Under the pieces are notes generated by a model. That model was not told where the DNA came from, ran no database searches, and was given only the letters and a program-made list of their open reading frames with translations. Made by a program: the position numbers and the translations under genes. From Eutreptiella sp. 'Long Island Sound 2002' (taxonomy: Eukaryota > Protista > Euglenida), in assembly GCA_964036045.1 (NCBI GenBank), contig OZ038378.1:108810001-108874000 (forward strand): a stretch of DNA of 64,000 nt, given 5' to 3'. Shown piece by piece: positions 1-64,000 of this stretch (positions within the stretch are counted from its first letter, which is position 1; each line of letters starts with the position of its first letter).

Positions 1-38
1 CTGCAGGTTACCTTTTCTTTCGACGGGGCAAACAGGCC

Positions 39-662
39 TCACACCGGTGCTTGCACGGTCGTTGTATCCCTGTTCACATCCAACGGTGCTCTCACATTTC
101 CGGTATCTGGTACACAACCATCCGCATATCCAATGTGACGCAGAGTCTGGGTGATTCTTCTTTCGAGCTGTAGAAGAGCCCGAGCGACTGTCGTTATCCG
201 TGGTGCCAGGTCCTCAATGGCTGGGTGTCCTGCCAAGTACGTTGGTCTCTGTTTCAGCTGAAATACTGCAATTGCAGTACAGTTTTGCGACTGGTCACTT
301 ACATTTGGGTGTGTCGTGTATTGTGCCCGGTACCGGTTGCCGATCCACAGCTCGCAGCACGATGCAAGCACCAGTGTCCACGTTGCTTTAGGTGCTGGTG
401 CTACCTATTCGTCCACTGTATTTGCGGCGGTGTCTGCTTGCCCAAGTCGTACTTTCGTTTGTCTTTCTGTTTGTGTTAGGTACCCTGTCTTGTTTCCCGG
501 GTTTTTTCTGTTTGGTACTGCCCGTTGATGCATCAACGGGTACAGGTTCCAGCCCTCTTGTCGCAAAATGCGCACCCGGCGCTTTTCCTCCTGCCTTTTA
601 GCTGCGGCCCGACTGTGTCGGGTTCTTTTGTTGAACCTGGGTCGCTGTGCAAACGTTAACAC
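39..662 (-). pseudogene. Degenerate reading frame of unknown product, probably running off the window start
   Basis: ORFs 405-662 and 39-371 are in the same frame, separated by a single TAG, and the frame continues past the TGA at 39-41. No recognisable domain. Confidence 0.3.
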
Positions 663-744
663 CAGCTATGCCGCCAGGTCGTTTTGTTTGAGTCTGTTCT
701 AGAACTCATCAGCCGTTTGATATGCTGGTTCTGCAGCGCATGCC

Positions 745-2650
745 TCTCTTAGTGCTGCTGCTCCTTTGCTTACTTCTGCAATCATTCGATGCGTTACGGA
801 TTTTCTGGCGCGAAGCAGCATTCTGCGTATTTCTGTGTTAAATTTAACTAGGGCGTATAATTTAATTAGCGTTTCGCACGGCGTTCTTTAAAAACAGCAT
901 GTTTGAAAAAATCTGGCCTTTCTACCGTCGCAATTTGTATTTGCTGTCTGCGTGCGCTCCGTTGCCAGTAACCGAAAACCGTTTTCCCAACCACAATCTC
1001 CTGTTCTGTTTCCTTCTTTAATCCCAGTAAAAAAAACCCCTATCCTTCGGGCAGCGAAAGCTACGGCCGCCATTAAAACTGGACACGTCTGCCATTGGGT
1101 GGCTGTTGGAAAAAAGAAAATCATTCCCCTCACCCCCTGACGGATATGACGAAGGTTACCGATGTATACAAGTGGTAAGCTTGAAAGGGAATGTAAATGC
1201 CGGCGCAGCCTGACCTGCCCGTTTTTTCATTACCTTGTGTGGTTTGAGTGCGCGAGGGATCGCGCACTGATTGTTTCTGGTGGACAATGTTGTGTACCTT
1301 GTCATACGTGCCCAACACTGTGTCTACACACACGTACATCGCAAAAATCAAAAGTACTTGTCAATATGGTACTGCACCTGCAGTCTTACGCGTCGTATCC
1401 ACCCCGTAAACCATTACATAACGTGATCAGAGTGCGCGACGCCTCGCGCACTCCGGATGCTTAAATTTGTATGTTATTTTTACTTTAGAATGTATGTGTT
1501 TCACCGAACATGGGAAGTCTGGCCGTCATACACTTTCAATGCTCCTTCCTCAATACAACGTGAGTTCGAATAATGTGTAAAAGCTGTGTACTTCGAAAAC
1601 CTCCGGTGCTTAGGGTTTTTATGTTTCGTAGTAAGCTGTACCTGGAATATCTCGAGTGCGCGAGGCCTTTGCATGGGGTAAGTCTCTTAATGCGGCAGCT
1701 CTTTGGCTTACCTCTGCAATCATTCGATGCCTTACTGATTTTCTCGCGCGAAGCGGCATTCTGTGTATTTCTGCGTTAAATCAAACTTGCGCGTATATTT
1801 TATTTCATGTTTCACACAGCGTAATTTAAAAACAGCGTGTTTGAAATCATCTGGCATTTGCCTATCGTCATTACTAGTGCGCACGCTGCCATCGCAATTT
1901 GTAGTTGCTGTCTGCGTGTGCTCCGTCGCCAGTAACCCAACACCGCCTTCCCAACGACAATCTCCTGTTCCGTTTCCTTTCTTACTGCGAGTTTCAAAAA
2001 AAATCCTATCCTTCGGGCAGCGAGGGCTACGGCCGCCATTAAAACCGGACACGCCTGCCATTGAGTGGCTGTTAAAAAAAAGAAAATCATTCCCCGGGTC
2101 CCGCTGATTACAACGGACATTACGACGAAGGTTACCGTTGTCACAAGTGGTAGCCTTGAAAGGGAATGTAAATGCTGGCGTAGCCTAACCTGGCCGCTTT
2201 TTCATTTCCTTGTGTGGTTTGCGTGCGCGAGGCATTCGCGCACTGATTATTTCCGTTTGAGAATGTTGTGCACCGTTCAATACGCGACCATCGCTGCGTC
2301 TCCACACACGTACACTACAAAAAATCAAATGTCCTTGTCAGTATGGTACGCCACGTGTAGGCTTATGCGTCATATCCCCCCCGTAAAACATTACACTACA
2401 TGATCGGAGTGCGCGAGGACTCGCGCACTGCGGATGCCTAAATTTGTACTTTATTTGTACTATAGCGTACATGTGTTTTACCGAACATGGGAACTCTACC
2501 TGTCATATACTTTTAATGCTGGTTCGTGAATACAATGTGAGTTTGAATAACGTAGGAAAGTTGTGTACTTCAACAACCAACAGTCGTTACGTTTTGATGG
2601 TTCCGCAGCAAACTCCACTTCGAATAACCCGAATGCGCGAGGCCTCGCGC
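745..2650. repeat. Diverged tandem duplication, unit ~940-980 bp
   Basis: tgcaatcattcgatgc occurs at 777 and 1715 (period 938), and colinear similarity continues to 1561/2538 and 1655/2633. Confidence 0.85.
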
Positions 2651-3726
2651 ACTCAAAGCACCGTAAAATACAAAAAAGGTCCCATTTCAGAACACATAGG
2701 AAACTAATAGCTGAAAAACAATCTTTTTTTGCATTGCCCAAAAACACCATCATCAAATATCCCAAAAAAATAGGTTTTTTGCTGTGTTGCGAACCGGTCC
2801 TTTTCCGCGTGTTTGATGCGCAATACACGGTGCAGTTTGAACACTATTGGCCTAGTTATTGGTCCGGTGTCCTTATCTGCAAATGTTTGGTCATTGCACA
2901 TGTCCTCTTTCTAGTTGAGGTGCCCTACAATTGTAAAGAAATGAGCTGCTGCAAAGGGGGGGGGGCAGTTGTGCTCAGCGACATAAACAAAAATCGTGGC
3001 TAGCAGCCTCGTGATTCCCCATTCCGTCATCCGTGATCCTTGACTCAACACACATTTTCAGGCTGTGAGGCAACGTGAAAAGGGGGATGCATTGACAAAT
3101 GAACACCAGAGGAGAGAACCTTGAGTGCGTGGGCTGTAGTGTGCGTTCCAACTTACATCGGATGATCCGCTGTTCAATTGGCTGAGATGTGAAACTGTTT
3201 TGATACACCATCCTAAATTCATGTTTCGGCTGCCCCTTGGTGCCAAGCTTCGCTCACATGACCTTCCATAACACAGACGCAACACAAAAAGTTTTTGATG
3301 TATGCTACATCCTTGACCCGTTGGAGTCCGAAAATGTGTAACACCCGAGGGCAAGGGGCAAGAAGGCGGGGGTGGCCCAGGCGGGAGGGCAGGAGCAAAA
3401 TTTACAGGTTTTACTTTTATATCCCACCATGCTGTCCCGGACCCCTTGAGTGCCTTGGCGTGCTCCCGCCCCCCCCCAATGAAGGGCAAGAAGGTGAAAC
3501 CTGCTTGCCCATGCACCTAGCCATCAAATAGCACCCCTTTAACTAACAAAGGATGGTTCACCAAAAATGAAAAAATGAAATTTGCAAACAGGTGCTGTCA
3601 CTGGCTCCTTGTGCTTAACGGACTTTAGTTTGTTTCCTGTTAGGGGCTGGTTGCTTCGGAGAAAGCATCGAGAGCATGGGGGGTTTAAGGGGGATGGGCG
3701 CTTGTGAATGACTGATAGGGTCCACC

Positions 3727-3794
3727 CTAATGGGAGGATCCGTAGCAATACATCAAATGATGTCTAATGGGAGGATCCGTAGCGACACATGAAA
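3727..3794. repeat. Short tandem duplication (~37 bp)
   Basis: ctaatgggaggatccgtagc...catcaaatgatg followed by ctaatgggaggatccgtagc...catgaaatgatg. Confidence 0.8.
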
Positions 3795-4307
3795 TGATGC
3801 CGTGCACAACTGAATAGCTGTCCCATATGCACGAGAACTATGGAAAACCCAATGCCCACTTGCAAAAAGAGTTGTGCGAGAATTCGACCAGAGAGCGGTT
3901 CTTGCACAAGCCGATGCCTAGGCACGGGGCGGGGGTAGGGCAACCTTTCTTCCGGGACGGAGTTTCCTCGGTCACATTCAGATTGGCCGATCCCCCCCCC
4001 CCCCCGGCCAATAGGGGGATCAAATCACCAACATAGCAGATAATGGCCAACAAAAAGGGTTGGTGGCTTTTATTCTCCATTTGAGGGTGGTTTTATACCC
4101 ACAACCAACGCGAATGGGCGATGGGCGATGGGCCACGCAACGAAACTAAAATTTAAGAACGACCCTACATTCTTGGGGTTCCCCGAACAGGGATTCCAGT
4201 AGGCCCTCACCATACCAGTCCAAAAAAGCCCCTCAGAGCGGGAGACAAGATTAAAAATGGCCAAGAAGTGGCCCAAATGTTCTATAGCCTAGTTCTTTTG
4301 TTTTTGG

Positions 4308-4556
4308 GGGTTACCAAAACTAGTAGAAAAATTTTTTACTAGGTTCTGAAACCTAGTGAAAACGAAAACTTTTTTGTTACCGGTGAAACCTGGTAAAAGT
4401 TTTTTTCTTTACTAGGTTCTAAAAGCAGGTAAAAAAAAGTCTTTTTTAACTAGCTTCCCTATACCTAGTAAAAGCTAGTGAACCTAGTAAACTGTTACCT
4501 AATTGGACAAGTTTAAAACATAATTTTCACTACCTTTCACTACCGACCGTCCCCTG
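4308..4556. repeat. Cluster of AACCTAGTAAA-like motifs in both orientations; possible DNA-transposon subterminal region
   Basis: tttactaggtt at 4335 and 4408; aacctagtgaa 4350; aacctggtaaa 4387; tacctagtaaa 4462; aacctagtaaa 4481; all in A/T-tract context. The minus strand reads CAGGGG at 4556-4551. Confidence 0.5.
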
Positions 4557-6579
4557 CTGGCTTGTTTTTCTTCGTTGCCCCTGGGAAAAATGATGTAGAC
4601 TTTGTTTCTAGTGTAGAAAGAGATCACGTATAGCCCCTACCCCTCTGTTCTCATGGCAGCATTTTCTCCTACCTGTGTTTGATTGTCTGCATGCTGCAAA
4701 AAACGTACATAGTTAATTGTGCAAGCGATAATTGATACGGCTGTCACATGCTTGGAGCATCGAAACCAGAAAATCTAGAAAACATTCATTGGTTCGTCAC
4801 ATGTTTGCACAAAGCTGTACAAAATCAAACTGCTTCCTTCTTGGGTGGTTCCTATTCTTGGTCTGTCGCACACTTTCACTCAACATCTCATTCTGTAAAT
4901 GTGTTTCTATTGTGTGGTTTTTTTTCCACTCGCCTGCATGAGCAATCGTAGAAAATTGCGGCCAATCCCTCTTTGCCCTGCATAATCCTTGCACACTCGG
5001 ATGGGGGAAAATTGAGTCCATTGGGGGGGCTAGATAATGGGCCTTTGGACCGGTCGGTTTTCGCCTATGGGCTGAAAACTAACACTGTTTCCTTGCCCAA
5101 AACAGGACCCTCCATGCAAAAATGGACTTTTTGTTGGAAAAAGGCCATTTGTGAGAGCGGTGAAAATGTGCAACTGTGTTGGGGGCACAAAGCAATGCAC
5201 AAAGAGGGCTTCCCATTGGTGCTGTATGCAATGTATGCAAGTGGTGCCAAAAAAAAAAGCACAGTCTAACAGCACCACTGCAAAACAAAAGCACACCAGA
5301 AATTGTGCAACAGCCCAAAACCTGCCACCTCCCAAGGTGATAAAAAAATGTGAACTAATGAAACACCTATGAGAACCAACTAACTGTTTCCTGGTCTGGC
5401 TGTTATCTGTGCAGCCCCTTACAACTGTTCTTTACGGTGCAAGTGCCGTAAATATTCATGGTGCTTGCACTGCAAATCAATGCAATTGACCACAGGTAGG
5501 GGGAAATGCTGGGCAACAAGAAGGCAGGGGTGGGGGCAAATTATTCCTATTCTGTTGGGGTGTGTTATTGATTGTCTACGGCGCTGGCACTGTAATATTT
5601 CACGGAACTGGTCACGTAAAAGTTTACTTAAACTTTTAAGTTACCAGTTTTACGGCTCTGGCGCCGTAAACAATAAGGCTATGCACATACCTTACCTCCT
5701 GGGAAGCAGTCAAGTCAGTTTCAGTATGGGCACTGAAAAACTGACCCACCTCTGCATTTCCCCCATTGTGGCGGACACCAGTGCTCACCTTGCACACCCC
5801 TAACCTGCTACCCCTGACCCAAACCCTGACCATTTGCATTGGTCCCTCTGAAAAGCCCCCTGCGGACTAGGCAGATTCCCCATCCCCCATCCGACAAGTC
5901 CATCTCTGCCCGGCACCTGACCCCGCATGCAAAACACCTTGCCTGCCTGAGGCAGGCTGTTACAATCCGGATTCTATTGTGACTATTTTGTCGTCTGGTT
6001 TGTACCTGTGGAGAAATGTATGTGCGGCACAGGAAAGGAGGTGTAGACTCTGTTCCTGCTGGGGAGGTTTCAGTTCTGCCAGCCAACCCACTGGTTTATC
6101 TCCCACACCCGTTCCAGTTTATGGCGGTGGCGCTTACATTACAGGTGTGCCAATCTGCCCACCACCCCCTTTTTTGCAATCCCTACACTTAATGGAAATC
6201 TCCGTGGTTTTTACGGCACTTTGCGCACCCGCACGCCCCACGTCTGCGGCTCTACGCGTGCACACAGTGCACCCCAAGTTAGGAGTTATCCCTAAGGCAC
6301 CTCTCTGTCGCTTGGCGTCATGTCAGGCCTGAGACTGTCCTGCAGGACTTGTGTCTGGATGACGATGCTTTTGTGTGCGCAGTACCCCATGCGCGTCACA
6401 CCCGCTCTGGAAGCTGATCCACCGCCAAACAGTGCTCTGGAAGCTGATCCACTGCCAAACAGTCCGTGGTTCCTTGTCGAAGTGGTGTACGAAGGAGCGT
6501 TTGAGAAATGTGCACCGCAACAGGCAATGGGCGCAACACCCACATATCAGACAGGTTTGTTGAACCCAATACCTCAGGT

Positions 6580-7578
6580 TCACATGGGCATAACTTCGGT
6601 TCGATATGTCCCAGAGCTCCACAACAGTAGCTGTGCCAAATGCCACGGCCCTGTAGGCAACGCGGCAGCGGCTGGGGTATAGCTGTTGCCAAAGGTCTCC
6701 AAATACCAGGTTCTGGTGGCGCGTGCGCGCTGCAGCAGGTTGGCAATTACGAACAGCAGCAGCAGCGCAGCGTTTGTGTCCGTCTTGAGAGCAGCGATGC
6801 ACCCATACACAACGATTTCAAAGAAGTAATGAGGGCAGGCCATGTGCTCAAAAGCCCGGCCGGTGGGGACCCGGTAGTGCCGCTCTTCACTGTGCAGGTT
6901 CATGCCGTGGGGTCTGATGGCAGCAAGGGACATGTGACATTCTACCTGCCGGACACTGGCCACGGCAAAGAGCAGCAAGACTCCCAGCAGCACGGCCCAG
7001 TGCGGAGGCTCAGGGGAGACGGTCAGGGAGAGGTCCACGTGCGCAATGGTGAGTGCGGCGGCCATGTAAAACGTGCAGCCCGAAAAGAAGTTGAAAGCCG
7101 TGACCCTCTCACACAGGCTCCAGCGGTGGACAGCGAGGGTCTCCCACAGGCGGACCAGGCAGTGCACGAGGAGTAGCAGCAGCGACATGGGGAAAGGCTG
7201 GGGGGCCATGCCCGGGTGGGGCTTTAGGACATAGGACTCCGCTACGTGGCCCCGCAGCCATTTGAAGGCATACATCACCAACAGATACGAGGGATGTGAG
7301 AAGAAGAAAGCGTTTGTGGGGGGGATGTTGAGGACATGGAAGCAGAGGCACATGAGACTGACCATGGCACCCACCAAATAGAACATCATGAACCCATGTT
7401 TACGGGTGATGATGCCCGTGGAGGGCTCCTTCTTGTGCACCCCATACAATGTGACGTGGTCAAAGCGGTGGGAGCCCCACTTGGCCCCCAACAGCAGCAG
7501 TGCGGCACCCCAGTAGACCGTGAGGATGAGGGGGAGACTGAAGACGAGCCCGTCCAGGCTCCACAAGACCCCAAGCAT
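6580..7578 (-). CDS. SRD5A3: Polyprenol reductase / steroid 5-alpha-reductase family (copy 1), 332 aa from first ATG
   Basis: Multi-pass hydrophobic protein with family motifs F..FY, H..RL.E, Q..CH..LA, Y.VP.G..FE...CPHYF.EIVVY, F...NL...A..T..WY...F. ATG at 7578; the track's start at 7599 is TTG. Confidence 0.88.
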   Translation of the reverse strand: MLGVLWSLDGLVFSLPLILTVYWGAALLLLGAKWGSHRFDHVTLYGVHKKEPSTGIITRKHGFMMFYLVGAMVSLMCLCFHVLNIPPTNAFFFSHPSYLLVMYAFKWLRGHVAESYVLKPHPGMAPQPFPMSLLLLLVHCLVRLWETLAVHRWSLCERVTAFNFFSGCTFYMAAALTIAHVDLSLTVSPEPPHWAVLLGVLLLFAVASVRQVECHMSLAAIRPHGMNLHSEERHYRVPTGRAFEHMACPHYFFEIVVYGCIAALKTDTNAALLLLFVIANLLQRARATRTWYLETFGNSYTPAAAALPTGPWHLAQLLLWSSGTYRTEVMPM

Positions 7579-8917
7579 TTGGAGGCGCAGGGGTTTCAAC
7601 GGCTGAAGCAGAAACTGTTAGAGCAAAGGGCAGGGGCTGTGTCCGGCGGTCAACTTGGGCCCTGGGCCCGTCCGAAACACCATTGCTGCTTCACGACGGG
7701 TCAACACGCAGGAAGCCCCCAAGAGATTAAGATACGACCCTCTAGAGACGGCGATGAAGATGATTGCCCCCCGAAGTTGCCATTCATGTTGTGTCTATCA
7801 CCAAACCGATGCTCTCGACCCCGCTTTTTGCCAAATAGCACAAACAAAAACACCCCTGGAGCATACAATGACCCTGCCACTATTCTGCTCCGCACCCTTG
7901 CTTCACACCATTTGCCACAATGTTGTTTTTAAAACATATCTGCGTTGTTGCTCTGCGGTGCCACATCCTTGTCCCCTTTGGATAGTAAAATAAAATGGCA
8001 CCATCAGGCTGAACGCAATTCCATTTCACCAAGAGGAGGGCACTGACAACTGACAATTGAATACGCAGCTTGGGGTACCATTAGCAATGGTGTTGTACCA
8101 CCTACTCATCAATTAAGCCAACTGCTCAACGGGCTGATGTGAGCATGGTTGAGAGCGGTATCCAAGAATGAGTTGCTAGAGGATTAGCAAAAGAGAGGGA
8201 ATCAACAAAACCTCATAGATCCCCAAAAAAGTAGAGATTGCACCTAGCAAGCACCATGCACAAGTCACAGCCCTTGGCATCCCACAAGTACACATGCAGA
8301 GAGGGTTCAACTTCAACAACCACCGCAAAAGCAATTAGTGCAACCCCATGGAACAGTCGCTATTAGTCGTTATTGGTGAAGAAGAACAAATGTACACGTT
8401 TTTTGATATGTGAACACCCTTGCTATCCACAAATGTGGTGTTTGTTCATGCACGTCACTGTCCCTTTGCCCTACTTCAAAATCACCAACAAACAAGACCA
8501 TTTGCACCCTGCCATCATCTTTTGCTCATTGGCATAGCATTTAGTTGGAGTTGCACTGGGAAAAAACAATGGCGTGAATCCAACATGCCAACTGCACCGT
8601 TGCTTGGCGTACTAAGACAGTGCATGCTGCAACTTCTCCATTATAAGAATGGCAAACCCAAACATACGCGTCCTGGGTGACACCACCTCGAGCGGGACAA
8701 TCCGTAGTATGCATGCAAACACCCATGACTCGCCATGTACCACATGTGCAATGTGAGGCATTGGTGTGGTAAAGCCGAAGAAAACCAACAAACATGGGCT
8801 AGCTACCAACTCAACAATAGCTGAGTGAGGCCCACCCAATTCAGACAATGATGCATAACCAAGTGAAATGCAAAGTGTTCAGCGCTTATGCGTAAGTAGA
8901 CGCTTATTTGCTGCTTT

Positions 8918-9488
8918 CTATTGGGGATACTGCATGGACCGCCACACAAGTAGTGTTGGGCATGCCACACAAAAAGCATGCGCTACCGCAATGAGCACGG
9001 CCGAAATAGAGGTGCTCAGTCCCAATGCATTGTATTGCTTTAGCAAACGCAAACCCCGTTGGAATAACAATATTTTGGCAATACACATTAGATGGTCCAA
9101 AACACAAACCAAACAACACATTTGCTTCCATTGGTCGCATTGGCTCTCGCGCGATGGAGCAACTTGGTGCTGTCCCATGAAGGTGCCTACCACCAAACAG
9201 CTACTTTTGTGCCAAACTACGCCACCATTGCCGTCAACATATGGCGAGTAGGGCAGGCCACACTTGTTTGCATTGTTGGCTTGCTTAGCGACACTATCAA
9301 GGGAACGGTTTGTGGACACCGCAATACCTAGGGGATTGTCAAGGGTGTAGTCAAGTAGCAGCATTTGTGTGTCAACCACATCATCACCCACACGCAAGAA
9401 TTGGAACATGGTGGTCACCACCTCTCTGGCGGTGATATTGAGGCCTTCCCCATTTTTCCGGTGCTGCTTGGTGAGGTGCTGATTAATC
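8918..9488 (-). other. Possible coding exon or gene fragment inside the tandem unit (repeated in all four units)
   Basis: Open frame EWINQHLTKQHRKNGEGLNITAREVVTTMFQFLRVGDDVVDTQMLLLDYTLDNPLG... begins right after ctactgctAG and is open in all copies. No family assigned; end coordinates approximate. Confidence 0.3.
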
Positions 9489-11358
9489 CACTCCTAGCAG
9501 TAGATTAATCCACTCCTAGGCCCATTCTGATCTCTCACTTTTGCGCCACTTTGCGATATGATAAGTGATGCGCAGTGCTGGCCGCACGTAGATAAACCGC
9601 CGACTCAGCTATCACTTGCTGGGTCCCAAAATGATGTATTTCCGGGCTAGCCCTACAATGCCATAAAAGTATACATGTGTGTGGGAGAAAACAAAGATGA
9701 ACGGAGGAGCAGGGGGAGGGGGAGGCAAATCGGTGTGAATATGGAATCTAACGCTATGGCAGTGGTGGCAACATATTGCACAACACGTGCCACGGTACAC
9801 GCATTGGGCTTGAGTTGCTATCAGCGGTATGCCTCCTTGCTGCATGTCACCACACGACGGGTCTCGCAAGGGTTGCAAACACTAGTCTTGCCAAAACATT
9901 TTAGGCGGTAGTGGCCGTCCCCTCTTTTTTTTCTCCCCTTGCCGTGGGTAGCAATGGTCGCCATCCCGAGAAGGGGCATAAATAGCATCATTGCGGGTCT
10001 TGAATACCTGAGGCACTTCAACAGCACAAACTATATTGGCACGTTGATGACACATCAGAAAAATATGTGCGGTCTTGGATGCCACTATAGCTTGCTTTGC
10101 AACTGGAAGCAATGAGACATCCAAAGCAAGGTTTGGGCCATGACATACATCGCAAGACATTGCACAATGTTTGAAAGACTAAACGCAAACAGATGCAGCA
10201 AGTGGCTGGGAACAACCCCCTAACCATGTCATCGAAAGCCCCCGGGAAGCACAATTGACCTCCCAAGAAGATGTTAATTTACCCTCCCCCTAGATGGCAC
10301 ATTTTACCCTCTTACAAAGTTACAAATTACCCCGTTGGTATGTTACAAAATACCTCGCTAAACCAAAAACGGAAGAAATTATGCCCAGAATAGTAGAAAA
10401 CTACCAGGTGGAGGGTAGATGTGTCAACTTGGGGGGTAAGTGTCACAATTGGGGTGGGAGTAATTCACCGTCCACCAAGCAACTGTGTGCAGGTTCACCA
10501 TTAGTGTGGGTAGTGCACAATTGTGGCGTTGTGGCGAGGTGAGTTTGGATGTTGTATTGTGTATTGTTTGCAACCTTGCACACCCCTAACCTGCTACCCC
10601 TGACCCAAACCCTGACCATTTGCATTGGTCCCTCTGAAAAGCCCCCTGCGGACTAGGCAGATTCCCCATCCCCCATCCGACAAGTCCATCTCTGCCCGGC
10701 ACCTGACCCCGCATGCAAAACACCTTGCCTGCCTGAGGCAGGCTGTTACAATCCGGATTCTATTGTGACTATTTTGTCGTCTGGTTTGTACCTGTGGAGA
10801 AATGTATGTGCGGCACAGGAAAGGAGGTGTAGTCTCTGTTCCTGCTGGGGAGGTTTCAGTTCTGCCAGCCAACCCACTGGTTTATCTCCCACACCCGTTC
10901 CAGTTTATGGCGGTGGCGCTTACATTACAGGTGTGCCAATCTGCCCACCACCCCCTTTTTTGCAATCCCTACACTTAATGGAAATCTCCGTGGTTTTTAC
11001 GGCACTTTGCGCACCCGCACGCCCCACGTCTGCGGCTCTACGCGTGCACACAGTGCACCCCAAGTTAGGAGTTATCCCTAAGGCACCTCTCTGTCGCTTG
11101 GCGTCATGTCAGGCCTGAGACTGTCCTGCAGGACTTGTGTCTGGATGACGATGCTTTTGTGTGCGCAGTACCCCATGCGCGTCACACCCGCTCTGGAAGC
11201 TGATCCACCGCCAAACAGTGCTCTGGAAGCTGATCCACTGCCAAACAGTTCCTTGTCGAAGTGGTGTACGAAGGAGCGTTTGAGAAATGTGCACCGCAAC
11301 AGGCAATGGGCGCAACACCCACATATCAGACAGGTTTGTTGAACCCAATACCTCAGGT

Positions 11359-12357
11359 TCACATGGGCATAACTTCGGTTCGATATGTCCCAGAGCTCCA
11401 CAACAGTAGCTGTGCCAAATGCCACGGCCCTGTAGGCAACGCGGCAGCGGCTGGGGTATAGCTGTTGCCAAAGGTCTCCAAATACCAGGTTCTGGTGGCG
11501 CGTGCGCGCTGCAGCAGGTTGGCAATTACGAACAGCAGCAGCAGCGCAGCGTTTGTGTCCGTCTTGAGAGCAGCGATGCACCCATACACAACGATTTCAA
11601 AGAAGTAATGAGGGCAGGCCATGTGCTCAAAAGCCCGGCCGGTGGGGACCCGGTAGTGCCGCTCTTCACTGTGCAGGTTCATGCCGTGGGGTCTGATGGC
11701 AGCAAGGGACATGTGACATTCTACCTGCCGGACACTGGCCACGGCAAAGAGCAGCAAGACTCCCAGCAGCACGGCCCAGTGCGGAGGCTCAGGGGAGACG
11801 GTCAGGGAGAGGTCCACGTGCGCAATGGTGAGTGCGGCGGCCATGTAAAACGTGCAGCCCGAAAAGAAGTTGAAAGCCGTGACCCTCTCACACAGGCTCC
11901 AGCGGTGGACAGCGAGGGTCTCCCACAGGCGGACCAGGCAGTGCACGAGGAGTAGCAGCAGCGACATGGGGAAAGGCTGGGGGGCCATGCCCGGGTGGGG
12001 CTTTAGGACATAGGACTCCGCTACGTGGCCCCGCAGCCATTTGAAGGCATACATCACCAACAGATACGAGGAATGTGAGAAGAAGAAAGCGTTTGTGGGG
12101 GGGATGTTGAGGACATGGAAGCAGAGGCACATGAGACTGACCATGGCACCCACCAAATAGAACATCATGAACCCATGTTTACGGGTGATGATGCCCGTGG
12201 AGGGCTCCTTCTTGTGCACCCCATACAATGTGACGTGGTCAAAGCGGTGGGAGCCCCACTTGGCCCCCAACAGCAGCAGTGCGGCACCCCAGTAGACCGT
12301 GAGGATGAGGGGGAGACTGAAGACGAGCCCGTCCAGGCTCCACAAGACCCCAAGCAT
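11359..12357 (-). CDS. SRD5A3: Polyprenol reductase (copy 2)
   Basis: Same ORF as copy 1 with one substitution (SHPSY to SHSSY). Confidence 0.88.
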   Translation of the reverse strand: MLGVLWSLDGLVFSLPLILTVYWGAALLLLGAKWGSHRFDHVTLYGVHKKEPSTGIITRKHGFMMFYLVGAMVSLMCLCFHVLNIPPTNAFFFSHSSYLLVMYAFKWLRGHVAESYVLKPHPGMAPQPFPMSLLLLLVHCLVRLWETLAVHRWSLCERVTAFNFFSGCTFYMAAALTIAHVDLSLTVSPEPPHWAVLLGVLLLFAVASVRQVECHMSLAAIRPHGMNLHSEERHYRVPTGRAFEHMACPHYFFEIVVYGCIAALKTDTNAALLLLFVIANLLQRARATRTWYLETFGNSYTPAAAALPTGPWHLAQLLLWSSGTYRTEVMPM

Positions 12358-15300
12358 TTGGAGGCGCAGGGGTTTCAACGGCTGAAGCAGAAACTGTTAG
12401 AGCAAGGGGTAGGGGCCGTGTCCGGCGGTCAACTTGGGCCCTGGGCCCGTCCGAAACACCATTGCTGCTTCACGACGGGTCAACACGCAGGAAGCCCCCG
12501 AGAGATTAAGATACGACCCTCTAGAGACGGCGATGAAGATGATTGCCCCCCGAAGTTGCCATTCATGTTGTGTCTATCACCAAACCGATGCTCTCGACCC
12601 CGCTTTTTGCCAAATAGCACAAACAAAAACACCCCTGGAGCATACAATGACCCTGCCACTATTCTGCTCCGCACCCTTGCTTCACACCATTTGCCACAAT
12701 GTTGTTTTTAAAACATATCTGCGTTGTTGCTCTGCGGTGCCACATCCTTGTCCCCTTTGGATAGTAAAATAAAATGGCACCATCAGGCTGAACGCAATTC
12801 CATTTCACCAAGAGGAGGGCACTGACAACTGACAATTGAATACGCAGCTTGGGGTACCATTAGCAATGGTGTTGTACCACCTACTCATCAATTAAGCCAA
12901 CTGCTCAACGGGCTGATGTGAGCATGGTTGAGAGCTGTATCCAAGAATGAGTTGCTAGAGGATTAGCAAAAGAGAGGGAATCAACGAAACCTCATAGATC
13001 CCCAAAAAAGTAGAGATTGCACCTAGCAAGCACCATGCACAAGTCACAGCCCTTGGCATCCCACAAGTACACATGAAGAGAGGGTTCAACTTCAACAACC
13101 ACCGCAAAACCAATTAGTGCAACCCCATGGAAGAGTCGCTATTAGTCGTTATTGGTGAAGAAGAACAAATGTACACGTTTTTTGATATGTGAACACCCTT
13201 GCTATGCACAAATGTGGTGTTTGTTCATGCACGCCACTGTCCCTTTGCCCTACTTCAAAATCACCAACAAACCAGACCATTTGCACCCTGCCATCATCTT
13301 TTGCTCATTGGCATAGCATTTAGTTGGAGTTGCACTGGGAACAAACAATGGCGTGAATCCAACATGCCAACTGCACCGTTGCTTGGCGTACTAAGACAGT
13401 GCATGCTGCAACTTCTCCATTATAAGAATGGCAAACCCAAACATACGCGTCCTGGGTGACACCACCTCGAGCGGGACAATCCGTAGTATGCATGCAAACA
13501 CCCATGACTCGCCATGTACCACATGTGCAATGTGAGGCATTGGTGTGGTAAAGCCGAAGAAAACCAACAAACGTGGGCTAGCTACCAACTCAACAATAGC
13601 TGAGTGAGGCCCACCCAATTCAGACAATGATGCATAACCAAGTGAAATGCAAAGTGTTCAGCGCTTATGCGTAAGTAGACGCTTATTTGCTGCTTTCTAT
13701 TGGGGATACTGCATGGACCGCCACACAAGTAGTGTTGGGCATGCCACACAAAAAGCATGCGCTACCGCAATGAGCACGGCCGAAATAGAGGTGCTCATTC
13801 CCAATGCATTGTATTGCTTTAGCAAACGCAAACCCCGTTGGAATAACAATATTTTGGCAATACACATTAGATGGTCCAAAACACAAACCAAACAACACAT
13901 TTGCTTCCATTGGTCGCATTGGCTCTCGCGCGATGGAGCAACTTGGTGCTGTCCCATGAAGGTGCCTACCACCAAACAGCTACTTTTGTGCCAAACTACG
14001 CCACCATTGCCGTCAACATATGGCGAGTAGGGCAGGCCACACTTGTTTGCATTGTTGGCTTGCTTAGCGACACTATCAAGGGAACGGTTTGTGGACACCG
14101 CAATACCTAGGGGATTGTCAAGGGTGTAGTCAAGTAGCAGCATTTGTGTGTCAACCACATCATCACCCACACACAAGAATTGGAACATGGTGGTCACCAC
14201 CTCTCTGGCGGTGATATTGAGGCCTTCCCCATTTTTCCGGTGCTGCTTGGTGAGGTGCTGATTAATCCACTCCTAGCAGTAGATTAATCCACTCCTAGGC
14301 CCATTCTGATCTCTCACTTTTGCGCCACTTTGCCATATGATAAGTGATGCGCAGTGCTGGCCGCACGTAGATAAACCGCCGACTCAGCTATCACTTGCTG
14401 GGTCCCAAAATGATGTATTTCCGGGCTAGCCCTACAATGCCATAAAAGTATACATGTGTGTGGGAGAAAACAAAGATGAACGGAGGAGCAGGGGGAGGGG
14501 GAGGCAAATCGGTGTGAATATGGAATCTAACGCTATGGCAGTGGTGGCAACATATTGCACAACACGTGCCACGGTACACGCATTGGGCTTGAGTTGCTAT
14601 CAGCGGTATGCCTCCTTGCTGCATGTCACCACACGACGGGTCTCGCAAGGGTTGCAAACACTAGTCTTGCCAAACATTTTAGGCGGTAGTGGCTGTCCCC
14701 TCTTTTTTTTCTCCCCTTGCCGTGGGTAGCAATGGTCGCCATCCCGAGAAGGGGCATAAATAGCATCATTGCGGGTCTTGAATACCTGAGGCACTTCAAC
14801 AGCACAAACTATATTGGCACGTTGATGACACATCAGAAAAATATGTGCGGTCTTGGATGCCACTATAGCTTGCTTTGCAACTGGAAGCAATGAGACATCC
14901 AAAGCAAGGTTTGGGCCATGACATACATCGCAAGACATTGCACAATGTTTGAAAGACTAAACGCAAACAGATGCAGCAAGTGGCTGGGAACAACCCCCTA
15001 ACCATGTCATCGAAAGCCCCCGGGAAGCACAATTGACCTCCCAAGAAGATGTTAATTTACCCTCCCCCTAGATGGCACATTTTACCCTCTTACAAAGTTA
15101 CAAATTACCCCGTTGGTATGTTACAAAATACCTCTCTAAACCAAAAACGGAAGAAATTATGCCCAGAATAGTAGAAAACTACCAGGTGGAGGGTAGATGT
15201 GTCAACTTGGGGGGTAAGTGTCACAATTGGGGTGGGAGTAATTCACCGTCCACCAAGCAACTGTGTGCAGGTTCACCATTAGTGTGGGTAGTGCACAATT

Positions 15301-16136
15301 GTGGCGTTGTGGCGAGGTGAGTTTGGATGTTGTATTGTGTATTGTTTGCAACCTTGCACACCCCTAACCTGCTACCCCTGACCCAAACCCTGACCATTTG
15401 CATTGGTCCTTCTGAAAAGCCCCCTGCGGACTAGGCAGATTCCCCATCCCCCATCCGACAAGTCCATCTCTGCCCGGCACCTGACCCCGCATGCAAAACA
15501 CCTTGCCTGCCTGAGGCAGGCTGTTACAATCCGGATTCTATTGTGACTATTTTGTCGTCTGGTTTGTACCTGTGGAGAAATGTATGTGCGGCACAGGAAA
15601 GGAGGTGTAGTCTCTGTTCCTGCTGGGGAGGTTTCAGTTCTGCCAGCCAACCCACTGGTTTCTCTCCCACACCCGTTCCAGTTTATGGCGGTGGCGCTTA
15701 CATTACAGGTGTGCCAATCTGCCCACCACCCCCTTTTTTGCAATCCCTACACTTAATGGAAATCTCCGTGGTTTTTACGGCACTTTGCGCACCCGCACGC
15801 CCCACGTCTGCGGCTCTACGCGTGCACACAGTGCACCCCAAGTTAGGAGTTATCCCTAAGGCACCTCTCTGTCGCTTGGCGTCATGTCAGGCCTGAGACT
15901 GTCCTGCAGGACTTGTGTCTGGATGACGATGCTTTTGTGTGCGCAGTACCCCATGCGCGTCACACCCGCTCTGGAAGCTGATCCACCGCCAAACAGTGCT
16001 CTGGAAGCTGATCCACTGCCAAACAGTTCCTTGTCGAAGTGGTGTACGAAGGAGCGTTTGAGAAATGTGCACCGCAACAGGCAATGGGCGCAACACCCAC
16101 ATATCAGACAGGTTTGTTGAACCCAATACCTCAGGT

Positions 16137-17132
16137 TCACATGGGCATAACTTCGGTTCGATATGTCCCAGAGCTCCACAACAGTAGCTGTGCCAAATGC
16201 CACGGCCCTGTAGGCAACGCGGCAGCGGCTGGGGTATAGCTGTTGCCAAAGGTCTCCAAATACCAGGTTCTGGTGGCGCGTGCGCGCTGCAGCAGGTTGG
16301 CAATTACGAACAGCAGCAGCAGCGCAGCGTTTGTGTCCGTCTTGAGAGCAGCGATGCACCCATACACAACGATTTCAAAGAAGTAATGAGGGCAGGCCAT
16401 GTGCTCAAAAGCCCGGCCGGTGGGGACCCGGTAGTGCCGCTCTTCACTGTGCAGGTTCATGCCGTGGGGTCTGATGGCAGCAAGGGACATGTGACATTCT
16501 ACCTGCCGGACACTGGCCACGGCAAAGAGCAGCAAGACTCCCAGCAGCACGGCCCAGTGCGGAGGCTCAGGGGAGACGGTCAGGGAGAGGTCCACGTGCG
16601 CAATGGTGAGTGCGGCGGCCATGTAAAACGTGCAGCCCGAAAAGAAGTTGAAAGCCGTGACCCTCTCACACAGGCTCCAGCGGTGGACAGCGAGGGTCTC
16701 CCACAGGCGGACCAGGCAGTGCACGAGGAGTAGCAGCAGCGACATGGGGAAAGGCTGGGGGGCCATGCCCGGGTGGGGCTTTAGGACATAGGACTCCGCT
16801 ACGTGGCCCCGCAGCCATTTGAAGGCATACATCACCAACAGATACGAGGGATGTGAGAAGAAGAAAGCGTTTGTGGGGGGGATGTTGAGGACATGGAAGC
16901 AGAGGCACATGAGACTGACCATGGCACCCACCAAATAGAACATCATGAACCCATGTTTACGGGTGATGATGCCCGTGGAGGGCTCCTTCTTGTGCACCCC
17001 ATACAATGTGACGTGGTCGGGGTGGGAGCCCCACTTGGCCCCCAACAGCAGCAGTGCGGCACCCCAGTAGACCGTGAGGATGAGGGGGAGACTGAAGACG
17101 AGCCCGTCCAGGCTCCACAAGACCCCAAGCAT
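16137..17132 (-). CDS. SRD5A3: Polyprenol reductase (copy 3)
   Basis: Same ORF with an in-frame 3-bp loss (SHRFDH to SHPDH). Confidence 0.88.
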   Translation of the reverse strand: MLGVLWSLDGLVFSLPLILTVYWGAALLLLGAKWGSHPDHVTLYGVHKKEPSTGIITRKHGFMMFYLVGAMVSLMCLCFHVLNIPPTNAFFFSHPSYLLVMYAFKWLRGHVAESYVLKPHPGMAPQPFPMSLLLLLVHCLVRLWETLAVHRWSLCERVTAFNFFSGCTFYMAAALTIAHVDLSLTVSPEPPHWAVLLGVLLLFAVASVRQVECHMSLAAIRPHGMNLHSEERHYRVPTGRAFEHMACPHYFFEIVVYGCIAALKTDTNAALLLLFVIANLLQRARATRTWYLETFGNSYTPAAAALPTGPWHLAQLLLWSSGTYRTEVMPM

Positions 17133-20100
17133 TTGGAGGCGCAGGGGTTTCAACGGCTGAAGCAGAAACTGTTAGAGCAAAGGGCAGGGGCCGTGTCCGG
17201 CGGTCAACTTGGGCCCTGGGCCCGTCCGAAACACCATTGCTGCTTCACGACGGGTCAACACGCAGGAAGCCCCCAAGAGATTAAGATACGACCCTCTAGA
17301 GACGGCGATGAAGATGATTGCCCCCCGAAGTTGCCATTCATGTTGTGTCTATCACCAAACCGATGCTCTCGACCCCGCTTTTTGCCAAATAGCACAAACA
17401 AAAACACCCCTGGAGCATACAATGACCCTGCCACTATTCTGCTCCGCACCCTTGCTTCACACCATTTGCCACAATGTTGTTTTTAAAACATATCTGCGTT
17501 GTTGCTCTGCGGTGCCACATCCTTGTCCTCTTTGGATAGTAAAATAAAATGGCACCATCAGGCTGAACGCAATTCCATTTCACCAAGAGGAGGGCACTGA
17601 CAACTGACAATTGAATACGCAGCTTGGGGTACCATTAGCAATGGTGTTGTACCACCTACTCATCAATTAAGCCAACTGCTCAACGGGCTGATGTGAGCAT
17701 GGTTGAGAGCTGTATCCAAGCATGAGTTGCTAGAGGATTAGCAAAAGAGAGGGAATCAACGAAACCTCATAGATCCCCAAAAAAGTAGAGATTGCACCTA
17801 GCAAGCACCATGCACAAGTCACAGCCCTTGGCATCCCACAAGTACACATGAAGAGAGGGTTCAACTTCAACAACCACCGCAAAAGCAATTAGTGCAACCC
17901 CATGGAACAGTCGCTATTAGTCGTTATTGGTGAAGAAGAACAAATGTACACGTTTTTTGATATGTGAACACCCTTGCTATGCACAAATGTGGTGTTTGTT
18001 CATGCACGTCACTGTCCCTTTGCCCTACTTCAAAATCACCAACAAACCAGACCATTTGCACCCTGCCATCATCTTTTGCTCATTGGCATAGCATTTAGTT
18101 GGAGTTGCACTGGGAACAAACAATGGCGTGAATCCAACATGCCAACTGCACCGTTGCTTGGCGTACTAAGACAGTGCATGCTGCAACTTCCCCATTATAA
18201 GAATGGCAAACCCAAACATACGCGTCCTGGGTGACACCACCTCGAGCGGGACAATCCGTAGTATGCATGCAAACACCCATGACTCGCCATGTACCACATG
18301 TGCAATGTGAGGCATTGGTGTGGTAAAGCCGAAGAAAACCAACAAACGTGGGCTAGCTACCAACTCAACAATAGCTGAGTGAGGCCCACCCAATTCAGAC
18401 AATGATGCATAACCAAGTGAAATGCAAAGTGTTCAGCGCTTATGCGTAAGTAGACGCTTATTTGCTGCTTTCTATTGGGGATACTGCATGGACCGCCACA
18501 CAAGTAGTGTTGGGCATGCCACACAAAAAGCATGTGCTACCGCAATGAGCACGGCCGAAATAGAGGTGCTCATTCCCAATGCATTGTATTGCTTTAGCAA
18601 ACGCAAACCCCGTTGGAATAACAATATTTTGGCAATACACATTAGATGGTCCAAAACACAAACCAAACAACACATTTGCTTCCATTGGTCGCATTGGCTC
18701 TCGCGCGATGGAGCAACTTGGTGCTGTCCCATGAAGGTGCCTACCACCAAACAGCTACTTTTGTGCCAAACTACGCCACCATTGCCGTCAACATATGGCG
18801 AGTAGGGCAGGCCACACTTGTTTGCATTGTTGGCTTGCTTAGCGACACTATCAAGGGAACGGTTTGTGGACACCGCAATACCTAGGGGATTGTCAAGGGT
18901 GTAGTCAAGTAGCAGCATTTGTGTGTCAACCACATCATCACCCACACGCAAGAATTGGAACATGGTGGTCACCACCTCTCTGGCGGTGATATTGAGGCCT
19001 TCCCCATTTTTCCGGTGCTGCTTGGTGAGGTGCTGATTAATCCACTCCTAGCAGTAGATTAATCCACTCCTAGGCCCATTCTGATCTCTCACTTTTGCGC
19101 CACTTTGCGATATGATAAGTGATGCGCAGTGCTGGCCGCACGTAGATAAACCGCCGACTCAGCTATCACTTGCTGGGTCCCAAAATGATGTATTTCCGGG
19201 CTAGCCCTACAATGCCATAAAAGTATACATGTGTGTGGGAGAAAACAAAGATGAACGGAGGAGCAGGGGGAGGGGGAGGCAAATCGGTGTGAATATGGAA
19301 TCTAACGCTATGGCAGTGGTGGCAACATATTGCACAACACGTGCCACGGTACACGCATTGGGCTTGAGTTGCTATCAGCGGTATGCCTCCTTGCTGCATG
19401 TCACCACACGACGGGTCTCGCAAGGGTTGCAAACACTAGTCTTGCCAAACATTTTAGGCGGTAGTGGCTGTCCCCTCTTTTTTTTCTCCCCTTGCCGTGG
19501 GTAGCAATGGTCGCCATCCCGAGAAGGGGCATAAATAGCATCATTGCGGGTCTTGAATACCTGAGGCACTTCAACAGCACAAACTATATTGGCACGTTGA
19601 TGACACATCAGAAAAATATGTGCGGTCTTGGATGCCACTATAGCTTGCTTTGCAACTGGAAGCAATGAGACATCCAAAGCAAGGTTTGGGCCATGACATA
19701 CATCGCAAGACATTGCACAATGTTTGAAAGACTAAACGCAAACAGATGCAGCAAGTGGCTGGGAACAACCCCCTAACCATGTCATCGAAAGCCCCCGGGA
19801 AGCACAATTGACCTCCCAAGAAGATGTTAATTTACCCTCCCCCTAGATGGCACATTTTACCCTCTTACAAAGTTACAAATTACCCCGTTGGTATGTTACA
19901 AAATACCTCGCTAAACCAAAAACGGAAGAAATTATGCCCAGAATAGTAGAAAACTACCAGGTGGAGGGTAGATGTGTCAAATTGGGGGGTAAGTGTCACA
20001 ATTGGGGTGGGAGTAATTCACCGTCCACCAAGCAACTGTGTGCAGGTTCACCATTAGTGTGGGTAGTGCACAATTGTGGCGTTGTGGCGAGGTGAGTTTG

Positions 20101-20911
20101 GATGTTGTATTGTGTATTGTTTGCAACCTTGCACACCCCTAACCTGCTACCCCTGACCCAAACCCTGACCATTTGCATTGGTCCCTCTGAAAAGCCCCCT
20201 GCGGACTAGGCAGATTCCCCATCCCCCATCCGACAAGTCCATCTCTGCCCGGCACCTGACCCCGCATGCAAAACACCTTGCCTGCCTGAGGCAGGCTGTT
20301 ACAATCCGGATTCTATTGTGACTATTTTGTCGTCTGGTTTGTACCTGTGGAGAAATGTATGTGCGGCACAGGAAAGGAGGTGTAGTCTCTGTTCCTGCTG
20401 GGGAGGTTTCAGTTCTGCCAGCCAACCCACTGGTTTATCTCCCACACCCGTTCCAGTTTATGGCGGTGGCGCTTACATTACAGGTGTGCCAATCTGCCCA
20501 CCACCCCCTTTTTTGCAATCCCTACACTTAATGGAAATCTCCGTAGTTTTTACGGCACTTTGCGCACCCGCACGCCCCACGTCTGCGGCTCTACGCGTGC
20601 ACACAGTGCACCCCAAGTTAGGAGTTATCCCTAAGGCACCTCTCTGTCGCTTGGCGTCATGTCAGGCCTGAGACTGTCCTGCAGGACTTGTGTCTGGATG
20701 ACGATGCTTTTGTGTGCGCAGTACCCCATGCGCGTCACACCCGCTCTGGAAGCTGATCCACCGCCAAACAGTGCTCTGGAAGCTGATCCACTGCCAAACA
20801 GTTCCTTGTCGAAGTGGTGTACGAAGGAGCGTTTGAGAAATGTGCACCGCAACAGGCAATGGGCGCAACACCCACATATCAGACAGGTTTGTTGAACCCA
20901 ATACCTCAGGT

Positions 20912-21910
20912 TCACATGGGCATAACTTCGGTTCGATATGTCCCAGAGCTCCACAACAGTAGCTGTGCCAAATGCCACGGCCCTGTAGGCAACGCGGCAG
21001 CGGCTGGGGTATAGCTGTTGCCAAAGGTCTCCAAATACCAGGTTCTGGTGGCGCGTGCGCGCTGCAGCAGGTTGGCAATTACGAACAGCAGCAGCAGCGC
21101 AGCGTTTGTGTCCGTCTTGAGAGCAGCGATGCACCCATACACAACGATTTCAAAGAAGTAATGAGGGCAGGCCATGTGCTCAAAAGCCCGGCCGGTGGGG
21201 ACCCGGTAGTGCCGCTCTTCACTGTGCAGGTTCATGCCGTGGGGTCTGATGGCAGCAAGGGACATGTGACATTCTACCTGCCGGACACTGGCCACGGCAA
21301 AGAGCAGCAAGACTCCCAGCAGCACGGCCCAGTGCGGAGGCTCAGGGGAGACGGTCAGGGAGAGGTCCACGTGCGCAATGGTGAGTGCGGCGGCCATGTA
21401 AAACGTGCAGCCCGAAAAGAAGTTGAAAGCCGTGACCCTCTCACACAGGCTCCAGCGGTGGACAGCGAGGGTCTCCCACAGGCGGACCAGGCAGTGCACG
21501 AGGAGTAGCAGCAGCGACATGGGGAAAGGCTGGGGGGCCATGCCCGGGTGGGGCTTTAGGACATAGGACTCCGCTACGTGGCCCCGCAGCCATTTGAAGG
21601 CATACATCACCAACAGATACCAGGGATTCGAGAAGAAGAAAGCGTTTGTGGGGGGGATGTTGAGGACATGGAAGCAGAGGCACATGAGACTGACCATGGC
21701 ACCCACCAAATAGAACATCATGAACCCATGTTTACGGGTGATGATGCCCGTGGAGGGCTCCTTCTTGTGCACCCCATACAATGTGACGTGGTCAAAGCGG
21801 TGGGAGCCCCACTTGGCCCCCAACAGCAGCAGTGCGACACCCCAGTAGACCGTGAGGATGAGGGGGAGACTGAAGACGAGCCCGTCCAGGCTCCACAAGA
21901 CCCCAAGCAT
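20912..21910 (-). CDS. SRD5A3: Polyprenol reductase (copy 4)
   Basis: Same ORF with GAA to GVA and SHPSY to SNPWY changes. Confidence 0.88.
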   Translation of the reverse strand: MLGVLWSLDGLVFSLPLILTVYWGVALLLLGAKWGSHRFDHVTLYGVHKKEPSTGIITRKHGFMMFYLVGAMVSLMCLCFHVLNIPPTNAFFFSNPWYLLVMYAFKWLRGHVAESYVLKPHPGMAPQPFPMSLLLLLVHCLVRLWETLAVHRWSLCERVTAFNFFSGCTFYMAAALTIAHVDLSLTVSPEPPHWAVLLGVLLLFAVASVRQVECHMSLAAIRPHGMNLHSEERHYRVPTGRAFEHMACPHYFFEIVVYGCIAALKTDTNAALLLLFVIANLLQRARATRTWYLETFGNSYTPAAAALPTGPWHLAQLLLWSSGTYRTEVMPM

Positions 21911-24900
21911 TTGGAGGCGCAGGGGTTTCAACGGCTGAAGCAGAAACTGTTAGAGCAAAGGGCAGGGGCCGTGTCCGGCGGTCAACTTGGGCCCTGGGCC
22001 CGTCCGAAACACCATTGCTGCTTCACGACGGGTCAACACGCAGGAAGCCCCCGAGAGATTAAGATACGACCCTCTAGAGACGGCGATGAAGATGATTGCC
22101 CCCCGAAGTTGCCATTCATGTTGTGTCTATCACCAAACCGATGCTCTCGACCCCGCTTTTTGCCAAATAGCACAAACAAAAACACCCCTGGAGCATACAA
22201 TGACCCTGCCACTATTCTGCTCCGCACCCTTGCTTCACACCATTTGCCACAATGTTTTTTTTGTAAAACATATCTGTGTTGTTGCTCTGCGGTGCCACAT
22301 CCTTGTCCCCTTTGGATAGTAAAATAAAATGGCACCATCAGGCTGAACGCAATTCCATTTCACCAAGAGGAGGGCACTGACAACTGACAATTGAAGAATT
22401 GGATTCCAACCCAGGTAACTTGATTAAAAGCTTGGGGTACCATTAGCAATGGTGTTGTACCACCTACTCATCAATTAAGCCAACTGCTCAACGGGCTGAT
22501 GTGAGCATGGTTGAGAGCTGTATCCAAGAATGAGTTGCTAGAGGATTAGCAAAAGAGAGGGAATCAACGAAACCTCATAGATCCCCAAAAAAGTAGAGAT
22601 TGCACCTAGCAAGCACCATGCACAAGTCACAGCCCTTGGCATCCCACAAGTACACATGAAGAGAGGGTTCAACTTCAACAACCACCGCAAAAGCAATTAG
22701 TGCAACCCCATGGAACAGTCGCTATTAGTCGTTATTGGTGAAGAAGAACAAATGTACACGTTTTTTGATATGTGAACACCCTTGCTATGCACAAATGTGG
22801 TGTTTGTTCATGCACGTCACTGTCCCTTTGCCCTACTTCAAAATCACCAACAAACCAGACCATTTGCACCCTGCCATCATCTTTTGCTCATTGGCATAGC
22901 ATTTAGTTGGAGTTGCACTGGGAACAAACAATGGCGTGAATCCAACATGCCAACTGCACCGTTGCTTGGCGTACTAAGACAGTGCATGCTGCAACTTCTC
23001 CATTATAAGAATGGCAAACCCAAACATACGCGTCCTGGGTGACACCACCTCGAGCGGGACAATCCGTAGTATGCATGCAAACACCCATGACTCGCCATGT
23101 ACCACATGTGCAATGTGAGGCATTGGTGTGGTAAAGCCGAAGAAAACCAACAAACGTGGGCTAGCTACCAACTGAACAATAGCTGAGTGAGGCCCACCCA
23201 ATTCAGACAATGATGCATAACCAAGTGAAATGCAAAGTGTTCAGCGCTTATGCGTAAGTAGACGCTTATTTGCTGCTTTCTATTGGGGATACTGCATGGA
23301 CCGCCACACAAGTAGTGTTGGGCATGCCACACAAAAAGCATGCGCTACCGCAATGAGCACGGCCGAAATATTTGCTCAGTCCCAATGCATTGTATTGCTT
23401 TAGCAAACGCAAACCCCGTTGGAATAACAATATTTTGGCAATACACATTAGATGGTCCAAAACACAAACCAAACAACACATTTGCTTCCATTGGTCGCAT
23501 TGGCTCTCGCGCGATGGAGCAACTTGGTGCTGTCCCATGAAGGTGCCTACCACCAAACAGCTACTTTTGTGCCAAACTACGCCACCATTGCCGTCAACAT
23601 ATGGCGAGTAGGGCAGGCCACACTTGTTTGCATTGTTGGCTTGCTTAGCGACACTATCAAGGGAACGGTTTGTGGACACCGCAATACCTAGGGGATTGTC
23701 AAGGGTGTAGTCAAGTAGCAGCATTTGTGTGTCAACCACATCATCACCCACACGCAAGAATTGGAACATGGTGGTCACCACCTCTCTGGCGGTGATATTG
23801 GGGCCTTCCCCATTTTTCCGGTGCTGCTTGGTGAGGTGCTGATTAATCCACTCCTAGCAGTAGATTAATCCACTCCTAGGCCCGTTCTGATCTCTCACTT
23901 TTGCGCCACTTTGCGATATGATAAGTGATGCGCAGTGCTGGCCGCACGTAGATAAACCGCCGACTCAGCTATCACTTGCTGGGTCCCAAAATGATGTATT
24001 TCCGGGCTAGCCCTACAATGCCATAAAAGTATACATGTGTGTGGGAGAAAACAAAGATGAACGGAGGAGCAGGGGGAGGGGGAGGCAAATCGGTGTGAAT
24101 ATGGAATCTAACGCTATGGCAGTGGTGGCAACATCTTGCACAACACGTGCCACGGTACACGCATTGGGCTTGAGTTGCTATCAGCGGTATGCCTCCTTGC
24201 TGCATGTCACCACACGACGGGTCTCGCAAGGGTTGCAAACACTAGTCTTGCCAAACATTTTAGGCGGTAGTGGCCGTCCCCTCTTTTTTTTCTCCCCTTG
24301 CCGTGGGTAGCAATGGTCGCCATCCCGAGAAGGGGCATAAATAGCATCATTGCGGGTCTTGAATACCTGAGGCACTTCAACAGCACAAACTATATTGGCA
24401 CGTTGATGACACATCAGAAAAATATGTGCGGTCTTGGATGCCACTATAGCTTGCTTTGCAACTGGAAGCAATGAGACATCCAAAGCAAGGTTTGGGCCAT
24501 GACATACATCGCAAGACATTGCACCATGTTTGAAAGACTAAACGCAAACAGATGCAGCAAGTGGCTGGGAACAACCCCCTAACCATGTCATCGAAAGCCC
24601 CCGGGAAGCACAATTGACCTCCCAAGAAGATGTTAATTTACCCTCCCCCTAGATGGCACATTTTACCCTCTTACAAAGTTACAAATTACCCCGTTGGTAT
24701 GTTACAAAATACCTCTCTAAACCAAAAACGGAAGAAATTATGCCCAGAATAGTAGAAAACTACCAGGTGGAGGGTAGATGTGTCAACTTGGGGGGTAAGT
24801 GTCACAATTGGAGTGGGAGTAATTCACCGTCCACCAAGCAACTGTGTGCAAGTTCACCATTAGTGTGGGTAGTGCACAATTGTGGCGTTGTGGCGAGGTG

Positions 24901-26323
24901 AGTTTGGATGTTGTATTGTGTATTGTTTGCAATAGTGACATGGCTGGCTGCTCCATGACAACACTGCGCTCTTAAGCTGCTCAGCATTGTGCTGCTAGGG
25001 TGATGAACAATGCATTATGGCATCTTTTCACCGTAGGACTGTCACGTTTGTCATATTCATCACACGTCAGTCAAGATCCTGACAACGTGCGGCTGCCACA
25101 CGCACTACTTCTAAAACAGTACCAATGCAATGTTGGCAAAACCCTGTAATCAGATAGCTGTCACAATCCTCAGTCGGGTCGTTAAGCGCCATTAGTGTGC
25201 ACATTGCGACTCTTTGGGCGCGAGGCTGCGGGCGCGCGGCTGAACCAGATAACCATACATTGTGATACTTTGGGCATCATTCTTGTTTGGCAGCAGGTTT
25301 TGTTGCTTCTTCAACATTGGGGATATGACATTTTCACATGTGCACCTATTTTCACCCGTTTCTCTTTTTCTCCATACGTTTTTCGATGATTGCCACCACA
25401 AGCACTCCTTTCTAGTTCATGTCTCACCACCATGGGAACCTGTAAAGGCAGGGGTGATGTAGCATTTTTGACTTCATTTAACCATTGGTTCCCTCGTCCC
25501 CTTTTGCGCATGCACGGCCTTGTCGAAGTACTAGGTGGGGTCGATGATTAGTCGCCCTTGATCTGCTATACTACTGGTCGTGTAGAAGGATTGCCTTGGC
25601 TACCATGGACACTAATGGATCGTTTGCACGCCCTCGTGAGGTTGCTTTCATTCCGCGTACACATAAGATTCTTCAATGCCTTGAGCACCGTATACGGCAA
25701 ACCGCAGGGTTTTTGCCGGAGAGGACTTCTTTAATAAAAGCTGGGATTGTAACAATATTTTCAAAAATTCTAGAAAATGAAAATCGTGGTACGTGCAAAA
25801 AGGCCCTTCTTTGAGAGACTACGGTGCAACAATGCCCATGCAAAATGCACTACTCGCATCGTGCATCTTGCCTATGTTTGCGGCGATGTTGCCAATGCGT
25901 ATATTCCCGAAGAATTTACGCTAGTTTCACCGGAATTGGATGCTAACATTTAGCATATGCGGGCACATGTTCCCCGTGCGGTGCACCACATGAAGTAACA
26001 AGTGCAAGCAAAACCATGGTGGCATCCGGGTGTCCTACGCCCGCCGCTTGCGGATTCTTAAACTTTATTTGAGGCTATGTACGTAGTTGAAGTCACTATC
26101 TATCCTCTTACGGGCGCGTGTGGCCAATTGCTGCGCAGTCAGGGGCCCTTAACCACGCATGGACCTCTTGGTGACATCCCACCCCTCTCCGATAAGGCTA
26201 TCATCTGTGGTGTGGTTGGCAGCGAGAACCTCCACACCTAGGCGCTAGCGTAGGATGTGTAGGCCACCGCTATTGCGCAAAGTGCGCTATAGCCTACGGT
26301 GGCCCGCTTCCATTCGATCCACG

Positions 26324-28179
26324 AATGTGACCACAATAGCTTTCGCCATTATAAGACTAAGTGGGCTTTGCCCATTGGTATTGTATATTCACCCACCGTG
26401 CCCACATCCCCTCCGGACAACCATCCCATTTGCCATGCATATACACACATCTGGGCGAAACTTGCGTAATACTCCCCACAAACATCCGCCTATAGTCTTC
26501 TTCCCACCCGCTTGTTTTTCATTTCCCCCTCGTTAAGGCACACACCACTGAGTGCCTCCCACCTCCGCATGAATTGCACAGCCGCGGTGCATTCCAGCCT
26601 AACTGTTCCCTTCCTGTTGGCCTTGTCATTGTTTAATCTACCCTTTGTTACCATTGTTGCCTCCATGCGGGCAATATCTAGAATAGCTTGAAAACATTTC
26701 GTAGTACCACGGCCGTGGACTTGCTGGTGGTAGGCAAGACCGCATCCCACATGCCCGATATACCACATGTAGTGACACACAGCACGCGGTGCAACCCAAA
26801 GTCTGGAATGCGACGGTCGCCTGGGATGTGGCTATATATAGCTCCAATTGGGAGCACAACCACCAGCCATCAATGGAGCTTTCCAAACCTAAGTTGGCAA
26901 CACCCTCTACCCTACTGTACCCAATCACCCAACACACCAAGGCGAGAGGACCCCCGGGTTTCCGATGCTTTCAATTGGCCATCAAAATTAGTGCCTTGCC
27001 ATTAGCACACAGAAAAAGCATGGTGTCCTAGTTGGCACTAGCGGTAACCTGCAAGACGACCTTACTGGCATCCCAGAATTGTCTGTCGAATTCCACCTCC
27101 TCAGCACCCGCATACAACGTTGCCCACTCCTCGCTACCCCCAAATGGCGACTAGCTTGAAAGTTGTTCGGGGCTACTTTTTCGCCCAAGAGTGCAGTGGA
27201 CGTATGGCGCCTCATGGCGCGAGGTGCCATCCTTTGCAAGCGGTCACCCAGTCAATGTGACCACAATAGCGTACGCCATTGTTAAACTAAATGGGTTTTG
27301 CCCATTGGTATTTTATATTCACGCAACTTGCCTACATCCCCTGCGGACAACCATCCCATTTGCCATGCATATACACACATCTAGGCGAAACTTGCGTAAT
27401 ACTCCCCACAAACATCCGCCTATAGTCTTCTTCCCACCCGCTTGTTTTTCATTTCCCCCTCGTTAAGGCACACACCACTGAGTGCCTCCCACCTCCAGCT
27501 ACGCATGAATTGCACAGCCGCGGTGCACCCCAACCTAACTGTTTCCTTCCCGTTGGCCTTGTCATTGTTTAGCCTATCCTTTGTTACCATTGTTGCCTCC
27601 ATGCGGGCAATATCTAGAATAGCTTGAAAAAATTTCGTAGTACCACGGCCGTGTACTTGCTGGTGGTAGGCAAGACCGCATCCCACATGCCCGATATACC
27701 ACATGTAGTGACACACCCAAAGTCTGGAATGCAACGGTCGCCTAGGATGTGGCTATATATGGCTCCAATTGGGAGCACAACCACCAGCCATCAATGGAGC
27801 TTTCCAAACCTAAGTTGGCAACACACTCTACCCTACTGTACCCAATCACCCAACACACCAAGGCGAGAGGACCCCCGGGTTTCCGATTCTTTCACTTGGC
27901 CATCAAAATTTGTGCCTTGCCATTAGCACAGAGAAAAAACATGGTTTCCTGGTTGGCACTAGCGGTAACCTGCAAGACAACCTTACTGGCATCCCACACT
28001 TGTTTGTCAAATTCCACCTCCGCATCACCCGCATACAACGTTGTCCAGTCCTCGCTACCCCCAAATGGCGACTAGCTTGAAAGTTGTTCGGGGCTACTTG
28101 TTCTCCCAAGAATGCAGTGGACGTACGCCGCCTCATGGCGCGAGGTGCCATCCTGTGCAAGCGGTCACCCAGTCAATGT
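26324..28179. repeat. Diverged tandem duplication, unit ~930 bp, with degenerate coding-like content on the minus strand
   Basis: aatgtgaccacaatagc at 26324 and 27254; paired ORFs 26490/27420, 26688/27624 and 26988/27903 are clearly homologous. Confidence 0.9.
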
Positions 28180-28415
28180 TGCGGCACTAGGATCCCTTTC
28201 GCATGGAATCTCGACCTCCCGGGGCTGCACCGGGCGAGGTTGGAGTTTCTAGCTACCTCATGGGAGGAGAACGTAGACACCGCGGCTAGGAGCAGACCCC
28301 CCCCCTCCGCGCGTGTGGTTTCCCCGTGTTCCCGTGTCCGGTGTGCATCTCAAGGAGGGCCAGCTTGCTGTTGCTCTCGAAGGTCTTTTGGTAGTTAGGC
28401 AGGACGTCATCTAGA

Positions 28416-29281
28416 GTGCGGGCCCCCTCCCCCTATTGCCACCACCCCAGTCCAACAGGGCAGCAACTGAAGACAAATGCCCCTTTGCATTCTTTGCCCT
28501 GTTCCGCCACTTGTGCATTGTGCAGCCCCGAGGGACTACATCCCCGGACCCTCCGCCCCACTCTGTTCCCATCCTTGGCGTTCGCGGTTGTTGGTGTTGC
28601 TGCGCCTGCCACTTCGGCCCGCCTGCTTGACCTCCTTTCCCTTTGCCCCGAGGTGATCCCGCTCGCTGTCATGTGCCTTTGCCGCGTGCTGGGCATCTGC
28701 AAGGTTGCCCTGCAACTACATACCCCCCACCCCTGCGTTGTCACCGCTCGCTACTGCCACTCGGGATGTGCTTGCTGTTGCGCTTCCTCCTGCACCCACT
28801 CGGCCACTTGGGGGCTGGTGGGGAGGATGGGGTCGGGGGGGGGGGGGAGCGTGTTTTCCGGTCTTCTGGACCACCTTGGGCTCCCCACGTCCCCTGGAAC
28901 CCCCCCCTTCCTGCAGCTGCAGCAGCCAGCCAAGCGGGCGTCAGCACCGCCGCCCCCCCGTCACCATCGCCCTGCACCGTCCGTACCCCAAGCTCTTCCG
29001 AGTTGAGGCATGACTCCAAGTCTGCGTGGCCGCGCATTAGGAGCCACACGTGGTCCATGTGTGTCTCCACGCCATCCCCCCAACTCTGCACCGCGGTGAC
29101 CCAAAGCACCCCGTGCACCACCATCCGCCCCTGAGGATCCCCTTGCCTCCCATCCACCGCGCACTCCCACTTCTACTGCCAACCACCCCCCCCTTGGAGC
29201 CCATACCCGAAAAGCACGGTCATTTCTCCCCTGCGCGGGTACCCCACGGAGACTATTTCCTAGGCCGCCTTTAGCCCTCAT
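28416..29281 (-). pseudogene. GC-rich degenerate coding-like fragment, possibly a retroelement remnant
   Basis: Protein-like stretch WVTAVQSWGDGVETHMDHVWLLMRGHADLESCLNSEELG with frameshifts at G-runs; no diagnostic motif. Confidence 0.25.
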
Positions 29282-29890
29282 TTTGCGATTTTCTAAGGAG
29301 CCTCATGCACTTGACGGATAGGGGCCAGCCAATAGCTCGGGGAGCGTGGGCCACGGCTCACCGTAGCAACCTGCTAACGGTTGTTCAGTACAATCCGCGC
29401 GAATTTGGGTTCCTGATTATAATTTTGTGTCCGCTGTTCGCAAGATGTTGGCACAAACTTCTTGTGATCGTCACGCGATCTTCACGCGTTTTTGTGTAGA
29501 CGCTATGCAAAGGGCCTGCGACAACATCGCTATTTTGGCGTGTTTCCTCACGCAAATGCTCATTTCGTGTGCTTTTGGTTGGAGGAATGCTTGGAATGTG
29601 CTTCAAACTGCCTCACACTACATAGCACAATATGAGGGGACGTGCATTCTTTGGTTGTTGCTTTGTTCCATTGTTCTTTTGTTTATATGCCTCGTGGTTG
29701 TGGCGACAAGTGGAGGAACACCGTTACTCATGTCAAGTTCAGGCAACACAAGGCGCGCCGACTTAATTCGTTGCAAGAGATTGCATCAGGGCAGGTAACA
29801 CTACCAACGCAGCCCAACACCTGCCGAACATGGGGCAGATTGGCTAGAACGCAGTAGACACTATTGGGGATTGTGCATGCTCTGCAGCTC

Positions 29891-30006
29891 TTAGATTACG
29901 TTCGGATCTATGGTTTAGCTCTGTTTGTGGTGTGCCGGTGTGCGTGTGTGTGGTATGCATTGCGTGTGTTAGTATTGTAGTGCATTTTTTGCATTTGAGC
30001 CTGCAG
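29891..30006 (+). repeat. Split direct repeat A1 (5' end of YR element)
   Basis: ttagattacgttcggatctatggtttagctctgtttgtggtgtg...gcatttgagcctgcag aligns colinearly with 35326-35440. Confidence 0.8.
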
Positions 30007-30076
30007 GCCAGACGAGGGTCACACGTAGAGTCAAACTCCGGGATCATTGGTATAGACCCGGCCAGCAATACTGTCG

Positions 30077-31111
30077 ATGTCGAATTTCGCTGCATTTGCC
30101 AGGGGGAGTATTTGGTCCACCTTTATGGATTCGGTGCCCCTCATCGAAATTGCGAGGACGATGTCAACAGTTGAAATGGCACTGTCGGTGTTGATGGACA
30201 GGAGAAAGGAGTGGCGGGACAGGTTTACCAAGAAGTTTGGGGTCCCGGTGGGTGAAGAGGTAGGGCTGCCAAGAATGATAGGAGCTTTCTGTGTGATGGC
30301 GCAGTGCCGCCGTTATGTGGAAAGGGTGGGTTTCGTGAAGATGGCACCACCCACGGCCCCGGCGCCTGAGGTGCAGGAGTCGAAGAAGCTGGTGGAAGAC
30401 CGGTGTATGGCCATGGGGGGGCTGAGAAAAGAGTTGGCGGCGGTTAGCGCGAAATCCCAGGCTGCGGCGAAGAGGAAGATGGCAGGGGTATCCCCTTTGC
30501 CCAAGGCAGGGCTGCTGAAGGTCCGGGAGCTGGACGCCAAGCCCCAATGGGTATATGCAAGCCTACTGGCTTTGTCCACGTAGCTGTGGCGTAGAGAGGT
30601 GCCGGCCCACGAATACGTGTCGCGCTTCTGGGTTAAGGAAAAATTCTCAAATGTCACTGTGGATGATCTGGCCCCAATGATGGATTCTGGTGCCGCTGAC
30701 ACCGATGTTTGGTGTTTGGAGTCCATTGATGACGACGAGATTGGCTGGCTGAAAGCCTCCGTCATGGCGGTGTGGACGTTTATGGTAACGTCCCTCTCCG
30801 CGTATACAGGGAAACAGGGTCTTGACCCCAAAGGAGCGGTTGACCAGCGAGAGAGGGAACATGACGAGCCTAGTCTGCCGACGAGATCGCAAGGCTGTAC
30901 AAGAGCCGCGGAGGAAGAGTTGGTGGCGCGAAAGTTGGTGGCCATGAAGGCGAAGTTCAAGGTCGAGGGAGACCGCAGGCTGTACACGACAAAGCCTGGG
31001 GCGGAGCCAATGCATGTGACGTGCGCGCCAGTGAACGCGTGCAGTGCTTGCAAGAATGCGGGGAGATGCGTGAAGCACCACTAGTTTCATGAATGCCCAC
31101 GGTTCAAGTGA
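30077..31111 (+). pseudogene. gag-like ORF1 with C-terminal Cys/His knuckle
   Basis: ORFs 30077-30583 and 30599-31084 share a frame, with TAG at 30581 and 31082. The frame ends CSACKNAGRCVKHH*FHECP. Confidence 0.6.
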
Positions 31112-31159
31112 TAGGGGCGCTGCCCGGTTGGGCGACAGGCAATTGAAACCGGACAAGAT

Positions 31160-32150
31160 GTGGTGGTGTTGCAGGCCACCGACTTCCGGGATGGGGACGG
31201 CGTGGTGTGGGCTCTGATATGGGCAGCGTGGAGACGGCTGTGGAAGGAGGATGACATCACCTCCCTGGATGCCCTGCAGGCGTCCTCCTGGGCGAAGAGC
31301 ACCATGGGTACGTACTCCACCTACTGCAGGAAATTGGCCCTATGGGTCAGATACACCCCGATCGATGGCCGAGGGACAGAAGCATGCAGGTACATGTTCC
31401 AGCTCTGGGGCCTGGGGTATTCCAGGATTTTCCTCAGGGAAACGGTATCAACATTGCGCGATTAGAAGAAATGGGATGGCTACCGGAATTCGTTACTGCC
31501 AGGGTATGGAGGTGCGCAAAGTGGGTCACATCTCAGGCGGTGGCACGCCCCTACGCGGGTCTGAAGGAGCTCAAGAGCTTCGCGAGAGCATGTGATAGTA
31601 GGGCACAGTGGACGGGATATGGCATGGCGGTCCTATCATTCACGTGCCTACTGCGGGTGGGTGACACAGCACCAATCATGCGTGGCGGGTCCCACGGAGG
31701 GGGCCTAGGGTTTCACACCGTTAAATGTGAGCCACACTTCGTCCGAAGGAAGCTGTGGAGCTACGGCAGGGCATGGCTACGATGGTTGAACCGAGATCCA
31801 CATCAGCGGTCCCGCTGGCACACTTCTGCCCAAAAGGGGCGACCTACCTCCAAATGGTCATGGCGACCACCCTCAGCGGATGTGAAAGCGCCCGCGCGCG
31901 GGGGCATGCGTGGAGGAGGGGTGGGTCGGCGGCCTTGCGCCGGTTGGGTTTGCCGGTCACATGGCTCGCCTGGTGGGGTCGTTGGATGTCAGAGTCAGTG
32001 GCGCCCCACTATGTTGATGCCCCAAACGATTTCATCGTGGCAAACGGCGTGGGGCTGCCGTGGCCGGTGCGCGAGGGGGCATGGAGTGGGAGTGGAGGGT
32101 TGTATCCCTCAAAGACATGTTCCCGGGAGGGCTTCAGGCCCTGCGTGTGA
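31160..32150 (+). pseudogene. Tyrosine recombinase (two frameshifts)
   Basis: N-terminal SWAKSTMGTY; catalytic R (SFTCLLRVGD), K (FHTVK), HxxR (HAWRRGG), WGRW and Y (VAPHYV), spread over ORFs 31160, 31342 and 31755. Confidence 0.9.
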
Positions 32151-32507
32151 GTCAAAAGGGCGTGGGTCCAGAAGAAGTCTTCGGGGGGTGGAGGGATGCG
32201 GTGGCCACCGCCGAGACCCCTGCAGACCGGAGTCGACGACATGACGGGGGGGGGGGGGGCAAGGAGACAGCAAACCTGCTGGGGTGTGTGGCACTGAAAG
32301 GAATGGAGAGAGTCCCGCCAGAAGCGGGGACGCAAGGGTCCGGGATGTCCCTCTGGACTTTGCGGCCGTGCAGGGGCGACCGGGGTCCGAGCGTGCTGGC
32401 AGACGTCCGGAGAGAGAAGACGTCATCAACGCCGATGCTGTCCCGCCCCACCCCTTCGGCAGGCACCTCCTCGATTCGTCGGATCCAGATCACGGCACAA
32501 CGGACGG

Positions 32508-34625
32508 GTGCGGTCGCGTCGATGTTGGGAAAGAGGAAGGCAGCAAGACCGCCCACGCTTGTGGTTGCGGCTGCCCGAGCGGCAGCCTCCCGCCGAGTCG
32601 GCAGTGGGTCGGTGGGCTCGGGAGCGCCTGCAATGCGGTGAGTGGGATGCCTGGCTGCGTGACCTGCGTGCATGCTTGCCTAGGGCCCCGCCGGGCTTGT
32701 TGGAGCGGCGCTTGATCCAATTTCTTGAATTGGGGGTGGAGGCCGCTAGGGACCTGCAGCAGCCGGATGTCCTGCCCTTGATTGCAACGGCACTGTCCTC
32801 CCTAGACTCCGGGGTTTGGGAGTCCTTGCTACACGATTCTACATCGCCGAAATTGTTGATGCAGCGCATAAGGGACGAAGTGTTGAGTAGGGGTCTGGGG
32901 GTGATTGGGCATATCCCTATCCCGGCTGATGTTTGGGAGCGTTAGGTGCCGGAATCCTTTGCGTCGGTTGCCGGCCGCCACTTCTCGGGAGTTGGGCCCC
33001 CGTCGGACGAGGCGGGAGTCATGTTGCATGTTTTGCGTAGCCACAACCTGTTGTGCCCCCTTCCGCCGGGGTCAGCGGGTCCGAACGGGGGAGTTTTGCC
33101 ATCCCAAAAACGCTTGACAAGTGTAGCCTAATTGTGAGTTTGGTGCTAGTGAATAGAGAGATGCCTGAGAAACCCGAGGCATTTTCACTACCGTTAGTGG
33201 AGGTCGTTGCCCTTTTGGCGCAGGTGGCACAGCAGGAGTCTTCCTTTTTGCTCCCCCCTTTATATAGTAGGGCCCCATGTCTCCGGCCAATTTGGGAGGT
33301 GCTAGGGCTCCTTGGGGGGGAGGGTGTGGAACTGTGTGTGTGCCATATTGGGCTCAGTAATTGTTTTTGGTCGCTGCGCCTCCCGGAACCCTTCTAGGGG
33401 GCTTTCCGTATCTTAGATGGTGAGGGAGGAGTTTTGTCGTTCAGGTGCTTTCCTTTTGGTTGGAAGTACCGCCCCATTCCATGCCAGAAGGTATTGGCGC
33501 GTCTGGTGGAGGAGATTGGCTTGGTGGGAGTGTTACTTTTGATTTACATCGACGATGTGCTCATCGTGGGACACGGAAAAGGGCGCATGTGTGGGCCGGC
33601 TATGCGCGCGATGCTGGCGTTGCGTGCGGCGGGTGGAGTTATATGCCGAAAGAGCACCTTGGAGCCGGTTACACGCTTCGTGTGGTTGGGACAAGACGTG
33701 TACTTGATTGGGGGCAGCCTGCGGACGGCGGGGAATGCGTGGGAAGCCCTGCTAGCCCATTGGTTGAGATTGTCCCTCGTTGTCTGTAGTGTGTGGCGCT
33801 TTCAGTAGTTTCTAGGGCGGGCGCAGTGGATCTGTAGACCTCGATTTGGGCATAGTGCTCATTTATCGGGGTTGTGGGTCGATGTGTTGTGCCCCCCCCC
33901 CCCCCCCCGTTATGCAGTATACCCTGGTCAAGTTGCTGCGCTTTTTGTGCGTGGTGTGTGTGTTGGCTTTACTGGGTCGCTCAGTGATCCCCTTGCCAAG
34001 AGAGCTGCGGAGAAAGCTGGCGTTTGTGTACGTTGATGCGGCGCTCCACGGGGGGGTGTACAAGTTGGGTCTTTATTCGATGGAGCTTGGTTTGCGGTCC
34101 GCGGTGCCCCTTGAGCAACCGCCGAACGAACAGTGCGCGGAGGCGCGTGCGGCCTTGTGGGGATTGAAATCTATTCTTAATGTAGGCATCTGGCAGGCAC
34201 ATCTTTTTGGTGACAATGCGGCGGCACTGGCACCATTTTTGCGGTGCAAAGCAAGTGTGGGGCGTGTGTACCAGCTGCGTCTGCTTAAGAGTTTCAGGTA
34301 CCTGTGGGCGTCGTGCCCAGGTCTTACGGTTTACATTCACTGGGTGCGTGGTGCAGTGAATCCGGCGGACCCCATCATCAGGTTGCATTGCCAGTTTGTA
34401 GGGGATCTGGGCCTGGCACGCGAGGTTGCGACACGTAGAGTAGGTGAGCCGTGGGCTTTTTTGGACCGCAAAACGGTTTTTTTGTGGACCCTGGGCGTCC
34501 CCATGGGGCCTTTTGTGCTTCAGCTGGCATGGCGATCGGGAATCTGGTCGTATGAAGGGGGGGGGGGGCGGACTTCCATGACGTCTTCCTGCAATATAGG
34601 CTGGAGGAGTCACTGGGGGCGATGA
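32508..34625 (+). pseudogene. Reverse transcriptase + RNase H
   Basis: RT: FAIPK, SNCFWSL, FRCFPFGWKY, IYIDDVLIVG, KSTLEP...WLG. RNase H: YVDAA, EQCAE, FGDN, IHWVRGAVNPAD. Several stops and frameshifts. Confidence 0.92.
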
Positions 34626-35245
34626 CGTAGCGTGCGAGCTCCTGTGCGCTTGACCTCGCCTCGTGAGTGGTCTGTGTTGCTTTTGCATTTGCTACGCCGC
34701 GGTGTTTTTTTGCCTGCGTTATGACACGAAAAAAGGGCAAAAAGCGCAACCGTGGGTGACGCCGCCACACACGATCCCAGGAGGCGACCGCCCGGAGGCG
34801 GCTGCAGGGCGGGGGGCGCTTGCGTAGGGCCCTCCGCGGGCTGCTGACCCGCCGGCCGGTGCGCCGGGTGCTGATGGGCAAGGCCGCGAAGATTTTTTTG
34901 AGAGTCGACGTCCCGAAGCCCTCGCGACGGCGGTGCTGCGGGACGCCGCGCTGGACATTGCGCCGCGCCTGCACGGGACGCCTACCCAACCGTACGCCCC
35001 GAGGGCATGCCCAACGTCAAGCCACCCGGGCAGCACCACATGTACTCGCACGAGTGGCGAGTGGTGTACCCGCTGGGCCCGGTCTACTTGACGTTGAGCA
35101 AACATTGCATGCATCAAGGCAGACACTTGCCTTATGTATTCGTGCAAGGCTCCGTGCGGCCGGTGGTGCGCGTGGCCCACATGTTTGATCCGTAAGGGAC
35201 AAGCTGTGTGGGTATGTCTTACTGCCGTTTTTGGCATGACCCACA

Positions 35246-35579
35246 CCCTTGGGGGGCGGCACACTGTCGAATTCGTTTAGCATGCTTTGGTGTCCATGCC
35301 TTTGTGCTTTCCTTTGTGCTAAATTTTAGATCATGTTCTGGTCTATGGTTGAGCTGTGTTTGCGGTGTGCGTCTATGCGTGTGTGTGGTATGCATGCGTG
35401 TGTTTTCATTGTAGTGCAGTTTGTGCATTTGAGCTTGCAGCACACCCGTCCGACCCAATACGTTATGCGCGACTTCTATCGCCCTGTTCAGGGCCTATGT
35501 GATGTGCCCCATGGGGGGCGGCACACTGTCCAGTTTGTTTGGCCTACTTCGGTGTGCATGCTTGTGTGCTTTCGCTTGT
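35246..35579 (+). repeat. 3' split direct repeats B1 (35246-35317), A2 (35326-35440), B2 (35508-35579)
   Basis: ccc(t/a)tggggggcggcacactgtc...gtgcttt occurs at 35246 and 35508 and brackets the copy of A1. Confidence 0.75.
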
Positions 35580-37055
35580 ACAAAAACCATCCCTATGGGA
35601 GAAGAACATGGCGGCTGTGTCGCGGGTCCAATCGCTCCACTTTTCCGGGGCCGAGGCGCATTTTCTCACTCATGAGCTAGTTGAGGGGGTACCTTGAGAG
35701 AATGTGTGCGCCGCGATGCAGCAACTAGCCCGCCGCAAGGGGTGGTTGCTACGACGGGGGAGGGTACCGAGCTATATTGTGCCGTTTGCCCGCTACAAAT
35801 GCGGTTGTGGCACCTATGTTGTTGTCAACGAGTGGAATCTGTCCGAACGCAACAGCTGGGTGATCCAAGGCTTCATCTGCGTAGGCGGGTGGGCTAGTGC
35901 ACCAATGCAGCCATGGGTGCATGGTGGGCGGCAGCCATGGGGGCAATTTGGGGGGTGGGAGGGAAATCCTGAGCGGAGCTCGAGGGAACATTGGAACATC
36001 CTCCATTCTGAAAGGAACGCGGATGGGCGCGCTGGCCTACAATTCTTGTGCGGCACGGGCCGCCATGGCAGGTCCAAACGGCTTTCCCACGGGGGTCGGG
36101 CTGCTGGCATTGCCGCCTAATGTGCACACAAATCAGAAAATACAAACGGCCCGATTGAAGGACGCTTGCAAACAAAGGACATGGAACAATGTGGAAATCG
36201 GGCGAAAATGGCGATAAGTTCGGGCGAACCACGGATGCTATGTGCATGAGCGCTAAAATGGCCCGAAAATCACATTGCCCTTCGTACGGGTGGGGATTCA
36301 TGGCAAATCCCGCGTACCTTGCACTCGCATGTACCCCGAACGGTTCACCCGCATCGCCTCCCCTTCTTATCGTACGTGCACGGATTAGCCTAGGTGACCA
36401 GCTGCCAGCAAGTGGCCCAGTCGCGTGGGAGGGAAGATGCCGCCTAGAGCCCACACGATGCGGGCGTCTCGCTCCTTTCCCACCTCAAATTTGTTGGGCC
36501 CGTTCCACGTGACGAACTCTAGAGTATGGACGGTGAGTGTGTGCGGCCTCGCGGTGGAGCGGGTCAAGAAGCATGGGTGGTCGGTGCACACCGCGGGGCG
36601 TGCTTGTGCTGGGGCGGGGCGACGAAGTCGAAGACATCGTCCGTGGGGTTCTCACCGCCAAACCCAAATGCGCCTCCGCGCCGGCCCCTAGGAAACTAAT
36701 TTGGCCGTAAGTGGGAACATTGCGTTGGTCCACTGTCCCCAAACCTTGCTTGAGATTAGAGTCAGTGGGGGGTCGAGGAAGCTGGCAATGAGTTAGGCGG
36801 CCCCTACACACCGCCTGTTTCCGAACATCGGAGACCCCGGATGTCAATTTTCAAAATTAGAATTTTTGGGGGTCTTTTGTACCACACGTTGCTTGCTAGA
36901 GCCGTGTCAATGTTGTGAACAATGTTACTGTGTTGCTTGTTGTGCTGTGTTGTACGGGTTGTCGTGACACGGTCGCAAATTGTAATGTGTCTAGTGTGTT
37001 TGTGTAGATGTAGGCAGTATTGAACTATACAATCTTCGCATCATGTTTGTAGCCC

Positions 37056-40000
37056 TTGCAAAACAGTAATATCAAAAAGGATGAGCTTTGTCTCATTCTT
37101 TTGGCTGAATCTGGAAATACACCCCTGTATATGCGTGTTCCTGGAAAAGAAGGAGCCAAAGCTCATGGTTTTGGCCAAGTTCCTCTTTGCACATCCCACT
37201 TATTGCCCTCGCAGCTGGCTGCTTCCAAGGTAGACGAGACGTGTCTCATTTGTCGTGACAATCCCTGAAAGGCTTCCAATACCAAGTTGCAGGGCTAGTA
37301 CACGGACTATATTCTTGGTCGGCCATGCACTATTGGCTATGCGTGGGCTTATGGACATCGGCATGGTATCTTTCTCCAACAATCTCGCGTTGGCATTGTC
37401 CATTTGCTTACTTACCTTTAGATCGGGCCCCTTTCTATACCGGTCCCCTGCTCAAGTATGGCTTGATGGTGACATTATGGATGCAACGCCGTTCGTTGCC
37501 TTCCTCACTGGCAACACATACAGGACTAAGGATGACTTTCTGGATGCCGTTAATCCTGGGGGTCACCCGGCCGAGTTTCTTTGTTTTGCTTTGTCACTTC
37601 GTTTAAACAAAGATACCCGCCCTACACTAAAGACGTTTCTTCGGCAACTTAAGTTGCTGCGCAGCGTCAAGCGCACCGCTAGGTGGTTCGGTCTAGCAGC
37701 TTAGGAGGTACATAATTTGTACCGTGTGATGTTGGTGCGTTGTCGTCCTTGTGTTGACTTGTTTCGTCACGACAAGGAAATTGCTCCCACTCGGAGCGTT
37801 GGATGCAAGCTGGCACACTTTGTTTTATGTGCTCCACGTGCACCTTCCAACCATCTCGCGTTGGCATTGTCCATTTGCTTACTTACCTTTAGATCGGGCC
37901 CCTTTCTGTACCGGTCTCCTGCTCAAGTATGGCTTGATGGTGACATTATGGATGCAACGCCGTTCGTTGCCTTCCTCACTGGCAACACATACGGGACTAA
38001 GGATGACCTTCTGGATGCCGTCCATCCTGGGGGTCACCCGGCCGAGTTGCTTTGTTTTGCTTTGTCACTTCGTTTAAACAAAGATACCCGCCCTACACCA
38101 AAGACGTTTCTTCGGCAACTTAAGTTGCTGCGCAGCGTCAAGCGCACCGCTAGGTGGTTTGGTCTAGCAGCTTAGGAGGCACATAATTTGTACCGTGTGA
38201 TGTTGTTGCGTTGTCGTCCTTGTGTTGACTTGTTTCGTCACGACAAGGAAATTGCTCCCACTCGGAGCGTTGGACGCAAGCTGGTACATTTTGTTTTATG
38301 TGCTCCACGTGCACCTTCCAACAATCTCGCGTTGGCATTGTCCATTTGCTTACTTACCTTTAGATCGTGCCCCTTTCTATACCGGTCTCCTGCTCAAGTA
38401 TGGCTTGATGGTGACATTATGGATGCAACGCCGTTCGTTGCCTTCCTGACTGGCAACACATACGGGACTAAGGATGACCTTCTGGATGCCGTCCATCCTG
38501 GGGGTCACCCGGCCGAGTTGCTTTGTTTTGCTTTGTCACTTCGTTTAAACAAAGATACCCGCCCTACACTAAAGATGTTTCTTCGGCAACTTAGGTCGCT
38601 GCGCAGCGTCAAGCGCACCGCTTGGTGGTTTGGTCTAGCAGCTTAGGAGGCACATAATTTGTACCGTGTGATGTTGTTGCGTTGTCGTCCTTGTGTTGAC
38701 TTGTTTCGTCACGACAAGGAAATTGCTCCCACTCGGAGCGTTGGACGCAAGCTGGCACACTTTGTTTTATGTGCTCCACGTGCACCTTCTCGTGCAACTA
38801 GGGCACACGACTGTGCCGCAGCTTTGTGGGCGGTATGGAAGGCACTGAAATTTGTTTTATGGTTTGATACCTTCTATCGTCACCGTTTCCACCCCACCCC
38901 ACATGAGTCAAACACATCACTTCACTGTACGGCAATTGTTGTAGCTCTTGGTCGCAAGGCAATTGAGTTTTTGTGGGGTTTTCCATCCCTTCCCACACTA
39001 CAAGCTTCTACTGCCCAGGCGGGCAAGTTGTTTACTACCACGCAGTCGGTCTTCATGTCAGCACCGTCTGACCTTATGGAAGACGACATACCCCCCCTAT
39101 ACATCTGTTGTCCGTTGGATGTTCGACCAATGGCTGTGCAGAGCACCCAATGGCATCCGATCATGCTTTCGGAACTTCAGTCATGAACGCAGTTAGATTC
39201 GCTTGGAGTGGTATTAGCTGTGTCTGAAATACGGGACCACACTTCTTGTGTGCTCCCAATACTCATCCATAAAAAGATACACTACAATATCATGAAGACG
39301 ATATATAGGGCCTCATACCGTGCGTACAATGTGTGTCACAAGCTTTTTGGAACCCCCGTGGTGTACGGCATATGGCACCCACATAAGTACACGGTTGCTG
39401 TCACATATCGCCTCTTTTTCCCATTGATGGTGGCATTTAGTCATGGTACTGGCAGCCGATATCTTGGTGTATGCATTCTTCAAGTTGATCTTCCTGAAGC
39501 TTATGCTCCCATGTTTGTTTGTGTCTACCTCCCAGTAGAAGATACGGATACAGCAGAAGCTGGGGTTGCTATGTGGTTGGTGCCTTCCCCGAATGTGGGC
39601 ATCCTCGAATGCCGGTCGGCTACTAGGTCAGGCACACACTGTGTATAGTATTCTCTTTGAATGTACACCAGCACTATTCCTCATCGAGTACTTGGTTCAC
39701 GAGTGTGGCTGGTGTGCCTATTCCGGACAGGTTGCTCACAAGGTGTTCAGGTATTCCCATGTGGTGGTGACATATCCGCTGTATGAGTTTCATTACAACG
39801 TTCAGTACCTGAGGACACTAGGAAATGCTATGATGGTATCGGACAAAAGGCATGACGACTTAACTGGGCAATGTCACGTTGAGGAAAATTGTGAGGCATT
39901 GTTGGCAAGGCTTGTTGCTAGCATGCGCGCCAATCCCCAATGCAAATCGTTGGACACCGCATGTGATTTGTTTTTCCTTGAAAGCTGCAAAATTGCATGA

Positions 40001-40785
40001 TAGTATCATCCATTGGGGCTTGCATGAATATGTTGATTGAAATGTACATAAGGTTGTGGGATGTTTCTTGAGAGATACAGTTCCACCTATCATCTGGGAC
40101 GGCAATAAGACGGTGCCCAGACTTTGCCGATGCTATGGCCCTCAGTACCCCCCTTCCATGTACCGTGTACACCAACATGGTAATACATACCTTGTTTTCT
40201 CTCACCGGACCAGTGTAGCTGTCAGAAAATAGTGTGAGTTATTTGAACACGCATTTTCCAAATACCCCCCGGATCGGGCACAGCCGCGTGCTCGTGTGAT
40301 ACAGGCTTTTCGCAAATCCGTTCCTGCTGTGGTACTACCCAAGCGAAAACAACCGGCTTTAGCTCAATCGCAAAATAGGCCACAACAGCCACGTGGTGGT
40401 GGAAATGGTCCCCTCCCTCCCTTTAGACCACGGGCTCCGAATCGAGTGTGTGCTGCAATGCTTTCTGGGACTCATTTTCATGCTAACACATACGTCGGGG
40501 ACGATGTATTGCTGGTTCATGTGGGTGTGGCCCTACTGTCCGTTCACTCGTCCGATTTGACGGAGGTTGGTAACTATGTTATGCTCGAGGAGGAACGTTC
40601 CATGGTTGGGTCATCGGTTCTCAATGGTTAGCTCCGATAATCAGCAATCCATCCGGGAACGAGCCATGCCTCATTCTTTTTTGAAGAGCTACCTTTGCTA
40701 TACCCTTTTATTGCCGTTTTCCAATTTCCTTATACCGTTCGGTAGTGGATTTCTTCCCTTTGGCTCATTGCGGCTCACCCCATAA
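37056..40785 (+). pseudogene. Large degenerate transposase-like gene (DDE/Academ-like pattern, tentative)
   Basis: Colinear + strand ORF fragments: N-terminal Cys/His (PLCTSH, CLICRD), PLDVRP, IHKKIHYNIMKTIY, PVVYGIWHPHKY, HVEENCEALLARL. The spacing resembles the D...D..LY...G.FH...E pattern of Academ/DUF6589-type transposases. Confidence 0.45.
37375..38789 (+). repeat. Exact three-copy 471-bp (157-codon) tandem repeat inside the transposase-like gene
   Basis: Units start at 37375, 37846 and 38317; ORFs 37717, 38188 and 38659 recur with period 471. Confidence 0.97.
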
Positions 40786-43700
40786 CAGCTAGTAACGAGG
40801 AGACACCCCAACCGACGGACATTATTCTTAAGCCAGAGGAAACGGAAGACGACAAGCCGAGTTCTCTTACATAGGCTCTGCCAGCACGCAAACAGTTATC
40901 CGAAAAGACCAAGGTTTTCCGGCGTATGTGAAGCGGTGGACGGGGGGACGTACATTGGAAGATCCACATATTGGAGCTCGAATGGGATAGGGTAGGCAAG
41001 GTTGGACGGTCACGCCAAATGGACACCGACAATGTCGAGGCACAGTTGGAGTCACCACTGGCCAATCCCACGCATCAGCCACTGGATGCCACTGTCTAGA
41101 TGGATGAAGGTGGTGACATGCCCTCTGTTGTTTGCCACCGAACACTGCTGTACACGCGTGCCATAGGGGGGGTTCTTGCTTTGCAATTTTGTCGGCGGAA
41201 TGAGCTTTTGCTCACTCTTTTTGCAAAATGCTAATTTCTTGATGTGCCGACAACAGGCCCTTCGTCATTGCAAAGCAGCATCTCATCCAGGCTATACGAT
41301 TGTGGGCGACGGATAAATTAAAGCCGAAGGAGACACTACCCTCCCGGATGGCGACACTGAGTGGGAAGTGGTGAGCACGGAGTGTCCGCTGCTGATCTAG
41401 GAGATCATAGCTGCCATTTAGCACAGCATCAACACATTTTGCCTGCACTAGGTCGCTGAGAGGTCTGTCAGCTGGTAATCGGACTGCACCATGTAAGTGC
41501 TACGTCTATAAATTGGTTGATGTTTTGCTCGTGTACTCTGCAAGATCCAACGACAACTGGATGATCCTACTACTACGGACCCGCATGAGGCAGTGTACAT
41601 GGCATTTTAGAAGGTAGGGCTCATCAAAGCGAAAGTCACCATGATACCCCCCCCCCTCCCCCAAACAGCAGCGCCTCTTGATCTGCGCCGCTCTGTGGCT
41701 TACGCTCTGTGGCTTATGTGCCTCACAAGACAGTGTCTAGCAGACCTGGAAACCGTTGTATCAACTCGTCAGCCACACTGACAACGGAAAATCGGTAGCG
41801 CTGAGGTTGTACACCGAAAAGAAAAAAAAAGGTATTTTTGGACCTCGCTTCGACTGTTTGGAACTCTAATGAGCAATGCCTCATTCCTGCTTACTGCGTT
41901 TCTCAGACCTGACAATCAGATGCCTAAAGTACATCCTGGGACTCTACAGGGATCAGGCAGAGGGCATTTGCATCTAGGATCCAACAGTGCATCAGCGGCA
42001 AGCTTGGCAAAGCTCGTGAGGGGCCTGGGGGAAGACAGGCGGTGGAAGCTGGTTTTTATGCATCCTGGGAACCCGATGCTGCATCCAAGTAGAAGTGTGT
42101 CCGCAACAACCATGATAGGTTCGAAGACGTCTGGTGCAATCACCCCCCTCCCCCCCTGTTGTGATACTAGGAACGCCTGAGGAAATGGTGAAGGTGCGAC
42201 GCCTGGTGGGACCGGCAGCGGTAAAATGTCATGTGTGAAGATGGACCGCGTAGCAGGAGCTCAATATCCACCTTGGGAATCAATCAACAAAGTGCCAATT
42301 TGGGAAGGAGCGGAATGAGGCAGCCTCCGGAGCATTCTGGCAGGACTTGTGATGGAGCTTGACTGGAAGACCAGTTGCGAGGCTGTACACACAACGCACG
42401 TTCAAGACCAAGTTTTATGTGATGGTGACTCAATCGATGGACTACAAGTGATGTTCGTCCACATGGTCAAGCGGGCAAAGCCGGGGCCCTTCACGAACCG
42501 TCGCTTTGAAATGGTGTGCTTTGCAATCGGTCACAGTGGTGTTGCACTGGTGCAGGTTTCGATCTTTTGCAAATTAATGAGCCGTGGCTCATTCCGGGTG
42601 CCGAACCTGCCTGGTTAGTGCTTCAAAAGGCCTTTTATTGGCGTGTAGATCGTTTGTCGAGTTACAGCAAGATGAGGAGTTCTACCTGCACCCAGTGCTT
42701 CACCGGCGGCTTGGTTGTGCCAGGATTGCTAGCGGGAAGTGAGCTGTATTGTGTGTGAGTATAATATTTAACACTATGTATTTTTTTGGTTCGGCCAAAA
42801 GAGTGAGCCAAAGCTCATTCTTTTTTCCTTTTCTAATTTTTAGGCTATCTGATACACGATGCGAGACTGTATGGTTCAGTACTATTGTCATATTGCATTG
42901 CTGCCCTGTGTGCCCCGCGTGTTGTGTTCTTCCACCCGGATGTTGTGCAGATTTGCTGCTTGCTGAACAGCACATTCAAATGTTGACCCTCGTCCGTGAT
43001 GTGTGGTAATAGGGAAACAAGTTTGTGAGAAATGTGCACCAAAAATACTGGAAAAGGTTGAAAAACGCGCCATTCCGGTCTCTCATGTGCCTATTGTGGC
43101 ACCCCCCCCCCCCCCCTGCTCGACCCTGCCCGAAGAGCACATTTGCCCCCTTGTTTAGGGGTTCCGGGACTCCCCCCCCCCATGAAGTGCTGCTGCTAGG
43201 TCAAAATGAGCCCGTTGTTTAATGCCTTTACCAAACTAGGTGTTCATGACACATGCCAGAGAATGGGGTAGTCCGTTAGGGCCGCGTAAGAATGGGGACA
43301 ATGCTCTTTTTTTTTGGGCGGGGGTGCACTATGTGAACAAGGCCACCCCATTTGTTGTCGGGGGGGGGGGGGCTTGGTGGCAAGTGGTGCTCACCATGAT
43401 GAGGAACCCCCCCCTAGTTGAGGATGACCTTGTCCCACCTTTCCACTTGGGCCCCCCCTAAGGCCGTTGCCGCTTGAATATTTAGTCGGTAGTGGGGGAG
43501 AGGGCCACAAAAGTGGAGAGGTGGGGGTCCACCGACGCGCAGTCGGCTGGGGGAAGGACGTGGGGGCCGTCGAGGTGTGTGTGTCGGCAAGCCGATCGCT
43601 GGAATCCTCACCGGACACAATCATGCAAACCGGGTGCATAAGGTGAACGGATGCGCAGGGGTGAGGCATGCTGTCTTTGAGCTGACCCACAAGCTTTGTA

Positions 43701-45783
43701 AAAACATTATCCGCCAGGGGTTCTGTTTTGGTGGCCCTAGACGGGTAGTGTTGGGGCAGTAGCTTGTTGGCCAAAAATAACATCGAAAAACTGTGGAACC
43801 TTATCGACCCCCCCCCCCCCTACCGGCCCAAAACCTTCTCCACCCTTGCCCACGGCGTCTTGCAATCATCGCGGTCCAGAAGGTCCCCGTGGACCGTACA
43901 CCCCAAGCCGTCAGCAAAGTTGGCTGCCATCAGGGGGGGCGGGCGGGCTAGAGGGAGGGGTAATCGGTGGCATAGGCGCGGGAGGGGAGCCTCGGGCAAA
44001 GGGGCGGTGCGCAAAGTGGGTTCGGGGGTAAAAGGGGGTGGGGGCGGCCAATGCCCGTTACCAAATCAACCCAGGCATTCGGTGTGGGGTGGGAGTGGTG
44101 ATATTGGAGACGTAGTGGAGGGGGGGCATTTTGGGTCGGGAGGGGACGAGTCCCAAGTTATCCGCAATGGTCTGCTTGTCAAAGGGGAACGTATAATGGT
44201 CCCCTTGCGGACCATTACTCACCGGTAGGGTCATGCTCATTCAGGGCAATGGTTTCCATGTGTGGGGGGGGAGGGTGGCGGTGCGCCAACTTGGTGGTGG
44301 GGTAGGGGGTGCCGGTGCCACACGTCATTTTCCCCTGCCCATCGGTCAACATGATGCCCAAAAGGGAGTCGACTGTCTTAGGGGAGGGAATGAGGCGGAT
44401 GGCCTACAAATAGGGGAGGGAGGGGGGGCAGCTACGGCTTTTGCCGCGGCTGTGTTGCCCACGCCTTCTTGCGGAATGCACCCGCCCGCTCCGGATCCCA
44501 CATGTGGATGTGAATTAGGGTGGGGGGGGGGGTCCCAACCCTTTGCCCCGTCCACCACCTCCCCCACAAGCAGGCCTCCTGTGTAGGTGGCCTCATCGAG
44601 GGTGTGCGGGCGGAGTAGTAGGGCGTGGTATCGGGCGAGGGTGTCGGGGAGGGGTCGGTGAGGCTACCGACGTGGGAGATGGCGATTTGGGATCTTGCGC
44701 AGGAAATTGGAAAATTGGAGCTACACAAAGGAAAAAAAGCATGCAGAAGTGCGATTAGGAAAAAGAGAGTTTGTATTCGCGCAAAAAGTGCCCGATCTTT
44801 GCGCGAACACGAATGCAAATGAGATTTGCGAACCACACTGCGAACGAACAGCCGAATATGTGTGCGAATTTAGCGATTTGAGCAAATGTCGTATGCCATT
44901 TAGGCACTTCAAATTACATCCTGCGAGATTGGATTTTTCTTGAATTTCGGGTGAAGTAACCACGGCAAACGGGTGCAAAGGCGAAGAACCGAGGGGGAAA
45001 TGGGCAAAATATCATCAAAGTTACGAGCTCATTCAAAAGTGCGGTTCGCAAAGGGCAAATGTTAACCACTAAACCTGATTGTTGCAAGTTCCAAATTTCA
45101 ACAATATAAACCGATGGCACGCCATTTCAAGTGTGTCGTCGAAGATCTTTTGTTACATACGTTGTTGACATTGTGGTGGGTTACTAGTGCCACCAAACAA
45201 CTTTGGATGGAGACTAGGATGTCAGAGGTGTGGCCTCGGTTGTGCATGATTCCTCCTGGAACGTTTCATCTTGGAGTCGGGGTCGGAGGCATCCGTTACC
45301 TGAATCATAGCTATATTGCACTTTGGCAGTAGTGTCCATTGATACACAAGTGGCCCCTCATTTGATTGTGGCAGAGGTTTGCAATAAGGATAATATGCAT
45401 TGGGTGTTCCGCTTCCTGTTGGTTGCACCAACACGTGACTATTTGTGCCTTTTGTTGACGCTCTGTCTGGTGAGCTGGAGACAGTAGGTGCAAATATTGC
45501 AGATTTGGCCATAATAGAGTTGATTGCCGAGCAGGAAGGCATCTGCCTGTTCAAGTCTCGAACGCTAGTGTGATTGAGAGGATTGGGGCATGGTGGGTGA
45601 GAGCCTATCCATATACAGTTGTATACACATATATAAGGCCCTTACCCCCCGGCCCCCGCCAGCGCCAGCGGCGCGACGAAAGGACCTGTGCCCCGTTCCT
45701 ACCGTTTGCCGGCCCGCGCGGGCAGGGGGGTGCTTTTGAGCTTGGGCCTGACTCGGCAGGTCTAGCCATCAAGAGGGAGGGGG

Positions 45784-45844
45784 GCGCCCGTAGGTGTGGC
45801 TGTGGCGGGTTGGGCGCCCCCGCCACAGCCACACCTACGGGCGC
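45784..45844. repeat. Perfect 26-bp inverted repeat with 9-nt loop
   Basis: gcgcccgtaggtgtggctgtggcggg (45784-45809) and its exact reverse complement (45819-45844). Confidence 0.97.
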
Positions 45845-48771
45845 AAGCAGGGGAGCGCGCGGCCCAAGATGTGGGCACGGTCGTTCCCGGAGGTGTGCTG
45901 CGAGGGGCGCCGTTGGCCGTCTGCTCCACGTGCTGCACTGCTCCCCCGTGTTGCATTGTTGCGGCGGACATTTTCGGCCACACTCACTGCAGCGGCGCAA
46001 GCAGAAGGGACACAAGGTGAACTCCCTCCTCCCGGGGATTGTGAGCAGCAAGGAGCTGCACGGCGGCTTCCGGCTAGGCAGGATCCGGGTCCCTCCCTCC
46101 GAGAACAGGGGCAGTGAGGGTGCTGCACGGCAGAATGCGGGACAGCAGCGTGCTGCAAGGCGGGCTGTGCTACAGGCTCACGGGCAGACAAAGGCTGCTG
46201 CTCTGTGTGAGGGATGTCACGGAGAGGGCCAGGGTCAGGGACAGGGTGGTCACCCGTTCCCCCATGCGCGGCGCAACCCCCCCCCCCCCTACCATGGGTA
46301 GGCGGGGCAAGCAGAGGTGCGCCAGGCTTGCGCGCCCCCTTCACTGCCTCCTACCCTCACCCCCGCGTGGGAGGTGCCCATTGGGCGGGGAGGCTGTGGC
46401 CAGAATTGTGTATAGCGACCTAGTCGGCTATCAGACATCAGACATGAACCTTTTATGGACCGCCATCACCCAACCATGAACCCCCCTCCCCCAAACCCCT
46501 TGATTATGCACTTCATCAAACCCCACCCCCTCTCCCTAGCCGCTCTCCACATCAAAGTTCTTCACTGGAAAAAGCCCCCCCCGGGTGGCCGACCCATCCC
46601 TGCCCCCACCAGCGGCTGCTTTCAAGCTGCCCCCCCCACCAAGGAAAAAAGGTGTCACGGGAAACACAACCCCCCCCCCCCCCTCCGTTAGAAAAAAATT
46701 GCAAATTCCTGCATCTCACATTTGTTGTCGACAGCAGTGTATGTGACAACTTCAATTTGATTATGCAATACACCCTCGAAGTGTTTCGGTCGTTTGTGCT
46801 GACAATTTGCCTATGCAGAACGCCCCTGAGGTGTTTTCATTGTTTGCGGTCTAGGCCTTGGCGCCTATGACCGTAGACCCATTCAATGATGAACATGTTG
46901 ACAACGGCTGAGAAGGGGTTCTGACATGTTTGCTTCTCCAACCCATTGAAATTTGTTTACTGTGAGCCCCTTCAATGACGATACATGAAAGTTGCTCCGT
47001 CACGCGTGGGTCTGTGTGTGGACCTCTGCGGGGACCTTTTGCTTAGGCCCTGATCTGTGCGGACCGAGCTTTTGAAAACAGAAAAGACTTCGCGGCCGAG
47101 GAAAGGGACATGCGCTGCGATGCTGCCACTAGCAGTCAGTCTACGATGTCCGACCGAATGCGCACCATGTCCTCAAATGGCCAGCAAGCATTTTCAAAAC
47201 CCTTGTTTGTCAATGTCATGTGCAAGCAACATACGTCTGAGAAGGGGCTTTGCAGTGAATTTGAACTTGATTTGCTTCTTTAAACACAACCCTCTTACCT
47301 AGCCCTCAAGGCTCATTGCAATGTGCTGCACTTTGCTCTACTCACGCTCTGTTGTTCATTCCCAGGATGTGGTGACGACCATAAAAAACCCCCTGTCCTC
47401 TTCGTGTTACGTCTTGCCGTGCTTTGCCTTGTGCTATTTCTCCAGGAAGTATGGAAAATCATGCAGAGGAAACCATAGTGTAGGGAAAACACCCCCCCCT
47501 CCCCGTGCGCAATCGTATGAAAAAGCCTGCCTTGACTCTTTCAATGCAATGTGTCACATGGTGTGTTCAAAGAATGTATGTGTGTATGCGTTGTTTGATG
47601 TTCTTTGGCTTACCATGACCATTGTACTTATGGATCCGAATTTAATTGATACCAATTGCAATGGTCATAATGCTGTCCCTTGAGGTAGCAGGACCCGCCT
47701 GCAGTCTCAGCTGTGACGCTGTGACTACAGGTGATGTGTAGGTCATATGCACCCTCCCATTTGCCATTGTTTGCATTTTTTCCTGTTTGCAACCCCTTCG
47801 GTGATGATCTCATTCATTTCAGTACCCTGTGGGGTTGGTCTGCCGATGTTGGGTTTGTGCTGTGCCACAAACCCCTGCAGGGACCTTTTTCTTAGGCCCT
47901 GTTTCGTGTCGGCAAAGCGGTTGAGAAATGCACCGTTTTGTGCATTGGGAAGCGCCCCTTGTGGATTCTTCAACACATGGATGCACAGCACAGCATGCAG
48001 ACATTCAGCCCTTGTGCGCGCTGAGAAGGCCTGGTCCACTGGTCCACCGGCGTGCCATGCCATCAGCAAGCAGACAAGTACACTCTCCACCGCGGCCTTT
48101 GAGTGCCTTAGAGTGGCAGCCCCAAAATTCCACGTGCACCCACCGCGTGTTCCTAAGGGCTCCCCCACACGGTGTATCCGGCCTTCATATCCAAAAACAA
48201 GACATCTGAGAAGGGGCTCTGCTATGTGTCACGTTTGCTTCACAATTGAACACACTTTGTTGTATGGTGCCTTCTGCTTCGCTTTCATGTTGCTGTCCAC
48301 GTCCGTCTTCACGCAATCGGAAACAGATTGGAAAACGCCCCCCCCCCTCCCCATTCTGCAACCACATCTAAGAGCCTGCCCCCCCCCCGTTTGACAATAG
48401 CAAGGCGCATTCATCTAGTGCTCCCATGGTCCAACATGCCCCCTGGCCAATCCTCCATGCTCCTCTATACTTGACAATTTTTGTATGCCCACTACAACCT
48501 CCGAGTTGTAGTTTTTGCTACGTGGCCTCAACCTTAGCGTTGTAGTCCACTAAGCCGCTCTCCAACCGCTCTCTTCCCTTGCTCCTCAACCGCTCGCTTC
48601 CACTTATCACAAAACTTCCAAACCATGGCTCCAAAATGGGTCCCCAAGAGCAAGTATGGAGGTCCAAAGCCAAAGCCCAAGCCAAAGCCACAGGCAACGC
48701 CCCAGCAACCACCCGGGGATGCGGATTTCGTTATGGTCCCACCGCAACCATCTACACAACCACCACCACTG

Positions 48772-49350
48772 CGTGCCCTTGAGCCGCAGAAGTCTACCCC
48801 TGTCCCGGCCGTGGCGCCCGTCGACTCGGGCGCGCCACAGGGTGCCCAACGCGTTGCCCAGCGAATGCGTGCCCCTGAGCCGCAGCGGTCCGCCCCTGTC
48901 CCAGCCATGGCGCCGGACGACTCGGGCGCGCCAAAGGGTGCTCACCCCTTGGCCGAGCGAATGCGTGCACCTGCGCTACAACAGTCCGCCCCTGTGCCGA
49001 CCGTGGCGCCGGTTGACTCGGGCGCGCCACAGAGTGCTTAACCCTCTGCACAACCAATGCGTGCCCCTGAGCCGCATCAGTCCGATCATGTCCCGGCCGT
49101 GGCGCCGGTCGACTCGGGCACACCACAAGGTGCTCAACCCTCATCACAGCCACCGGGTGCCCTTGAGCGACAGCAGTCCATCACTTTCAAGGCAGTGCCG
49201 ACTGCTGCCTCGGGTGCGCCACAAGGCGGTCAACCCTCAACACAACCATTGTGTGCCGCTGAGCTACATCAGTCCACCCCTGTCCCGGCCATGGCGCCGG
49301 TCGATTCGGGTGCGCCACACGGTGCTCAACCCTCATCACAACCACCATGT
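48772..49350 (+). repeat. Coding minisatellite, ~6 x 96 bp (32-aa unit, e.g. MRAPEPQRSAPVPAMAPDDSGAPKGAHPLAER)
   Basis: atgcgtgc(c/a)cctg recurs at 48865, 48961 and 49057; PVPAVAPVDSGAP recurs in frame. Confidence 0.9.
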
Positions 49351-50878
49351 GCCGCTCCGCCACAGCCATCCCCCCAACTCCCACCGCGGCCAACACTGTT
49401 GCCCACTTCTGCCACATTGAACAACATGGACTATGGGCCCGATGACAACCTCGTGGAAGGGTTTACACAACGGTGGCTTCACCGCGACACGTTTGTGGCC
49501 AAAGCATCGGAGGTGTACACTTTCCATGAGATGGAGGCTGCTGAGGCGTGGGCAAACAAAAATGGCACGGAACGGAAGCTGGTGTTTGAGGAATGGTACC
49601 CCGAAGATGACGGCAATGGGGATGGGAATGTTCCCCAACAGCCACAATGGGCCTCCCAAATGGAGGTCTGGGGGAACAATGAGCTTAGTGATGGTGACAT
49701 GGTGCATGGCTAGATCGCTGCCAACCGCAACTGGGACCCCTCGAAACCAAACTTTCAGGCAAGGGTGCATGGTGATGGAATCTCAAGAGACTGGGTTTGG
49801 ATCAGCCGTGCTAATAAGCCACGCGCCAATGTCACTAGCATCTACTATTGTAAGGTTGTCCCTGACACAGCTGCCTTTCGCACCTTGCGTAGGGAGATCC
49901 AGCAAGGGTTACCATGGCCCAAAGCTGCTGGCAAACATCCACGCCGAACCAAGGGTCGCGCCTCCCTTGTCGAACAAGGACCGGGAGATCCTTAAACACC
50001 TTGTCCAATGCCACGCGCTGAACCCTTCAAAGGAGTTGGCCGTGCGTCAGGTACTGGACGAGTCATTCATCACAGCATTGATTGGAGGTGCTGGCACAGG
50101 GAAGTCGGAGACCTCGGTGGCATGCATCAAAGCCGTGCTATGGCAGCAAGGCCTCCTTGTCGCCCAGAACCGCGATCCTGCTAACCTGGGCACAGTCAAT
50201 ATAGGCAAGCAGGTGGGGGGACCTGTGGGAGATACTCCATGTGTGCTGATGACTGCACCCACCAATGCACACGTCCACAACTTGTTGACACGCGTGCATG
50301 AGGAGTGTCATAACGAAACTGTGTTTCGTGACAGGGTGCTCGGCGACCATCCAGCACCCTGGTTGCGACTCCGTGCCCAACGGGCTACTGCCCCACCAGG
50401 GCTGGCGTCCTTTGACCCGCTGAAGGTGCAGGCCACCTTGGGGAACACCCCAGGTTGTAAGGCTACCCTCAAATGTGACCTTAACTCCTGTCGTGTGCTG
50501 TTTGCCACGGCTGGGATGGTTGCTAACCGGCACAAGCTGCTGCTTGGGGCTGCAGCAGGGAAGCAACAAACCAGGTTTGCGTTTAGCTTTGCGGATGAGG
50601 CGTCCAGGCAGAGCATCCCAGTGGGCTTGGACTTGGCAACCATGGGCAGCCAACGTCCGTTTTGTGGTGATGTTGGGCAGTTGCGGCCCTGCAGCCATGT
50701 CCAGCTTTTGGCAAGTGCTTGTGAGGGTGAAGTAAACGCCAAAGCAGTGGCATGTCCATCGGATCATACCTTCAAATACAACAATGTTCAGAGGCAATCT
50801 CCCAGCCCTCAAGTGCATTGGCATGATTCGCACCGGTTTTGCACCACCAGCACCTTGCGATTCTTTTTGATTTTAGCA

Positions 50879-51245
50879 TAGTGTGTCGTCACTACCGCTA
50901 CCGACTGTGCTGCGTAGGTGCCCCTCCTAACAGCAAGCTCCAAAAAATGGCACACCAGCACACCCTCCTTCATGCTCAGGTTCCCCTGTTTAAGCAACAC
51001 ATGATCCATTCTCAAGTTGTTCCATGCGTCCTCCACATCACTGTACATTCCACCCAGGTCCTCTGGCCCCAAAGTTTCCTCCAACTCCCCCCACCAGGTG
51101 GTCCCATCGAGGTCCCAATGCGGATGGGGTTGTTCAGGATTGGGTCAAGGAGGGGGTGCACAGATGAGTGGTAGTAACCTCAGCCCCCCCCTGTGAACAA
51201 GGCACGCATAATTGTAGCCAGCGGCTTGGTCATCCGCTACTGTTG
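50879..51245 (-). other. 367-bp inversion inside the helicase gene
   Basis: The minus strand encodes QQ*RMTKPLATIMRALF...KEGVLVCHFLELAVRRGTYAAQSVAVVTTHY, the segment expected between motifs III and V. Flanked by GCA (50876-50878) and TGC (51246-51248). Confidence 0.85.
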
Positions 51246-52779
51246 TGCCAGGATACCGGCGCGGCAACACGTGCGGTGGTGTGACTCGACTATTACGTGA
51301 GGTTTGTTGGTTGCAGGGGGCAAGCCAATCCGGTCAACCTTTTGAAAACGGTTGCTACCCTCGATCGGTTCCAAGGGCTGCAAGCCCCAGCCATCTTGGC
51401 CTCCCTAGTGTCTGCCACACCAGGGATCATGCATAACATCTAGAGGTCAAACACCCTGACCAGCAGGGCGCAATCGGAGCTGCACCTGTTCGGGCGATTT
51501 GCACTGGAAGAACCACCCCACCCGCAGTGTATGGATGGCTGCATTGCACGCTGTGCAGTGGGAAGCAGGCTCTGCGACTGTGAGCGACACCCTTGAGCTG
51601 GCTCTGAGGGAGGGTCGTTGAAAAGGTCATGCATGGCACAATCTACCGGTTGGCCGGGGGGTGGTGGGGCACTGGCTGTGGAAGCCATGGAAGAGGCACA
51701 ATAGGGGACGTGACCCATGGGGGTATTCACCAGGCAGTGGTGATCGGTTGCTTGACTTTGAGCACATCATGGCCAAAACTACGAAGGATGAGGTGGCGGT
51801 TCGTGTGAAGGATCCCATGAGGAACGTTGTGAAACCGCACCTTTTTGGGGTCATCCTCCTTGCCTTCACCAAGTGGGCGCTGCCCTGCCACCTTGTTGAG
51901 GACGATGGACAGTTTGTTGGGGACTGCGGGGGACTGGTGAGGGTAACCCACAGAACTCACCTCAAACCGTGGGAGCAGAGACTCCTCCAACACTTGGCGG
52001 GAAAGCCCCTCTTCCACAAGCAGAAGTACCAACTTAAGGACAAAGTAGGGACGTACCGCAGGATCGACTTGCCCTTGTGCAGGGTGCGTACGGCTGCCTG
52101 GATATGGTGCGGCTCTCGCGTGGGGACTTCTATACCCCTCTTGGGTTGTACGTGGCATCCCTGCTCCGGGGGTTAACCGTTGCCATGAGAGCCTTGGGGT
52201 GTGTGCACCAGTGCAGGTGCATCGGGAGGAAGCCGTCCAATGTGTTCCCAATGGTGGTGAGTGGTAGTGTTGTGACGTGTCGTGGATGGTCAGAGGCCCT
52301 AGGCCAATGCATGTTCTTGTAGAAAAACCTTTAGGCAACATGCAGGCCTGGCGCCAGGGCCAATACTGCATGGAAACCATGCTGCCTCAGAGGGTGAGCT
52401 TAGATGCGCCCCAGAATGTAACCCTTCACCCTATGGGGCAGCTTGCACCCCTCGGGTACACACATGTGACCAGAGCCATGTGATCGCCACCATCTTTGCT
52501 GTTTTTGTGCCTTGACTACCTTTGTGTGCAATGGGATATGCTGGGTTGCAAGGTACGAGTGTGTGACAAGCGGCAAGCCACGGCATGTATAAGAGACATA
52601 ACATGGATCAATACAGCACATGCCCATGGCTGCACTTTGGACGCAATGGATCTGACGACCGCAAGATGCACATCCTCATGGCCACGCCATGTACATGGCT
52701 GCCAGAAGATTTAGGGAACGCTCCAGAGTCTTCAGAAAAAGTGGTGGAGGGGTGGCTAGAGGAGAAGGGTGAAAACACG

Positions 52780-54988
52780 CCAATTATTATGGGGGTCTAG
52801 ACCCCCCTAGGAATTGACGCATGGGCATGCGTCAATTATTTAGGGTGTCTACACCCCTCAAACAATTGACGCATGGGTATGCGTCAATTATTTAGGAGGT
52901 CTACACCCCCCAACTAATTGACGCATGGGCATGCGTCAATTTTTTCGGGGGTCTAGACTCGCCTAGGAATTGAATTGACGCATGGGTATGCGTCAATTAT
53001 TTGTGGGGTCTGGACCCCACTAGGAATTGACGCACCGGTATGCGTCAATTTTTCAGGGGGTTTACACCCGCCCTAGGAATTGACGCATGGATATGCATCA
53101 CTTATTTGGGGGGTCTAGACCCCCCTAGGAATTGACACATGGGTATGCGTCAATTTTCAGGGGGTCTGCACCCCCCCTAGGAGTTGACGCATGGGTATGC
53201 GTCAATTATTTTGGGTGTCTACAACCCCCTAGGAACTGACGTATGGGTATGCGTCAATTATTTTGGGGATCTAGACCCCCCTAGGAATTGACGCTTGGGT
53301 ATTCGTCAATTATTTTGGGGGTCTAGACCCCCCTAGGAATTGACGCATGGGTATGCGTCAATTATTTTGGGGGTCTAGACCCCCCTAGGAATTGACGCAT
53401 GGGTATGCGTCAATTATTTCGGGGGGCTACGACCCTCAAATGATTCACGCATGGGTAGGCGTCAACTGTTTGGAGGGTGTAGACCCCCCAGATAGTTGAC
53501 GCATGGGTATGCGTCAATTATTTCGGGGGTCTAGACCCCCCTAGGAATTGACGCATGGGTATGCGTCAATTATTCAGGGGATCAGAACCCCCAAATAATT
53601 GACGCATGGGTATGCGTCAATCATTTGAGGGGTCTAGACCCCCCTAGGAGTTGACGCATGGGCATGCGTCAATTATTTAGGGGGTCTGAACCCTTGAAAT
53701 AATTGACGCATGGGTATGCGTCAATTATTTGAGGGCTCTAGAACCCCCTAGGAATTGACGCATGGGTATGCATTGATTATTTAGGGGGTCTGAACCCGTG
53801 AAATAATTGACGCATGGGTATCCGTCAATTATCTTGGGGGTCTACACCTCCCAAATAATTGACGCAGGGGCACGCTTCAATTATTTTGGGTGTCTAGACC
53901 GCCCTACGAATTGTTGCATGGGAATGCGTCAATTATTGCGGGGGGCTACGACACTCAAATGATTCACGCATGGGTAGGCGTCAATTGTTTGGGCGGTGTA
54001 GACCCCCCCAAAAGTTGACGCATGGGTATGCCTCAATTATTTGGGGGGTCTAGACCCCCCTAGGAATTGACGCATGGGTATGCATCAATTATTTAGGGGG
54101 TCAGAACCCCCAAATAATTGACGCATGGGTATGCGTCAATCATTTGAGGGGTCTAGACCCCCCTAGGAATTGACGCATGGGTATGCATCAATTATTTAGG
54201 GGGTCCGAACCCTTGAAATAATTGACGCATGGGTATGCGTCAATTTTTTGAGGGGTCTAGACCCCCCTAGGAATTGACGCATGGGTATGCATCGATTATC
54301 TAGGGGGTCTGAACCCCTGAAACAATTGACGCATGGGTATCCGTCAATTATCTTGGGGGTCTACACCTCCCAAATAATTGACGCAGGGGCATGCGTCAAT
54401 TATTTTGGGGGTCTAGACCACCCTAGGAATTGTTGCATGAGTTTGTGTCAATTATTTCAGGGGGCTACGATCCTCAAATGATTCACGCATGGGTAGGCGT
54501 CAATTGTTTGGGGGGTCTAAACCCCCCAACTAATTGACGCATGGGCATGCGTCAATTATTTGGGGGGTCTAGACCCCCTAGGAATTGACGCATGGGTATG
54601 TGTCAATTATCTCGGGGGGCTACATTCGCAAAATAATTCACGCATGGGTAGGCGTCAATTGTTCGGGGGGTGTAGACCCCCCGAATAATTGACGCATGGG
54701 TATGCGTCAATTATTCGGGGGCTCTAGACCCCCCTAGGAATTGACGCACGGGTATGCATCGATTATTTAGGGGGTCTGAACCCCTGAAACAATTGACGCA
54801 TGGGTATGCGTCAATTATCTTGGGGGTCTACACCTCCCAAATAATTGACGCAGGGGCATGCGTCAATTATTTTGGGGGTCTAGACCACCCTAGGAATTGT
54901 TGCATGAGTTTTTGTCAATTATTTCAGGGGGCTACGATCCTCAAATGATTCACGCATGGGTAGGCGTCAATTGTTTGGGGGGTCTAAA
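52780..54988. repeat. 52-bp double-palindrome satellite, left block (~42 monomers)
   Basis: Consensus ctagacccccctaggaattgacgcatgggtatgcgtcaattattttgggggt; period 52 (53321/53373). Confidence 0.97.
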
Positions 54989-57300
54989 GGTAGGTAGGTA
55001 GGTATCTTCGGGAGCTCGGGATGCCTCCTTTGACATTGCAGGAAGAAGGTCTTACCAAGGGGACGTCCTGTCCCTCCCACTGCCCTATGTCAGGTGCCTC
55101 TTGAGCCGCTCCCGCATGTGCTTGGGAAGGCATTGTCGCGGCCACCCGGTCCATGTGTCCCGGGTGGGAGGGTGTCCCCACATGTGTCCATGGGTAGGGC
55201 CACATGCCCCCTCCTTTGGGTGGCAGCTCTGGGGGGCTGCCCAGCCGTGTGGAGTATCTCTCACCACAAGGGGTATTGCTCCCGCTTGTCTACGGTACGA
55301 CCGCCTCACCCTTGTGGCTTGAGTTGCGGGGCCACTCTGCTTGGCAGGTGACCCCCTCCTGGACTGTGTACCGGCTCGCCTGTCACCGGTTGCTTCCATG
55401 GCTCCGGGTGACGTTTGCCATGGTCCCCGATGCAGCCTGGCCGGGCTCGGACCAGTGGCCTTGGAGTACCGCTCCTGCCACTGGCCCGGTGGGTCGGCTG
55501 GGTCGCCCCAGTGCGTCCGACCCATGGGGTATTGGTTCTTTCCTGTCCCTCGGGCGCCCTACGTGTGTGCAGTGTCCTGGGCCGCTGGGCTCCTGTTCAC
55601 CGGTGTGCCCGCGCGGTTTGCTGTGGTGCGTCTGCGGTGTGCTGGGCCAGCTGGCTCCTGTTCACCGGTGTGCTCGCTCAGTGTGTTGTGTTGCATGTGC
55701 GGTGTCCTGGGCCACTGGGCTCCTGTTCACCGGTGTGCGTGCTGTGTGCGGTGCGCGTGTGCCATGGGTGGTTGTGTCCCTCTTCCTCCCCCCCTAATTT
55801 TCGTTTTTTTTTGTTTTTTTTTCTTGTTTTTTTTTACTTGTTTTTTTCTTTTTTTGGGAAAAAAAAGGAAAAAACAAAAAAGAGAAAAACAGGGGCGCGC
55901 GTACACTGCAGGCACAGGCACGGGCACCTGGTGCGGCAGTGCAATAGCGTTGTGTCCTCTGGCGTGTGTCGTCGGTGCTGTGGCGGCGGTCGCGCCCCAG
56001 GGGTGCGGCTCGCGTGTCCTGATGTACACGGGTATGGGTCAGGGTGGGTTTGGTTAGGTGTCTCTTTGCGTCTGGCGCTGGCTGGTTAGGCGGCTGTGTG
56101 GGCTGTGGCTGTGGGCTGTGTCTACGTATTTCCCTCAGCGGGCCTGGTTTGGAGTCAAGGGTTGACGGTTTGGGGGTGTGGCTCGGGTTTGATTTGTGTT
56201 GGGGCTTCGGCTCAGTTAGGCTTGGGTCAGGGTGGGTTTGGTGAGGTGTCTCTTTGCTTCTGGAGCTGGCTGGTTAGGCGGCTGTCTGGGCTGTGGGTGT
56301 GGGCTGTGGTTTCGGTGTTCCCTCGGCGGGCTTGGTTAGGAGTCAAGGGTTAGCGGTTTTGGGGTGTGGCTCGGGTTTGATTTGTGCTTGGGTTCTGGCT
56401 CGGTTAGGCGGTTGCGCGGGGCCGGGCGTGTGGGTAGCGGCGTCCACGGGGTCGTGCGCCCGAGGCGAGTGCGGGGTGGTGCGTGCGGGCCGGCCGGTGG
56501 CCGGTGGCCTCACTGGGAGTCCCACACGGAGGGGTCGACGGGCGTGCCGGGGGCGTACGCAGCGTGCAGGTTGGGCAGCAGCGGGCGCACGTGCAGGGCG
56601 TCGGCGTGCCCGATGAGGACCTCACTGGGGACCGAGGGGTTGGCGGCAAGCAGTATGCGATGCCCGGGAGGGGTGGCGGCGAGGAGCGGGAGGATGTCCG
56701 CGGCCCGCGACGTGGGGGCGAACACGACGTGGGCCGGGTGCGGCCCCGGGAGCGGTGCCGGGGGGAGCGGGATCACAGGACGGCGGTCTACTGTGAGGTG
56801 CCAAGTGGCGCGATGGTGGAGGAGCCGGACTAGGGCGATGTTGTGGCGCAGTGTGTGGGGTTGGGTGCTGGGCGGCGTGGGGACGTGCGACGGGAGGGGG
56901 GGGGGGGGCGGGGCGGTGGCGTGGGAGGGGGCACGGCGGAGGAGTGGCGCCAGCGACGTGTGTGTCGTGCTGAGGGTGGAGAGGAGCCCACGGTAGCGGG
57001 CCTGGGTTCGGCGTCTTTGGGCTTAGTGGTGCTCGTTGTCGTGTGTGTTGGCTTCCTTCGGCGTCCGGTTCGTTTGGTGACTTCTGGGCGGGGCGTGGCG
57101 TGGCGCCCCGTGGTGGTGGTTTGCTGGGTAACGGGGTTAGATGGCGGCGCCGCTGGCCGGGGGGTCAGGCGCGTCGTGTTGTGTGGCGCGCAGGGCTCCT
57201 CGGGTGCTGTGGGTGTCGCCGGTGTCGGTGCGCCGACGCTTGTGGGGTGGTGAGGGGGTGTGTGCGTGCGGGGCTGGGCTTTGGGTGATGTCCCACAGGC
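54989..57300 (-). mobile_element. 2.3-kb insertion in the satellite; putative 5'-truncated retroposon (non-LTR-like)
   Basis: (TACC)4 tail on the minus strand at 54989-55004; 95-bp flanking duplication (54894-54988 = 57301-57395, one mismatch); GC-rich open frame ~57030-56510; internal 188-bp and ~66-bp tandem repeats. No RT motif seen. Confidence 0.6.
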
Positions 57301-59728
57301 GAATTGTTGCATGAGTTTGTGTCAATTATTTCAGGGGGCTACGATCCTCAAATGATTCACGCATGGGTAGGCGTCAATTGTTTGGGGGGTCTAAACCCCC
57401 CAACTAATTGACGCATGGGCATGCGTCAATTATTTGGGGGGTCTAGACCCCCTAGGAATTGACGCATGGGTATGTGTCAATTATCTCGGGGGGCTACATT
57501 CGCAAAATAATTCACGCATGGGTAGGCGTCGATTGTTCGGGGGGTGTAGACCCCCCGAATAAGTGACGCATGGGTATGCGTCAATTATTCGGGGGCTCTA
57601 GACCCCCCTAGGAATTGACGCACGGGTATGCATCGATTATTTAGGGGGTCTGAACCCCTGAAACAATTGACGCATGGGTATCCGTCAATTATCTTGGGGG
57701 TCTACACCTCCCAAATAATTGACGCAGGGGCATGCGTCAATTATTTTGGGGGTCTAGACCACCCCAGGAATTGTTGCATGAGTTTGTGTCAATTATTTCA
57801 GGGGGCTACGATCCTCAAATGATTCACGCATGGGTAGGCGTCAATTGTTTGGGGGGTCTAAACCCCCCAACTAATTGACGCATGGGCATGCGTCAATTAT
57901 TTGGGGGGTCTAGACCCCCTAGGAATTGACGCATGGGTATGTGTCAATTGTCTCGGGGGGCTACATTCGCAAAATAATTCACGCATGGGTAGGCGTCAAT
58001 TGTTCGGGGGGTGTAGACCCCCCGAATAATTGACGCATGGGTATGCGTCAATTATTCGGGGGCTCTAGACCCCCTAGGAATTGACGCACCGGTATGCATC
58101 AAGTATTTAGGGGGTCTACATCCCTAAAATAATTGACGCATGGGTATCCGTCAACTATTTGGGGGGTCTAGACCCCCCTAGGAATTGACGAATGGGTATG
58201 CGTCAATTATTTCGGGGGGCTACAACCCCCAAATAATTCACGCATGGGTAGGCGTCAATTGTCTGAGGGGTGTAGACCCCCCGAATAATTGACGCATGGG
58301 TATGCGTCAATTATTCGGGGGGTCTACACCCGTGAAATAATTGACGCATGGGTATCCGCCAATTATCTTGGGGGTCTACACAACCCAAATAATTATCTTC
58401 GGGGTGTAGACCCCCCTAGGACTTGTTGCAAGGGTATGCCTCAATTATTTGGGGGGTCTAGACCCCCCCTAGGAATTCATGCATGCTTATGAGTCAATTA
58501 TTTAGGGGTCCTACATCCCCCTAGGAATTGACGCTGCGGTATGTGTCAATTATTTAGGGGCTCGACACCCCCCTAGGAAATGACGCATGGGTATGCGGCA
58601 ATTATTTTGGGGGTCTAGACCCCCCTAGGAATTGACGCATGGGTATGCTTCAATTATTTTGGGGGGCTACACCCCCCAAATAATTCACGCATGGGTAGGC
58701 GTCAATTGTTTGCGGGGTGCAGACCCCGCGAAAAATAGACGCATGGGTATGCGTCAATTATTTGGGGGTTCTAGACCCCCAAATAATTGACGCATGGGTA
58801 TGCGTCAATTATTTGGGGGGTCTACACCCCTAAAATAATTGACGCATGGTTATCCGTCAATTATCTCGGGGCCTACACCCCCCAAATATTTGACACAGGG
58901 GCAGGCGTCAATTATTTTGCGGGTCTAGACCCCCCTAGAATTGACGCATGGGTAGGTGTCAATTATTTGGGGGGTCTAGACCCCCTGGGGTTTCATGCAT
59001 GCTTCTGCGTCAATTATTTAGGGGTCCTAATCCCCCCCTAGGAATTGACGCATGGGTATGCCTCAATTACTTAGGGGCTCTACACCCCCCAAATGGTTGA
59101 CACATGGGTATGCGTCAATTATTTTGGGGGTTCTAGACCCCCAAATAATTGACGCATGGGTATGCGTCAATTATTTGGGCGGTCTACACCCCTAAAATGA
59201 TTGACGCATGGTTATCCGTCATCTATATCGGGGCCTACACCCCCCAAATATTTGACGCGGGGGCATGCGTCAATTATTTTGGGGGTCTGGACCCCCTAGG
59301 ATTGACACATGGGTAGGGGTCAATTATTTGGGGGGTCTAGACCCCCCTGGGGTTTCATGCATGCTTCTGCGTCAATTATTTAGGGGTCCTACATCCCCCT
59401 AGGAATTGACGCATGGGTATGCCTCAATTACTTAGGGGCTCTACACCCCCCAAATAATTGACACATGGGTATGCGTCAATTTTTTTGGGGGTCTAGATCG
59501 CCCTAGCAATTGACACATGGGTATGCGTCAATTATTTGGGGGGTCTAGACCCCCAAATAATTGACGCATGGGTATGCGTCAATTATTTTTGGTGTCTACA
59601 CCCCCCTAGGAATTGACGCATGGGTATGCGTCAATTACTCCGGGGGTCTAGACCCCCCAACTAATTGACGCATGGGTATGCGTCAATTATTTAGGGCGTC
59701 TAGACCCCCCTAGGAATTGACGAATGGG
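57301..59728. repeat. 52-bp double-palindrome satellite, right block (~47 monomers)
   Basis: Same monomer as the left block; 467-bp higher-order repeat (57301/57768) and a 363-bp repeat (58771/59134). Confidence 0.97.
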
Positions 59729-61125
59729 CACGTGGGGACTGGAACCATCGCGTGGCCAACTTGCAGTGAATCGGGCCGCGTGGACAAGTGTGGCACGTCA
59801 GTCCCCCTTCTGTGGTTTCATCCATGCGATGTCTCCTTGTAGTTTGTTTTGCCTTACTACACCCTTTGAGGTGTACATTCGTGTTCTGTCGCCGCAACCT
59901 TGCTATTGTTGGCATCAGAAGCCAATTCACCCGCCTACAATAATGTGTGCCTTTTAGCCACAGCAGTTAGTTTTGGTCCAAGCCCTTGCGCTTCGCGACC
60001 AAACCTTGTCCTAACCGCTGCGAGCCACTAAGCCGCAGCACTTCGTTTGTGGTCATAGCCATAGCGCTCTTGACACAAACACACCCACAACGGCGTCTCG
60101 TGGACCAGCTGGTGAACCTAAGGAGAAGCCAAGCTCGAACTTTGAGTACCAAGGACCTGCGCTTGATTGCCCAGCGGAGTTGTGGGAGCCCCATAGTGGT
60201 CACGGTTGTGGACCTTGCAAGGCACGAAGGCCACCCAAACCGCTAACAGTTGTGGTGCACGAGCCCAGCAATGGACCAGCCTCCTGAGTGGCCACCGGAG
60301 CACTTACCGGAGCCCGCAAGAAAGAAGTATGGACTTTTGCTGGCCACAAGACAATTAAGATGAGAATCCACCCCTGAGGTGGCAGGACAGCTATGGACAC
60401 CGTTGAGGGCCCGCATGGCATCATGTGACCTTGAAGTGATGAATCACCATGGTGCCAGGCCATTGTGCCGGTTCGTGTACACCGAGCATGGGTTTGCCAT
60501 GCCCACCATGCATGATGGGGGCAGCCACGTGCACTACCGGCACGTTGGTGGTGTAACCAACTCCCTGGCATGTATTGCAGCGCAAGGACATGGAACACCA
60601 GACCGCATGCCCCAGGTCTGCCACACCGGTGAGTCACCTTGCATTGCATCGAGAGTGGACCCTACAGGGGTTCTCACGCCACAGTCCACTGCCACCCCTG
60701 CACTGGTGAACGATGCATGTTTGACACCGGCAGCTAGTGATGGAGGGGTGGCGAGTTCCTTGGAGGAGTCCCCTATACCACTTGCAGAGAAACCCATGGA
60801 GCCGGTTGCTGTGGACTATAGTCGTGGTAGGACAGGCACTGTGGCAACAGTGAAGGCATGCAGTCAGTCTAGTGCTGATTTTGTCACCACCCTAGTTGAA
60901 TACCCGAGGTCATTGGAGCAGAGCCCGGTGAGCAAGAAGTGACCACGGATTACACCCCGGAGTAATGGAGCTCCCCTGAAATATGCCCAGAAAGAGCAAG
61001 GCAGAAAGACAGTTCCGATAGATCCAGATGATACTCCATTGGACAAGGTGGATAAGAGGCCCAGCAAGGCCAAGGAAGGCAAAGACCTGCCAACCGTCAG
61101 GTCCTTGAAACTACACATTTTACGA

Positions 61126-61600
61126 GACCAGTACGTTGCAGGGGCATGATTCTCGTATGCCGTGGCCCAAAGCCCGCATGAGATTAGCAATGAAGTCCCC
61201 TTGCACGACGCATCGCTGCGGGCAAAAGCCATTGGCGTGTATCGCGAAATGTGTGGGCTTTCAATTCAGGAGTCTGCACTATCTTTGAACCGGGATCTTG
61301 AGAAGGACACATGGGGTGGCCGGCTCCAAGGGGGATTGCTTGACCACTTTGCTAGTTTGGCAAAGCAGGTGGATGGTAGTGTGGTGATGTTGCGAACAAA
61401 CATGTGCAACATTGTGACGCCAGCTTTTGGAATGGACAGCGAATTGACATCCGCTACTGATTGCGTGCCTTGACGTGACGTTCCTCTGTGCGTCTGTGGC
61501 TGTGGAGATATGGAGGAGCACTGCCACCGGGCACCGGTGGTGGTTATTGCAGAGGCGGTACGAGATGGTTTCAAAGGTGGTGGTCATTCCCGGGGTGCAG
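61126..61600 (+). pseudogene. OTU-like cysteine protease domain
   Basis: VAGA*FSYAVAQ (TGA at 61147, where the catalytic Cys of GxGxCxFxAxA is expected), DTWGG...ASLAKQVDGSVVML, GGH. Confidence 0.5.
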
Positions 61601-61715
61601 TCTTTGATCATTCGCTGCAGGTAGCCCCCTTTTGCACATTGCATGGGATGATGAGCATCTTGCCATATAACCGTGGGCCGGGTGGGGGGTTTAGAGCGCG
61701 GAATTTGCAGTAGGG

Positions 61716-62222
61716 GTGGGCGGTATGAAGGGCCACACCAATGCAAGAGACACTCGTCTAGTGCAACAAACGCGCAACTACAAGGCATTGGCGACCTTGG
61801 TGAACGGAATTGCAAGGGAGATGTTGCCTGAATGGTTCACATGGACTACCATGCAATTGTCTTGCAATGTCCTCACAAAACCACATTCGCATGTGCATGA
61901 CACGTTCCCTTGGTCGGCAGTGTTTTCCACAGTACAACACACACGGGAACAATTATGGGTGGAGGTGGGTGGTGTATGTAATGCTCTGGGTGGACGGAGA
62001 TGTAGTATGCAGTGCTTGGATGGTGTTACCTGGGATGGCGCCACGTACGATGTATCCCAACAACCGGTTCTGGTACGTATGGGTGCATGGCATGGCACTT
62101 GTTGTTGGCACGGTGAGAGGAGGTTGGTGGTGTTATACTCCCGTGGTGACTGGCGAACACTCCCGCCATGCGATCGTGCATTCCTCAATGAGGCTGCATT
62201 CCGCTTACATGCAGGTGCGTAG
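61716..62222 (+). pseudogene. 2OG-Fe(II) dioxygenase-like domain
   Basis: FTWTTMQLSCNVLTKPHSH (HxD with D to H), LWVE..G, WHGTCCWHGERRLVVLY (distal His plus 2OG-binding Arg). Confidence 0.7.
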
Positions 62223-62229
62223 TGGGCTA

Positions 62230-63060
62230 CTTGGCGGAGCACCGCAGCGACCATGGGGAACGGAAATTCCATATGGCTACAACTGGTGTTGGCTGGGTAC
62301 CACGCTGCAGCGCCTCCTTGTGGCGGTCCGGTGGACATGGAGGACAACACCAAGATCGCCTTGATGAGGGGGGTGTCTGGGGGACATTGTGGCAGGAAAT
62401 TGTGGCACATGTGGGAGGCGGTGCGTACAATCCGCAGGACATTGCTGAAAGGTTTGCCCTGAAGGGTGCCATGGATGGGACGGTGTGCTGATTCAGCGGG
62501 CGGTGCAAGTGCAAAGCCTTTGCACCAAAATTCCAATGGATGCGGCAGGCAGAGATGGCGGAATGTTGGAAGTACATGGTGCCCAAGCTCACGGTCGCTG
62601 GGGTGGTCGATTTGTCATGTTGTCCGTCCTCCGAGCAGTTCTGGCAACGGTGTGGTGAGTGTAGGGTAAAGTTTCTATGGGAGGGGGGGGGGACAGGCAT
62701 GCCAGCACAGGTACTGCATGTGACGAATCAAGGGCCGTGTGTACGACAGCGCATGAAGGAGGGAATGAAGGGGCAACCTGTTGGCGTACCTGTTACCCCC
62801 CCCCTTGTGCGTGTGGGGGTGACCTGCGAGAGGCACCAATGTATGCATCTTTGGTGTTCAATGAAGTCGTGGGGTTACATGTCCACAACCAACAAGAGTA
62901 CAAGTTGGTTGTGGACCATGAATTTCTCGATGTCTTGCGATGGCAATGGTCCTTGCATGCCATGGTGGTGCACGTTGGATCAACGAAGGAGGAGGGTCAC
63001 TTTGTGGTGTATGTCGTTTTTAACGACAAGCGGTGGCTATGTGATGACACCACAGTAAAG
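62230..63060 (+). pseudogene. Ubiquitin-specific protease (USP/C19)-like domain
   Basis: Degenerate Cys box GNGNSIWLQLVL, FQWMRQAEMAECW (QxDxxE-like), His box VVHVGSTKEEGHFVVYV...WLCDDTTV. Confidence 0.72.
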
Positions 63061-63200
63061 GCCATGAGCCCACCCCCCCATCCACGAAAAGCAACTTTTC
63101 TGTTGCACAAGCGCAAACAAACCGATCTGATTGTACCAGACATGCCGCAGTCTGCCTCCCAACGGACAGGGGCTTCAGCCCTTGGCAAGACACGGGATGC

Positions 63201-63460
63201 CCAGAGCACACCTATTGACACCTCGGTGCGAGCCATGGCGCTGGCACCAGGTGCCCCCCCCCCCCCCCCCCCTCCTGCAACACAGGGTGCATCAAGGGTT
63301 GGGGACACAAACAGGACTATGCAGGCCCACAGCAAGCCTATTGACTCCTTTGTGCACAGCCATGGCGCTGGCCCCCCCCCTCCCCAACTGCAACACAAAG
63401 TGCATCAAGGGTAGGGGACCGGAACATGAGTATGCATGCCAAGAGCACACCTGTTGACAT
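63201..63460 (+). repeat. ~120-bp tandem repeat (about 2.3 copies) within the polyprotein
   Basis: cct(a/g)ttgac...gccatggcgctgg...ctgcaacaca..gtgcatcaaggg recurs. Confidence 0.75.
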
Positions 63461-64000
63461 GTGTGTGTGTGTGTGCCGTGGAGCCGCTACAACATGTATT
63501 TGATGACCAGCAGGACCTGATGTCCGTTGATGCAAAGCAGTCGTCCTCAGAATTTGTTAAGGCAGTGGCACAGTTGTTGCAGAAGCGCAAGGTGCGAGTG
63601 GCAAGGCATCTGCAACTGCGTGTTGAAGCACACCGGATGCAAGTTAGAGCACATCATGCAAAAGAGTGGGATGAGCGGCATGCAGAGCATGGCATGTCAG
63701 GAACGTCAGTGGCACAGTTAGTGGATCAAGACAGGTTGTGGACCATTGCATTGGATGCATCAGGGAAGGATGCATTGTGCGTGCTCATGCAGGCTACTCC
63801 CATGCAACTGGACAGTGGTCCGAAAACACTGCAAGTGTTTGTAGACGCTCATTGGCAATATCAGTTTACGACAAGTGGGGGTGTTGAGTGTGTATTCTGT
63901 GCATGGGCTAATGTGTGTGGCGGTCCTGGGGTGGCGTGTCCCCCTCGGGCCAGTGAAGCCTTGGTATTGGGAACATATAAGTGAAGGGATGTGTATGAAG

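What the first reader, a model, noticed from the sequence alone, without database searches (positions are those of the whole stretch)
52776..59732. A satellite array that behaves like a mobile insertion: CACG direct repeats and exact frame restoration
Seen: left junction GAA AAC ACG|ccaatt, right junction atggg|CACG TGG GGA. Deleting 52780-59732 gives ...EEKGENT-WGLEPSRGQLAVNR..., in frame with ORF 59724-59957. The ends CCAATT / CCCATT (reverse complement) are weakly inverted. Inference: the array arrived as a unit, either as a satellite-filled non-autonomous transposon with a 4-bp target duplication or by microhomology-mediated capture (the junction bases also resemble the monomer).
Basis: partly seen in the sequence, partly recalled or inferred. 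Interest (0 to 1): 0.75.

Follow-up and report, generated by a model that had tools for sequence, protein, structure and literature searches.

The report
Satellite block inserted beside helicase pseudogene
A 7-kb block of 52-base tandem repeats (with a later 2.3-kb insert inside it) cleanly interrupts a non-coding-looking stretch of a eukaryotic genome; it most likely got there by break repair rather than as a transposon, which is a known way for satellite DNA to spread.

Summary
The sequence facts are right. CACG sits at 52776-52779 and 59729-59732, and removing 52780-59732 joins two open frames.

Their weight is modest:
- A 4-nt direct repeat arises by chance in 0.5-9% of trials, depending on how firmly the ends are fixed.
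- The frame match arises in 2-14% of trials.
- The "inverted ends" are not above chance.

The "polyprotein" is a broken UPF1/SEN1-like helicase pseudogene that ends about 480 bp before the junction. The flank ORFs show no sign of being coding.

The "array" is composite:
- About 89 monomers of 52 bp, each made of two palindromes, all in one orientation.
- A young, homogenised 9-monomer higher-order core.
- An unidentified 2.3-kb block inside that core.

The array ends abruptly, in nearly the same monomer phase at both ends. Both ends lie inside the same palindrome.

One distant paralogue (P0105/P0107) matches the left flank right up to the junction. It then continues without satellite, weakly matching the right flank (p about 0.03). 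The flanks were therefore probably once contiguous.

My best reading is capture of pre-formed satellite DNA by end joining with 2+2 nt of microhomology, followed by growth in place. A transposon with a 4-bp duplication is not supported but not excluded.

No DNA of other copies or other arrays could be obtained, so the decisive test remains undone.

The parts
52776..52779 (+). Left copy of the 4-nt direct repeat CACG (last bases of the left flank)
   Evidence: Read directly. When locked to the monomer phase it aligns to positions 17-20 (TGCG), and only CG matches.
52780..54988 (+). Left satellite sub-array: about 42 monomers of 52 bp. It begins inside the 3' arm of palindrome P1 (..CCAATT).
   Evidence: Tandem repeat finder reports period 52 with 42.4 copies. 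Monomer list. Consensus and phase.
54894..54988 (+). 95-bp stretch repeated on the far side of the inner block (copy 1)
   Evidence: 94 of 95 bases identical to 57301-57395.
54989..57300 (.). Inner non-satellite block of 2312 bp. It is GC-rich and G-skewed, starts with (GGTA)n, and has internal 65-bp and 188-bp repeats and a T-run/A-run at 55798-55890. I read it as a secondary insertion into the array.
   Evidence: Sequence; repeats; no similarity elsewhere in the window; no Pfam or PDB match for its ORFs.
57301..57395 (+). 95-bp stretch repeated (copy 2)
57301..59728 (+). Right satellite sub-array: about 46 monomers in the same orientation as the left one. It ends after the 5' arm plus loop of P1 (AATTGACGAATGGG).
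54324..58079 (+). Homogenised core of the array: 9-monomer (467-bp) higher-order units whose monomers are 98-100% alike on both sides of the inner block. The outer monomers are only 84-96% like their best partner.
   Evidence: Monomer identity matrix. Higher-order unit 54428 versus 57302 is 463 of 467 identical.
59729..59732 (+). Right copy of CACG
   Evidence: Read directly. It aligns to monomer positions 15-18 (T/CATG), matching at 2-3 of 4.
52570..52779 (+). Left flank open frame (70 codons). This stretch is conserved in a distant paralogue and is probably not coding.
   Evidence: Translation. No Pfam match. Search of 1.84 billion representatives found only itself plus P0105 (52% identity, E 1.5e-6). 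P0105/P0107 align to 52636-52776.
59733..59957 (+). Right flank open frame (74 codons plus stop). No relatives found and no coding signature.
   Evidence: Translation. Only itself found in the word search. GC at codon positions 1/2/3 is 0.53/0.56/0.48. Positions 59753-59778 are the best fit to the tail of P0105.
48600..52300 (+). Context: a degraded copy of a multi-copy UPF1/SEN1-like SF1 helicase gene, with frame shifts and an inverted segment at 50869-51278.
   Evidence: Pfam AAA_11/AAA_12. 73 related clusters. tblastn map onto the window. Nearest solved structures.

Best explanation
A piece of pre-existing 52-bp satellite DNA was joined into a chromosome break, about 480 bp downstream of a dead helicase gene. 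The joining was done by end joining and not by a transposase. The apparent 4-bp target duplication is two 2-nt microhomologies: target ..CA|CG.. against donor ends CG(C)CAATT.. and ..ATGGGCA. The donor was broken within about 8 nt of the centre of one hairpin-forming palindrome (P1). As a result the insert starts with part of the 3' arm of P1 and ends with its 5' arm plus loop, which makes it nearly a whole number of monomers. A looped-out circle cut once, or a linear piece cut twice at such palindromes, would both give this result. After arrival the array went on evolving in place. A 467-bp higher-order unit was amplified in its centre, and an unrelated 2.3-kb block landed in that young core.

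Shown here: the anatomy, the sharp ends, the phase of the ends, and the homogenised core.
Inferred: prior contiguity of the flanks (weak paralogue evidence), a donor elsewhere in the genome, and the repair pathway.
For: - The boundaries are sharp. 120 nt of each flank score 12-16 against the monomer, against a null mean of 13.1 and a 95th percentile of 16. Terminal monomers are no more decayed than inner ones.
- The ends are in phase. The array starts at monomer position 19-22 and ends at 14-18. Both lie inside P1.
- The monomer folds into two strong hairpins, with z = -11.6.
- The junction bases overlap the monomer by 2 nt on each side.
- The paralogue P0105/P0107 matches the left flank up to 52773-52776. 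Its 11-codon tail fits 59753-59778 (p = 0.028 and 0.03). The tail does not fit the satellite (scores 9-13 against a null mean of 13.6). This leaves no room for a 48-nt seed monomer in the paralogue.
- Growth in place is shown by higher-order units 99% alike that straddle the inner block.
- Spread of satellite arrays to new loci with junction microhomology and through circular DNA is documented in Drosophila (PMC7403614) and Tribolium (PMC11610590).
Against: - No true empty site and no second array could be examined, so it is not shown that this satellite exists elsewhere in the genome.
- The paralogue is only about 52% identical. It does not read N-T-W (AACACGTGG) at the junction, and its tail match is only p about 0.03.
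- Two-nt microhomologies are weak, and the same bases equally fit a real 4-bp duplication.
- Both ends falling within 8 nt of the P1 centre would happen by chance in roughly 10% of cases (my estimate).
- The ORF and CACG statistics were chosen after the fact.
Confidence: 0.4

Rival explanations
1. The block is a non-autonomous transposon filled with satellite, mobilised in trans, and it made a 4-bp target-site duplication (CACG) on insertion.
For: - An exact 4-nt direct repeat lies immediately outside the array. Its chance is 0.46% if the ends are taken as fixed.
- Removing the block plus one copy restores an open frame.
- Satellite arrays carried inside non-autonomous elements are known (review statement in PMC11610590).
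Against: - The terminal inverted repeats are not above chance: 6 of 12 matches, P = 0.067 against random array ends.
- The ends are ordinary monomer sequence with no distinct terminal module.
- No transposase, integrase or reverse transcriptase domain was found in the block.
- The CACG copies partly overlap monomer sequence.
- With +-1 to 2 nt of slack at the ends, the chance of a 4-mer rises to 3.5-8.9%.
- The ends do not fit a Helitron, LTR or foldback layout.
Confidence: 0.12
2. The array was born and grew in place. A local 52-bp stretch bounded by CACG microhomology was duplicated by slippage and then expanded by unequal exchange. Nothing arrived from elsewhere.
For: - The array is close to a whole number of monomers, with the same phase at both ends.
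- The period of 52 equals 48 + 4, as expected for a duplication primed on a 4-nt microhomology.
- There is clear ongoing expansion in place: higher-order units 99% alike and a homogenised centre with more divergent edges.
- No copy of the monomer was seen elsewhere in the 64-kb window or in any collection searched.
Against: - The two CACG copies align to monomer positions that are offset by 2 nt (17-20 against 15-18). They are therefore not one periodic element.
- The paralogue appears to go from left-flank to right-flank sequence with only one or two codons between, leaving no 48-nt seed.
- A seed made of two near-perfect palindromes is an unlikely chance occupant of a unique sequence.
- The collections searched do not hold this organism at all, since they also lack its helicase family. 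Their silence therefore says nothing about other arrays.
Confidence: 0.25
3. The flanks were never contiguous. The block marks a rearrangement breakpoint or an assembly join, and the ORF and the 4-mer are coincidences.
For: - Each coincidence alone is only at the 0.5-14% level and was chosen after the fact.
- The neighbourhood is rearranged: there is an inverted helicase segment at 50869-51278, and P0067 joins helicase sequence to the 61.7-kb ORF family.
Against: - Three separate indications point the same way. Fisher's combined p is 0.002-0.015. The paralogue tail test is the only one not chosen after the fact.
- Both sub-arrays share orientation and near-identical higher-order units, as expected of one array.
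Confidence: 0.06

Closest known systems
Spread of satellite arrays to new euchromatic loci by microhomology-mediated repair or circular-DNA reintegration (Drosophila Rsp-like/1.688, PMC7403614; Tribolium Cast satellites, PMC11610590)
   Same: - A short-monomer array sits abruptly in non-satellite DNA.
- The junctions fall inside truncated monomers, with a few bases of overlap with the target.
- The array later expanded locally and formed higher-order repeats.
   Different: - In Drosophila the junction microhomologies are 4-7 bp, and insertions go into existing arrays of another satellite. Here the overlap is 2+2 nt and the target is low-copy sequence.
- Presence on circular DNA and presence at many loci are shown for those satellites and are untested here.
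- The monomer here consists of two palindromes, and both ends fall in the same palindrome.
Satellite arrays carried as central repeats of non-autonomous transposons (Helitron/Helentron-, hAT- or foldback-type carriers; mentioned in PMC11610590, details from my own knowledge)
   Same: A tandem array is bounded by a short direct repeat and behaves as a discrete insertion.
   Different: - There is no terminal module distinct from the monomer.
- There is no TIR above chance.
- The ends are not 5'-TC...CTRR-3' and the insertion is not between A and T.
- All monomers are in direct, not inverted, orientation.
Tandem arrays born in place from microhomology-flanked duplications
   Same: Near-whole number of units, the same phase at both ends, a short direct repeat at the borders, and a homogenised centre.
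   Different: The border 4-mers are out of register by 2 nt, and a paralogue shows no seed unit.

Membership tests
Satellite DNA (tandem array with higher-order repeats) | Head-to-tail monomers of constant length in one orientation | tested here: met
   88 monomers spaced 50-53 bp apart, all with the asymmetric loop GGGT in the same sense.
Satellite DNA (tandem array with higher-order repeats) | Higher-order periodicity and local homogenisation | tested here: met
   9-, 10- and 7-monomer units. Core units are 99% alike.
Satellite DNA (tandem array with higher-order repeats) | Present at many loci or abundant in the genome | not testable with these tools
TIR DNA transposon with 4-bp target duplication (non-autonomous) | Terminal inverted repeats | tested here: not met
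   6 of 12 matches, P = 0.067 against random array ends. The resemblance comes from the palindromic monomer.
TIR DNA transposon with 4-bp target duplication (non-autonomous) | Target-site duplication of fixed length | tested here: inconclusive
   CACG is present on both sides. Chance is 0.46-8.9%. The bases partly overlap the monomer.
TIR DNA transposon with 4-bp target duplication (non-autonomous) | Several copies with the same ends at different sites | not testable with these tools
   No other array is available.
Helitron-borne satellite | 5'-TC ... CTRR-3' ends, insertion between A and T, no duplication | tested here: not met
   The ends read CCAATT... and ...AATGGG, and the flanks are ..CACG and CACGT...
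Helitron-borne satellite | Associated Rep/Pif1-type helicase | tested here: not met
   The neighbouring helicase is AAA_11/AAA_12 and UPF1/SEN1-like, with no Rep or PIF1 match. It is also a separate, degraded gene.
LTR retrotransposon (4-6 bp duplication) | Two direct terminal repeats with the same start and end (TG..CA), plus a primer-binding site and a polypurine tract | tested here: not met
   The two sub-arrays start and end at different monomers. The only shared piece is the 95 bp at the inner borders. No TG..CA ends, no purine tract before 57301, and no RT or integrase domain.
Foldback element | Long inverted terminal arrays of short repeats | tested here: not met
   Both sub-arrays are in direct orientation. 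Minus-strand matches arise only from the palindromes within each monomer.
Repair-mediated (end-joining or circular-DNA) satellite insertion | Junctions inside truncated monomers, with microhomology to the target | tested here: inconclusive
   Both ends are truncated monomers. The overlap is only 2 nt per side.
Repair-mediated (end-joining or circular-DNA) satellite insertion | Unoccupied homologous site | tested here: inconclusive
   Evidence is at the protein level only. P0105/P0107 match up to the junction, then continue without satellite and fit the right flank at p about 0.03.
Repair-mediated (end-joining or circular-DNA) satellite insertion | Satellite present on extrachromosomal circles | not testable with these tools
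   This needs wet-lab work or read data.

The most novel reading that the evidence does not exclude
The 52-bp double-hairpin repeat is a mobile satellite in its own right. Arrays would be cut at the tip of palindrome P1 and pasted at CACG-like sites with a 4-bp duplication by a trans-acting, structure-specific enzyme. That would be a non-autonomous element whose whole body is satellite and whose ends are half-palindromes.
Probability: 0.08. Interest if true: 0.75.

Novelty: new member of a known kind. Interest (0 to 1): 0.3.

Why it matters
If the reading holds, this is a clean single-locus example, in a poorly known eukaryote, of satellite DNA being seeded into unique sequence and then growing there. 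It adds the suggestion that a hairpin-forming palindrome in the monomer sets where the donor breaks. That idea could be tested genome-wide once the assembly is in hand. On present evidence this is an ordinary case of a known process, and it says nothing new about transposition.

Tried and rejected
Searches for DNA of other copies or other arrays all came back empty:
- The 22-mer of the monomer in viral, metagenome and genome contigs.
- The helicase protein or its alignment in the same three collections.
The contigs of P0002, P0067 and P0105 could therefore not be read.
- Self-BLAST and tblastx of both flanks and the inner block against the window found no paralogue.
- No solitary monomers lie outside the array.

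Other negative results:
- Rfam and tRNA scans found nothing.
- Pfam, NCBIfam and PDB gave nothing for the flank ORFs or the inner-block ORFs.
- A literature search for the monomer strings gave only irrelevant hits.

Protein searches of the flanks:
- The right piece found only itself.
- The word search of the left piece found only itself.
- P0104 and P0106 are repeat-boosted chance hits.

The joined, array-deleted ORF was not searched as one sequence because it has no reference. Its two pieces were searched apart.

Readings considered and rejected:
- LTR element, foldback element and Helitron (see membership rows).
- Degenerate monomers in the flanks.
- The CACG pair as simple periodicity of the array, because the two copies are 2 nt out of register.

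I did not take the contig for human. It looks like a protist or alga with tandem gene arrays and a multi-copy helicase family, but the organism could not be named.
Full report
**Observation.** CACG is at 52776-52779, followed by CCAATT. On the right..AATGGG is followed by CACG at 59729-59732 and then TGGGGA. The frame ending ..EEKGENT at 52779 is open for 70-71 codons. The frame starting WGLEPSRGQ at 59733 is open for 74 codons and is the frame of ORF 59724-59957. The removed segment is 6953 nt.

These features are only moderately unusual.
- A 4-nt direct repeat at two fixed points of this window occurs in 0.46% of trials. The figure rises to 3.5% and 8.9% if each end may move by 1 or 2 nt.
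- Two flanks open that far in one frame occur in 2.4% of random pairs. A joined ORF of at least 144 codons occurs in 14%.
- The "weakly inverted" ends match at 6 of 12 positions. Random array ends do as well in 6.7% of trials, because the monomer is palindromic.

**What the flanks are.** The gene to the left is not a polyprotein.
- ORF 49433-50881 has an AAA_11 domain.
- It belongs to a large family found on megabase ENA contigs: 73 clusters, some with up to 139 members.
- An intact member, P0094 (969 aa), has AAA_11 plus AAA_12. It resembles SEN1 and 5'-3' RNA-helicase-like proteins.
- Mapped on the window, the family covers 48.6-52.25 kb with frame shifts and with residues about 486-622 encoded on the opposite strand at 50869-51278. 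The window copy is therefore a broken pseudogene.
- The family's C-terminus falls near 52296. The junction at 52779 lies about 480 bp beyond it.

The two flank ORFs show no evidence of being coding.
- Neither has a Pfam match.
- The right piece has no relative but itself among 5.8 billion clusters within the length range searched.
- Its GC by codon position is flat at 0.53/0.56/0.48. A host gene in the window shows 0.58/0.43/0.76.
- "Frame restoration" is therefore not evidence of a disrupted gene.

**Anatomy of the block.** It is composite: satellite at 52780-54988, a 2312-bp non-satellite block at 54989-57300, and satellite at 57301-59728.
- The 52-bp monomer consists of two palindromes. P1 is AATTGACGCAT-GGGT-ATGCGTCAATT. 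P2 is GGGGGGTCTAGACCCCCC, or with C in place of the central G (TCTACA) in the consensus. Short spacers lie between them.
- As single strands the monomers fold into strong hairpins, with z = -11.6.
- All 88 monomers have the asymmetric P1 loop in the same sense, so the two sub-arrays are direct and not inverted.
- The centre (54324-58079) is made of 467-bp, 9-monomer units that are 98-100% alike on both sides of the inner block. Unit 54428 against unit 57302 is 463 of 467 identical.
- The outer parts carry older 10-monomer and 7-monomer patterns at 84-96%.
- The inner block is flanked by a 95-bp repeat, 54894-54988 and 57301-57395, identical at 94 of 95 positions.
- Because the higher-order units are so alike, that repeat may be either a long duplication made at insertion or the trace of a 372-bp loss.
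- The block has no similarity elsewhere in the window and no recognisable domain.

**Junctions.**
- The flanks do not decay into monomer-like sequence. Their scores are 12-16 against a null mean of 13.1 and a 95th percentile of 16.
- The terminal monomers are as good as the inner ones.
- When locked to the phase of the nearest monomer, the array begins at monomer position 19-22 and ends at 14-18.
- It is therefore a whole number of monomers to within a few bases. Both ends lie in P1: the left end starts with part of the 3' arm, and the right end finishes with the 5' arm plus loop.
- The left CACG lines up with TGCG (positions 17-20, with CG shared). The right CACG lines up with T/CATG (positions 15-18, with (C)A.G shared).
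- The two copies are 2 nt out of register, so they are not simply the periodicity of the array. Each shares about 2 nt with the donor sequence, as expected of end joining on microhomology.

**Empty-site evidence.** No DNA of other copies could be had.
- The monomer and the helicase are absent from the viral, metagenome and genome collections.

At the protein level I searched the two flank pieces separately, by reference. The joined sequence has no reference and was left out.
- The HMMER search of 1.84 billion representatives with the left piece found itself plus P0105 (64 aa, 52% identity, E 1.5e-6).
- P0105 and its near-twin P0107 sit on a 1.125-Mb ENA contig.
- They align to 52636-52776, which is up to within one codon of the junction.
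- They then continue LSPKLQQSG(R/S)S and stop.
- That tail does not resemble the satellite, scoring 9-13 against a null mean of 13.6.
- Among window sequences it fits the first 100 nt of the right flank best, at 59753-59778 (p = 0.028 by protein alignment and 0.03 by degenerate-codon alignment).
- This is weak but independent evidence that left-flank and right-flank sequence are contiguous in a paralogue, with no room for a seed monomer.
- The paralogue does not read N-T-W at the junction. At 52% identity, however, that does not refute the proposed AACACGTGG site.
- Combining the three indications gives p of 0.002-0.015. Two of the three were chosen after the fact.

**Mechanism.** I favour capture of pre-formed satellite DNA at a break by end joining, with confidence 0.4.
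- The donor would have been broken near the centre of a P1 palindrome. A looped-out circle cut once, or a linear piece cut twice, would both serve.
- The array then grew in place and received a secondary 2.3-kb insertion.
- Birth in place from a microhomology-bounded seed (0.25) explains the in-phase ends and the growth. It does not explain the out-of-register 4-mers or the seedless paralogue.
- A satellite-filled transposon with a 4-bp duplication (0.12) has only the 4-mer in its favour. There is no TIR above chance, no terminal module and no enzyme domain, and the layout does not fit a Helitron, LTR or foldback element.
- A breakpoint or an assembly join (0.06) is disfavoured by the concordant indications and by the unity of the two sub-arrays.

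**Comparison and verdict.** Spread of satellites into new loci with junction microhomology, through circular DNA or on transposons, is documented in Drosophila (PMC7403614) and Tribolium (PMC11610590).
- This locus looks like one more instance, with an undescribed double-palindrome monomer. No literature match was found for its sequence.
- It is a new member of a known kind, and interest is modest.
- The decisive step is to read the junction in the P0105/P0107 contig and to catalogue the ends of all arrays of this monomer in the source assembly.

Noticed in passing
window 54989-57300 (borders 54894-54988 and 57301-57395): An unidentified, GC-rich, G-skewed 2.3-kb block sits in the youngest part of the array. 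It starts with (GGTA)n, carries a T-run/A-run at 55798-55890, has 65-bp and 188-bp internal repeats, and is bracketed by a 95-bp repeat (94 of 95 identical). This could be a very long target duplication of a retroelement-like insertion, or an insertion accompanied by a 372-bp loss.
   Followed up: partly
window 50869-51278: In the helicase pseudogene, the segment encoding family residues about 486-622 lies on the opposite strand, so this is a roughly 410-bp inversion relative to intact family members. No inverted repeats mark its borders.
   Followed up: partly
window 61716-62222 and protein P0067: P0067 (310 aa, from another contig) joins helicase sequence (equivalent to 50357-50767) directly to a homologue of ORF 61716-62222. 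That ORF family and the helicase are therefore linked elsewhere, which hints at a larger repeated unit or at recurrent rearrangement. No Pfam domain was found.
   Followed up: partly
window 6404-21931: Four tandem copies of a unit of about 4.78 kb. Each holds a 338-339-aa minus-strand ORF with a steroid 5-alpha-reductase domain and a strong third-position GC bias. This is a tandem gene array.
   Followed up: no
window 37375-38789: Three copies of a 471-bp tandem repeat, 97% alike, each carrying an open frame of about 152 aa on the plus strand. No Pfam match for the adjoining ORF.
   Followed up: no
window 48761-49344: Six copies of a 96-bp repeat (76% alike) inside ORF 48656-49420, just upstream of the helicase domain. 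Some family proteins (for example P0076) align across this region, so it may be a coding repeat.
   Followed up: no
window 62677-63414: An ORF with a short match to the ubiquitin C-terminal hydrolase family (UCH, E 5e-6). It is followed by a proline-rich 126-bp imperfect repeat at 63199-63458.
   Followed up: no
window 33846-34625: An ORF with a sub-threshold RVT_3 (RNase H-like) match (E 0.006), in a GC-rich, G-skewed stretch at 30-36 kb. This may be a retroelement remnant.
   Followed up: no
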